DNA of 64,000 nt from Gnetum montanum. Taxonomy: Eukaryota > Plantae > Gnetophyta. The stretch is taken from contig MNCI01002198.1 of NCBI GenBank assembly GCA_015680685.1, forward strand, positions 124,001 to 188,000, written 5' to 3'. The notes under the pieces are model-generated. The model was given only the letters and a program-made list of their open reading frames with translations. It did not search any database and had not been told where the DNA came from. The translations under genes were made by a program, and so were the position numbers. Of the stretch, positions 1 to 64,000 are shown in pieces (positions within the stretch are counted from its first letter, which is position 1; every line of letters begins with the position of its first letter).

Positions 1-1430
1 TTGTTGGAGGATGCCTAGCAAAACCTTGCTTATTTTTCATACCAACTGAGTCATATGATTATTGCGCATTACATTGAGAGAATATGTTAGTGTCTACAAA
101 AGCTCTAAAAGAGCACATCCATGAGATTTAATATGGTTTTATGATTAGTATCCAACTTGATACTAATCCTCCTCTTTTCATATTCTAGTTGAAAATTTTA
201 CTTCTTATATCAATGTAACAATTTTTTTAAAATTCTCATAATATAAATTTACCACTTGACAAGTAAAAATTTATGATGTTTTATTCTAGTAATATTGATG
301 TAAATAAGATGCCCAATTTTATTCTTTCTTATGATGTATATGAGTCATTAATTATTAATTTGATATCATGATATGAGTTTATTCAAATTTTGGGTTATCT
401 ACCTCATAATTGAAGTTTTGTGTCTTAGTTAAATGATGTGATACACAAACATAATATTTAAGTCATTCATTCCAAGTACTATCCTCATTTTTATCTACTT
501 GTTAAGCTAGGAAATATTGAAGCAGTGCAAGGTAGTCTAGATATAGGATCATTTATATATAAGTATGTAGTGTTGATCATTTCTAAATGGACATAATATT
601 TTTATACGCCATTTGAAGAATATTTTAAAGTTGTACATTTTGTTAAGCTATTTAATATTTCATTAATTTTTTAGAGCTCTTAGCAATAAATTGCTAATAT
701 TCTAAATTCCATTAAGCATATGGAATCTGTTTGCACATCATTTAGTTCTCGTAGATGCTTTTTTGTTGAAATCATCTTGTTAACTATAAAAATTTATCAA
801 TATTACAACAAAGTGTGAATAATGACGTTCAACCAATTTCATATTACAATATTCCTAATTCATATAAAATTTCTCATCATGTATAATATAGGTTTAATGT
901 TTGCCATTTTCTACTTTAATAAAAGGATTTTGAGGAAAGGAAAAATGTGTTGAAATTAATGAGAAAAAAGGAAATAATATGAAGTTGAAGATATGAAAAA
1001 TGAAATTAATGTCAATAGTAAGAATGATCAAATGGAAATAAAGAAATTAGAGAGAATAAAAGTTTTTGTGAATATGTTTACTTGTATTATAGTAAGGATT
1101 AATTAGTTTAGATAAATATCTCGCAAGGTAATTTTTTGTTTATCTGACAAGAGTATTGCTAACTGAAATTAAAAATACTATTTATAAGCATGCTATAGCT
1201 AATGGTAAATATTCTTAATATTTTTTATTAGATCTTCTTTTCCTACAAAAGTTGGTAGTTTGATAAAGCTTTCTATTGCTACTTTGAGTCCTTTTACTAT
1301 TTTAAATTCAAATATAGATGTTGAAAGTGATGTAGATATTGTTAGGATTGGGATCATTCGTCCTACTAGTAATGAATTTTCCTCTCAATTTTTGAAAGCA
1401 TCAATTGTAAGGTTGTACACCTAAGTAGAT
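1..1430 (-). pseudogene. Highly decayed Ty3-like gag/protease remnant
   Basis: Minus-strand translation near 60-130 gives a HGCALL..TNI segment resembling a retropepsin ALLDxGxxxNI motif. Many stops are present. A possible LTR end (TGTTG on +) lies at about 1487. Confidence 0.3.
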
Positions 1431-1699
1431 ATTCTTAAAATTAATTTTATTTTTATGTTTATGTTATTTTGATATCTTCTACTTAGTGTTGAGCATGTGA
1501 TGTACTCTAAATGTGTTTTCCAATTATTAATACTATTTTTTGGATCTAAAACCGGTCCATTTAGAAAAGGAACTTCTATAAATCTTTGGTTGTACCTATG
1601 TTTGACTTATTTTGGGCTCCAACATCCTAAACCACTAGATAATGAATAATAATATTAAAAAATTTAGAGTACAAATGATCAATGAAGAGAAAATCTAAA

Positions 1700-3800
1700 A
1701 AAAAGTCTAATGATTTTGGTGAGGTCTTTTTAGGTTTTCATCCTTACAATCAATTGTGAAATCCTCCCCTTTGGAGTAGGAAAGAGATCAACCCTTGCCC
1801 TCATTTAGAAGTACTTTCATGGGGTTTCACTTCTTATCAAAGGATTTCATATAAAAGAAAAGAGAATACTCTTTCTAAAGGCAAAAAAAGATTTAATTAT
1901 AAAAAATAAACAAATAGTAATAGAAGTTGAAAGCTTTATTTCCTTAATTCCTCTCATTAAGAGAAGGGATGAGATGGAGTAGAGAGAATGAAAAATTCTA
2001 ATTATAGAACTTTTTTAACTTTCAAAACCTTTTCTAACCCACCCCCAATAAGCTTTTAAACTAATGTAAATTGTAAAATATACTTTTTTTTTTTTGCCTA
2101 CAATGCTTCTTAATTAGAAAAACTTGAAAGTGAAAAAAAAATGAATGTTAGGGAAAGGGAAAGAGAGATGTTATAACCTAAAAATATTTAACTATATTTA
2201 ACTTTATGACATATAGCCAACATAATATTTATTTAGTTAAAGCATGTGACATGTAGTTTATAGATCACAAGTTTAATTCCAAAGGATATGTTGATTTGAC
2301 ACACCATTATACTTTACTTAAGTTCTACAAAAGTACCATGTTGGCTATATGTCTTAAAGGAAAAAATTAATTCATTTATGTTTTGACATCTCATAAAGTT
2401 TTGGGCTTTAGTATCCTTCCCTTCCTCATATCCTTCCATAACCCCCACATCCTTTTTTATTTTAGGCAAAGTATTAAAATAAAAAAATTATTATAGGTAC
2501 ACCCCAAGACATATAAATTTTATGATATATGAGAGAAATTATAGAGAAATATGATGATAATTAATAATTTCTTACCTAACAAAATAATGAGCTAACCACT
2601 TGAGCCACACATCACTTATTTTTAGTTAAGTATCAATGTCTTGTTATTAGAAATAGCATGATTGTGTAGCTCCTAAATCATTCATCTTCAATTATGTTTG
2701 ATGTTATTTAGAGTAGGAAGTAGTGATTTTCTTTACTTTTATGTTGATGTCTTTACCTTGATATAATAGGTGTCATAAGTGTACTTTTTTGAAGAAAAAT
2801 GATCTTAGAAGATTAGGGTAAGAGCAAAAAACTAAAAAGAGAAAGAAGGAGATAAATGTCTTTATGAGAGACCCATGCTCAAAGAGGAAAAATTCTCTAA
2901 GAAAAAGTACAAATACAGGTAAATGTCTCCTATTTTAATTACCTTGGTTTTGTTGAAGCAAAGTAAATAGAAGCTCTTACCGTATTTCATTTTGTATGTT
3001 GACCAATTTTTTGAGTACTTGGTAAAGCTCTTCTAGGTTCATCCCTCTTCTTTCTTGCATTCTTGTAGCATTGATTTCACATCTTAAGGAGTTAATTGCA
3101 CTTTAATAAGTTATTCTCTTAAGTTCTCACATAATTTGTTGTATATTTTCTTATATGTCATGCATTCTCATATGTTTATTACAATTTCTCTTAAGTTTTA
3201 TGTTCTTGAAAAGCTCTAAAATTTGTAAGGCATTCACTTCCTATTTGTAGATTCATCTCATTTTTATTTTGATTAATACTCATTTCAAAGTGTTTCAGTA
3301 GCTTTCATGATAATTTAACATAAAAGCTCATCTGTCACTTTGGATGAGTTTGTGCCAAGTTTTTGTAGCTTGCATGTATCATTTCATTTTTAGTTTCCAA
3401 GTGCATTTGATGCTAATGAGGTCAAGTTTGAAGGGTTTATAAGGTTTTAACCAAGTCTGAGGAAAAATCCATGTTGCATGTATGTTTTCTAATATATTGA
3501 TGTTGCAACATCCTAAATTTGATCATTGTTGACCTTTAATTTTTTGAAGGCTTAATGATGCAAAGCTTTTAGCTTTTTTTGCTATTCATTATTTTTGACT
3601 TATGCTTTCATTTATCTTTAGGGAGAGTTTTCTCATTTTAGGTACAAGGAACCCATTAGGAAGAGGTGAAAACCTATGGGGATGCTTTTGAAGAAGGATA
3701 ATGCTTGATCCTTTTTCTACCCCAAAGGAGATGATTTTTTAGGATTGATTGTGGAAACTAGAAACTAAAAAATTTTATTACATCCATGAAATCACAAAGG
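1700..3800. repeat. Diverged inverted homology between about 1700-1890 and about 3600-3800 (two copies of one repeat, head to head)
   Basis: The reverse complement of 1741-1850 (..gaagtgaaaccccatg..ttgatctctttcctactccaaagggga..attgattgt) aligns with 3660-3755 (..gaggtgaaaacctatg..ttgatcctttttctaccccaaaggaga..attgattgt). Confidence 0.6.
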
Positions 3801-5514
3801 ATTTGTTGGATGGTTATAAAGCCTCAACATATTTTTGAAGAAAGTTAAAAACATTATTAATGTAATTCCCCAAGAAAATTAGGTCAATTTGAAAGAAAAA
3901 AAATAAATAGATTACAATTAATATTATAATTTATTTGAATGTAAACAAAAGTTGAGCAAAATAAAAAGATATGTTCTTTGTAAATTGATCCAACTTGTCT
4001 TAATAAGAAGAAGATGAGAACTCATTCTTGCTCATAGGAATAGCTAAAAATATATGCTTTTGAGTACTAGATAAAAAACCTTCTCAAATAGAATGAAAAT
4101 AAAAATATTTTTTCCTGGATGTGTTTAACCACACTTTTTCTAGGACATTTTCTTATATAGTCTTTCAAAAGAGTCTTTTATTTAGAGAAATATCCTCTAT
4201 TATAATATTTCATGACTAAAGCCATAATTTTCCTTAATGAAGTCAATCATTTTTCTTGTATAGCATTCATTATCTTCTTAGCATAATTAGCTTTCTCCAT
4301 GTGACTTAGCTTCCAAGGATAAGTAATAAATTAAGAAAGGGTTTGAACTTTAAGAGGAAGCAAATGTATAGACTTTAGGCTATTGAACATGGCCATGTTT
4401 AAAGATCATTTTTTATTACCATTTGTGGACCAGGTATTGGATACAATTGTAAGATATAATTACTATAGTTTTTTGGATGGGTATAGTGGCTATAACCAAA
4501 TCCAAATCATACCATAAGACTAGGCCAAGAAAACTTTCACAAGTTCCTGGGAAACTTTTGCATATAAAAAGATGTCTTTTGGCCTCTATAATGCTCATAT
4601 AGCTTTTCAATGCTTAGTCTTAAGCATCTTTTAGGAACAAATTGGTAGTGGTATGAAAGTCTTCATCGATGACTTCTCCATCTATGGTACTAACTTTGAA
4701 CAGGCATTGGATAATCTTAAGCAAGTACTAAAATGATATGTAGAGATAAATCGATGGCATAACTGGTAGAAGAGGCACTTAATGATTTGAGATGACATTA
4801 TCTGGAGGCATAGGATTTTAAGAAAAGAAATTGAGGTGGATCATAAAAAAGTAAGGGTCATTCAAGGAATAACTAGAAAACCTTAAACTATCAAAGATGT
4901 GAGGTCATTCCTTGGTCATGTAGGTTACTATAGATACTTCATAAAAAATTTCTCTCAAGTTTTCAAACTACTGGTAGAGCTCACCAACAAGGATGCAGTC
5001 ATTACATGGACCAAGGGATGTGAATAAGCATTCCAATACTTTAAGAAAAATCTTGTAGAAACTTCAACGCTATGCATCCCATATTAAGCCAAATCATTTC
5101 ACATCATGATAAACACATCCAACTATGCCTTGGGAGTAGTGCTTACATGAATGGATGATTAAAAATTTCCATATTATATCCATTGTGCAATTATACGCAT
5201 TATTAGTGCACATCTTAATTATGCCACCATGAAAAAAGAACTCATGGTAGTGGTATATGCTTAGAAAAATTCAAGTACTATGTGCTTGGATATCAATTTT
5301 TTGTGCATATAGATCACAATGTGATCTACTTCCTAATGAACAAGCTAGTGGTAAGTCTTTGTGTTATATGGTGGGTAGTGAACTTATAGGAATTTGATCT
5401 CACCATAATTGATAGAAAGAAATCAAGAATGAAGTTGTATATCATTTATCTTAGTTAAGATGGGATAGAAATAATGAGAAAGAACCTTTATTTGGTCAAT
5501 TTCTACATGATCTC

Positions 5515-6211
5515 TGATGAGTGGCGAGGTACCCCTACACTCAACCATACGAAACAAGCGTCGCACGCGCGATCCGGTCGAACTCCGCAGATGGACTAGT
5601 TGTGGCACCTAGATAGTTAGCCTTAGGTCGCAGTTCGCTGTCTTCCCATCTAGACTAGTTTTGCATATGTCACGTATGGTTTAGTCTAGATGAGGTGTAT
5701 GATGTGTTCTNNNNNNNNNNNNNNNNNNNNNNNNNNNNNNNNNNNNNNNNNNNNNNNNNNNNNNNNNNNNNNNNNNNNNNNNNNNNNNNNNNNNNNNNNN
5801 NNNNNNNNNNNNNNNNNNNNNNNNNNNNNNNNNNNNNNNNNNNNNNNNNNNNNNNNNNNNNNNNNNNNNNNNNNNNNNNNNNNNNNNNNNNNNNNNNNNN
5901 NNNNNNNNNNNNNNNNNNNNNNNNNNNNNNNNNNNNNNNNNNNNNNNNNNNNNNNNNNNNNNNNNNNNNNNNNNNNNNNNNNNNNNNNNNNNNNNNNNNN
6001 NNNNNNNNNNNNNNNNNNNNNNNNNNNNNNNNNNNNNNNNNNNNNNNNNNNNNNNNNNNNNNNNNACGCGATATCGCGGGGGATGCGATATCGCGGCCCA
6101 TGATACATCGCGACCCATGATACAACGCCACCCATGATACAACGCAACCCATGATACAACGTGGGTGCCTTAAGGCGACCGCCAGCACTATGAGCAATTC
6201 AGGTCTCATCA
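5515..6211 (-). mobile_element. Athila-family solo LTR (contains an N gap) with TSD ATCTC
   Basis: Termini TGATGAG...CTCATCA. ATCTC occurs at 5510-5514 and 6212-6216. The left end matches the LTR ends at 21748 and 61813. Confidence 0.85.
6097..6163 (+). repeat. About 17 bp tandem repeat (cccatgatacaacgcNa) x4 in LTR U3
   Basis: Four consecutive cccatgatac units, next to two CGATATCG palindromes. Confidence 0.8.
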
Positions 6212-9200
6212 ATCTCCTCTTTGCTAAGTTCACCAATGTTCATGCACTAAGGTTCACAAATTTTTATGATGAGTTTCTCTCATATTTACTCACATAAGAG
6301 ACTTCTATTGAATGGGATCATAGAAAGAAATAATAGTTTTTTCACTAGGTCAAACATTACATGGAGATTGAAGGAAATCTTTGCAACGTTTATGTAGATG
6401 GACTAGTACAATGGTGGGTACTTGACACAAATCAATTAAGAGTCCTCTAGGATACTCATGAAGGTCCTTGTAGGAGCCACTATGCAAGAAGTAGAATAGC
6501 CACAAAGATCCTCATGGTAAGATACCTTTAGTTAATAATTTTTAGGGATTCTCAACATTTCTCCCATTCATGCAAGAGTTATCGTTGAGGTGGAGGAATA
6601 GCCACTCAAATGGAAGAACCTTAATAATGNTGTTGAGGTGGAGGAATAGCCACTCAAATGGAAGAACCTTAATAATGAATTCAACCATTGGAATCTTTCA
6701 ACCTTTTTAGAATTAACTTCATGGAACCCATCACTCTCATTTTTATTGGGAAATTCTATATTATAGTTGTTGTTGACTACTATACCGAATCGGTTGAATC
6801 TACAGCTGTATCTGTTTGTACATCTATCACTACAGCCTAATTTTTCAACAATAGATGATAAATAGGTTTAGCATGCCCAGAGCACTAATTTTGGACAGTG
6901 GAACACATTTCACAGGTTCTACTTTTTTTAAGTTAATGCAACACTTAGAGGTACAATATAAACTCATAACATCTTATTACCCCAAAGCCAATGGTTAAGC
7001 AAAGGTTACCAATAGGGAAATCACAAGAATTCTAATGCAAACTATCATAGATATAGAAAATATTGGAGCACCAAGCTCAATGATACCCTTTGTGCATATT
7101 GCTCAACATGGAAACTTCCTATAGGCTACGATCTCTATGAGTTAGTGTATAGAAAGTTACCTAAACTTTTAATTCGAATTTAACTCTGTATACTCACAAC
7201 TGCTTGCAAACTTGATGTAGACATTAATCTAGTACAAATAGAAAAACTCATGATACTCAATGTGCTAGACAAAAATTGAAGAGTAGCATTGATGATGAAT
7301 GAAGTGCACAAGGCATACAATAAACAATGTCACAACACATGGATAAGAAAAGTTACATTCCAATGAGAAAACAAGGTTCTCTATTGGAATCCCATGCATA
7401 TCCTGCAATGAACTAAGTTTCAAACATTATGGGAAGGACCTTACATTTTACATTTAAGTTTTCCTTCTAGGACTATGGCAATTTACCATCTAAGAAGTCC
7501 TCAAAAGCACATGCTAGTTAACATCTAGTAACTTAAACTTTTCATGGATTCCCAAATAACCAACCATAACACTAATACCTCTAATCAAGAATAAGCACAC
7601 TCCATTTTCTAAATCTTCTCCTTTCAACTTAGTTGTGGGACAGATATCCACCTACTATAAAATCTTGATGAGGATAAAAAATTTTTCTTCTTTTTACTTT
7701 ACAATTTTCTTTATATTTTTTTCATTTTCTTAATATTTTATTGATTATTTTATATATTTTCCTTTTCTTTGTTATTCTCCTATTATTTTTTAATTATTTT
7801 CATTTAGTTTCATTTGAAATCTCAGATTTTGTTCCATTGCTACTGTGAATTTTTGAAAACTATTAAACATGACTATCAAAGTTCTGATTGATTAACAAAT
7901 GACTAATTTTGTTCTTGGAGTATGTTATGTACTAATAGTTTGTCAATTGTTTAGTGGTATTAGGTAGTGAGTTTGTGACATCCATCCATTCCAGCTATTC
8001 AATGTGGAATCTGTATCATTGGACCACGAAGGTTCTTTCACATTAAAACTAAAAGGTAACATGTGTTCTTGTTACCCAACAAACTAGGAAAGAACCAAGT
8101 GGGAATGGAAAAGGATATGACCTCAAAGGGATTTGTTGTATTTCTTTCTCAACTTCCTTCTTAAGTTGTATGATTCCTCATTGGTATATCATTACATCTA
8201 CTATTTGTCATAAAAGGAAGCATGTCTTTGCATGGTGTGGTTTCCATAAAAGAACAAACATAAAAACAAAGAAATAACAAAAATAATGGAAATTTAAAGC
8301 ACATCCTTTAGATAATTTCATGGGCTACAAGCATTGGTTATGGGGTTATAAAGGCATGTTACCCATGCCTGAAGGCAACTAAGGCCCTACCTACTTCTTT
8401 CTTCTCTTTTCTTCTTCTTTTAGAATGATGGTTGTCCTTTGTGTATAGCATAGGTTCTTGATGGTATAAGAGGAGGAACATGTCAATGCGAGGTTATTGT
8501 AATTGGAATGGACTTGGTCTAGAATTGAAATGAATTGGTATTGGAACTAAGGATCTTGTGTGACCAAATTGCAAATTATCCATCCATCATTCTCTATCTA
8601 TCATTTGCTTACTCTACATTCTATCACCTCATTATCTCATACCATGGTAAATTGATAGTTTTGTTTTATAGTTTGCATAATCCTAAGACAATTCCTTACA
8701 TGGGTATGAAATTTAACTTAAAAAAACCATTTATCATGCTAGGTGCCTATGGACTTCTTATGATGAAGATATGCAAGGACATATTTGGCATATGCCTGCT
8801 TTGGGAAGTACCCACTTGCATCTCTTTTGCTTTACCTTAAGTTCAATTTCCTAATCATAGGTTGATTGCAAACTTAATCATCTCGATAGCCTGAACCATC
8901 CAAGTTTTGTTCTATTTTGGCATTAGAATCATCCTCCAATAACTCATGCCACACATGTAAATTGCTTCCATTTTTTTGAACCATACCCTCGATTATGTTA
9001 TTGTTATGTTTCTCTAGCTTTTTGGCTTCCATTTGGCTCTTGTTTTAACCCCAAACTCATCCAAACTTTCTCAAAATGTTAAGTGAAAAATAGAACTACA
9101 AATAGCTACATCAATGCATCTCCATTAATGCAATGTAGAGAGTTGATGTAGCCCCATTGATGCATCCTCATTGACACGACATAAAAAGTCTATATATACA

Positions 9201-9599
9201 TGCAAAACTTAGATTATTTTTCACCATTTCTTCCAAATGCAAGAGGATTTTTTTCTATTTTTATCGCTCAAAAGTCTTGTAAGAGCCCTAACTTGTAATC
9301 CACTTACTCGATTTCACCTATTCTTAAATCCTCAAGCTATTGGAGATGCTTTATGTCATGGGAACATCAAATACTAAGTTTTTGTAAAATATTTTTTGGA
9401 AATTTTTGTAACTCACAATGAATAAGATATTAAAATAATATTAAATTAATGATCATGAGAGATAATATCAATAATTAATCTTAATTAGAACATAAATAAA
9501 ATAATATCCTTAGCCTAAAATTACTAAATAAGGACTTGATAATGAAATACCAACATCTAACTAATAAACATAACTTGATAAAAAAAAAGGGTGTCTAAT

Positions 9600-11550
9600 G
9601 GAAACAAATGTTGTGCATAAGAAGTAATCTTGGGTTATGTTTGTGATCACAAATGGTACCTAAGAGAGGATCGTAAAAAGAAGGACCATCATAGTCTAGG
9701 GAAAAATGACCATTAGGAGGAAGAGATCAATAATAATTGTAGCAATAACAACTTCAGAAGCAAGTAGTCGAGGCTACTCATGCTACCAAGCCCTATAGGA
9801 GGAGGTTGAAGTGGAATGCATTCAATAGATTCCTAGAGTAGAAATAGGGCAATCTAGGTAGGATGAAGACCCAAGGCCAATATGTAATGTAGAGGTCATA
9901 CTTATAGAACCCTTCATAGAGAACGTTTGGACTAAGAAGATTCAGAGCTCCATCCTACAAGAGTTAAACTTTAAATCATTCCTAGAGCTTGCACCATAAG
10001 AGGTTTGAACATAACTCCAAGGGTCTCCACTATGGTCCATTCTCTTCAACAGTGAGGAATGGTGCAAGGGGGAAACCTACCTCTTCTAGAATAATCAATA
10101 AGGAGATGCCATTGTTAAAATAAAGAACATCATAATCTTCTACTCAATTGAGGCCATTATAGAAGCTCTTGGATTACCCAACATTGGGGTAAAATTAATA
10201 GAGATATCTACGAAAGTAGATCTAGAGGCTAAAAAAGAGTGGATTCAATGATGCTATGGTGTGGACTACAATGAGTATGGTGTCCTCACCAAGGGGAAGC
10301 AAGCATATTTTAAGATTATGGCCTATTACCTCAATCCAACTGTGAGACCTAGCAAGCTCACAACCTTCTCCATCAGGGCATGTGCAGTTCTAAGCTGAAA
10401 ATTCCCAATCAACTTACTACAACGCATCTTTCTTGAAATTGAAAAATGTTTTAAGGAAAATGAGAAGGGTAGGAAGACACTCCCCTTCCTATACCTAATT
10501 AGAAAAATTTGCAAAAGGGAAGGTACAACGCATTACTCAAATAATGTAGTCCATGGAGCTCTTGCTACATCCTGGTAGGAGATGATGAAAGAGAATGCTC
10601 TAGCCAAGCATCAAGAAGAGGAGTAATCACTACCACCACCACTTGTAGTATTTGAGAAAACACCTAAATGTTGACAGCCTTAGAATAATTAATGAATCTT
10701 AGAAAGTAGCAACTGCAAGAATAACAAGCCTTTGGAGGTGGTGGAAAATCTTCAATTTACCATCTAGTCATAAGTCACCTGAACGAGGTCACAAGAATCA
10801 TCAACTAGCTAGATAGTGAAATGGAAATGTTGTTCTTAGCATGAAGGAATTGGACACATGTCTAGTTCAATCCTAGTGCCAGAGAAGTTACTATGTTTAT
10901 TTTAGTACAAGCATTTCCCAAAATTGCTAGGAATGCAGCAGCCTTTTCTATAATATTGGAAAAAGGTGAAGGAGCAATGGTCCTGGTCATGTTGCATAAA
11001 GAATAAGAGATAGCAGCAAAGTTGGTGGCAAACCATGTTGGTTAAGCTCTAAGTACTGCTACTACATTTGTCTTGGTTGTCACTACCATGACAGACATAC
11101 ATGCATTAGCAGGAGTAGGGAGTGGAAGAATGAACATTGCCTAACATGAAGAAGTGTTGGAATGAGTGGTTAGAGTTGAACAACCAATTTCATAGATATT
11201 TAATCTTCTAAAAGATATATTAGATACCTAGTCATAACTATTGGAGACAAGAAATAATCTATTGATTACCAATGCACAACTAGAGGGGATCACTACTAGT
11301 AATCAATGGTTGGCCATTGAGGTTGTAGAACTTAGAGCCTATCTTTTTAATCTTGTCAATACCAAGAGACCGAGAATACCAAGGAGATGGTAATCTTTGA
11401 GGCATTACTATTAGAAGAATTGGCTCATAAAATTGACCATGACCTTTCTTAGGTTTGTAAAGAAAATGTGGTGCTAACTTGTGAGAACCATCACCTACGA
11501 AATGTTGAGCAATAGAAAGATCAAATGATGGAGTATATTCATGAGTGGTG
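9600..11550 (+). pseudogene. Athila env-like / putative plant transposon protein remnant
   Basis: Lies between pol and the PPT. Translation near 10110-10195 gives IVKIKNIIIFYSIEAIIEALGLPNIGVK, typical of Athila ORF2, followed by E/K-rich coiled-coil-like sequence with many stops. Confidence 0.6.
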
Positions 11551-11552
11551 GG

Positions 11553-12782
11553 TGTGGATTGTTGAACTTAGAAGGGGGGGGGGGGGTAAAAATTCTTTAA
11601 CACAAAACACACACTAATTTTAACATGGTTCCCCAACTTGGTTGTCCACACTCGCAGGGTAGTTTGTAAGCACACTTGTGGACTTTATTACTCTCAAAAT
11701 GTGGTTGAAGGGTCCACACCCTATACAATCATCAAGCCTCACTATGGAGTGCTATGCCACAACACTAGCCACTCAACCTTGCAAGGTTCCATTAGGCTTG
11801 GAATGTGGTTTCTAGGCTTCCAAAATCTTTACACTCTTGAGCTTCACACTAGAGTGTTATACCGTGGCACCAACAACTCAATCCTGCAGGATCTCAACAA
11901 GCTCAAGTAAGATGCCTTCTTGCAAGAAGCACATCAACTCCGCAGGGAAACAAGAGAACAATAATTACAAGGAATGAATGTAACTAGGTTTTTTGATCCT
12001 TACACTTTGAGGTACATCACACTTTACAATGCCAAATGATAATATAATGAGGAGCAGTAGAGAATACAATGATTACAAAATGATAGTATAATGATTACAC
12101 ACAAGCTTGCACTTTTTTCAATGCATATGAGGTCCTCTTATAGCTGTCATGTTTCTAAATCCATCTTAATAGCTACCCAATGGTCATGGAAGACATCTTC
12201 TTCATGCCTGAGATGTCTTTTTGTATTTGCCTTCAATTCTGGAAAGATATCTTTGTTTGGGAAAGATGGCTTTCTAAAATATTTATTTTGGGAAGATGTC
12301 TTTGTTTAGTGTAAGATGTCTTTATGAAACTGGCCTATGTTCTAGGAAGATATCTTTTTCTAATATAAAATGTTTGCTATTTTGTAGAGACATCTTTGAC
12401 TGTGCTACCTACCAGAAAGATGTATTTGGTATGGGAAAGACGTCTCTTCTTTAGGGGCCAAAAATGAAACTACTTATTTTGATGCTGGGAGCCTTCAAAT
12501 GCCTCCAAACAAATCCCCATAGAACTTATAATCTTCTAGACTCATCAAAATGAGCTAGAAACACTCCAAAACATACTAAAATATCTAGGAATCATCCTCA
12601 ACAAAAATAGACATATTTTGCTTGAATTCTTCATATTTGTCCATTTTTGCTTGAGTCCTTGTGATCCCACATTTGCTTGTGAGTCCTTGAGTCCTTTTCT
12701 CTTGCTCCTATAAATAGAACAACCATACAAACATCCTTGTACTCCATTTTCCTTAACATTTTAATGTACCAAAGGATCAACA
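11553..12782 (-). mobile_element. Solo LTR, probably Ty1/copia (Sirevirus-like)
   Basis: TG...CA termini with a near-perfect TSD (GTGGG/GTAGG). On the minus strand there is a C-tract (cccc..cttctaag) near the LTR 3' end, a TATA at about 12137-12143, and an upstream palindrome array. Confidence 0.6.
12188..12450. repeat. Array of about 10 decayed AAGACGTCTT palindromes
   Basis: Variants aagacatctt, agatgtcttt, aagatatctt, aagatgtctt and aagacgtctc recur every 15-35 bp. Confidence 0.75.
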
Positions 12783-13880
12783 GTAGGAATAACTTGCCAA
12801 TGTAAACTTTGATCTAAGGATGTTAGATACAAAAAATAGAAATCTCTAGATGGAAGAGGTCTAAACACTTTACTAGAAGATTGTAATTGTGGTTGTCTCT
12901 TAGAAGAACAAAGTATTGAAATATGAATAAGTGAAAAATCACTACAAGGACCATGTTAAGATGCTTATAGAGGTTAATGGAAAGGAAATCAAGTTGGTCA
13001 AGGTAAAGGTGAATAAGGCCATCTAACAATTCCAATAGAGAAATGATGCATGGTAGCCCATCTCTGATGAACTCAACACCTATTATCAAGTAGAGATTTG
13101 CTTAAAAGTGTTATAAATCAAAGATATAACTAAATATATGTAGCTTACCAACCGCTGATATGCAAACTTGGCAATGCTGATAGTAGGGAGGCCTAAGATA
13201 GAATTAGAGAAGTAGGTGACCAACTCTTACCTTCTTTATAAGGAAAAGTTCAAGCTCCACAAGAAGACCAAACAAAAGTTGAAAGTGGCCAACACAAAGC
13301 TTGGTGTTCTCAATAGAATATTCACTAATCAAAGATTTGTTGCTGAGAACCCAACAAGGAGAATAAGTAACTACTAGGAGTTGCAAAACCTTGTCTATAC
13401 ATTTGACATTGAACATAAACAATTTGTAGCTTGTTTTATCAACATGAAGTAGATGTTCCCAATACTATCATGCTTGTAAAATATTTGAGCATAAGGACAT
13501 CTAGGTGAAGCAACCTAGATTGTTCATGACTCATGCAGTAAAGAAAAGAAGATGAAGGCATTCTTGAATGTCTTTTAGTTTTCAATAGCAATAGTAGGAT
13601 AGCTAAGACCTCTAGCCACACTAGGACATAATGAAGGATCTTCTACATCATAAGAGCCTTCACCTCTAGGCACACTGTGAAGACTTCATCCCATTTCCAT
13701 CCATCCCAATGGTACTTATCAATTTTGTTAAAGTATCCAATTTCATTATAGATTGCACAAATTTTTATAATCTGTACTATATGGCACTCAAGAGTTAGTT
13801 AGTCAGTTATTCACATACTTTCCTAAATTTTGTAAGAAATTCAATCCCATTTTTATTTAGCCAAGGAGAATTTTTTAATC

Positions 13881-13893
13881 AGTCATGGGGGTA
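13881..13893 (+). promoter_or_regulatory. Polypurine-tract-like motif of the Athila family
   Basis: agtcatgggggta directly precedes TGATG at 13894. The same motif abuts the LTR at 62558-62570 on the minus strand. Confidence 0.7.
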
Positions 13894-14782
13894 TGATGAA
13901 ACATACAATAAGGCAACTACATTGATGCTTACCAATCGACACAGCCTTGTTAATGCATCCCCATTGATGCATCTCATGATACATTGGTGCATATGCATTA
14001 ACATTAATTCAATCATTCCCTATATAAGTGCACACAATTGCTGCATTTACGGAGCCGTTTAGTTGATACCTTAGCCAAAATCTTGCAATTTCTTTTCATA
14101 AAACTTAGTAAAATTTTTCCTTTGAGTGCCCACAATGTGGATTGAATTGATTATACAACACTTTATTCAAGTGCAATATGTACCTAGACATAGTTGCATA
14201 AAGGATAATAAAATTGAGATTTCTTCCATCCATTGCAACACTTGGATTAGTTTAACTTTATTTTCTGGCATTTTACTTTAAATGCAATTTACTTTCTTAT
14301 CATGAATATTTAATATTATAATTTATAATTAACATGAGTACGACCACTTTGAGCATGATATAATAACACTTAATAATCCTAACAGTGGATACTTGGTATG
14401 CCCAACAGTAAACACTGCGTAACCTAGTAGCATTATTATACATTCAGGATATGTATGGAAAGTGGAAATAGATGCTCTACATATATGATAGTTTAGTTAA
14501 GTAGTTAGTTTAAATAATCAAACCTTCTTTTATTTAATCATTTCACATATGAAGAAAATAATAAAAATTATAAAAATAATTATTTTACACCTCAATCTTA
14601 CTTAATCATACAAATGATTTAATACAAGTGAGGATAGGGAATACAATGACTTGTAATTACATCTTTCACCCTTTAAGAATATAGGCCACTTAGATAAAAT
14701 ATAGTCAAAGAAATTCAACTGGATCATGCATACATGGTAGTGATTCGTATGGTTAGGCATAGGGAATACTTGCTTCTCATAA
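13894..14782 (+). repeat. Old Athila-family 3' LTR
   Basis: Starts TGATGAA, has a TATA at about 14021, and ends gtatggttaggcatagggaatacttgcttctcataa, homologous to gtatggttgagtgtaggggtacctcgccactcatca. Confidence 0.75.
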
Positions 14783-15088
14783 ATGAGATAATAGGATTTA
14801 TGTAGTTTGACATAAAGCCTACATTCATGAGGAGGGTAGAAGTTAAAATTCCACTATATGAGAAATGGGAACATAATTACAAAAGGGGATCTCTCAATTC
14901 CAAAGCCATAATATGATCAAGCTCTTAAGCCCACAAGAAGCAAACCACATACCTAAAATACTCTTCTCCTCTAACATGTCTGTTACTTGTTTTCCAACTT
15001 ACTTATAAAAATGCAAACAAAGGAAATAGGTCCTTGCTATTTATAAGCCACAAATCACAAACCAAGATAATAGGTCCAAAACCATAGG

Positions 15089-15892
15089 TGATGAGACACG
15101 ATATCGCATGCACTGGATATCGCGTATGCGATATCACGGTTGTCGCGATATCGCGTCGTCCCCTGCGATATTGTGTACGCGATATCGCGGTCCGTCGTCA
15201 AATCTATAAATAAGAGGCACTCCCCTCATTTCTCATCCTAGGCTAGCAGTAGCAAAGCTCTGGCAGTTTAGTCACTCCAGAGATAGAATATTTTCCATGT
15301 GCCCGCAGTAGGAGTCCCCAAGTGAACGGATCTTTATTTGAGCAGCTTTGTACCTGAACGCAAGTTGTGTACGGTAATAAAGACGAGCTTTGTGGATAAA
15401 CCTTGCAGTGCATGGAATAGGTTTATTATCTGTTATTTCTTACATGTCATTTATTACATACATTAGCACGGCATGAGTACGACTTGATTACGAGCATTGA
15501 CGAATGTGTACGGCTAANNNNNNNNNNNNNNNNNNNNNNNNNNNNNNNNNNNNNNNNNNNNNNNNNNNNNNNNNNNNNGGTGTGTACGGTAAGTGGGAAC
15601 GGATGCTGATGCTAGTTAATTTAGACTTAGGACATTAGTTAGAGTTAGTTAGTTTCTCAACCCTTCACCCTTTAGCATAGGAGAAGAACCGTAAAAGACC
15701 AAAAAAATCATATACCTTGGACTTACTTAACCATACATCGTGACAACCACAAGTAAGTCTGGGAAGACAACGAATGATTAACCCCAAGTGTTCCATGGGG
15801 CATTTAGGCATTTAGTCTATGGAGTTTGACTGGATCGCACGTGCTATGCTCATTTCATATGGTTGAGTGTAGGGGTACCTCGCCACGCATCA
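15089..15892 (+). repeat. 5' LTR (contains an N gap)
   Basis: Matches 20991-21748. TATAAATA at 15205-15212. Confidence 0.9.
15099..15187. promoter_or_regulatory. Six CGATATCG palindromes directly upstream of the LTR TATA box
   Basis: Exact or one-mismatch copies at 15099, 15115, 15129, 15146, 15166 and 15180. Confidence 0.7.
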
Positions 15893-15893
15893 T

Positions 15894-15911
15894 TGGCGCC
15901 GTTGCTGGGGA
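15894..15911 (+). promoter_or_regulatory. Primer binding site, tRNA-Asp type (Athila)
   Basis: tggcgccgttgctgggga begins 1 nt after the LTR terminal CA. Confidence 0.9.
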
Positions 15912-16138
15912 CTAAGTGTTTGTGCACCAAATAGAACATAACGGATATCACTCACATCGTTGTGAGCCTTAACGAACCTTCAGGTTAATCAAGAAAAAAA
16001 TTTATATAACAGTGAAATAGCACACCAATCAAATTGCCTTCTTCTCATAAGAGCAACTCACCGCCTAAGGACCACACATGAGACATTCAGCAAGATAAAA
16101 AACATAACCAAAAACAGCCAAATCCTAAACAATATAAG

Positions 16139-18900
16139 ATGACATATACTCATCCCGATGAGTATATTCCTAATTTTACTTTTGTCCTTCATCAAGACGA
16201 GCAACTGCGGTGGAGAGATTTGCAAGGTAACATTGTGTTACCCCCAGATCGAGTTATCTCTCACATGCTTTTCCATGCCTTGGCACAAATTGGCATGCAA
16301 GAACTATTTGTTGAATATGTTGCGGAAGATTTTGACATGAGGGATTATTATCCCATAGATGCCCAACATATGAGAGACTTAAGGCAGGAGAGTCAACATG
16401 AATTTTTGAAGGGCAAGGTCCCACACGTCCTTAGCAAAATAGGAGATGAGGAATCCTTTATCACGGGTTCTTTAGCAAAAGATGTTCCCCCTCCTAACGA
16501 TGGTGAGGAGGTTGAGTATCAGAACCTACGATCAACGATACATATCCCTGGTTTTGATGCCCGTGAACACCAGCTGTTCATAGAGGGAACAACCACTCAT
16601 GCTAAGGATGGGCACTTTGATCATCACCATGATCGAGGCCGTAGCAGCCGAAGAGAAGGCAAGAAACATCGTCATGACGATGGTTCCCCTTCTTCTTCCC
16701 CTTCTTCACATCACTCATCCTCTCCTTCCACATCTGGGCGCAGCCACCATGAACATGAGGGTGAGGATAAAAGTAAGAAGGATGAAAGACCTCGACGTGA
16801 AAGTCGAGAGAGAGGACAAGGGTAAGGACATAGGGAGAGTAGGGAACAACGCAGACATCACAGGCGTCATGAAAAAGATGATCATGAAGAGCCCCTACTC
16901 ACAACCCGAAGTATGCTTGACATAACGAAGGCAGTTAGGATTCCTACAAGGCATTTAAAGGATAGCCGGATCAAGTGTTTAGACATGAACAATATCCCAC
17001 GATTTGAAGGGGGATACAATGCTGATCCGCAAAATCATTTATAGGCATTCCACGATGCCTGTGCCTTTCAGAATTTAGATAGTGAGTGGCAGAAACTTAA
17101 GTTGTTCCCAAGCACACTCACTAAAGAAGTAGAGAGCTGGTACCGGTCCTTAGAACCGGAAACCATAAGGAGGTGGAGTACGATGCTAGAACTGTTCAAC
17201 GAGAAGTATCAAACGTACTCCAGAGTGTCCAATTTGCATAAGCAGATCCAAGGCTGGAAGCAAGGTACACACAAACCCTTGGATGCTGCCATGGCCCGCT
17301 ATTACACATATTACATCATTGCCTGGGCCATGGGTACGCTTAGCAGGATCAACTTCGCCACATCATGGATGGGCTAAGGAATGAAACTAGAAGAACCCTT
17401 GGGACTTATGCCCAAGGGAGACTCTCACAACTTAGAGCCCATGAAGTATGTAGCTTGTTGGAGCAAGTAGCAAAAGAAGAGGGTGAGCTACGCAAAAGGA
17501 AAAGTGTGGGAGAGTATAACCGTGATCCCTCCCTTCGAAAGAAGGGAGTGAAATTTTGTGATGAAGAGGATGAGTCACCAATCGAAGAGTTGGTGAATCG
17601 GAAAAATTTGCCAATCCAAAAATTAATAACTGAGGTATCGGCCAAAGTAGACTAAATGTGGGATTCCTTAGACTCAAGAATTGAAACAGTCTTGAAAATT
17701 GTAGAAGAGTGTAAGGTTGAACAAAGTAGTGACAAAGGTAAGAAAAAGTGGAGAGATTTAAGCCNTCGGTAGTCCGATCCTTATGGTTATTATGTGTAGC
17801 AACCGATTTCTCCAAGTGACTCTATGAGTCACTCAAGCCCCAATCGTCACTACCAAGTTCGGGTGTATTTCAGAAGGACTCCTTCTCCTCTGGGAGACAT
17901 CTCACACTCGTTCCATCCTCCTAATCCATCCGCATCTCTTCCACCACAAGTAGTTCCCATAACACCTCCTACTCCAACAATGCAAGGGAAACTTCCCCCT
18001 CGATCGCAGCAACGTCACGTTGCAAGAGCTGTAAATATCCAACCCGCTGCTGGTTCTGACAACTGTAAAAGGAGAAGACCTTAGTTTAGAACCAAAAGCC
18101 CAGACAAACTCTCGCAACAACAAGCGGTTGAGGCCATGCACACTCCTCCATCACCATCTAACACTTCGGAGAACCCTTCAGTCCAACAGAGCGTAACGCA
18201 TATGTTTATGTTAACGCATACCGTAACCAACTGGATCAAGGTAGGCCACCTTCCCAGGAAACTAACTGACCCTGGGAGTCCCTTAATCTATTTGCAGATC
18301 ACCGAAAATAAACCACATAGGGCTTTTCTTGACTCAGGTTCCAGAGTCAACTTTATTTCACGAGAGATGTATCACGCATAGAACCTGCCCCAACTCAAGA
18401 AGAGCAACATTCAACTAGAGTTGGCAAACCAGTCCATCACCATTCCCTGGGGATTGGTGGAGGACATCATCACCACTGTGTGTGGTTGGTCATACCTAGC
18501 TGATTTCCTAGTGATTGAAGTAAACAACAACGAAGGAGACTTCTCGATTATAATGGGAAGGGCATGGCTGAGTACAATAGACGCATGCCTTAGGATCTGT
18601 GATCTTTCCTTGGAAATCTCTAAGATAAACATATGTGGAAAGATCGAGAAGAGGAAAGTTCCATGCATCACATACAGTGATTCATCGGGTGATGACATGG
18701 AGGGAATGCCTCCATGTAACAGGTGTGCCCAGAAAACATTGAAACAAAGATGCCTATATGTAGCAACCACACAACTAGTAGAAGACACCCCATGGTTGAC
18801 AGATACTAGAAGGAGCAGACAAATATGCATGAAATGAATTGAGGAAACCCATGCCAACAACGAAGGCATAGACACATTGGAATATGAGCGTTGCCAACTT
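16139..18900 (+). pseudogene. gag: gag-aspartic protease with a long N-terminal extension (stops and frameshifts)
   Basis: ORFs 16139-16825, 17102-17377, 17365-17655, 18136-18381 and 18421-18837. Gag motif LFPSTL..EVESWYRSLEP.TIRRW; protease motifs LPRKLTDPGS, AFLDSGSRVN, ADFLV and IIMGRAWL. Confidence 0.85.
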
Positions 18901-20990
18901 CCATCCTTCAATCTAAGATCATCAATTGGGAGAAGTTGGGCACTTTTACGAAATTCAAAAAGACGCTCATTATTTCGGATCTCTCTCTTACAACTCAGTC
19001 ATGGGGGAGATGGCCACCTATGCTAATCATATGGGGCTCTCAGTTCTTTTAAGTTTTTGTTTTACAACGTTTTTGTTTTACACATTTTTGTTTTACAAAT
19101 TTCTTCAACTTTTCTACTTTTTGTTTTACAAATTTCTTTAACTTTTTTCGTTTTTGTTTTACATCATCGTTATACTTTTTCAATTTTTGTGTGTGTGTTA
19201 TCCACCCTGTAAATTTGTCCCATAATAAGTGTTCTTCATGATGGTATGAACTATTTTCATATTGATTGCTAATGTTTGGTTTTTACCTTTAAGTCACAAT
19301 GTTGATACTAAGGTATGTTTCTTTTGATATGGCAGGCAATGAGACCACTTCATCCATCCATCCACCAATTTCTATGGTTTCTCTCGGCTTGAAAATGTAT
19401 AGTCCCTTTCTAATAAGAACTTTAACGAAGCGGTGACTGGGGATTTCTCAAACTAAGGAAGGACTCATGGATTGAAAAGGGTGTGACTTCAAAGGAACTT
19501 GATGCTTTTGTGTTGGTCATTCTCTTGGGTGCTTAAATGTTTCTTCTTGAGTGTTCTTGCCGTTCCGATGTTACCCAATTATCAGAAGCTGAGACAATAA
19601 AAAATAAGTAGTCTTTGCATGGTGTGGTTCTCACGCATAAAAACACAAAACACAAAAAAAAAAAAAAAACCAAGTGAGAATTCAAAGCACACCCCTTAGA
19701 TGAATAAACTTGGGCTACAAGCACTGGTTATGGAACCAAAAGTGTTCCCTCTAACTAAGACCCTTCTCGCTTCCCATTCTCTCTTTCATTTTTGTTAGAA
19801 TGGAGGGGGCTCTTGGAGTGTGCATTCTTGTTATCCAAGTGGATGGTTTAACCGAATGCGTTGATGTGAAGTCACTGGATGTGGTTGGTTTGAGGCCGGA
19901 GTTGGAATGAGATTTACCAAGTCACATTAATCCTCAAACATACAAGGGGCTGTACACCACCTTGTTCTTGGGATTCCATTCCATTTCTCTTCTCTCCATC
20001 CTTCTCTCCATTGTTCACCTCATTTCCGGTTGTATCACTAGTGTATATATTTTGGTTGATGCATTGTTTTCTTTTTGGTAAATTCTTGTGGTTAAGACTT
20101 TAACTCTTGTTCCAAATGACATTCCCAGGGCCTACAGACTCTTAGAATGTGGGTTTGTCAGGGCATTAAGGGCATGAGCCTACTTTGGGGAGGACCCACT
20201 GACATTCCTATTTGGAGCATTAGTTAAATTCTTTCCCTTAGCCTTTTGCAATTAATTTTATTTTTGTTCATTTCCATCTTGAGATCCACTTCATCGATGC
20301 CATAGTTGTCCCTTTTTATCTATCTTTCTTACTCTTTTTCTTTCTGCATTCTAACGCTACTAGAGGTTTGCGATTAGTCATGGGGGTACGGGGCCTGATT
20401 TTTTCGATTTTCTCCTAGCCTCGAAATTTTTGATTTTCTTCCTAACCCCTACACCTTCGGTAGTCATCAGTCACATATTCCCAGATCCATATCAGCCATA
20501 CCACAACCTAGCCAATGAGTTTACATTGAAGCAAGGTATCAATTACATGATGATTCAATTACCCTTACTAATATATGATTGTGTTGTATGTGCAAATGGC
20601 GGACATGGAAACAACGGATTGGATCTAGAGCAAACACTTGGAGTGGAGCTGTGCTAGATGCAGCGATGCAAGGAGCAAGATCGATGACATGCTTACGGAA
20701 GGACAACGAAGGCACAATCTTGGCATTGGTAGCAGCAACATTTCTTTCTCTCTCTCTCTTTTTCTCAGCTGCCAACAAAGGCCTGATGTCATTATAATAA
20801 GGTGTTCACCCTTGTTGTCATGAACACCAGTTTTTTCAGATCTTGTAATAATGATCCGTTCACATGTCATCCCATTAGTTCCATCCCCCTCAATAATTCC
20901 ATACCTACCTGATNNNNNNNNNNNNNNNNNNNNNNNNNNNNNNNNNNNNNNNNNNNNNNNNNNNNNNNNNNNNNNNNNNNNNNNNNNNNN

Positions 20991-21748
20991 AGTAGGAGTC
21001 CCCAAGTGAACGGATCTTTATTCGAGCAGCTTTGTACCTGAACGCAAGTTGTGTACGACAATAAAGATGAGCTTTGTGGATAAACCTTGCAATGCATGGA
21101 ATAGGTTTATTATCTGTTATTTCTTACATGTCATTTATTACATACATTAGCACGGCATGAGTACGACTTGGTTACGAGCATTGACGAATGTGTACGGCTA
21201 ACCAAGGAATTGGCTACTCATCACGATTAGATTCTCTCACCCTTGTCTCCTAGAACGCGGGATGAGTACGGATTGATTACGAGCATCTATGGATGTGTAC
21301 GACTAGTCAAGGAATTGGCTGCTCATCACGCTTAGGCTAGTTAGGTGCCTCAGTACGACCACTTCGAGCATGTGCGTTACGTGTGGTGATCCCAGTAACG
21401 ATTAGCGTTTGGTAGCCCCAATTGCATAGTTCAGGGTGTGTACGGTAAGTGGGAACGGATGCTGACGCTAGTTAATTTAGACTTAGGACATTAGTTAGAG
21501 TTAGTTAGTTTCTCAACCCTCCACCCTTTAGCATAGGAGAAAAATCATAAAAGACCAAAAAAATCATATACCTCGGACTTACTTAACCATACATCGTGAC
21601 AACAACAAGTAAGTCTGGGAAGACAACGAATGATTAAGCCCAAGTGTTCCATGGGGTGTTTAGGCATTTAGTCTGCGGAGTTTGACCGGATCACGCGTGC
21701 TACGCTCGTTTTGTATGGTTGAGTGTAAGGGTACCTCGCCACTCATCA
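20991..21748 (+). repeat. 3' LTR (5' part lost in N gap), with an internal duplication of about 100 bp
   Basis: Near-identical to 15307-15892. The gagtacg..ttacgagcat..caaggaattggct..ctcatcacg unit appears at about 21159 and 21264. Confidence 0.9.
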
Positions 21749-23779
21749 ATAGGCTATAAAACCATGGATCAAATTTGTGGACCATAAGATAAGGCATACT
21801 TAATAATTCTCCAGATTTACTTTAATTGTGAAAAAAGTGCCAAAGTACTTTATAATACAAAATAGTGGACATAATTATAACATAAGCTCTACCTTCTCCA
21901 AATAAGCCCAAAAAGATTATATCATATGCTATACATACCAATTAAGTCCATGAAATTTTTGAGCTTATTTATAGTAAGATGATTAGTCATCATGTGAGTT
22001 GGATCATCTACAATACCAATTTTTATTAGAATAATATCATCTTGAAAAATAATATGATGAAAAAAATGGTGCTTAATATCAATGTGCTTCATTCTCTCAT
22101 CTAACATCTGATTTTTAGTTAAGTGAATAGTACTTTGGCTATCAAAATGGATGATAGTTACCTATGGATTTGAATTAAGCTAAAGAAACATATCTCTCAA
22201 CCAAATGACTTTCTTAAAATCCTCTATACCTTTCATGTATTCTACCTTTGTATTATAGAATGTAACTATAATTTGCAAAGTTTCTTTCCAGCTAATTGCA
22301 TAACTACCAAGAGAAAATACATGGCTAGTAAATGACCTGCTTCTGTTAAGGTCACTTGCATAGTCTGAATCAACATAAATAACCATAGTGACTCTATTTA
22401 TTCTAAATTACAAATAAGCATTAGATGTACCTCATAAATATCTTAGAATCCATTTCATTACCTATGAATTCTTACTAGGATTAGCCATATATGTACTCAT
22501 AATGGTAAATGCATATGAAATATTAGGATCAACAAAAACCATGACATTCATAATGCTACCAACTACACTAGATTAAGGAAATTATGATATGTATTTAATA
22601 TTAAAATCTAATTGTGGTGACACAGTAGCTGAAAGCTTAAAATGAGTAGCAAGAGGAGCACTAATAGGATAGGACCTTTTCAACATAATTCTTTTGAATG
22701 ATATATAACTATTTCTTTTGCTAGTTTTTGTGGATCTCCATATCAAGAATTTTCTTTACTACTTCCAAGACTTTCATTTCAAATTTAGTACATGATTGTT
22801 CTTTCAAACTATTGATCTTAGACATATCCTTGGTGGAAATTAACATATCCTCAATATACAATAATAAATAAGTGAATGGACCATCTAAAAGTTTGTTGAA
22901 GTAGACACAACTATCATAGTTACTCCTGCTATAACCATGACTAATCATGAAAGAGTCAAAGTATTTGTACCATTTTCTAGGTGATTGTTTTAACCCATAC
23001 AAAGACTTCTTTAATAAGAAAACATGGTATTCTTTACCTTTAGTTATTAAATCCTCTGGTTGATGCATATAAATTTGTTCCTCTAGCTTACTATGTTAGA
23101 AAGTTATTTTAACATCCAACTGCTCTAATTTCAAATCATGCATGACAACCAAAGTAAGTGTTGTGACATTTTGACCATTAATGGAGGAGGGCTTCAGTCT
23201 TGCTTCCTCTACTTGATAAGAAATGGGAAATGTTTACATGATATTCAATAACTCTTTGTATACATGTGTGATAAGATTAAGCTAAGCTAAGATTTGTAGC
23301 ATTATATTTGTGTGAAAAACAAGCCCTAATTGAAGAAAACTCTAGGGGAAGTTTAATAGAGATACTATGAAGATTAAAGTCTTCATCATAGAAATTTTTT
23401 TGGGATAAAAGTTTTTAAAGTTGAGTAAATAGTCCCAAAATATTCTACTCTACTAATCACATAAGCCCATAAGCTTCAATTAGTTTAATGAACTAGGGTT
23501 TTGAATTAAGTCTAATATTGCATGGAAAAAATTGAATTAGCTATAAATGATAGAGCTTACATGAGTCTAATCTGGCTTAAGCACATGGTTTTTCTATCTG
23601 CTAGTTAAGATGAGATCGTCAATAATGGAATCATATAGCCTAAGGATTAGTTTCATCTGATAGGAGATTGGCATTAGAACAAATAGCTAAGTATGAAAAG
23701 AAACCCTTATTTTAGGAAAAAGAGCTTGATCCAAATCCAAAAATGGATTCATTCAGCATGCTTGCCATATAAACTTATA

Positions 23780-25000
23780 GAGGAGGCTCATAGAACCAAA
23801 AATAGTCTCTACACAATGACTCTACTTAACTTAGCTTTGTGAGATTAACGTGTATGAAAAACTAAGATTAGCTTCGTGTATATCTTATATGACATGTAAG
23901 CTATTAGATGAAGTAAGTTAGTAGAGCCAAGAATTGGTTCTATGCCAAGTGTAGGAAATGGTTCTCCCAGGTCATATCTATTTGGATGGAAGATCCATAA
24001 AGTAGAAAAATTATTCTACTAGGAAATACACTTGTTAGCTTTGCCACATTAGCTTTGGGGAGAGGGTGTTGTTTGAAAAGTAAAAATTCAGCCTTACAAA
24101 TGAATTTGAAATTGGTTCTATAAATCACATTAGCTTTGGAAACCAATGAGCTCATTAAGATGCATCTTAAAGATACTATGCCATGTTAGCTTCTATATGA
24201 TGCTAGTTTGTAGGGCCAAAAATTAGTTCTCCAAAGAAAAGCCAAGATGGTTCTATGAGCCATGTCAAGATGAACAGAGCTCATCTTGGATCCACCAAGA
24301 ATTATACATGCGCACATTTTATTTTTTAATCTAGGTCAACAAAGGACATGTCACAACATGTAGACTAGGAAATTAGTTCTACAAAGAAGCTCGAATTCAT
24401 TTTGCCACATTAGCTCCTTTGTAGAACAATTGTATAGAATCTAATTTTGGTTCTATGAATAGGCTTAATATTAGTTATATGAGCCATGTCATTAGAGTAT
24501 ATTGAAATAAGCTTATATCTACAGGTAAGCACAAAAATAGCTCTACCATGTTAGCTTTCATACAATCTCATAGAACCAAAATACATGTGAGCTCTAAAAT
24601 GGTTCTACAAGTCACATAAGCACCAAAGGTATAAAGCTTAGATATGGAGCCTAGTATAGATTATTCTACACATTGAAAATTATAATTTTATTTAGATCAA
24701 CTAAGCTTATCATATAAATTTTTGAGAATTTAAAGAAACTCAAAAGCCATGTAAACTCAAGATAGAAGAAAAGCTTGTAGAACCAAAAGTGGTTCTATGA
24801 ATCTACTCTACTAGTTAGCTACAAAGCTACTTTGCCATGTCAACTGTTTTGTAGAGCAAGTTTGTAGAGCATGAATATGGTTTTGTGAATAAGCTTAAAA
24901 TCATTCTACCATGTCATCTCCTTTATAGAAAAAATTTGTAGAACCAAAATTAAACTTTATAAGTAGGTTAAAAAATGGTTCTACAAGCTGACATTAGCAC
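23780..25000. repeat. Array of TAGAACCA-N(4-6)-TGGTTCTA palindromes with interspersed ccacattagc/catgtcagc-like motifs
   Basis: Examples: tagagccaagaattggttcta at 23922, tagaatctaattttggttcta at 24435 and tagaaccaaaagtggttcta at 24778. Confidence 0.7.
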
Positions 25001-25329
25001 TAAGATTATAAGAATAGATTAAGATGTTGAGCCTACACCCTTGAGCTTTTAAAGAGGTAGCTTAATGAAATCAAAGCTTACAACATGTGTTGAGGGTTGG
25101 GTTGAATAGCCTATCTAAAATTAGTGAATTAAAGAAAAGAGATCTGAAAATAAGCAGAATCTAGGTAGATTTCCAACATGCACTCATTAACAAGTAGAGC
25201 TTAGAGCTGAAGCAGAGTTAAAAGCTAAAATAGAGTCGAAAGTAGAGATATAGTAGTCATTAAAGCATGAAGAAAAGCTCTAGAATCGTCACAAAATCCT
25301 TTAGAAAAAATAGCCATCACACAGAGAAA

Positions 25330-27900
25330 GAAGAGCTATTCCAAATGTTTCAAGATGATACTTTTTCTTTCTTAGCACACTTGAAGTAATGCAATTTGAA
25401 TATCTCTAGGCTTCGACAATCGATTGATGTCACATGATTAGAGCTAGAAGTGAAAGAGTTAGACCTATTTAGCTTTGAGGAAGACCATGATTTAATAGAA
25501 AAATTAGGCTTTTAGTCTATAGAATCAATGGAAGAATGATGAGGGGTATATGAGAAAATAGGGCTCCATAAGCTTGGTTTTAGGCCCCCAGATAACCGTT
25601 TTAGAGATGTTTTGAATTTCCTAATAATGGAAATAATTTATGAAAAAGACAAGTTGCAATTTAAGGGGAGCATAGAGTACTATATCAACATCAATGTTAA
25701 GAAGGCATACAAGCTCTATGGGATAATAGAAATTATTGAAATAGATGTTCATTAGTACAATGAGAAGGTGCTAAGCCGCATGTTTTGGAATCATTCTAAA
25801 TCTGGGAAGACCATGAAGCTATCATCAACTAATTTAACAAAGGCCTTGGTATACAAGAATGGCATTCTATAGGCTTCAAAGCTTAGTTTTTCTCACATGA
25901 TTTTTATTTTAGCTTTATATTTTTGTTCTAGCTATGAGATTAATACAGTTGCCGATGGTTGTGTTTAGGCTTGGGTTGCTATAGAGAATAAAAGACATTT
26001 CTTTTCTAATGAATATTTGAATGGTGCATTATAGTAGAGCTTGTTCGAAATTCATGAGAAAGTGATTCAATTGAGTCTTAGTTCATTTTTATTAGATTGT
26101 TTGTTATGTAAAGTTCACAAACTCGAGATAACAACCCTAATTTTTATTGACTATGCATCATAGAAAAAAGCTCATCTAGAGGACCCCTATTATGACTTCT
26201 TTATAGTTATCTACTAGAGAAGCTAGTTTGTTGCATAGGCTCTAGAGTTTTTGATGACTTGTATTTATTCCCATTTAATCAAGTTAATTTTAGGATTTTT
26301 TCCATCAATAGTTGATTGGCAGGTTATTAATGGAATAAAGGTTATGTCATGGAGTTGTCTTTCTACATGCTTGCTACATCAAAATCCTCATGGTAGGTTT
26401 TGAAGGGAAGGCCTTCAAGTTAACAAGGTTTGTGGCTTCTTACTTAGTAGGCTTAGAAGTTAGGCGTCAGATGTAGGAAGGCCCTCTACAACATGATTAC
26501 AAGCATAAGGAGGTTTTCCCTCTAAAATTTGACTTTTGGAAAATTATTTATTTAGGGCATTTGAGAGTAATGGATAGAAGGTACTGAGAATAATATAGCG
26601 CTCCTATAGCTTTGAAAAGAATATACATCACTGCCAAGACTAGAAAGGTTCATTAGTTAGATGATATTGATGTAGTGTATCTTAGAGTGACTGATAGGAA
26701 GGTAAATTAAGCTAAAGATGAAGCTCCAACATAGCTGAAGAAGAACCTATCAATGAATTTTTTAGCTGTAGCTTATGATGCACCAATTATTGGAGTATGT
26801 AGATGGATGAGCGAAGAGATCATCCTTTAGCTAGAGATTTCTTAGAAGAGCGTTTAGCTCAAATGGAGAAAAATTATTTTTCTTAAAGCTTGTTAGAACT
26901 AGATAATACAATGCTTGATGAAAGGTTTTCTCTTGATGGAGTTGAATATGCAAGATGCAGAGTCATGAGGAAAGCTAGAGTTGAGTAAGCTAGGGCCAAG
27001 AAATAGCTATAGCAACAACAGCTACAAGAGCAACAAAGATTAAAAGAGCTACAATGGCATTAGCTACTAGAATAGTAGAAATTGACAAAGCTATAACTAC
27101 AGTAGTAACAAAAGAAGGAAGGAGAAAGCTCATCATCTACCCTTACTATCCTTAATTTCCATTTAGGGGACTTAAGGAAAGAAGCATAATGATCTTTCAA
27201 GATCAAAGAAAAGGAAGAGAGAATTATATTGACCCAGAAGCTTTCCATTAAGCCTAAAATAGAAGCTAGTATCATGTTCTAATACAAAGAAGATGACCCA
27301 AGAATAGTGAAGCATAAGCTTATGATGTCACATGAAGACATATCAGAAACCATAGCGACTTTGATCAAGAATATGAGGTAGATAGCTGGTAGTCAGATAG
27401 CCAACGTTAAAGAGTTTCTATTATAGAATGAACAACTTAAGGGAAGAAAATGAATAGCTAAAAGAAATGATAACCATCAAGGAATCATTGCTAGAAAATA
27501 AAAAATAAGAAGTAGTGTAGATAAAGAAAAGATTAGTTATCACTATATCAGAATGTGAATAGGCCAAAAAGAAAAAAGCCCTAGATTATTCTTACCTAGC
27601 TCTATCATATTTTTAAGACATAATTACTAAAGTTAATTACAACAAATAATGGTTATGAGAGATTGAAGAAGAAATTGTTGAAATTAAAGGAAAATAAGCT
27701 ATTTTTGTAGAAATGGAGAGAAGAGCCTAGGAGCTATATACCCTACCCAAAGCGAAAACAGAAGTTCTACTATCATGCAAACAAGGATTTTTCGATGGAT
27801 GATGATTAAAGTTATAGGAATTACACATGACACTAATGAAAAGAAGCTTAATTTGGAATAGGATTATTCTAGTGTAAGAGCTATGCTAATGAAAATAACT
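25330..27900 (+). pseudogene. Decayed accessory ORF (plant transposon protein-like domain plus coiled coil) inside the 5.8 kb insertion
   Basis: The frame at 25549-25752 reads YEKIGLHKLGFRPPDNRFRDVLNFLIMEIIYEKDKLQFKG.., followed by Q/E/K-rich segments such as QQQLQEQQRLKELQ at about 27013. Confidence 0.5.
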
Positions 27901-30900
27901 AGTTCAATAACAAAATTAGATTTAGGTAGGTTAGGGCTAAGGATGTTTTTAAAGGGCATAATAGTGTAGAACCAAATACAATGAATCAAGCCATTAAAGT
28001 TCTTCTCAATTATGGGAAACTAACATAATATTATTAGTAGAAGAATTTTAGATTTAGAAGATGAGAAGAACTTATTTAGAGGCTAAATAGTTGTAACTAC
28101 TAGAGGTTGCTATATAAAGCCTAGAGTAGGTTTATTTAAGAATGATCTTGGGGAACAGGAAAGTTGGGAGGAATTAACTCTTGTATTGTGACATTTTAAA
28201 GTTCAAAATTAATTAAGCTCATTTACTTCTATTCACTGAGTTATTTATATTTTTCTCTATTTTATCATCATTGCTTAGCTAGTAATTGAGATCATAGTAT
28301 GCCTTATAGTTCATTTCTTGAAATTGATAAATTGCTTGTTTTTGGTATTGTTAACTAATTTGAACAACTTTATTTTCCAAAGTATTCACTCATGTTAATA
28401 AAATCTCATCTCAATGTTGAAGATTTTATGTAATTTTACTATCATACTTTTCAAAATCCATTGAATCTTGCTTTTTTTTCTATTACTTATCATAGAATTT
28501 GTCTCTAGGAAAGATTGTCAACAAATTTGTTGAATTGTACTTAAGCATTAGATAAATGATACTTAGGATAGGTAGTTAATGATCAAGATTATGTAGACTA
28601 AGTAGCTTTGATATATCTGGAAAATTTTTGCTTATAGAATAGAGTAAAAATGGGCTAAATCTTTTCACTAAAGTATAATTAGCTGATAAAACTCTAAAAA
28701 CATAATATTGTAAAATTTAAAGCTAATGGTAGCTCAAAACGCATAGTTCTCTGTAACTATTGAGTTATTTGGAGGTATCTAGGCCTTGATCTTTCCAGAG
28801 ATCAACAAACATGTAAAATCGAGTTTTGAAAGAAGTCTCATCCTTGTGATTGTCATTACAAGGAAGAGATAAATGTTGGTGCTAAGAGGAGCTTTTCCCT
28901 GTATTGGCTTCTTGTTGTTAGGAAAGGAATAAGAAAACATAGATAGTCCAAAATTATCTCCAATAGTAAGTAAGACAAAAATGGATCTATGCTTCACTAT
29001 AAGAGAAAACCCATCATTAAAGTCAACTCTTTGAGCTTGATTGTAGTCTTTAGCCACTAGCCATGCCTTGTACCTAAGATATTCAGCTCTTGGGATCCCT
29101 TATTTTCTTTTAAGGAGAAATTTACAACCAACTATTTTATGTCCTTTGGAGAGTTTCACCAACTTTCAAGTATCATTCTTATGAAGAGACTTAACTTCTT
29201 CCTGCATAGAAATCAATCACTTAGTGAAATCATTTCAAGAAAGAACCTCTAAATGTGTGGAAGATTCACCATTACAATTTATCTCTTGTATTATTGCTAA
29301 AGCATATGCCATTAATTTTGAATTAGTAGATCCTTGTGAACATCTAATTTCTCTCCTTTCTTTATGGTTGACAATGCAATATGGCTCATCTTGCGCCTTG
29401 TCTTCTTTTTCTTGTACATCTTCAATTAAACTTAGTGACTGAAGTGGCTAGGTTGAGAAGAAATATTTTGTGAAGTTGATGCTCTATCAACCTCTAACTC
29501 TACTTTCTTAAATAAACTCTTCTCACTTATATCAAAAGAAATAAAGAACTCTCTCCTTAGGGTAAAGTAAGGAATATTCATAAAAATAACATTGTTACTA
29601 GCCAGTCTTAGATAACTTAGAATTATGACACCACAATCTATATCCTTGAATACTTGATTAATAACCAAGGAAGATGCATTTCTTATATCCTAATTTATCA
29701 TTATTAACATGTGCAAATGTAGGATCTTTATTTATTTGTAGATTAAAAGAATTGATATGTTTACTAGATCATACCTCCTTTGGAATCTTAAGATTGACAA
29801 ATGCATTAGGAGAGTGATTCATCAAATAACTAGTTTTTGAGAGTGCCTCTACCCAAATATCCTTAGATAGGCAAAAATTAGAGAGCATGTAATGAGCTCT
29901 CTCCAAAAGGATTCTATTCATGTGCTTAGCCACATCATTCTGTTGTGAAGTTCTAGTGACTGGGTGATGCCTAACAAAGCATTTATTCTTGTATAATTCA
30001 TTAAAATAACCTCCATAAAATTTCTTCATTGTTCTTGCTTTCTTTTCCTTTTACTCTATTTTCTATTATCTTTTCCTCAATATTTGTTGAAGAATTGTCT
30101 TAAACTAGGAAGTGCAGGAAGGGTGTAACTCACAGTTGCTTGAAGTGTCATTGTGAGCCTAATTATGAGATGCGATCACCTTAGAGTTCACTTTGTTGAA
30201 GTTTGGCACCTGTGATGGAGTGTGGCTCACAGTTTGCAATAAATTGGAATTCATGTTTTCAAGTTTTAGATAGTGCAGATGCTTGTGACCTGTAGTACAC
30301 TATATTGTAATGTTAATTTCTTAGATTTTAGAATAGTGCAACAAGATGTGACATAGAGTTTTTCATAACTTCAAAATTATTAAAAGTTTTCACTGGCATG
30401 TTGCAATGGGTTATGACTCATAGTTAATTGCAACGTGATTAAAAACACAAAAAAAAAAGTAGTTTCACAAAACAAAAAAATCATTTTGTATCGCAGAGCA
30501 CCACAAGATACATCAAAAAGTTGAAGTGAGCTTTCATTGGGTGCATAGCTACTAGATCTAATCTCTAAGCCTTCTTCCCTTTGCAAAATGCCTAATGTAG
30601 GTCTCAAATCTCTTGTTTTGATGAATTTTTCTTCTTAGACTTTATGTTGAGAGAAAAATTACAGCATCATTATTTTTTGTGGAGAATACTAAACATTTAA
30701 GCTATAAACTTTGGATTTTTGATGTCTTCCTTTACATTCTAATGTTTTTTATTTACTATTTCAAGCATTTTTTGTGTTTTTGAGTTCTATATAAAACTAA
30801 GATTTTGTGTTTCTTTAAACTTTTAGAAGCTCGTAGTTCTTACTTAATACATAGTTAGAAGCTAAGATAAACAATAGTAGGGTATGTGCATGAGCAATGA

Positions 30901-31632
30901 GAATTGAAATTTTATTACTAGTGGATATTATGTTTTATTGTAGCTATGTTGGTTTGTAAAAAGTTCAATATCAACTTGCATTTTCTCCAAGCTAGAGATG
31001 GAAAAATAATAAATTCAATTCGAGGTTTACTTAATAGTATGATATTCAATGTTCTAGTCTTTGTGCACTACATTTATGCTATAGTAGTAAATCCATTATC
31101 CATTGCTAAATAAATTCCTTATTACATAATTCAAAATTTTCCTTCTACTGTGAATAGTTATTGTCCATCTTTGCACTAGGCATGTACGTTGAGAACAATG
31201 TAGACCTTGTTGGAGATGCTAACATTATTGAGATTTGGGAACTACTGGTATAGATTTGTACAGTCGTTTTGTACTTTTTGTAATTCATTTACATTATGTT
31301 ATTTGTAATTTTGATATTATGCCTGTTATTGTATTCTATTTCATGTTCTCTTTTATGCATCATATTATTATTGTATGTGTATTGATGTTCCTTGTAGTAA
31401 GGAACTTCTTGCATGTCCTAGCACAAGAGAGGATGTACTAATGGTCAATCTTCAACAACTACAGATTCAATAGCATAGAGATGTGCTTAGGAGAAGGAGC
31501 AAGAACAATCTCATAAGGAGCACATGGAGTATTTGGAGTGTGAGTGTTAGGAGGTGAAGTTTCCTATAGTGCCATTGAGGGCACCTAGGAACTTTAAGCC
31601 CCTTATGGAACTAGTGAATTCACTAGTTTTAT

Positions 31633-33727
31633 TGAAACACCATAAAATTTCAGGACCTTGATGCCTTAGCAGAGTCTTGAAATTTAGGCAAAGAGTTCCA
31701 CAAGTGTAGCATCATGATGGACTGTTCAAACAATGTAGGCATTGAGGGTAGACTGCATAGTCCGGCAAGTTTTCTATTGCCCAGGTTGACAGGCCTGCTG
31801 GACTCTCCAGCCTACCCAACTAGACAATTGACCCGGTTGACAGCCTACCCAGGGACCATGTTAGGAGTTGTCAAAAGTGTTTAGGATGAGCTAAATAGTT
31901 TAGCAAGTTTTCTAACATAGAAATCTACTACGTTGCGCAGCGTAGCAAGCCTTGAGGAGAATAATTAGATGTCAAAGATGAAAATTTATATAAAGCCAGT
32001 CTTCCAAAGCATTTGCCCTATTTCATCCCTAAAGCGTGAGCAATATGGTGTAACAGAATATGGTGAATTTTGTGAAGAATTATCTCCATTTGTGTGCTAT
32101 GCTAGGCAGCGTAGCACAACGTAGCAGGGATATACTTCAACAACACTCCTACTCGGGTAGCTTAGATAGAGTAAAAGCACTTGCCCCTACTTCAACCGTC
32201 AAACAAGCTTGCTTTGCTAACACACCAAGACATGGCAAATCTCCCATGAAAAAATGTTTGCAAAAATTAGTCAGGGTTCGGCCAACATTGGATGCTACGC
32301 CATGCTACGCTATGCAACGTAGCACAATGTAGCAAGGATAGAACGCACAAAGGCCCCTTTGCCAAGTGACTCCAGTAAGAGAATAGCACTTGGCAATGCT
32401 TTGGCCTCCAAAACTGCCTGTTCCACTTAGCCCTCATGCCTCAAGAAAAGTTTCTTGATAAAACATTGCAAATTAAACAAGGATGCATGTCACATTGGCT
32501 AGTACGCTGTTCTACATTGCATAGCGTAGCAAGGATGCAAAACAACAAAATGCCCCAAGGATGAACTTAGCAAGTCTGAAGGTTTTCTAGCATGGAAGAT
32601 AAAGTATCAATTGTTTGCCTAACCAAGCCTTAGATAGATGCCCTCAGCTTCTAGGTAAGACTCCTTTCAAGATCGGCAGCTATGCTATGCTACGCTACAT
32701 ATCGTAGCATGCAATTACGCTACGCCAACACGATGGACAACATAAGTAATGTAACACTTACATGGAGGCATCAAGACGTTTTCAGTTAGCTCTAAAACTT
32801 ATTGGAAATGATCATTCTCACCCTGGCATCTCTTTGGTGGACAAAATCAGCAAGTTTGCTTCATTTTGCATACCCCTAGTCAATCCCCAAAATTGTCCCT
32901 AGGCTTGACCTTGCTCAGCAAAAGTAGGGAAGACATAGTCTTGGAGCATAGACTTCATTTTGCTTTCATTGTTGGTATGCTTTTTGGATTTTGGCACATG
33001 CATTTTCAGTAATATCGTCACAATGTAACAGGGTTCACATCTAGCATCACACACCTACATAGCATAGCCATGCTTGCACCTTGCGGGACCCAGGACACAT
33101 GGCATCCAAACGACGTTTTTCTCCTGCTCTTAGCCCTATGAATACCCTGGCGAACAATGTTCAAAGGGTTGGCTTTTGGAGAGCATAGTTGGCATTTTTA
33201 GCATTCTGGTTAGCTTTGAGCATTCTAGTTAACTTTAGACATCCTTTTGTGGGTCTAGCATTTTGACACTTTGGCAAGTAGATTGGCAAGCAGAAGAATC
33301 TTGAGTAGCGAGCTATTGGCTATAGTTCAGGGACCTATGACCACACTGCTTTGTTGTAAGTTGTGCCATTCCAGTGTTGCATATTTAGTTGTACGCTTTG
33401 CAACAAAACAAAGATTAGATCTTCCATCTTAGGGTAGTGCATTTTCTCACCCAAGTCTCTTTTATTCTTTGTTTACTATCATTGCATTTTGCACTACTTT
33501 TATTATCTTGCATTTGTCAATCATCGCTTCACGTGCATGCATCGCTTCTAAAACAAATGTTTACGAAAAGTTAAGTTACATCGATTAAGTGCTTGTCTAA
33601 TCAACCAGATCATTAAGGGCACACCATTTTCATTTTTCTCTAGCATGACCCTCGCATGGATCCGGGGTTAAACTATATGCCCGACAACCTCTCGGTGTTC
33701 CAACCACCGATGTTTTTGGTCGCTGCA
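31633..33727 (+). repeat. Tat 5' LTR
   Basis: TGAAACACC...GCTGCA, colinear with 46740-48853 (roughly 85-90 percent identical by eye, mostly transitions). Confidence 0.9.
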
Positions 33728-33732
33728 GTTTT

Positions 33733-33746
33733 TGGTGCTAGAAGGA
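33733..33746 (+). promoter_or_regulatory. Primer binding site, Ogre/Retand type
   Basis: tggtgctagaagga follows the LTR end; compare the TGGCGCTAGAAGGA PBS of Tat elements. Confidence 0.7.
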
Positions 33747-33749
33747 CAC

Positions 33750-36506
33750 CATTCATAGGAGCAGCACCAATAGCGTCTCCCATGGGCCAGGTCGTTGCCT
33801 CTACACTGCAACCCCCATAGGCACATATGATAGCTACTCAAGTAGCCCCACAGCCATCTACAATGTCACCGAGTCTAGATCAAGCTTTTCAACTAATCCA
33901 AACCCTCACTAAGAAAATTAAACACCTCAAAGCTGCCAGTTCTGACATGGTGCAGGTCATGGATTTTTACCATGATGATCCCATCAGCCCAGTTGTCCCC
34001 ATGCACACGTTGCCCCCTGGGATGCCACTCCCCTAATTCACAAAATACAATGGGGAGGGTGATCCCAACGCACATTTAGTAACATTCAGATCTAAATCTT
34101 TATTGTTGCAACAATGGTTGCACACTATCAAATGCATCTTTGCCATGTCTTTGATGGGCAAAGCTCTAGACTGGTATTGCGCACTTCCACATGCCTCCAT
34201 CTCAACTCTGGAGGAGCTACTGAGTTAGTTCTTGATCCATTTCAAGTATAACTTGAAACCGGAGGTCATGCTAGATCAGTTGATGAGCGTCAAGCAAGAC
34301 CCACTGGAATCTGTGCAATGATTCATACAGTGGTGGAGTGCCACCTTGAATGAGCTCCACGAGCCTATCGCAGAGGCCCACTTGTTGGCCATATTCAAGG
34401 GGGCAATAAATGATTTCATCAAATCAAAGCTATACTACCTAGCCTCGTGCTCCCTTAACCAAGATTTTGCTTAGACTAACAGCATTAAGGATGCAGCCAA
34501 GGCTAGCAAAGATCCAGTCTATATTACATACAAGAATGCATAGCTCAAAAAAGACAAAGAGAAGGGCAAGGCTACAACAACCACGGTGGCCGCTATGGCT
34601 AACGAAACTAAACCCAACAATAGCAATAATAAAAAAGCGGTCGCAACAACAACATCTGGCTCAAGCAACACCGGTCATCCCTCAACACTAGCACCCGAGG
34701 TATCAACCCAACCTGAAGCCAACTTCAGGTGCAAGGATTCCTGTAAGTACATTCTACCCATTAAGCCTTCAGAACTCTTGAAGAAACTATTGGGGGTTGG
34801 ATATATTCAGCACACGTGGATGTAGGAGAAGGTGAGTCAACGTCATAAGCAGTATTGCGAACTTCTTAGGAACCCCTCCTTGGCCACACCCAATGAGCCT
34901 CAAGTTCCTATGAATTTTAGGCTGGAACGGTTCTATGATTACCATCAACTATGCAGTCATGACACGGACTACTGCCTAGTATTGAAAGACGACATTCAAT
35001 GCATGATTAATCAGGGCAAGCTTGTCCAGGATGAAAGTAGTCTTGTTTGCCCTGAAAACTAATTTATGTACATTTACAAGGATCCCCTCAATGCCAACAA
35101 TGTAGGGTACATCATCAACACGATTGGTATTGACAGTAACCCAAAATAACCACAACAACCATTCATGGTACATGTGCCTCAACGTAGCGTGGCAACACCA
35201 ATAATAGCAAAAAAGATTCCACAACAACCATTCGTCTTCAAGGTTCCCCCTCAGACATCTGCCCTTGCGCCTTTTGTGCTCAAAGCCACACCACCTCCCG
35301 CACCAACACCATAAGCACTGTTCATCATTAAGGTGCCAAAACATTCAAGTGCCACCATCACACATAGCCAACCAACTAAAATAGCCCCGTAGCCCCCGTG
35401 TTCAAAAAAATGGGAAGAGCATTTGGCGGACAAGATGGCTAAGGAACGCACCACCTTAGGTCCTTCCAAGCCTACCCCCTTTTCCTCAATGCCTACAATC
35501 CCCTCATTGTCAACGAGTGATAATGATGCACAGAAGCAATCGTCAATGTCCCGCTTGAGAAAGGAAAACCTTCAACCTAAAGCTCCCCCTCCTCGGGAGA
35601 TCTGTCTCCTAGGATGAATGGAGGAGAAGAAGGGTAACAGGCAAGATGGTGGGCAGGATTTGTTCAACGCCCTTACGCAAGTCAAGCAGGCTTTGAAACA
35701 AAAAAACACAACTTTGTGCTTGTATGAATTGGTGATGACTTCTACTGCACATCATGAGGCCATGGTTTGCATGTTAATGTCCATACCGGTCAACGAAAAC
35801 ATGCCGGCAGAGGAGAAAGTGATTCAAGCTATTATGCTTCCCTCTACAGCTGAGGAACCACGGCCATCTCAGTTAACATTTGCGATGAGTCCATTAAGGA
35901 TGACCCTGAAAAAGGTCAGGTGACAACAACATCCATGTTCATCATAATTCGGGTTGGTCAGTGTAAGATCCAAAGGGTACATGTTGATGACAGGGATGTT
36001 GCTAATGTCATCCCCTTTTCCATAGTGGAAAAATTAGGTTTGGTTGATCAAATCAAGCCCACGGTGACATCTTACCTAAAATCGTTTAACGGGGTATGTG
36101 TGTAGGTAAAAGGAACTGTATGTATCAACTTTGTAGTAGGGGACTAGTTCCCCACAAGCGTAGTATTCATAGTGGTAGAAGAAATGCCTAGGTTCAACCT
36201 GATCTTGGGGAGATCATGGTTGGCCCAATTGAGGGCTGTTTCCTCTCCAATACACCAGGAGATTCACTTGCCCTATGAGGGAGGGAAAGTGATAATTCAT
36301 GGCAATGCAGTGGCTCCCCAAGCCATAAACAATGTAGGAATGGAGCAAGGATCAGAGATTGAAATCTCTGAAGATCAAACCCCTGTTCAAACTGAAGTGC
36401 TTGAACAAGTTGAAACTAGTTCAAATGAAGTAGCAACATGAGCTGAGTTGCCCTTTCAGGAAGTAGATGATGACATAAAAGAGTATCATAACAAAGCCTC
36501 TCGGCC
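33750..36506 (+). pseudogene. gag: Tat gag and aspartic protease remnant
   Basis: Motifs FTKYNGEGDPNAHL, SLMGKALDWY, the Tat-type knuckle YDYHQLCSHDTDYCLVLKDDIQCMINQGKL, protease RVHVDDRDVANVIP and FNLILGRSWL. Confidence 0.88.
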
Positions 36507-36720
36507 GTACGCATCACCGAGCCCATGATGGGTTAGGAAGAAGCTACGAGAATGATCATTGCTTGCGTTATCATAACTGCATCACTGCTTTCACCATGAT
36601 TACTGCTTGCATCAACCATACATCCACTGGTCACATTGCTTTGCTTTGTATTCATTGTTTACGCTAGCATCTTCCTCATTATTTACATTGTCCACATTAT
36701 GTTCATTGTTTGCATTACAC

Positions 36721-36903
36721 CATGGCCTGCTAAGGCCTAAAACTGGCAGATTTTTTTTATCACCCTACGATGGCCCGAAATGGCCTAAAACTAGTGATGG
36801 CTCGAAATGACCTAAAACTAGTGATGGCCCAAAACAACCTAAAACTAGCGATAGCCCGAAATGGCCTAAAACTAGCAATGGCTCGAAATGGCCTAAAACT
36901 AAG
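36721..36903 (+). repeat. Hairpin array A: 27 bp unit GATGGCCCGAAATGGCCTAAAACTAG(C/T) x5 plus a lead copy
   Basis: Direct tandem repeat visible in the sequence. Confidence 0.9.
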
Positions 36904-37074
36904 ATGAGAAGCTCCCAAGGAGCTTAAAAGGACAAAGAATAAAAAATAAATATAACACACTGGCCAAAATGAAATAAATCTCTTCACATTATATTCTTCA
37001 TTCAATATCAACCAATTATGTTTACAAAATTTTTTGTAAATTCAAAGACAAGAATAAAATTCCTCGTCGCTATG

Positions 37075-40000
37075 CTATGAGTCTTCGCCCACACCACCAT
37101 TCCCTGCTTCACTGGGTTTGGCATTTTCATTTGAATATTGCACAACAAAGAAAATAAAACAATCAATTAAAGCTACAACAAAGGCTATTATAAAATAAAC
37201 TATGACACCACAAAAGGTAACTAACCCGAGATGGCCCCGTGTCTGTTTCGGGGGGTATCTGATCCATTTCGACCGTGAGACATTACAAGATCTCCTCCTC
37301 GATGATGTTGGCCCAATTCTTGTCTCCCAAATCAACACTTGTTGCAACCTTCTCCTTTTTTATAGTTGTCCATCTAGGTGGTCCTGGAGAGAAGGTGGCA
37401 ATGGTGGTCTCACCCACAGGTAGGGTCACCTCCCTTTCGAGAGATCCACTAACTATCACCTATTGCATGAACCTGTCATAAGCCCTGGAAGCGCTAATAA
37501 TGTCAAGGAATAACTCATGGGTATGCAACTTGACCGAAGCATCCTAATATTATTTATGGTAGGCAGCACATTCCATTTTATACATATGTTTGTGGTTCTT
37601 ATGTGCCTGCCCCCACTCGTAAACCTTCGTGCTATAATCCTTCTAGTCTTGGTTCTTCTGGGCTAGAAGGTGCATTTGCATGTGTTGTTTGATTATTTCG
37701 CATGTGGCTTCATTATTGCATCATAAAGCTGTCCAATATCTTATGTAGTTGATGACAGTTGTACGCCAACTACCATCGTGAGTGTCCTGGGCCAACAGGA
37801 ATTCATTCCTGGATTGGAGATCCCCCACCTCAGCGGTTAGGTTGACCTTCTCCTTCTCAAGTTTTGCTCTTATTTCTAGAGGTCTTCGTTCACACGCCTA
37901 CACTCCCACAGAGAGCATGCCAAGTACAACACACATTTACTTTCTTCATCATATATGTGACAAGGTACTTCGGTCACCTCCGGTGGAAATTCAGAAACGA
38001 CATCGACCTCAACTGCCTACTTCGGATCCCACTTGAGGCAGGAGGCTGCCAACTCTACATGGAAGGGCATTAGTCACAGTGACATAGTGAAATTGTAACA
38101 ATGTAGAAAGCCTAGCATAGCAACTTTAACTTACCAATCTCTTGATCGATCTACCTCAGACAATCGATCATGTCATTGACCACCCCCTCCATAAAAGTGA
38201 ATTTGTTGGGGGTCTCAGTCCATGGTCAGAGATGAATCAAAGAAGGGCCAAGAGTATCAATAGAGGTGTTTGCTACATAATAAAATGTGTTAGCACAATG
38301 GACAGAACTACAAGAAAGCTGATGAACAACATAAATGACAGTGTAAAGCTGCTACCCAGAAATCCTCAGGGGTGATAGCGTGGGGGGGGGGGGGGGGGGG
38401 TCACCCATTGGCACACTGTCAAACAAGCGGTCAAAGTCACCAGCATCAAAATGGAGCCTCTCTCTTTCTAGCTGATCCAACAGCGTAGCAGTGTCCTCAA
38501 CACTCATATGCCCCTTTGATATTGAACCACACTTGACAAAAGGGTCATGAGCAGGGGCCTCTTCTTAACTAGCAGGGGCCTCTTCCTCATCGGCAGGGGC
38601 CTCTTCGTCTGTGGTCGGGGCCTCTTCATCTTCGCTCATCACCCTCTTCCTCCCNTGTCTGTGGTCGGGGCCTCTTCATCTTCGCTCATCACCCTCTTCC
38701 TCCCCTTCTTCCTCTTCTTCCTTTACTAATAAAACATAATTACAGTAAACAAGATACATCAACTTGGAATAGATGCTACATTGTGCAATGCTATCTAGTG
38801 TAGCACAACATTAACCAAATAGTCAAACACACTTACCAATTAGGGGCTGCAGTCTACGAATTTTGAGTCACAGCTTCTTCCCCCTCTCTTCATTTGTATG
38901 GGGAGGCTCTTTAGCAGGACGAGATTTCTTATGTTGCAACTTAGTCTTCACTATTTTTGCAATAAAGCATGCTCCCCTTGACACACTGCCTGTGTTAATG
39001 GGGGGTGCCTCTCCCATGATGTACTGGGCACGAAAGGGATGTGCCGCTCGATCCCTTGTCGTTATTGAAAGCGATTCTCCAATAGCCTTTAGGGGATCTT
39101 TGGATCATGTGGTACGAAAGACCTGGCAAATCCATGGCTTTGATATCTGGCTACGATCTTGTTGTACCTAGATGTAATTTTCAGGGACTACTAGGAACTC
39201 CGCAAAGTGCCACAAGCAGGCTATGAAAAAGGTGTAGTGTACATTGACATGGGACTCAAGCTTCTCGCAAAGCTTGACCATTTTAATGCACAAGCCTTCA
39301 GAAAGGTACTGGGCTCAGTTGTAATGGGTCTCTTCTTCCATAACCTCCTTCATTATCCAAGCCTACTCCACCCAAAGGATATGCCCTTGGGAGCGTAGCT
39401 TGGGGAAGGCACGGGCACGGAAGATAGGGTAAATCCTTTTGGCTACCGCTAGCTTGACCTTGTAGATATAAATTCCCTTTTGAACCTTACTTGTACCTAG
39501 CCACTCCTCAATGTTCCCCTAATGGTTTGCATCCTTCTTAGATTTTTCTCCTACAAGGAGACCATTAGAAGGGACATCGAAAAGATTCGCAAAAAGTTGG
39601 TCATCAATTTCGAATACCACCCGCACACTGTGAACACCTGTACAGAAGTTGGTTAGGGAAAGCACTTCAGCAGCCGGGACATTTAGATTTATAGCCAAAA
39701 ATAAGTGCATGAGCCTAGCCTCCTAAAGGTTGTGGACAATGGTGGCTAGGGCTCCATTACAGAGCCAACGCTAAGTCTCATCCACCTCTCTATACTTGAA
39801 GAAGAGGTTGGTTTCGTTATGCCCAAAGGTGATCACAATGACCTCTTGGGATTCTGTTGCCACTGTAACAGTTTGGAAAAAAAGAGAGAAAAAGTTAGTA
39901 AAAAAAAATCAGAAAACCATATTGTCACTCGAACACATAACAATGAATCCATGGTTTAGCATACTAGGTTTAAATGATGTAGAAAATGATGGGAGTTCAA

Positions 40001-41850
40001 CTAGCATGTCTTCAATGGTAAGCGGTGTAAGGGATGCACACTCCCCATCCAACCAACTAGCCTCCTTACCCTTTCTATAAAATTTTGAATATCGGGTTGG
40101 GTAGGTTTTAAACTCAAGTCCAAGTTGTCCTATTATGTTGGCACGCATGTTCCTGATAGAGGAGAACTCCTACAAGGTTGTCTGTGCCAACACCAAGGCA
40201 TCTGTGTCACTGTGAAGATCATTCCCATTAATATAAAACCTAGTAGTACACAAAAATGTAGTTAACATCTTTGTCTAGCATAACATAGATTATACAACAC
40301 GTTAAGATACCTCCACAAAACTCACTCGCTGACATAGTAAATGATTCTAGGTGGGTTCTGAAAACAAGTGCCCATGTGACGGGCAACGTATAACGTGTTA
40401 TATAAGTGATAGCACTTGTACTCAGGCATGTCCCAAATCCAACTTAAGTACCTCAAGCCTCTTGGACACTAGTTGGAACCTTTTGTACATTCTCCTTTGA
40501 TCGCCCCGTCAGCCATGAACTTCAGAATACCCTGGTTTGCATCAGGCAATAGTGTTTCTGTAATTGCGGCCGTTGTCTCGGCTGATAAGTGTGACCATAC
40601 GATCACATTAAAATGGTGGAGGAGGAACTGTAAGAAGTCCCGTGCACCCTCCTAGAACCAAACTACTTGCTACCCCACACATGCATGGTGAGGAGGGACG
40701 TTGGCCACAGGTTCACTGAGGTAGCACAAGACTCCTACAAGTTCAAGGATGAACAAGACAGGTTTAAACATGACCCTGCATGACAAAGCATCAAACGTTA
40801 GCACTGTGTTCAAGTGAGGTTTACACGTAGTGTAGCATGACCACCTGTTTACAAGTAGCATAGCGTAACCCTCTATTTACATGTAGCATAGAATGATCTT
40901 CGAACTACGAATCCCTTTTTTAGCATGAACCAAGGAGTCCCTTAATGAATGAAGGTAAACATTGCATGAAGCATACTAAAAAGAGTTGGGAGTAGCATAG
41001 CATAACGGTTAAGTCCAATGTAATGTATAACAAGCAAAGCACTGTAGCCGGCGTCACGACATAGCAAACTTGGCAGAATAGCAAATTTAACAATGTAGCA
41101 GCACTGCAAATTTAACAGCGTAGCAACATGATAGACTGCCAACATATCAGCCTAAGGGCCTCACAGCATAAGCAAAGTAGCGTACCAACAAAAACTTTAC
41201 AGTCTAACCATGCAGATGGGAGAGAATTCACAGTGCCCCCGCTGTTGCAACCCTACCTTGCCGCATGAAATAGCTCGCGCTACACTACACTAAACATGCG
41301 TCACGCTGTCATAAATTTTTTTGTAAATAACTAAACCTCTCCAAGGGCGGTACGTTACACCAAGCATATGCTATGCCACACAAAACCACCCAAACTGCTA
41401 TAACAAGGTAGTCGCCATTCTTAACAATGGTGGCTAGGGCGATACTGCATGTAGCCGTAATGTAGCATCCATACGGCCGCTGTGGCCAACTAGCGACAAC
41501 GACGGCGTAGCGGCTAAAACGCCAACTAAAACACTAGCAATAAATGCAGACATCACCATAATAACAGCAACAACGATCTAATTCATTTCATCACCTAAAG
41601 AAAATAAGGATAGCGTAGTCACTTACCGAGTTGATGGAGCCTCTTATCACACCTCAACGCTCGCCTTGGACAGGTGTCCCAGAGTGTCCTTCACCCCATC
41701 TACCTTGGCAAGTCCTCGATGCTTGCGTTCGCCTTTGGGTGCCATTATATTGCTCATGAATTATCTCTGCCAACTACTATGCTACGCCTGTTGCACTCTC
41801 TCTACTCAATCGTGCTATGCTCTGGATGTGAGCTTTGACAATGAAAATGA
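37075..41850 (-). pseudogene. Antisense spliced accessory gene: FCP1/NIF pseudo-phosphatase domain, plant transposon domain, EEAP acidic repeat, coiled coil
   Basis: TATA 41875-41882 and ATG 40771. Introns 41626-40776, 40325-40240, 39964-39863, 38836-38726, 38134-38055 and 37225-37138 (last acceptor CAA). The frame is preserved across the first three coding introns, with only TAG/TGA decay stops. Confidence 0.8.
40140..40771 (-). pseudogene. FCP1/SCP (NIF, HAD-superfamily) phosphatase-like domain with degenerate catalytic motifs
   Basis: MFKPVLFILELVGVLCY..VG*QVVWF*EGARDFLQFLLHHFNVIVWSHLS..LRYLSWIW..YNTLYVARHMGTCFQNPPRIIYYVSE/FYINGNDLHSDTDALVL matches the NIF order LVLDxxGxL, RPGxxEFL, FxVxVWS, KDLSxxW, NTLLVDD..NP. 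Confidence 0.78.
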
Positions 41851-41874
41851 CAAGTTTACCAGGGGTTAAATCCC

Positions 41875-41882
41875 TATTTATA
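41875..41882 (-). promoter_or_regulatory. TATA box of the antisense gene
   Basis: ctataaataggg on the minus strand, about 250 nt upstream of a canonical cg|GTAAGT donor at 41626. Confidence 0.65.
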
Positions 41883-42060
41883 GTTAATGTGGGAAAACAC
41901 TTGCCATTTTCATGTTTCAATTAATGCGGGACATCCCCTATAGCGTAGCACTATTATGTCGTAGTCCCACTATAGCGTAGCAATTATTTGTAGCATAACA
42001 GGCGGGCCTACTGGAAATTTTGCCCCATCTTGTCACTTTATCTTTACAAAATCTACCTCA

Positions 42061-42380
42061 TCATGGTCTGCAAATACCTTAAACTAGTAATCTTAACTTT
42101 TAATTCTACCTAGTAATGGTCTGTAAAGACCTTAAACTAGCAATTTTAACTTGCAATTCAACCTGGCAATGGTCTGCTAAGACCTTAAACTGACGATTCT
42201 GATTTATGTGGGATACTAACCTACAATGTAGCCTAATGATGGTTTGCTACGACCTTAAACTGGAAAAGTTAATGCCCCTTACATTTTCAAACCCATTAAC
42301 GGTCTTCTAAGACCTTAAACTAGCAATTCTGATGTACAGGTTGTGCATGATTATAGTCCACTAAGACCTTAAACTGGAAA
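42061..42380 (+). repeat. Hairpin array B: ATGGTCTGCTAAGACCTTAAACTRG x6 with variable spacers
   Basis: Copies at about 42063, 42116, 42169, 42239, 42299 and 42353. Confidence 0.88.
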
Positions 42381-42504
42381 CTTGCAAACTTTGCATAGTA
42401 CTTGACAATTATTTCATGTTGCATTGTTGCTTTACAAACATTCATTACATGTTGTTGCTACAGACATGTATCACTTGACTTAGTCTTTTTTCTTATTGTG
42501 TCAG

Positions 42505-45500
42505 GTTTAACAAAAATGGCCATGCATGGTGATCTTCATTTGCTTTTAACCTTGACAGGTCCTCATGGCAGGCTCACAAGACACCTAAACTTAGAATCAA
42601 TAGACTGGGAATCATATACTAACAACACCGTAGTGTCCCTGGAAACATTCCTAGATTGGCCCGAACATCTGGTCCAAGCCTTAGACTTAGAGGCCAGGGA
42701 TGTGATTGAGGACGCTCTCAATGAAACACCCGTAACTACATTCAAGGGGCAAATAAAGACATTAAAAGTTATCTCCCTCCTAGATCCACATATGCAAAAA
42801 GGCATATTTAGGATTCTCCAAGACAATGTGAAAGTGTTTGCATGGTCCTATGAAGACATACCAGGCTTAGACCTGCGGCTCATACAACATAACATTATCT
42901 TAGACCCACGTGTCAAGCCAATCAAGCAAAAGGCTCGAAAAATCAAATCAGAAATCGCACTAGCTGTACATGATGAAATCACCAAGCTGTATCAAGCTGG
43001 TTTCATTCGTGCGGTCGATTACTTGGAGTGGGTGTCGAACATCATTGTAGTTTCTAAGAAAATGAGAGGTATACGAATTCGTATAGACTTTCGAGATCTA
43101 AACAAAGAAATGATTAAAGATGATTTCCCATTACCAAGTATTGATCAACTTATAGACACTATGGCTAGTCATGCCTTATTGTCCTTTATGGATGGGTTCT
43201 CAGGTTACAACCAGATTCGCATCAACCCAGAGCATCAGTTAACAACTACTTTCATGACCCCTTGGGGAACCTTTTGTTACACCATGATGCCTTTTGGACT
43301 CAAAAACACCAAAGCAACCTATCAATGAGTCATGACATACATTTTTAGCGACTACCTCTTGCAGAGATGAAATTATTACGTGGATGACATAGTAGTCAAG
43401 TCTAAGGAAGCTATTAATCATCCCAATGATCTAAATGTAGTCCTCAAACGTTGTTACAGGCATGACTTGCATCTCAATCCAAGGAAATGTGTTTTCAGAG
43501 TTAAAATCAGACGCATGCGAGGGTTTGTAGTATCGGAGGCAGGGATATGAGTGGACCCTGATAAGGTAAGGGCCATCATCAACTTAGCACTGCCTATGAA
43601 CCTTAAAGAGCTATGTGGGTTGCAAGGTAGAGTACAGTTTATTTGGAGGTTTATTACGAGGTTGACCGACAAGTTACACCACATGCAACACTTGCTAAAG
43701 AAGGGGGTCAGCTTCGAGTGGACAGAACAATGTCAACAAGCCTTCAATAACCTAAAGAAAGAGCTTTTGCACCTCCCAATTATTTACCCACCATAGAGGG
43801 ATAAGACTTTCTACATCTACCTTGCCACCTCGGACACATCTATTGCAACATTATTATGTCAGAAGAAAGATGATGGCTCTGAAGTCCTGGTTTATTACTT
43901 GAGCCATGTGCTAATAGCTTATGAGGCAAAGTATAACGAAGTAGAAAGAAATTGTCTCGCTCTAGTGTTTGTGCTAAAAAAGTGGAGACATTACCTGTTT
44001 CGTAGCAAAGTTAACATCATATGCAAGAGCAACATACTTCAGGCTAATCATAACGAACTTGTACGAGAGCAGTAGAATAGCCCAATGGAAGGCTATAATA
44101 GCTGAATTCGGCTTACATTATGTAGCCCAATCATCAACAAAGGGCCAAGCAATAGTTACACAACTTACAACTTCACCTATTGACAATCAGGCAATAATAG
44201 AGCCTAAATTCCCTGATGAACACATCAATAGCCTAAGCCTTGTACCATCTGACTTCAAAGAAACTCTACATTTTGATTATGCTTTGGCCACATGAAGAGG
44301 AAGCACCGCCATAGTTATTACTTTTCCTTCTAGGGATATTCAACCTTTTGCTTACCGTTTTATGTTCCTTTGTATGAACAACATAGCTAAGTACGAAGGA
44401 CTCCTCAGGGGTCTCTTAGTAGCTTGAGAACTAAAGATTCAACATTTGGTAGTTTGAGGCAATTCCCAACTCATCGTCAATTAGATTACCAAAGTCTATG
44501 CTTGTAAAGCTTCACACTTACAACCTTATTACGACTTGGCCAAGAGTTTGCTGAAATAGTTTGCAACGATAGACATCCAACATGTGCCTCACAACAAGAA
44601 CACTGTAGCAAATGCACTAGCCACGTTAGCATTGAATGTGCCACCGAATCTATTTGCAACTTTATCCACTTTGATGATAGAATGCAGAAATCCTATTACT
44701 CAAGTGGTACACATCGCATCTATAAGAACAACTAATATTCAAGAGTGGTATGCTAATGTCAAAGCTTACCTTGAACACGGCAAACCCTCACACAGCTTAA
44801 CATCCACTCAAAAGGATGCAATCCGAAAGCGAGCATGGTAGTATGTCCTCGTAGGAGATAACACTTTATGCAAATGCTCCTTTGATGGGATATTACTAAC
44901 CTGCATTGGTGGGAAACAAGCACAGAAAATTGTTAATGAAGTCCATGAAGGACTGTGTGGAGGACACATAGCCCCTAGGGCTATGGCAGTAAAAATTAGA
45001 CGCCTAGGGTACTGTTGGCCTTACATTGAATGAGATTACCTTGCCAAAGTCAGGACGTGTGATGTATGTCAACACCATGCAAATCTCATACACGTGTCAC
45101 CTACTAAATTACATCCTACGCAGATCACATGGTCATTCCAATGATGGGGACTAAACATCATAGGACCCATCATGCCTAAGTCTTCCACAGGACACAACTT
45201 CATCATCACTGCCACCGAGTATTTTACAAGTGGGTGGAGGCTATTCCCCTAAGAAAAACTACATCTCAACAGGTTTGCCACTTTATCTTAGACAACATAG
45301 TAACAAGGTTTGGTCTTCCCATGACTATTGTGACAGACAACGGGCCACAATTTAGTAGTGCAGAAACCAAAATATTTTGTGACAACCTTGACATCAAGCA
45401 CTCATTTTCATCGTCGTACTACCCACAGGCAAATGGTCAGGTAGAGGCAACAAAAAAGGCCATGATCAACTTGCTCAAAAAGATGCTTAGTAGTAGCAAG

Positions 45501-46023
45501 AGGCGATGGCATGAGCAAATCCTCTACGTATTGTGGGCTTACTGCATGACGTGCAGAATGGCTATAGGTAAAACTCCTTACAAACTTGTTTGTGGANGTA
45601 CGTATTGTGGGCTTACTGCATGACGTGCAGAATGGCTATAGGTAAAACTCCTTACAAACTTGTTTGTGGATCTAAAGTGGTGTTACCTCTTGAATTACAA
45701 GTACTATCACTTTGGATGATCCTTTCAAGCATCATGAACGAGGCCTAGAACAATGAGTCAAGGGTCATTAACCTTGACTCCATAGAGGAGGAGCGTGCCC
45801 AAACACTTGGTTGCATCGAATGGTACCAGGACAAGCCAATCAAAAAGGGGGACCTAGTTCTCAAGTTTGTTTGTGAACATGTAAACAAGTTCTCAACAAA
45901 CTAGGAAGGCCCATTCGTAGTCACAAAAGCCTATGAGAATGGGGCCTTCAAGCTAGCTGATATGGATGGCAATGAATTTACAAATCCCATGAACCACTTA
46001 TACCTCAAGCCATAGTACATCTG
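42505..46023 (+). pseudogene. pol: Tat pol: RT, RNase H, additional (archaeal-type) RNase H, integrase
   Basis: Motifs VFAWSYEDIPGLD, IDFRDLNK, SFMDGFSGYNQI, MPFGLKN, YVDDIVVKS; aRH NNIAKYEGLL, GNSQLIVN, NTVANALA; INT HEGLCGGH, TDNGPQF, YYPQANGQVEA, EGPF. Confidence 0.95.
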
Positions 46024-46051
46024 ATACAAAGCAAGGTAAGTGCCATCATCC

Positions 46052-46443
46052 ACTACGATGTAAAACTGGCAAAGATTATTTTCTATGACATAAAATTGGC
46101 AAAGATAGTACGCTATGACTAGAAACTGGCACAAAATGTCTACTACGATGTAAAACTAGCACAAAATGTTTGCTATGACATTAAACTGGCACAACACATC
46201 TTTGGGCCATGACATAAAACTGGCATCCACAGTATGGTCTGCTACGACCTTAAATTGGTCATCCACCATCTGCTACGATGAGAAACTAGCACAACGGTAT
46301 GTTAGGACCTTAAACTGGCACATTGATCCACTACGACCTTAAACTGGCCCATCCACTGTCTGCAATGATGTTAAAATAGCACAACAATCTGCTAGGACCT
46401 TAAACTAGCACATTACGGTCTTCTAGGACCTTAAACTAGCACA
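46052..46443 (+). repeat. Hairpin array C in the 3' UTR: about 13 copies of a ~30 bp unit CTACGACCTTAAACTGGCA plus variable spacer
   Basis: Repeated (c/g)ta(c/t/g)ga..(t/a)aaact(g/a)gca units with the same core as arrays A and B. Confidence 0.88.
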
Positions 46444-46739
46444 TCTTTGAGGAGAGGTCAAAAAGGCCAACAAAGAAGGATGCTCATGTGTGTTGACTCC
46501 CTCACAAGCACTTCGATGAGGGATCATGCTATGTCATATCTTTTCCTTTCTCGGACCTATCCCCTCAAGTCCATCCTTTCCCCCTTTCCCTACATGACTA
46601 TCTCAATACTCGCAAGCGTAGTAAAGCGACATCTAAGCGACCACTGGAGAGCAATGTTAGCATTTTTTTTCATGGTGTTTTGTATTCTTTGTCGATATCT
46701 CTTGGGTAGGTCCTCTAGACATCAACAAAGAGGAGCCAT

Positions 46740-48853
46740 TGAAACACCATAAAATTTCAGGGCCCTGATGCCTCAGTAGAGTCTTGACATTCGGGCAAAG
46801 AGTTCCACAAGTGTAGCATCATGATGGATTGTTCGGACAACATAGGCATTGAGGGTAGACTGCACAGTCCAACAAGTTTTCTATTGCCTGGGTTGACAGG
46901 CCTGCTAGACTCTCCAGCCTACCCAACTAGACAATTGACTTGGCTGATAGTCTACCCAGGGACCATGTTAGAAGTTGTCAAAAGTGTTCAAGATGAGCTA
47001 AACAATTTGACAAGTTTTTTAACAGAGAAATCTGCTATGCTATGCTATGCTGTGTAGAGTAGCAAGCCTTGAGGAGACCAATCAGACATCCAAGATGTAA
47101 ATTGATAATAAGCTAGTCTTCCAGAGCATCTACCCTGTTTCATCCCTAAAGCATGAGCGATATGGCGCAACAAAATGTGGTGAATTTTGTCAAGCATTAT
47201 CTCAATCTGAGTGCTATGTTGTGCTACACTATGCAACATAATACAACGTAGCGGGAATATACTTCGACAACACTCCTACTCGGGTAGCTTTGATAGAGTA
47301 AAAGAACTTGCCCCTACTTCAACCGTTAAACAAGCTTGCTTTGCTGACACACCAAGACATGAAAAACATCCTATGACAAAATGTTTGCAAAAATGAGTCA
47401 GGATTCGGCCAACACTGGGTGCTATGCTGTGCTACACTATGCAGTGTAGCAAGGATAGAATGCACAAAGGCCCTTCTACCAAGTGACTCCAGTAAGAGAA
47501 TCACACTTGGCAATGCTTCGACCTCTAAAACTACCTGTCTGACTTAGCCCTCACTCCTCAAGCAAAGGTTCCTAATAAAACATTACAGATTAAACAAGGA
47601 TGCATGTCACATTGGCTACTATGCTGTGCTATGCTGCATAGCATAGCACAGTGTAGCAAGGATGCAAAACAACAGAATGCCCCAAGGATGAACTCAGTAG
47701 GTCCGAAGGCTTTCTAGCATGAAAGACAAAGTTGTAGTTGCTTGCCTAACCATGCCTTAGACAGATGCTCTCGGCTTCTAGGTAAGACTCTTTTCAAGGT
47801 TGGTAGCTACACTATGCTATGCTATGTAGCGTAGCATAACATAGCGTGCAGTTACTTACACTACCCCAACACAATGGATAACGTAACTAATGTAACACTT
47901 GGAGGCATCAAGATGTTTTCAGTTAGCTCGAAAACTTGTTGGAAATGATCATTCTCACCTTGGCATCTCTTTGGCGGACAAAATCAGCAAGTTTACTTCA
48001 TTTTGCATACCCTTGGTCAATCCCCAAAATTGTTGCTACGCTTGACCCTGCTCAACAAAAGTAGGGAAGATGTAGTCTTGGAGCATAGGCTCCATTTTTC
48101 TTTCATTGTTGGTATGCTTTCTGGATTTTGGCACATGTAGTTTCAGTAATATGGTCACAGCGTAACAGGGTTCACATCCAACATCACACACCTACATAGC
48201 ATAGCCATGCTTGCACCTTGTGGGACCCAGGACATGTGGCATCTAGACTACATTTTTCTCCTGCTCCTGGCCCTATAAATACCCCGGCGAACAATGTTCA
48301 AAGGGTTGGCTTTTTGGGTTGAATTTTCAAGAGCATAGTTGGCATTTTTAGCATTCTGGTTGGCTTTGAGCATTTTGGTTAACTCCAGACATCCTTTTGC
48401 AGGTCTAGCATTTGTGCACTTTGGCGAGCAGATTGGCAAGTAGAAGAATCCTGAGTAGCGAGCTATCGGCTATAGTTCAGGGACCTATGACCACATTTCT
48501 TTGTTGTAAGCTGTGCCATTCTAGTGTTGCATATTTAGTTGTACGCTTTTCAACAAAACAAAGATCAGATTTTCCATCTTGGGGTGGTGCATTTTCTCAC
48601 CCAAGTCTCTTTTATTCTTTGTTTACTATTGGCTTGCATTTGTTGATCATCGCTTCACCTGCATACATTGCTTCTAAAACAAACATTTATTAAAGGTTAA
48701 GTTATACCAATTAAGTCCCTGTTTGATCGACCAGACTGTTCAGGGCATCCCGTTTCTGTTTTTCTCAAGCACGGCCCTCTCACAAATCTGAGGTTAAACT
48801 GTACGCCTGGCAACCTCTCAGTGTTCTAGCCACTAACATTTTTGGTTGCTACA
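46740..48853 (+). repeat. Tat 3' LTR
   Basis: TGAAACACC...GCTACA, preceded by the PPT-like aacaaagaggagccat. TATAAATA at about 48274. Confidence 0.9.
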
Positions 48854-50670
48854 CTTCCTTCTTTCGTGATGTGTCTGTTTGGAATGCCCTTGCCCCCTTT
48901 CTCTACTATTTTGTCAGTGCTTTCTATTTCACCTACCATTGTCCTCATGGTCTTGCCCTCTGTGACTGTGCTCAGATCATGAAGGAGAGAAGGAAGAAGA
49001 TGATGAAAATGAAGAGGAAGGAGGACTAGCACCATGTCAGCACTTGCCACCTTCTCTTTGATGGTCGTGGCCTTAATCGTGGTTACAATCATAATGTCCA
49101 TCATTGTCATGTGTTCGTGTTCCTTTTTTGGACACTTTATGTCCATTGGTACTAGAACCTGGGTTATGAATAGTTGAGTGAAGATTTTGATACCCAAGTC
49201 CTTGACCAAAGTCAAAGAGAGGAACATTGTTTTGTGGAAAACCTCCCAAGACAAGTTCACCACTGTCATTTTTACTTAGGACATACGGGACATCCTAAGA
49301 CCACTTCCCCTTCACGAATTTGTAATGTCTCTCCTGTTGTAGATCCCTCTGGCATTGTGCCTTCATGGGTTGATAATCTCTCGAATCTTATTCATGCACA
49401 ATGTACTCTGAATATAAGTGCTACATACCAATTTGTGTGAGAGCATGAAGAAGCATGCCTAGGATTAAGTGATCAAGAGTTAACACCATGTTACCTTCTA
49501 AATCACGCCATCACAGCTGTTCATCCTAGTGGAGGATAAAGTTAAAGTCTGGTACATACTCATTAGGATGAGCGTATACCATGTGAAACTATTGGGGCAC
49601 TGGCGGATCATCTTGTGCATCCCACCTCTAATTGTTCATGGTATTGGACTTAGTCAGTGAAGCACTCTTATAAGAAGAAGGAGACATGATTGATTACTCA
49701 GTGTGTGGTACTCTTTTCTGGTGATTGTAGGATAGTTAACCTTAAGGGTTCGTTCCAATGATGGAAGGATTTCCTAAGTTCTAATCAACGCACAAACAAC
49801 AAAATCCCCAGCAACGGTGCCAATGATGAGCGGCAAGGTACCCCTACACCCAACCATATGAATATGAGCATTCATGTGTGATCCGGTCAAACTCCAAGGA
49901 TTAAGTGCTTATGCACCTACATAGAACAAAAATGAGTTATGTAGTCATTATCCTCCCAAGCTTACTTGTAAGGCATAATTGTATGGTTAAGTAAACTTGA
50001 GGCATATGATTTTTTTATGTTCTTTATATTTTCTATCTTGGTCTCCTGAGTGTGTTAAATGAAAATATTTAGTTAACTAATGGGTTTTTCTAACTCTAAT
50101 GTTAATCGAATCCTGACACCAGCATTTTTTCCCACTCTCTAGACACATCCTGAACCAATGTAACACTACTGGGATTACCAAACTCTAGTCATTACTGGGT
50201 TACCAAGTGTTCCACGTATGCTCAAAGTGGTCATGTTGAGTGTGCTAATTCGTTGATAATTAATAATTATATAGAAATAACATTGATTAACTAATGAGAG
50301 CATCAAATAATAGTAAATAACATTAAATGAAATAGTTAAGCTATTTTGAATGTTGCAAGGTTTATCACAAAGTTTGTCTTTATTTCTAGACACAAGGTGT
50401 GCTTAGGCACACAATGCTCAAATAAAGATCCATTTACTCTATGACTCCTACTGTGGGCACTCAAAAATAATTCTAACTCTAGAAGAGAAAAACTGCAAGA
50501 GTTCGACTAAGGGACTGAAAAATACTATCCAAAACCAAGTGCCCCTGTTTCTTATTTATAGACAACGAGAAAGGCTTCGACATCGCGTGTTCGATGTCGG
50601 GGATCCGATGTTGCTTGGCCGATCCGATATCACGTATCCAATATCGGGTCACTTATTTGGTGACTCATCA
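48854..50670 (-). mobile_element. 5' fragment of another Athila-family copy: LTR 49824-50670, Asp PBS 49805-49822, gag N-terminus from 49582
   Basis: TGATGAG termini. The PBS reads tggcaccgttgctgggga on the minus strand. MVYAHPNEYVPDFNFILH*DEQL is homologous to the ORF at 16139. Confidence 0.88.
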
Positions 50671-52517
50671 AAATCCTAGCTTGATAACATCATGATGGTT
50701 TTCTATACATATGCAATACTGTAGCTCAGCAATAGAGACCAAAGAAAATTGGGGATAAAGGACATCCTTGTTTAAAAAATAACTTGGGAAAAACTGGTAG
50801 ATGTAGATGACTCCTCTTAAAAATTAGAATAGTAAAAATGTATTAAAATACATTTGTGTTTTAAATTTCAAACTCATATGAAAGAATGTATCTAATGCAA
50901 AAGTGAAAGCCTAAGTTGAAGCTTGAATCAAAAGAATTGTAATAGAGTTGTAATGTAGGCATATGATGACTGAGGCAAAAGAGCTATAATAAATAAGAGG
51001 AAAGCTACAAATAAAATAAAGACCTTTAGAGAGAAGGCCATCAAACTAGAAATTAAGGCACACCATATGGGTAAATACAAAAAATTTTTAGCAAACTATT
51101 AAAGGTACAACACATTATTTTCGATTTATCGGTAGCTTCTATTAAAGGAATAAATCAAAATTTCTTGGATTCACGAAGATTACTTTCCAAAAATCAGAAA
51201 AAGTTTGACCTAGGGATAGAGTCCACTTGAAGCCCTAAGCAAAGTGGAGAATAACCATTGTGTCCAAGTAATTACCACATTTAAAGTCATTTTGGTCGTT
51301 GATACAATGTTTCCTAGTAAGGTGGAATATCTAGTCATTAGTAATGAGCACAACTAAGTTGGTTATAAGCTTGATGCTAACCTTGACAATTAAAACTATA
51401 ACCTCATCCAATATTAAAAAGAAGAATGTTAAATTAAAACATAGTTTGGATGGAGGAATTCTAGGATTAATTGAAGGAGATGAATATTTATTAGAATATG
51501 GAGATCTTCATGCAATATGCTTTTATTTTAACATGGGCTTTGAATTAATTGATTTTGATAGCTACTCTATGGAGTTTTGTGTTGTTGAGATATTAAAGAC
51601 ACCACATTCAGTGAAATAATTTGACTAGTTGTATTACCTATATTTGGAAATTTACCTGTAGAATGTATTCATATTCACCAAGTACAAGAAATAATTTTTT
51701 ATCCTTGTATTTTTTATTTTATACAGAAAACTTGTCTATATGCTAATATATTTATACACATATTAGAGTTCCCTGATATACGAAAATATAACTAACCATG
51801 AAATTTATAGGTTATACTTTTTGATGTTTGTGTTTGTTTATATAAGTTATGTTCTTTAATGCTTTCCACCTTTGAAAGAAAATTAAAGCCAACATCTTCT
51901 TGAGAAGGAATTGTGAAAAACATTATCACTACGTTATGAGCAGTAGATTCCAAATTTTTAATTTTAAAATTGTTTTAGGCTACTACTTTTGTCTCCAAAT
52001 GTTAGTAGGCCCTCATCAAGATTTTGAAGGTTGCTTTAGATTGGAGCTTTTTCTTTACAAGCTACATAAGATTCACTAAACCCATTGAATTACAATGTGT
52101 GCAAAAATGGATCTGGGAGAGAGCTTTGTGACGTTCATAAAATTTGCATGTTCCGATCCACCGATGCTGATCATGATGCTAGTAGACTCGTAGTGAAGAC
52201 AAGTGGACAGCGTTGAAAGCAATGAAGCCTCCTTATCCAAGTTTTCTAAGTGTATTTGCCCACGTTTTTTTACTGGGCTTCATGACCAACGTTTCTCATT
52301 TATTTAGTTATATGCCCCTCATGTGACATTTGCTCATGTACCTGCAAAGATGATGCACAGTTGGATTTTTAGGAATTTTGCAATTTTTGTAAACTTTGTG
52401 ATGTTGGTTTAACCTTTTTGTCATTTTGTTAGTTTGTAATAAGTCTCATCACCATAGAAAAATATGTCTTGTTAGTAGATTTAAGGTTATTTTCCTTTGG
52501 AATGTAGGAGGATGGAG

Positions 52518-53830
52518 TGTGAAAATCCTATTGGGTTCCATACTATCTTAACCATCACCAATATAACTACGTGACCCTAATTTCTTTGTGAACCTCATCA
52601 CAAGGATATGTAGGCTTCTTGGAGAGGCTTTGCCTCCTTAGCTCTAGCCACCAAACTTCTCTTTAAAGAAGGGCTTAAGGCTAGATGCATTAGAGTAGAG
52701 TGTGCTTTAACTCCCTAAGGGGATTAGTATCATGTCTATGTATTAGTTATGACATATTCAATGCACCTCTACCCAATGACTAACAGGTTGTGTGCTCCTA
52801 TATAATGTGTGTAGGTGCTTTATGCTTTGAAGCATAGTCCACATTAAGTTTGTCCTCCTTTGCTATTGTTTCTGGATTCTTGGATGGTGTAAAATGGTAT
52901 TTTCATTGGGCAACACTATTATGCTTAGTACTAGAGCTACGGTTCACAATTCAAGATTGGTGGTGGTTTATAGTTTGTTCCTTGAAAATCATGGGCAACC
53001 ATGGTGCATAAGAAGAAGATCAAAGGGAGCCACCTCTCTAGTGCCGCTCCTACTAGTTTTAACCCTAATAATATTATGGAGGAGCATGTACATGAAAAAA
53101 CATATGATATGACATTGGAATGTGAGAACCTAAATGATGATGATGAAGTACCTAGGAAGCATGAGGATTACTTTCTTGATAAGGTACAAAAGTTGGGGAG
53201 TTGGGGGTGTGGGAAGGGGAAGGGTTGGGGGAGGAGGATGTGACATGGGAGGGAGGGATGATGTACCTCCTTGAAATTAATGGTATGATCCTTTGCTAGT
53301 GGCAGAGTTGGTAAAAATGATCCATGACCTTGTTGACAAGCTTGATATCCCATATCTTTGAAAATTGAATTTAGGAGCTAAGCACAAGCTCTTGACAACC
53401 TATAATTTTGTGCAATGGAATTAGATGGAATGGATGGTGGATGTCAGTAATGATGTCTAGGTTCCTATGGGTGACATCTTATAAAGGAGGGTGACCCTAG
53501 AGGCACAAGTGAAAAAGCTTTAGGAGAAGAACAAGAAACAAGATGACCAAGTTGCTATTCAAAAAAAGGTAGTCACAATTGGTTTGGGGTAGTTAAACCA
53601 TAAGTTCTGAGCCAAAGAGCCTATGGTCTACAAAGGTAATCATGATGATAGGCTTCTATATGTCTTCATCCTTGAGATGAAGTGCTTCCTTAACATGAAT
53701 GAATACCTAGAGAAAATGAGGGTTAACATTGCTTTTGAATTTTTAGAAAGAGTTTCTCAAACATGGTGGCTTGGCATTATTCAAGAAATGAAAGCACAAA
53801 TAGCTCAAAGGTCAGTTAAAACATATNTCA
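52518..53830 (+). mobile_element. Chromovirus-like fragment: possible short LTR, decayed Met PBS at about 52894, gag remnant
   Basis: ORF 53623-53835 (YKGNHDDRLLYVFILEM..RVNIAFEFLERVSQTWW) resembles a retrotransposon gag. Confidence 0.5.
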
Positions 53831-54191
53831 TTTAAGGCCAAGTTTAGAGGTCGTGCTAGCATGGAGTTGCGAAGCCTAGAAAGGCAAGTAATGGGAGTTG
53901 GGTGAAGTGGAACAAGAAGCAGTTGATCACCCCTTTAGTTGGACAACCTAACTGTAGTGGAAATACTAGATTACCTCTAACGCTTAAGTGGCATGGAAAG
54001 ATAACCCATAGGGTGTTATAGTACTCTTTCTCTTATTAATAAAATTTTTCCATTTTCTCTTCATATTTTAAGTACCAATTATTCATTTACTAGTTAATTC
54101 ATTATTAAGTATTTTATGATGTTTCCATTATATTACTTAAGAATGTGATGAATTAAGCAATGAACAATCATGTTTTTATGAAATCTAGGAA

Positions 54192-54216
54192 TGGGATGTC
54201 ACAGTTGGTATCAAAG
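54192..54216 (+). promoter_or_regulatory. LTR end (gggatgtcaca) plus tRNA-iMet PBS (tggtatcaaag)
   Basis: Tekay-like LTR terminus ending at 54203, followed by TGGTATCA at 54206. Confidence 0.6.
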
Positions 54217-54390
54217 TAAACCACAATTAAAGAGCCAAAGTGGAATTAAATATTATTTTATTATTATTATAAGAAATAAAAGTACATCCAAGTAGAATAC
54301 ATGTAAGGAAAGAAGTGGTAGAAAGGGAAGAAGTAGAACACAGAAATTAGGAAGATGTAGAATAAGGAAAAACAAGAAGCACAACAGTGA

Positions 54391-56720
54391 TTAGTCATTT
54401 TGTTGGAATGTGTCAAGGAAATCTAAAACTATCTTCAATTGTGCTTCCCATTTTTTATCAGTGGCATCCTTTTTGCTGAGCACCTTTTTGCATCCCACCA
54501 AGCCACCACACAACTGTTTCATATACTTATTGGCACTCTTTGTTGCAGCTATTACCTCCTCCTTCTTTTTTAGTTGGATCTCCAACACATTCATTTCAAA
54601 AGATCGATCTTCCATGTCTTTTTGCCACTCTCTTTTTCCTCTACACACACAAAACAAGATTAAAAATTATTTGATTATGAATAAGAAGATCAAATGAAAG
54701 AAAGAAAAAGAAAAGCAAAAATACTCACCTGCAGCCGACTAGTCTCCACTTGAAGGTATCGTTCACACGTCAACAAATGGTGAGCAAGATATGTTGCACT
54801 CTCCAACTCTTCTAGAAATTGCTCTAGATTTTGGATAACCTCCAAAGCATCTTTAGGAATTTGATGAAAGAACAATGGAACACTAGTTTGTACTTGTTCA
54901 TAATCCTTCTTGAAGTCGCATGATCGAGAGTTCTATATGTGGAAGATCTCTTTGCAAATGGAGTAAGGAATATTCCTTGTGATCTGTTGATCCAAGTTCC
55001 AAAAAAGAATGAGTTCTTCCTCAACAACTACCACCATCTATTCGAGTGAGTAAGGGGAACTTGAGATAGACAAAGAAGGAGTTACTGGAACAAACCTAGC
55101 AATTAATGTCAGCACTATCTATAGTAAGGAACCCCTTACTGGAATCACATGGGTAGATGGGGTCACATGTGTAGATGCCACATATAGTGATCTAGACAAA
55201 GGGGTGGAAACTAGAGAATTGGAGTTTTGTTTAGCACTGACGCTTACGGTATCATCTCTCCTCATTTCTTGGATAAAGTACATCTAACTTAGTGACATCT
55301 ATAACACAAAAGGTTAACATCATCCAAGAAGAGAAAAATGGAAGTATTCAAATCTTAAAATAATTAAAACTTACCTCTGATTCCTTTCTCTTATCCTATC
55401 TTGTATCTTGTTATTGGCCTTTTTGTCTTGAGCTATTAGAACCTTGCCCAGTACGTTGCCTCTGCTAAAAGGAGATTTTTTTACAAAAGTAAGTAAAATA
55501 ATAGAACCTTGGCCTTTTTGTCTTGAGCTATTAGAAAAGTATGTTGGCAAGTGTGATTCGTTGTTGAGCCTAAACCCTTCCAAAGGTTGAAGCACTTTGA
55601 GCACTTTTGGTCTATGCAAACTAAGCATCTTCTCTTGGAATCTATGCATCTTGGATTGGTTCATTCTGCATCACAAATTGCACTATTAATAAATACTTGA
55701 AGAAACATAAGTAACAATAGAAATATAAAATACACAAATATATAAAATACCTCACTATTTCCCTCTTGATTTCTGACCTGTTGCAAAACCAATTGACTTT
55801 TCTTGCTATCCTTGATCTTACTCATAATTCTATCTTCTTTAAGAAATTCGAGATGTAAACTGAGATTGTATTGACTAAAAAAGTTTGATTGAAGATTATA
55901 ACTTATAATTAAACACATGATCAAGGGTATAAAACATATGGTATATGGTTTACTGGGATCTTATTTGGTAGCAGCAGCTCCACTCATGGCATCATACAAA
56001 ACAAAATAATGACTAATCATAAACTTTGTTAGTTATGGCACCATGAATTATATAGATGGAAAAAGCAGTAACATAAGATTGGTCTTGATGCCACAAAATC
56101 TTACTATAAATGAATTGACATAATTTAAAGTGAGTTTCATTGATGAAATCTCCATGAAGAAATTGGCTTTTGTTGATAACAAAATCAATAACATAATTAG
56201 ATAATTCATTTTAGCAAAACAATTTAAATTTAGGGGAGAAAATCGATGGAATTAAAGGATTCTTCTCTCGATGAAAACCTAAGGTTGTTTGAATATTAGA
56301 TGAAAAAACCATTATTGACCCAAAAAATAGTTGGAAAGTGGTGCTTATATTGTTATTATAACGATTGCAACATTGAATTATTAAGTCTTTACGCTTTGTT
56401 GCCTTGAAAATAGGGAAGATAAGTAATTCAGATAATCATGAAGTTGTAAGATACTGAGACTCTTGCTTTTCAAGTAAATCATGCACATAATTGGAAGCAG
56501 CAACTACACTATTTTGGTGAAAAAGAATGGACACGGATCTGGAGCTACCTGGGGTTGAAGGAACCTGAGTAGTGCACTTTGGGACCATGATGATGATGGT
56601 TAAAGTCTTTTGTGTTGATGGCAGAAATCTTCAAGCTTCTCCGTTGATAAAATCCTTCATTCTTTCGCTAATGTTGAGCTATGATAGGCAAAGTCCTTCT
56701 TTTCATATATTTATAAAACA
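54391..56720 (-). pseudogene. Decayed spliced coiled-coil gene, antisense to the adjacent LTR/PBS
   Basis: GT-AG introns 54728-54641 and 55374-55299. Coiled-coil ORF pieces at 54391-54657, 54690-54875 and 55371-55664. Minus-strand TATA at about 56706-56716. Confidence 0.5.
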
Positions 56721-58301
56721 ATAGGCAAGAATTTTGGAAGAAAACAAGAAGTATTAAGTTAATTAATGATTTAATGAAGTTAACATTCACTTTTTGTGAT
56801 TTTGTGATTTCTAAGACCACTAAAATGATGTCAACTCAACGCTTAGTGCTCTTCGAAACGATTCCAAAATCCACTTTATGGTTTGAAAGATAAGGCATCT
56901 CTCACGTTACGTGCAACTTGAAATTTTAAAAAATGTTTTTTTATTATTTTTTTAAAATTTAAAATTTAAAACTAATTTTTTTTATTTTTATTTTTTAAAA
57001 AACAACCAACAAATGAAAAGTGGGAGGTCGGGGGTTCGACCTTGACCCCCACTATTTTTTATTTAAAAGAAAAATTTGATGGCCAGCAAGGGCCACGCAG
57101 GCCCTGTAAAGGACCGTGCTGGCCTGCCAGCCGTGTAGGCCCTGGAAGGGCCGCACTCATTCAACACAGAATTTCATAGTAATCAAAAGAATAGGAGTAA
57201 GTGATAAAAGTATTACACGGATGATTCATAAAAATTTTACGATCCAACCATTTCAAATTCATTTTTCTCAAAAACCTTTTGAGAATTAGTCAATTCTAGT
57301 AGCAAAAAAGATTCTGCTCCATAACGGCATTGTTTTTGCGACAAACGTGTGTTGCCCATTTATTTCCATCTGTGATTGCTTGTTGGTCGCTGAATCTGTA
57401 TTTTTGCCTCCAAATCGGTACTATTTTTGTGCAGCATCGGATCATTACTCTCTTCAGGTAATCATCATTTTATTTCATTTTCTCTTATCATTTTTCATTC
57501 GTCTTCTTTTTTCAAAGCTCTTCCTAATCTACATATTCGCTTCTGTAGGTGTCACTGATTTTCGTAAGTCTCTGCGCGCTCTTTGTTGCTGCACTTTAGC
57601 AATTTTAGGCTTTCTTTTGATTATGCAATTGTATGTTCGACTAAACCTATTGACGCCCTAGCTTCCTCTCTCGTCCGATACTTTAAGACTTATAGTAGGA
57701 ACTGGCTTATATCTGGATAGGATTTTCTCTGTTCGGAAGAAATTGTTTATAGGATTCCTAGGGCTGCCTAATTTCTCTGTTTTAGCCTTTTGGCCTTTCC
57801 TAGTATTGTTTATATGCACTTTTTCTTCCGCGAATTTTACATATCTTAGTTTCCTCACCGTTTTAGTTTCCTCACCGTTTTATGTGCACTGGGGCTTTTT
57901 AATTCTTTGCTTATCATCTTGGATTTCGGGGTTGCTATTGGTTCGTTTGATTAGTTTATTCAAGTGAGATTTCGGTATGATGCAATAGATATGATGTTCC
58001 GTACTTTTAAAAGCCTCACTCGTAACATGAGGTAAGCAAATTTTGTTGAAATGTTTTCATTTTTTTATGTGCTCGAAGATTTTCGGGTGTTTTGTGACAT
58101 ATAAAACAGTTCTTTCTTATATACAAAATTGTTTTCCGTTTTTCATTATACATAATCTTTTTGCGTTCCTGCTTTTCCTTATCTGGTTTACATTTAATTT
58201 CGTTTCATGCTGCAGCAGCAGTGTGATTAGGATTAAAGAATTTCGTGTTGTCTTGTATAAGAGCATCGTCTGCAACACTCAATTCCAGTGGAAACTTGTA
58301 T

Positions 58302-58407
58302 CACAGGATATCAGTACGACTGAGGAGTCTACCTTCATTCTTTTTGTCCTCCTTGCACAGGATATCAGTACGACTGAGTCTACCTTCTTTCTTTTTGTCC
58401 TCCTTGT
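58302..58407 (+). repeat. About 54 bp tandem duplication
   Basis: cacaggatatcagtacgactgag..tctaccttc.ttctttttgtcctccttg occurs twice. Confidence 0.85.
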
Positions 58408-59459
58408 GGCGCGACGTGAATACGCAATGAAGTCCAAATTTTGATATGCGAAACGGCTGGACGGTTAGGGTACTTGAACGTGTTTGGCTTTGATTTTGAA
58501 GGGGTATTCATCCACATGGAAGTATGAAGACTCTTCTGTGAATTTCAATAGAAAAGTTGAGAACGTTGAATGCTCTTCTACGAATTCCAGTGGAATTTAC
58601 AGCTTTAGATTTAAGTTGTTATTTTGTATTATGTAAAATTAAAATATTGAGGGAGAAAATCCCGCTGGATGCCATTGCACTTTCTTTCAACCTTCAGTCA
58701 TTTCTCATGTTGATGTAGTTATTAATTTGTGTATGGACAAAGGATCTTACCTCGCTGGGTGCGCTTACGGGGTCGGTCCAAAATATAATAAAGATCGATA
58801 GTTTTCAGTGGGCAGCGAAACCTGCCTTGGGCGTTTGCACGCTCACCGTCTCTCCGGTTTGATTTCTTTTTCATTTAGCATTTATTTATTCCGCAGATAA
58901 CGCAAGTACCGACTAAATTGATATTTTGATATCTTGGCCCGAATATCGAAATGAACGTGGCCTTGATGATGAGATATTCAGGCCGAGTACCGACTGACGA
59001 TAGGAGTTACGCCTCTTGTGCATTCTTTAGATTCAAAACTTGAGTATTCAATTATCATTTCTGGACATGGTACCAGTCAATTTTGTTTTTGTTACTGTTA
59101 TAGCTGGAATGTGCGTTCTGGGTTTCATCCTTTGGTTCTATTGTACAACCCTCAAACTAGATGCATGGATTAAGGTTCTTGCGTTGATTGCTCATCTGAT
59201 TTTTGCACCGTGTGATAATAACTTACATGCCCAATGGTGCTATGGTGCTGTGTGCTCTCTGATATTCAAAGGTAATGGACATGGCATCTTGTTATATTTG
59301 ATATCTTTTAATTCAAAATCTTACGGTGAATGGTAGCCTTGAATTTATGGTCTCCCTGGATTATTTACATGTACTTAACAAAACCTTTAAAAATTAATTT
59401 TAAATACTGAAACTGAAATTTTTACTTCTGGATCATTTGGTTATGAAAATTCAGCTTCT

Positions 59460-59812
59460 CGTAGACCGCCCAAGAAAGGCAAATTCCCATGGCAAATTGA
59501 GTAGCGTGGGAGCCACAATTAATGTTGTGAGATGAAATCTTGCATGCTACTAGTTGAAGAGTTGCAGGTTGCAATGCTGTCCTTTGAATTTTGCAGCACG
59601 GGTTTGTTGCTGGAAGCATGAAATTTGTTCGATGAAATGTTTGAACGAGACGCTGTGTTATGGAAGAGTATAATGTTGGCCTTTTTGTAGTATTTCGGAT
59701 ATAGGGACGCCATTTAGGAGAGTGCAGAGTAAAAATTTGATTCCAGGAACCATGATGATTTCTGGTATGCACAAAATGAACATGGCAGGGAGGCTGTTGG
59801 GTTATTTCAGGC
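59460..59812 (+). pseudogene. PLS-class pentatricopeptide repeat (PPR) pseudogene fragment
   Basis: LEA*NLFDEMFERDAVLWKSIM, TMMISG and YAQNEHGREAVGLFQ match the PPR consensus ARKLFDEMPERDVVSWNSMI and GYAQNGxGxEALxLF, with stops and frameshifts. Confidence 0.8.
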
Positions 59813-60019
59813 ATTATTATTATTATTTTTAAATTTCAGCCATTTCTAGTAACATATTATCGTTATATGCAACCTTCTTGAAATTGTTGGCGTCTAAAGA
59901 TGGGTAAATACCCTATCTTTTGATACTCCAGCACCAATGGATATAGTTGTACGTGAGCTTATCACCAATTCCAAACTAATTCAGAACACCCTTGAATCTA
60001 GAATGTCTATAAAAACTCA

Positions 60020-61450
60020 ATATATAGATAAGTTACTTTTGTTGAACATTTGAGACTTTGAGTCCATCAACAACTAATATCTTCATNCGTTGAACATTTG
60101 AGACTTTGAGTCCATCAACAACTAATATCTTCATAGACACCAGTTGGATTGTCCAAATTAAAGAGACAAACAATTACGTAATCTAGATAATGTTTACTCT
60201 GTTGATCTGCTTCTTATAGAATTAGAAAGGAAGAATCAAGGGATTATAAAAGAAGAGCAAGTCGACACAACTCTCCTAGCCCTTCGTCCTCTTCATTACC
60301 CTCATTAATAGACTAATGAAGATGAACATAGATGTAGGAATACAACTTCATGAAGGGAATGAGACCTATTTTCTAGTAGAGATGAAAGGAAAGATCAAGA
60401 AAAATACCATGAAGAAGGAAGAAACTATGATGAAGGTAAAGAAGAAGATAGATATAGAGAGAGAATGTAGAGGAGAATGAATGATGAAGAATATGAAAGG
60501 GACCATCACCATTATAATAGAGATCATAATGAATCCATAAATTATGATGAATCCCTTCTAGCCACTAGAAGCATAATAAATATTATAGAGTTAGTTTTCA
60601 TTTTGATAAGGTAGCAAAAATATAGCTACATCAAGCAACTCAACGTGAAAAATATTTTGAAGTTTGAGAGGGGATATAATTCTTATTCACAACATCACCT
60701 CCAAGCTTTTCATGATGCATTTGCACTTTAAAATATTGCGAATAATGGAAAAAAACTTAAGTTGTTTTCAAGAAAGCTAAAAGCTGTATTGATCCTTAGA
60801 ATTAGACTCTAACTACCAATGGACCACAATGATGGAACTCTTTAGTGATAAATACCAAACTTATTCAAGAATGTTGAATTTGAGAAAGAAAATTGAAGAA
60901 TGAAAATAATGAATTCATGAGTCCCATGACACAACCATGAGTAGATATTATGCACTTCTACATATATGCCCTAGGCATGATTTCTCTCAAAAATTATAAC
61001 TTAGGCACATCATTGATGAGTTAATAAAAAAAGAAGAGACTTTGAAAATATATACCCAAGTGAGACTATTGGAAATGAGAGCCCATTGAATGTAGCATTT
61101 CATTGATTAAGTTACAAAGAGAGAAGGTGAGCTAAGGAAAAGAGAGTTTGTAGAAGAATATAATAGGGACCCATGTTGTGAAAAAGAGATGTGTGATTTT
61201 GTGATATACAAGAAGAAGATCTTATGAAATAAGTGATTTAAAGAAAGATCTTAGTGATCCAAAAATCTATCTTTGACATTGTGGAAAAAGTCAGCAAGGT
61301 GTATAATTTTATAAATAAAAAATTTCCAATAGCATTGAAGATAGTAGAAGAGAAGGACATGTAAGCATTATCAAAGGAAAAATACATAAAGAAAAAGGAG
61401 GAGGTAATAACATGTACAAGTAAAATGAAAAAGTAGTTGTTGTGGAAGAA
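60020..61450 (+). pseudogene. gag: Older decayed Athila-family gag fragment
   Basis: Colinear with 16600-17750; for example tttgagaggggatataat..caacatcacctccaagcttttcatgatgcat and aaacttaagttgttt. Confidence 0.8.
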
Positions 61451-61812
61451 GTCTTTGATTTTGAATCAAAAAGTTATGATAGGTATAATTTATGTTAATA
61501 GGAATAATTATGAGGATGTTATCCTATCATGATCCATTTACATGAATTAAGAGCATACACATTAAATCTAGTGTTAAAAATAATGATCAAAGAGATTACT
61601 TTATCCACAAGGTAACTAAAAATATTTCTATTAGCAATAACTATATTACCTAACTAGGGCTCATCCTATTACCAGTAGTGGAAAAACTCACAATTGTGGG
61701 AAATTCCATTACTAAAATAGTAATATCATTATAGATAACTAGATTCATATGGTTACTATGTTTAGCAGCCTATTTCTCCTAAGGTATCTCTACTCATGCA
61801 TCTTACCCTCAT

Positions 61813-64000
61813 TGATGAGTGGCGAGGTACCCCTACACTCAACCATACGAATATGAGTGTTAAATGTGCGATTCGGTCGAACTCCGCAGACTAAGTGCCT
61901 ACACGCCTTATGGAACACTTAAGGTTAATCATTCGTTGTCTTCTTAGACTTACTTGTATTTGTTACGGTTGTATGGTTAAGTAAGTCTGGGGTATGTGAT
62001 TTTTATATCTTTTAAGTTTTATCGCCTATGCTAGGAGGGAAAAGGTGAAGAGACTACTTGACTAACTTTAACTAACTAAGTCTTAATTAACCTAGCATCA
62101 GTATCTGTTTCCACTTGCCGTTCACACCTTGAACCAATGCAACCTTCTGGGATTACCAAGCGTAACGCACGTGCTCGAAGCGGTTGTACTGAATGCACTT
62201 AACTAGGAGTGTTGAGGGTTGAGAGAGATTAATTAACTAATAAAGCATTTAAACAATTAACAATAATTAAAGTCCTAATTAGCTTAGTCCATGCATTGCA
62301 AGGTTTATCCAAAAAGTTCGTCTTTATTTCCATACACAAACTTGTGCTCAGGTACAATATTTGCTCGAATAAAGATCCATTCACTTTGGGACTCCTACTG
62401 TGGGCACATGGAAATTACTCTAACTTTGGAATGGAAAAACTGCAAGAGTTTGGCTAAGGTCTAGATTTAGATGGCGAAACAAGGGAGAGTTACCTCTTAT
62501 TTATAGATTTGGTGGCGTGTTGCGATATCGCGGCCCATGCGATATCATGTCCCATCATACCCCCATGATTGAATGAAAACTCGTCCTCGAGTTCCTTACA
62601 AAATATTGGAAAGGTATGGGATTATTGACTTGAATGGAATTAATGGTGAATGGGATGACATGTGAATGGATCATCATTACAGAACATGACAAAACTGGTG
62701 TTCACAACAACAAGAGTGAGCACTTTATACATTTGACATCAGGCCTTATTTGGCAGCTAAGAGAGAAGAGAGAAGAAGGCTACTGCTACCAATGCCAAGA
62801 TTGCACCTTTTGTTGTCCATCCGTAAGCGCGCCATCCATCTCGTTCCTTGTGTAGCTGCTTCAGCATCGATCCATTCTAAGTGTTCTCTCCAGATCCAAT
62901 CCGTTGTTGTATGATTGCCATCTGCACACACAACACAGTCTTTATATTAGCAAGGGTAAATGAATCACAATGCAGTAGATACCTTGCTTCGGTGAAAGGT
63001 CCATTTGCTGAGTTGTGGTATGGCTGATACGGATCTGGAGATATAATAGGGGTGACTACTGAAGGTGTAGGGGTTAGGAGAAAATCAAAAAAATTGGGTC
63101 AGGACCTCCATGACTAAGAGCAAACCTTCGATAGCGATAGAAGGGAGAAAGAAAAGGAATAAGAAAGATGGAGAAAAAGAGACAACTGTAACATCGATGA
63201 AATGGATGTCAAAATGGAAATGAACAAAATAAGGTTGATTGCAAAATTTTTTAAGGGAAATAAATTAATTGATGTACCAAAGAGGAATGCCAGTGGGTCC
63301 TCCCCAAAGCAGGCTTATGCCTTTAATGCCCTGACCCACATTCAAAGAGTTCGTAGGCTCTGGGAATGTCACTTGAAAACAAAAGGTTAAATTCTTAACC
63401 ATAAGAATTTACCACAAAGAAAACAGTGCATCAACTAAAATATACACTAATGATACAATTGGCAATGAGGTGAACAATGGAGAAAAGGATGGAGAGAAGA
63501 GAATGAAATGGAATCTCAAGAACAAGGTGGTGTACAGCCCCTTGTGTATTTAATGATTAATGTGACTTAGTAGATCCCATTCCAAGTCCAGCCTCAAACA
63601 AACCACATCCAGTGACTTTGCATTAATACATTCGGCCAATCTATCCACTTGAAGTAATAAGAATGCATCCCCCAAAGAGCCACTACCATTCTGACGAAGC
63701 GGAGGAAGAGAGAATAGGAAGCGAGAAGGGCCTTAGTGAGAGGGAACATGTTTATTTTAGTTTCATAACTAGTGCTTGTAGCCCAAATGTTTATTTCGTC
63801 TAAGAGGTGTGCTTTGAATCCTCACTATTTTTTTTTGTGTTTATACATGAGAACCACACTATGCAAAGACTTTGTTATTTTTATTAGCTCAACTTCTCGA
63901 TGATGGAGTAATGTTGGAATGGTAAGAAAACTCCAAAAAGAAAACATCCAAGCACCCAAGAGAAAGGCTAACACAAATGCATCAATTTCCCTTGAAGTTA
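61813..64000 (-). mobile_element. 3' end of another copy of the 15089-21748 family: LTR 61813-62557, PPT 62558-62570, internal region running off the window
   Basis: The reverse complement of 62558-64000 is colinear with about 19490-20913. Termini TGATGAG and CCCATCA. Confidence 0.9.

What the first reader, a model, noticed from the sequence alone, without database searches (positions are those of the whole stretch)
40140..40771. Retrotransposon-borne FCP1/SCP-like CTD pseudo-phosphatase domain
Seen: reading the minus strand from ATG 40771 through three TAG stops and one 86 nt intron gives an apparently complete NIF/FCP1 domain in one frame: VLFILELVGVLC, WF*EGARDFLQFLLHHFNVIVWS, LRYLSWIW, YNTLYVARHM..QNPP, then FYINGND..DTDAL..L*EF. 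The ORF track shows only fragments of it. Known: FCP1/SCP HAD phosphatases dephosphorylate the Pol II CTD using DxDx(T/V), a conserved K and a DD motif. Inference: all three catalytic motifs are replaced (ELVG, RY, AR) by changes not explained by C-to-T decay, while the stops are. The element therefore probably carried a catalytically dead fold, possibly a phospho-CTD reader or decoy that affects transcription, splicing or silencing. I do not know this cargo from Tat/Ogre elements.
Basis: partly seen in the sequence, partly recalled or inferred. Interest (0 to 1): 0.92.

Follow-up and report, generated by a model that had tools for sequence, protein, structure and literature searches.

The report
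Dead phosphatase-like gene inside a retrotransposon
An old plant jumping gene carries, backwards inside its own 6 kb intron, a decayed spliced gene piece resembling a Pol II tail phosphatase domain without the usual catalytic residues; no such cargo turned up in the papers I searched, but I could check only this one broken copy.

Summary
On the minus strand, two exons (40775-40326 and 40239-40070) are joined by a canonical 86-nt GT-AG intron. They read in one frame with four TAG stops.

- **Domain identity:** the longest stop-free piece (40651-40472) hits Pfam NIF PF03031 (E 0.005, below gathering score) at the expected profile position. All 30 nearest ESM-Atlas clusters are NIF. The other pieces match only by eye.
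- **Location:** the exons lie antisense in the 6-kb spacer between protease and RT of a ~17-kb Ogre-like Tat LTR retrotransposon. Its LTRs differ by 13% (substitutions).
- **Open frame:** four stops in 205 codons compare with 11.4 in shuffles (P 0.008) and 1.3-2.1 expected from decay since insertion. The frame was probably open when this copy inserted.
- **Motif residues:** the residues at the catalytic positions (E, V, R, A-R) need at least 5 transversions from D/D/K/DD. That is too many for decay after insertion.
- **Limits:** Family-wide presence therefore rests on the element's architecture and on about 105 unchecked notes this scan made elsewhere in the same genome. The CTD-reader or decoy function is untested.

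No paper I found reports NIF cargo in LTR retrotransposons.

The parts
31631..33730 (+). 5' LTR of the host element
   Evidence: blastn and MAFFT against 46738-48856: 13.1% substitutions, K2P 0.148, Ti 216: Tv 54, 8 gap openings
33827..36441 (+). gag and protease region, decayed, in several ORFs
   Evidence: ORFs. The gag zinc-knuckle-like and protease-like strings (VDDRDVANVIP, LILGRSWL) were recognised by eye. Pfam gave no hit.
36507..42504 (+). 6-kb spacer between protease and RT, bounded by intron-like signals on the sense strand; it holds the antisense gene
   Evidence: Donor GCC|GTACGC at 36507 and a pyrimidine tract with CAG| at 42504. No nested LTR or TIR pair. Composition matches the rest of the element. 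The reading frame across the joint does not fit in this copy.
40326..40775 (-). antisense exon A: NIF-like domain from the motif I position to the motif IV position, with 3 TAG stops
   Evidence: acceptor AG at 40777-40776
40472..40651 (-). 60-aa stop-free piece, the only part recognised by tools
   Evidence: Pfam PF03031 NIF, E 0.0052, 16.9 bits, profile 42-79. ESM Atlas: 30/30 NIF clusters, best 0.94.
40730..40744 (-). motif I position reading E-L-V-G-V instead of D-x-D-x-T/V
   Evidence: Codons GAA CTT GTA GGA GTC. It lies 32 residues before the Pfam-anchored piece, against about 34 in the profile. Placement is by eye.
40451..40453 (-). motif III position: Arg (AGG) where the family has Lys
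   Evidence: placement by eye
40379..40384 (-). motif IV position: Ala-Arg (GCC CGT) where the family has DD or DN
   Evidence: placement by eye
40240..40325 (-). antisense intron 1, 86 nt, GTGAGT...CTACTAG, phase 2
   Evidence: the frame continues into exon B
40070..40239 (-). antisense exon B: C-terminal part of the NIF-like domain (FYINGND..DTDAL..), with 1 TAG stop at 40172-40170
39863..40069 (-). antisense intron 2, 207 nt, GTAAGG ... TACTAAC ... pyrimidine tract ... CAG
   Evidence: its length is a multiple of 3 and the frame stays open into 39862-39787
42402..44072 (+). RT and RNase H of the host element
   Evidence: Pfam RVT_1 3.7e-07 and 3.9e-05; RT_RNaseH 4.2e-10
45234..45620 (+). 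integrase core
   Evidence: Pfam rve 6.2e-11
46738..48856 (+). 3' LTR

Best explanation
This is a dead copy of part of an accessory gene that belongs to the retrotransposon itself.

- **Host element:** an Ogre-like Tat LTR retrotransposon (31631-48856, + strand) has a 6-kb spacer between its protease and RT, bounded by intron-like signals.
- **The gene:** inside that spacer, on the opposite strand, sits a spliced gene. Two of its exons encode a NIF/FCP1-homology (HAD-fold) domain.
- **Why the introns survive:** they lie on the antisense strand, so splicing of the element's own RNA cannot remove them and they are copied at each retrotransposition (inferred).
- **State at insertion:** the frame was probably open when this copy inserted. 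Since then it has gained four TAG stops, the kind methyl-cytosine decay gives.
- **Catalytic positions:** the positions that hold the nucleophile Asp, the second Asp, the Lys and the DD pair in active enzymes already read E, V, R and A-R before insertion. The encoded protein was therefore most likely a non-catalytic fold that binds a ligand rather than dephosphorylating it (inferred). What it bound, Pol II CTD or something else, is unknown.
For: - **Element:** the LTR pair and the sense-strand RT, RH and INT domains flank the spacer.
- **Spacer is part of the element:** it holds no nested LTR or TIR pair. It shares a hairpin-like repeat motif with the element's region after INT. Its GC content and CpG depletion match the rest of the element.
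- **NIF identity:** Pfam E 0.0052 at profile 42-79; ESM Atlas 30/30 NIF clusters. The other motifs follow in the right order and spacing (by eye).
- **Spliced gene:** two canonical antisense introns keep the frame.
- **Frame open at insertion:** 4 stops in 205 codons against 11.4 in shuffles (P 0.008) and 1.3-2.1 expected from decay after insertion.
- **Non-canonical residues predate insertion:** they need at least 5 transversions, while transversions are 1.3% per site per lineage.
- **Leads only:** about 105 first-stage notes in the same genome describe an antisense FCP1/NIF gene between protease and RT of Tat elements.
Against: - Only one 60-aa piece is recognised by any tool, and it scores below Pfam's gathering score.
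- A phmmer search of 1.84 billion representatives found no true relative.
- The piece that carries motifs III and IV is not recognised.
- No sister copy could be examined, so family-wide presence and selection are not shown here.
- P(>=4 stops) under decay after insertion is only 0.05-0.15, so the frame may already have held a stop at insertion.
- The sense-strand splice signals do not restore the gag-pol frame in this copy.
Confidence: 0.6

Rival explanations
1. One-off capture. A fragment of a host NIF-domain gene, introns included, was inserted into this single element copy or its recent parent by recombination or repair. It never served the element.
For: Retrotransposon-captured gene fragments are common in plants (PMC7264820). 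No relative of the piece was found in any database. The gene is broken here.
Against: The frame is far more open than chance and fits an ORF intact at insertion. The spacer shares repeat motifs and composition with the rest of the element. Many unchecked notes of this scan report the same arrangement elsewhere in the genome.
Confidence: 0.12
2. The domain comes from a NIF subfamily that is naturally non-catalytic or unrelated to Pol II, such as TIM50-like or UBLCP1-like proteins. The missing motifs would then be inherited rather than an innovation of the element, and the CTD-reader idea would be misplaced.
For: Yeast Tim50 is a NIF-fold protein that lacks the DxDx(T/V) motif and binds presequence peptides (PMC8346121). 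The subfamily could not be resolved here. From memory only, several strings resemble TIM50-type sequences; I did not test this.
Against: No tool result points to TIM50 or any other subfamily. The nearest Atlas clusters are generic NIF.
Confidence: 0.2
3. The family's gene encodes an active phosphatase. The odd residues in this copy reflect my by-eye misalignment of motifs I, III and IV or local rearrangement.
For: The motif-bearing pieces have no tool-supported alignment.
Against: Order and spacing fit the Pfam-anchored piece. No D-x-D string occurs anywhere in the 33 residues before the first stop. Other notes of the scan report Glu at the Asp position in other copies (unchecked).
Confidence: 0.08
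4. Chance resemblance in non-coding spacer DNA.
For: The Pfam score is below the gathering threshold. The phmmer, PDB and NCBIfam searches were blank.
Against: Two independent methods name the same family. The frame is open (P 0.008). Two canonical introns keep the frame.
Confidence: 0.05

Closest known systems
Ogre elements (Tat clade of Ty3/gypsy), Neumann et al. 2003/2019 (PMC6317226)
   Same: gag-protease and RT-RH-INT are separated by a region that Ogre removes as an intron from part of its transcripts. The element is large, has extra coding capacity and an aRH-like stretch between RH and INT.
   Different: The Ogre spacer averages 274 bp; here it is 6 kb and holds an antisense spliced gene. 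Ogre's extra ORF lies upstream of gag, in sense, and often carries the plant mobile domain. No such ORF1 is seen here.
Antisense extra ORFs of Retand, Grande and RIRE2 (PMC7264820, PMC11963269)
   Same: A gene on the strand opposite to gag-pol, carried by every copy and thought to be regulatory.
   Different: Those lie between pol and the 3' LTR, are described as plain ORFs, and mostly carry Transposase_28. This one lies between protease and RT, has introns, and is NIF-like.
AlkB (2-ODD) m6A demethylase ORF in orchid giant Gypsy elements (PMC9289625)
   Same: A host enzyme domain acting on the RNA or transcription machinery became fixed in a lineage of large Gypsy elements.
   Different: The orchid domain keeps its catalytic activity. 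Here the catalytic residues appear replaced. NIF is not among the extra domains that paper's text names from its screen of 121 angiosperm genomes.
FCP1 / SCP1 / plant CPL Pol II CTD phosphatases (Pfam NIF PF03031)
   Same: A weak profile match over the helix-strand-helix after the insertion hairpin. The remaining motifs come in the same order and spacing.
   Different: DxDx(T/V), the Lys and the DD pair are all absent at the aligned positions, and the score is below threshold.
Yeast Tim50 intermembrane-space domain (PMC8346121)
   Same: A NIF fold without a perfect DxDx(T/V) motif that works as a peptide-binding receptor. This is a precedent for a non-catalytic NIF fold.
   Different: Tim50 is a mitochondrial membrane protein encoded by a host gene. 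No evidence here links the two.

Membership tests
NIF / FCP1-homology domain (Pfam PF03031) | Profile match at or above the gathering score (21.8 bits) | tested here: inconclusive
   The best piece gives 16.9 bits, E 0.0052, profile 42-79. The pieces had to be searched apart, so the whole domain was never scored. ESM Atlas gave 30/30 NIF clusters.
NIF / FCP1-homology domain (Pfam PF03031) | Motif I DxDx(T/V) with a nucleophile Asp | tested here: not met
   The aligned position reads E-L-V-G-V (40744-40730). Alignment is by eye.
NIF / FCP1-homology domain (Pfam PF03031) | Motif II Ser/Thr after the hydrophobic strand | tested here: met
   NVIVWS lies within the Pfam-aligned stretch.
NIF / FCP1-homology domain (Pfam PF03031) | Motif III Lys and motif IV DD/DN | tested here: not met
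   R (AGG, 40453-40451) and A-R (40384-40379). Alignment is by eye, and this piece has no tool hit.
NIF / FCP1-homology domain (Pfam PF03031) | HAD Rossmann-like fold with the FCPH insertion | tested here: inconclusive
   AlphaFold2 of the 60-aa piece alone gave a helical hairpin (pLDDT 74.9), which is uninformative. The joined model was not folded.
Pol II CTD phosphatase or CTD binder | Activity on, or binding to, phospho-CTD | not testable with these tools
   Needs a bench assay.
Ogre / Tat clade LTR retrotransposon | Ty3/gypsy order of RT, RH and INT between LTRs | tested here: met
Ogre / Tat clade LTR retrotransposon | Second RNase H (aRH) between RH and INT | tested here: inconclusive
   An NTVANALATLA-like tail near 44590 was seen by eye only. 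Pfam gave no hit.
Ogre / Tat clade LTR retrotransposon | Intron between protease and RT | tested here: inconclusive
   GT and AG signals at 36507 and 42504. The frame across the joint does not fit in this copy, and no RNA data were available.
Ogre / Tat clade LTR retrotransposon | ORF1 upstream of gag (Ogre) | tested here: not met
   The first gag-region ORF starts at 33827, about 100 nt after the LTR, leaving no room for an ORF1.
Family-borne accessory gene (as opposed to a single capture) | Present at the same place in diverged sister copies, under purifying selection | not testable with these tools
The only evidence is unchecked notes from this scan.

The most novel reading that the evidence does not exclude
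A lineage of Ogre-like retrotransposons maintains, under selection, an antisense multi-exon gene inside its own gag-pol intron. The gene's product is a catalytically dead FCP1/SCP-type fold. It binds phosphorylated Pol II CTD, or a CPL-dependent silencing or RNA-processing factor, and so tilts transcription, splicing of the element's intron, or silencing in the element's favour.
Probability: 0.15. Interest if true: 0.85.

Novelty: new variant of a known kind. Interest (0 to 1): 0.6.

Why it matters
Plant LTR retrotransposons are known to carry extra genes, but few of these have a recognisable fold and fewer have a testable function. A NIF-fold protein without catalytic residues, encoded antisense and with introns inside the element's own intron, would have three consequences:

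- It would add a new class of cargo.
- It would show how antisense introns survive retrotransposition.
- It would give a concrete handle (binding of phospho-CTD or another phospho-peptide) on how a giant element deals with host transcription or silencing.

This particular copy is dead. Its value is as one dated witness that the frame was open and the motifs were already replaced when it inserted.

Tried and rejected
**Blank or uninformative searches**
- The search for homologous proteins with the 60-aa piece found no candidate.
- The search of protein representatives with the same piece gave only P0121. This is a bacterial PEP-CTERM repeat protein that scored by summing four repeats, so the hit is spurious.
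- PDB sequence searches with four pieces found nothing relevant.
- NCBIfam was blank.
- ESM Atlas did not recognise the motif III/IV piece (best 0.81).
- Pfam on 17 other minus-strand stop-free stretches of the spacer found no domain.
- AlphaFold2 of the 60-aa piece alone gave a helical hairpin. I judged it uninformative and did not send it to fold search.

**Attempts to reach sister copies**
- The search for related loci with the NIF piece found nothing in metagenomes, and with RT nothing in viral contigs.
- The search for related loci with RT in metagenomes returned six short, distant loci, L001-L006, with no upstream region.
- The best RT hits are only 40-62% identical, so this genome and family are absent from the protein collection.
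- The search of earlier findings by sequence and by relatives was blank.

- The read-through and the joined spliced model were not sent to any tool. All searches were piece by piece.

**Readings rejected**
- A nested foreign element in the spacer: no LTR or TIR pair is present.
- Decay after insertion as the cause of the motif changes.

Full report
**What is in the sequence**

I place the first exon at 40775-40326, because an acceptor-like TTTGTCATGCAG sits just before it. An 86-nt intron follows at 40325-40240, with a GTGAGT donor and a CTACTAG acceptor in phase 2. The frame continues into a second exon, 40239-40070. That exon ends at a GTAAGG donor. The next intron, 40069-39863, carries a TACTAAC branch site, a long pyrimidine tract and CAG, and is a multiple of three long.

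The two exons hold four in-frame stops, all TAG, starting at 40672, 40654, 40471 and 40172.

**Is it a NIF/FCP1-like domain?**

The tools here refuse proteins read through stops, so I searched the pieces apart. I did not search or fold the joined spliced model.

- The 60-aa piece 40651-40472 hits Pfam NIF (PF03031) with E 0.0052 and 16.9 bits. That is under the gathering score of 21.8. It aligns residues 2-39 to profile positions 42-79 of 160, which is where that part of the domain belongs.
- The ESM Atlas, a different kind of method, returned NIF clusters for all 30 nearest hits, best 0.94, with recognition 3314.
- The other pieces gave nothing on their own in Pfam, NCBIfam, PDB or the Atlas.
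- A phmmer scan of 1.84 billion representatives gave only a spurious repeat protein.

The assignment of motifs I, III and IV therefore rests on their order and spacing relative to the anchored piece. The E of ELVGV lies 32 residues before the anchor, against about 34 in the profile. I put the chance that this is a real NIF-derived sequence at about 0.85.

**Where it sits**

- Direct repeats 31631-33730 and 46738-48856 are LTRs with 13.1% substitutions, K2P 0.148, and transitions to transversions of 216:54.
- Between them, on the + strand, lie gag- and protease-like ORFs (by eye), RVT_1, RT_RNaseH and rve.
- Protease ends by 36441 and the RT ORF starts at 42402. The 6 kb between them is bounded by a GT at 36507 and a strong acceptor at 42504.
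- In Ogre elements this spacer is an intron averaging 274 bp (PMC6317226). In this copy the frame across the joint does not fit, so the intron reading is not proven.
- The NIF exons lie inside this spacer on the opposite strand.
- The spacer has no nested LTR or TIR pair.
- Arrays of a hairpin-like motif sit at both ends of the spacer and recur after the integrase.
- GC content (0.43) and CpG depletion (0.46-0.49) match the rest of the element.

The spacer therefore looks like part of the element rather than a later insertion.

**What one copy can say about history**

- Shuffled exon sequence gives 11.4 stops in 205 codons, and P(<=4) is 0.008.
- A simple neutral-decay model, using the per-lineage rates from the LTRs, gives 1.3-2.1 new stops, with P(>=4) of 0.05-0.15.
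- About one indel is expected in this length, so seeing no frameshift is unremarkable.

The frame was probably open, or nearly so, when this copy inserted.

The codons at the motif positions are GAA, GTA, AGG, GCC and CGT. To reach them from Asp, Asp, Lys, Asp and Asp codons needs at least five transversions and two transitions in 15 bases. Transversions run at about 1.3% per site per lineage. If the alignment is right, the replacements predate the insertion.

**What I could not test**

This scan's own index lists about 105 first-stage notes in the same genome of an antisense FCP1/NIF gene in Tat elements. Many more notes describe a roughly 8-exon antisense gene between protease and RT. These are unchecked AI notes, so I treat them as leads. 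They agree with the architecture seen here, and they show that the scan found this before on other DNA of this genome.

**Function**

A HAD phosphatase without its nucleophile Asp cannot form the phospho-aspartyl intermediate (established knowledge). The likely product is therefore a binder, not an enzyme.

Yeast Tim50 shows that a NIF fold without the motif can serve as a peptide receptor (PMC8346121). Which NIF subfamily was the donor is open, so the link to the Pol II CTD is only one possibility.

Antisense introns cannot be removed from the element's sense RNA. That explains why a retrotransposed gene keeps them (inference).

**Novelty**

Reviews and surveys of extra genes in plant LTR retrotransposons name the following:
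- the plant mobile domain, Transposase_28 and Athila ORF1;
- G-patch, AIR1 and AlkB, among others;
- antisense ORFs after pol.

My full-text searches found no paper linking LTR retrotransposons with a NIF domain. I rate it a new variant of a known kind. Interest is moderate to high for the family and low for this broken copy alone.

Noticed in passing
window 36721-36901, 42049-42390, 46052-46445: Arrays of a 27-53 nt unit with a hairpin-like core (GGYCTnnAAGRCCTTAAACT) sit at both ends of the protease-RT spacer and again after the integrase. Another note of this scan covers the same arrays (s1-813255).
   Followed up: partly
window 38607-38704 and 45525-45670: Two perfect (100%) tandem duplications of 50 and 74 nt each straddle a single N (38655, 45597). 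They look like unmerged assembly overlaps, not biology.
   Followed up: partly
window 15307-21734: A second, younger LTR pair (93-97% identical, spacing about 5.7-5.9 kb) encloses ORFs at 16139-16825 and 18421-18837. N runs sit at 15518-15578 and 20914-20990.
   Followed up: no
window 36439-36506 and 42505: The sense-strand donor and acceptor of the 6-kb spacer do not join the protease and RT frames in this copy. The frame is off by one and a TGA lies at 36439.
   Followed up: partly
window 39522-39722, minus strand: A 67-codon stop-free stretch lies downstream of the NIF exons on the same strand (..VRVVFEIDDQLFANLFDVPSNG..). It may be a further exon of the antisense gene. Pfam gave no hit.
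   Followed up: partly
window 40819-40896: A 28-nt tandem repeat of 2.8 copies lies in the antisense intron just upstream of the NIF exon.
   Followed up: no
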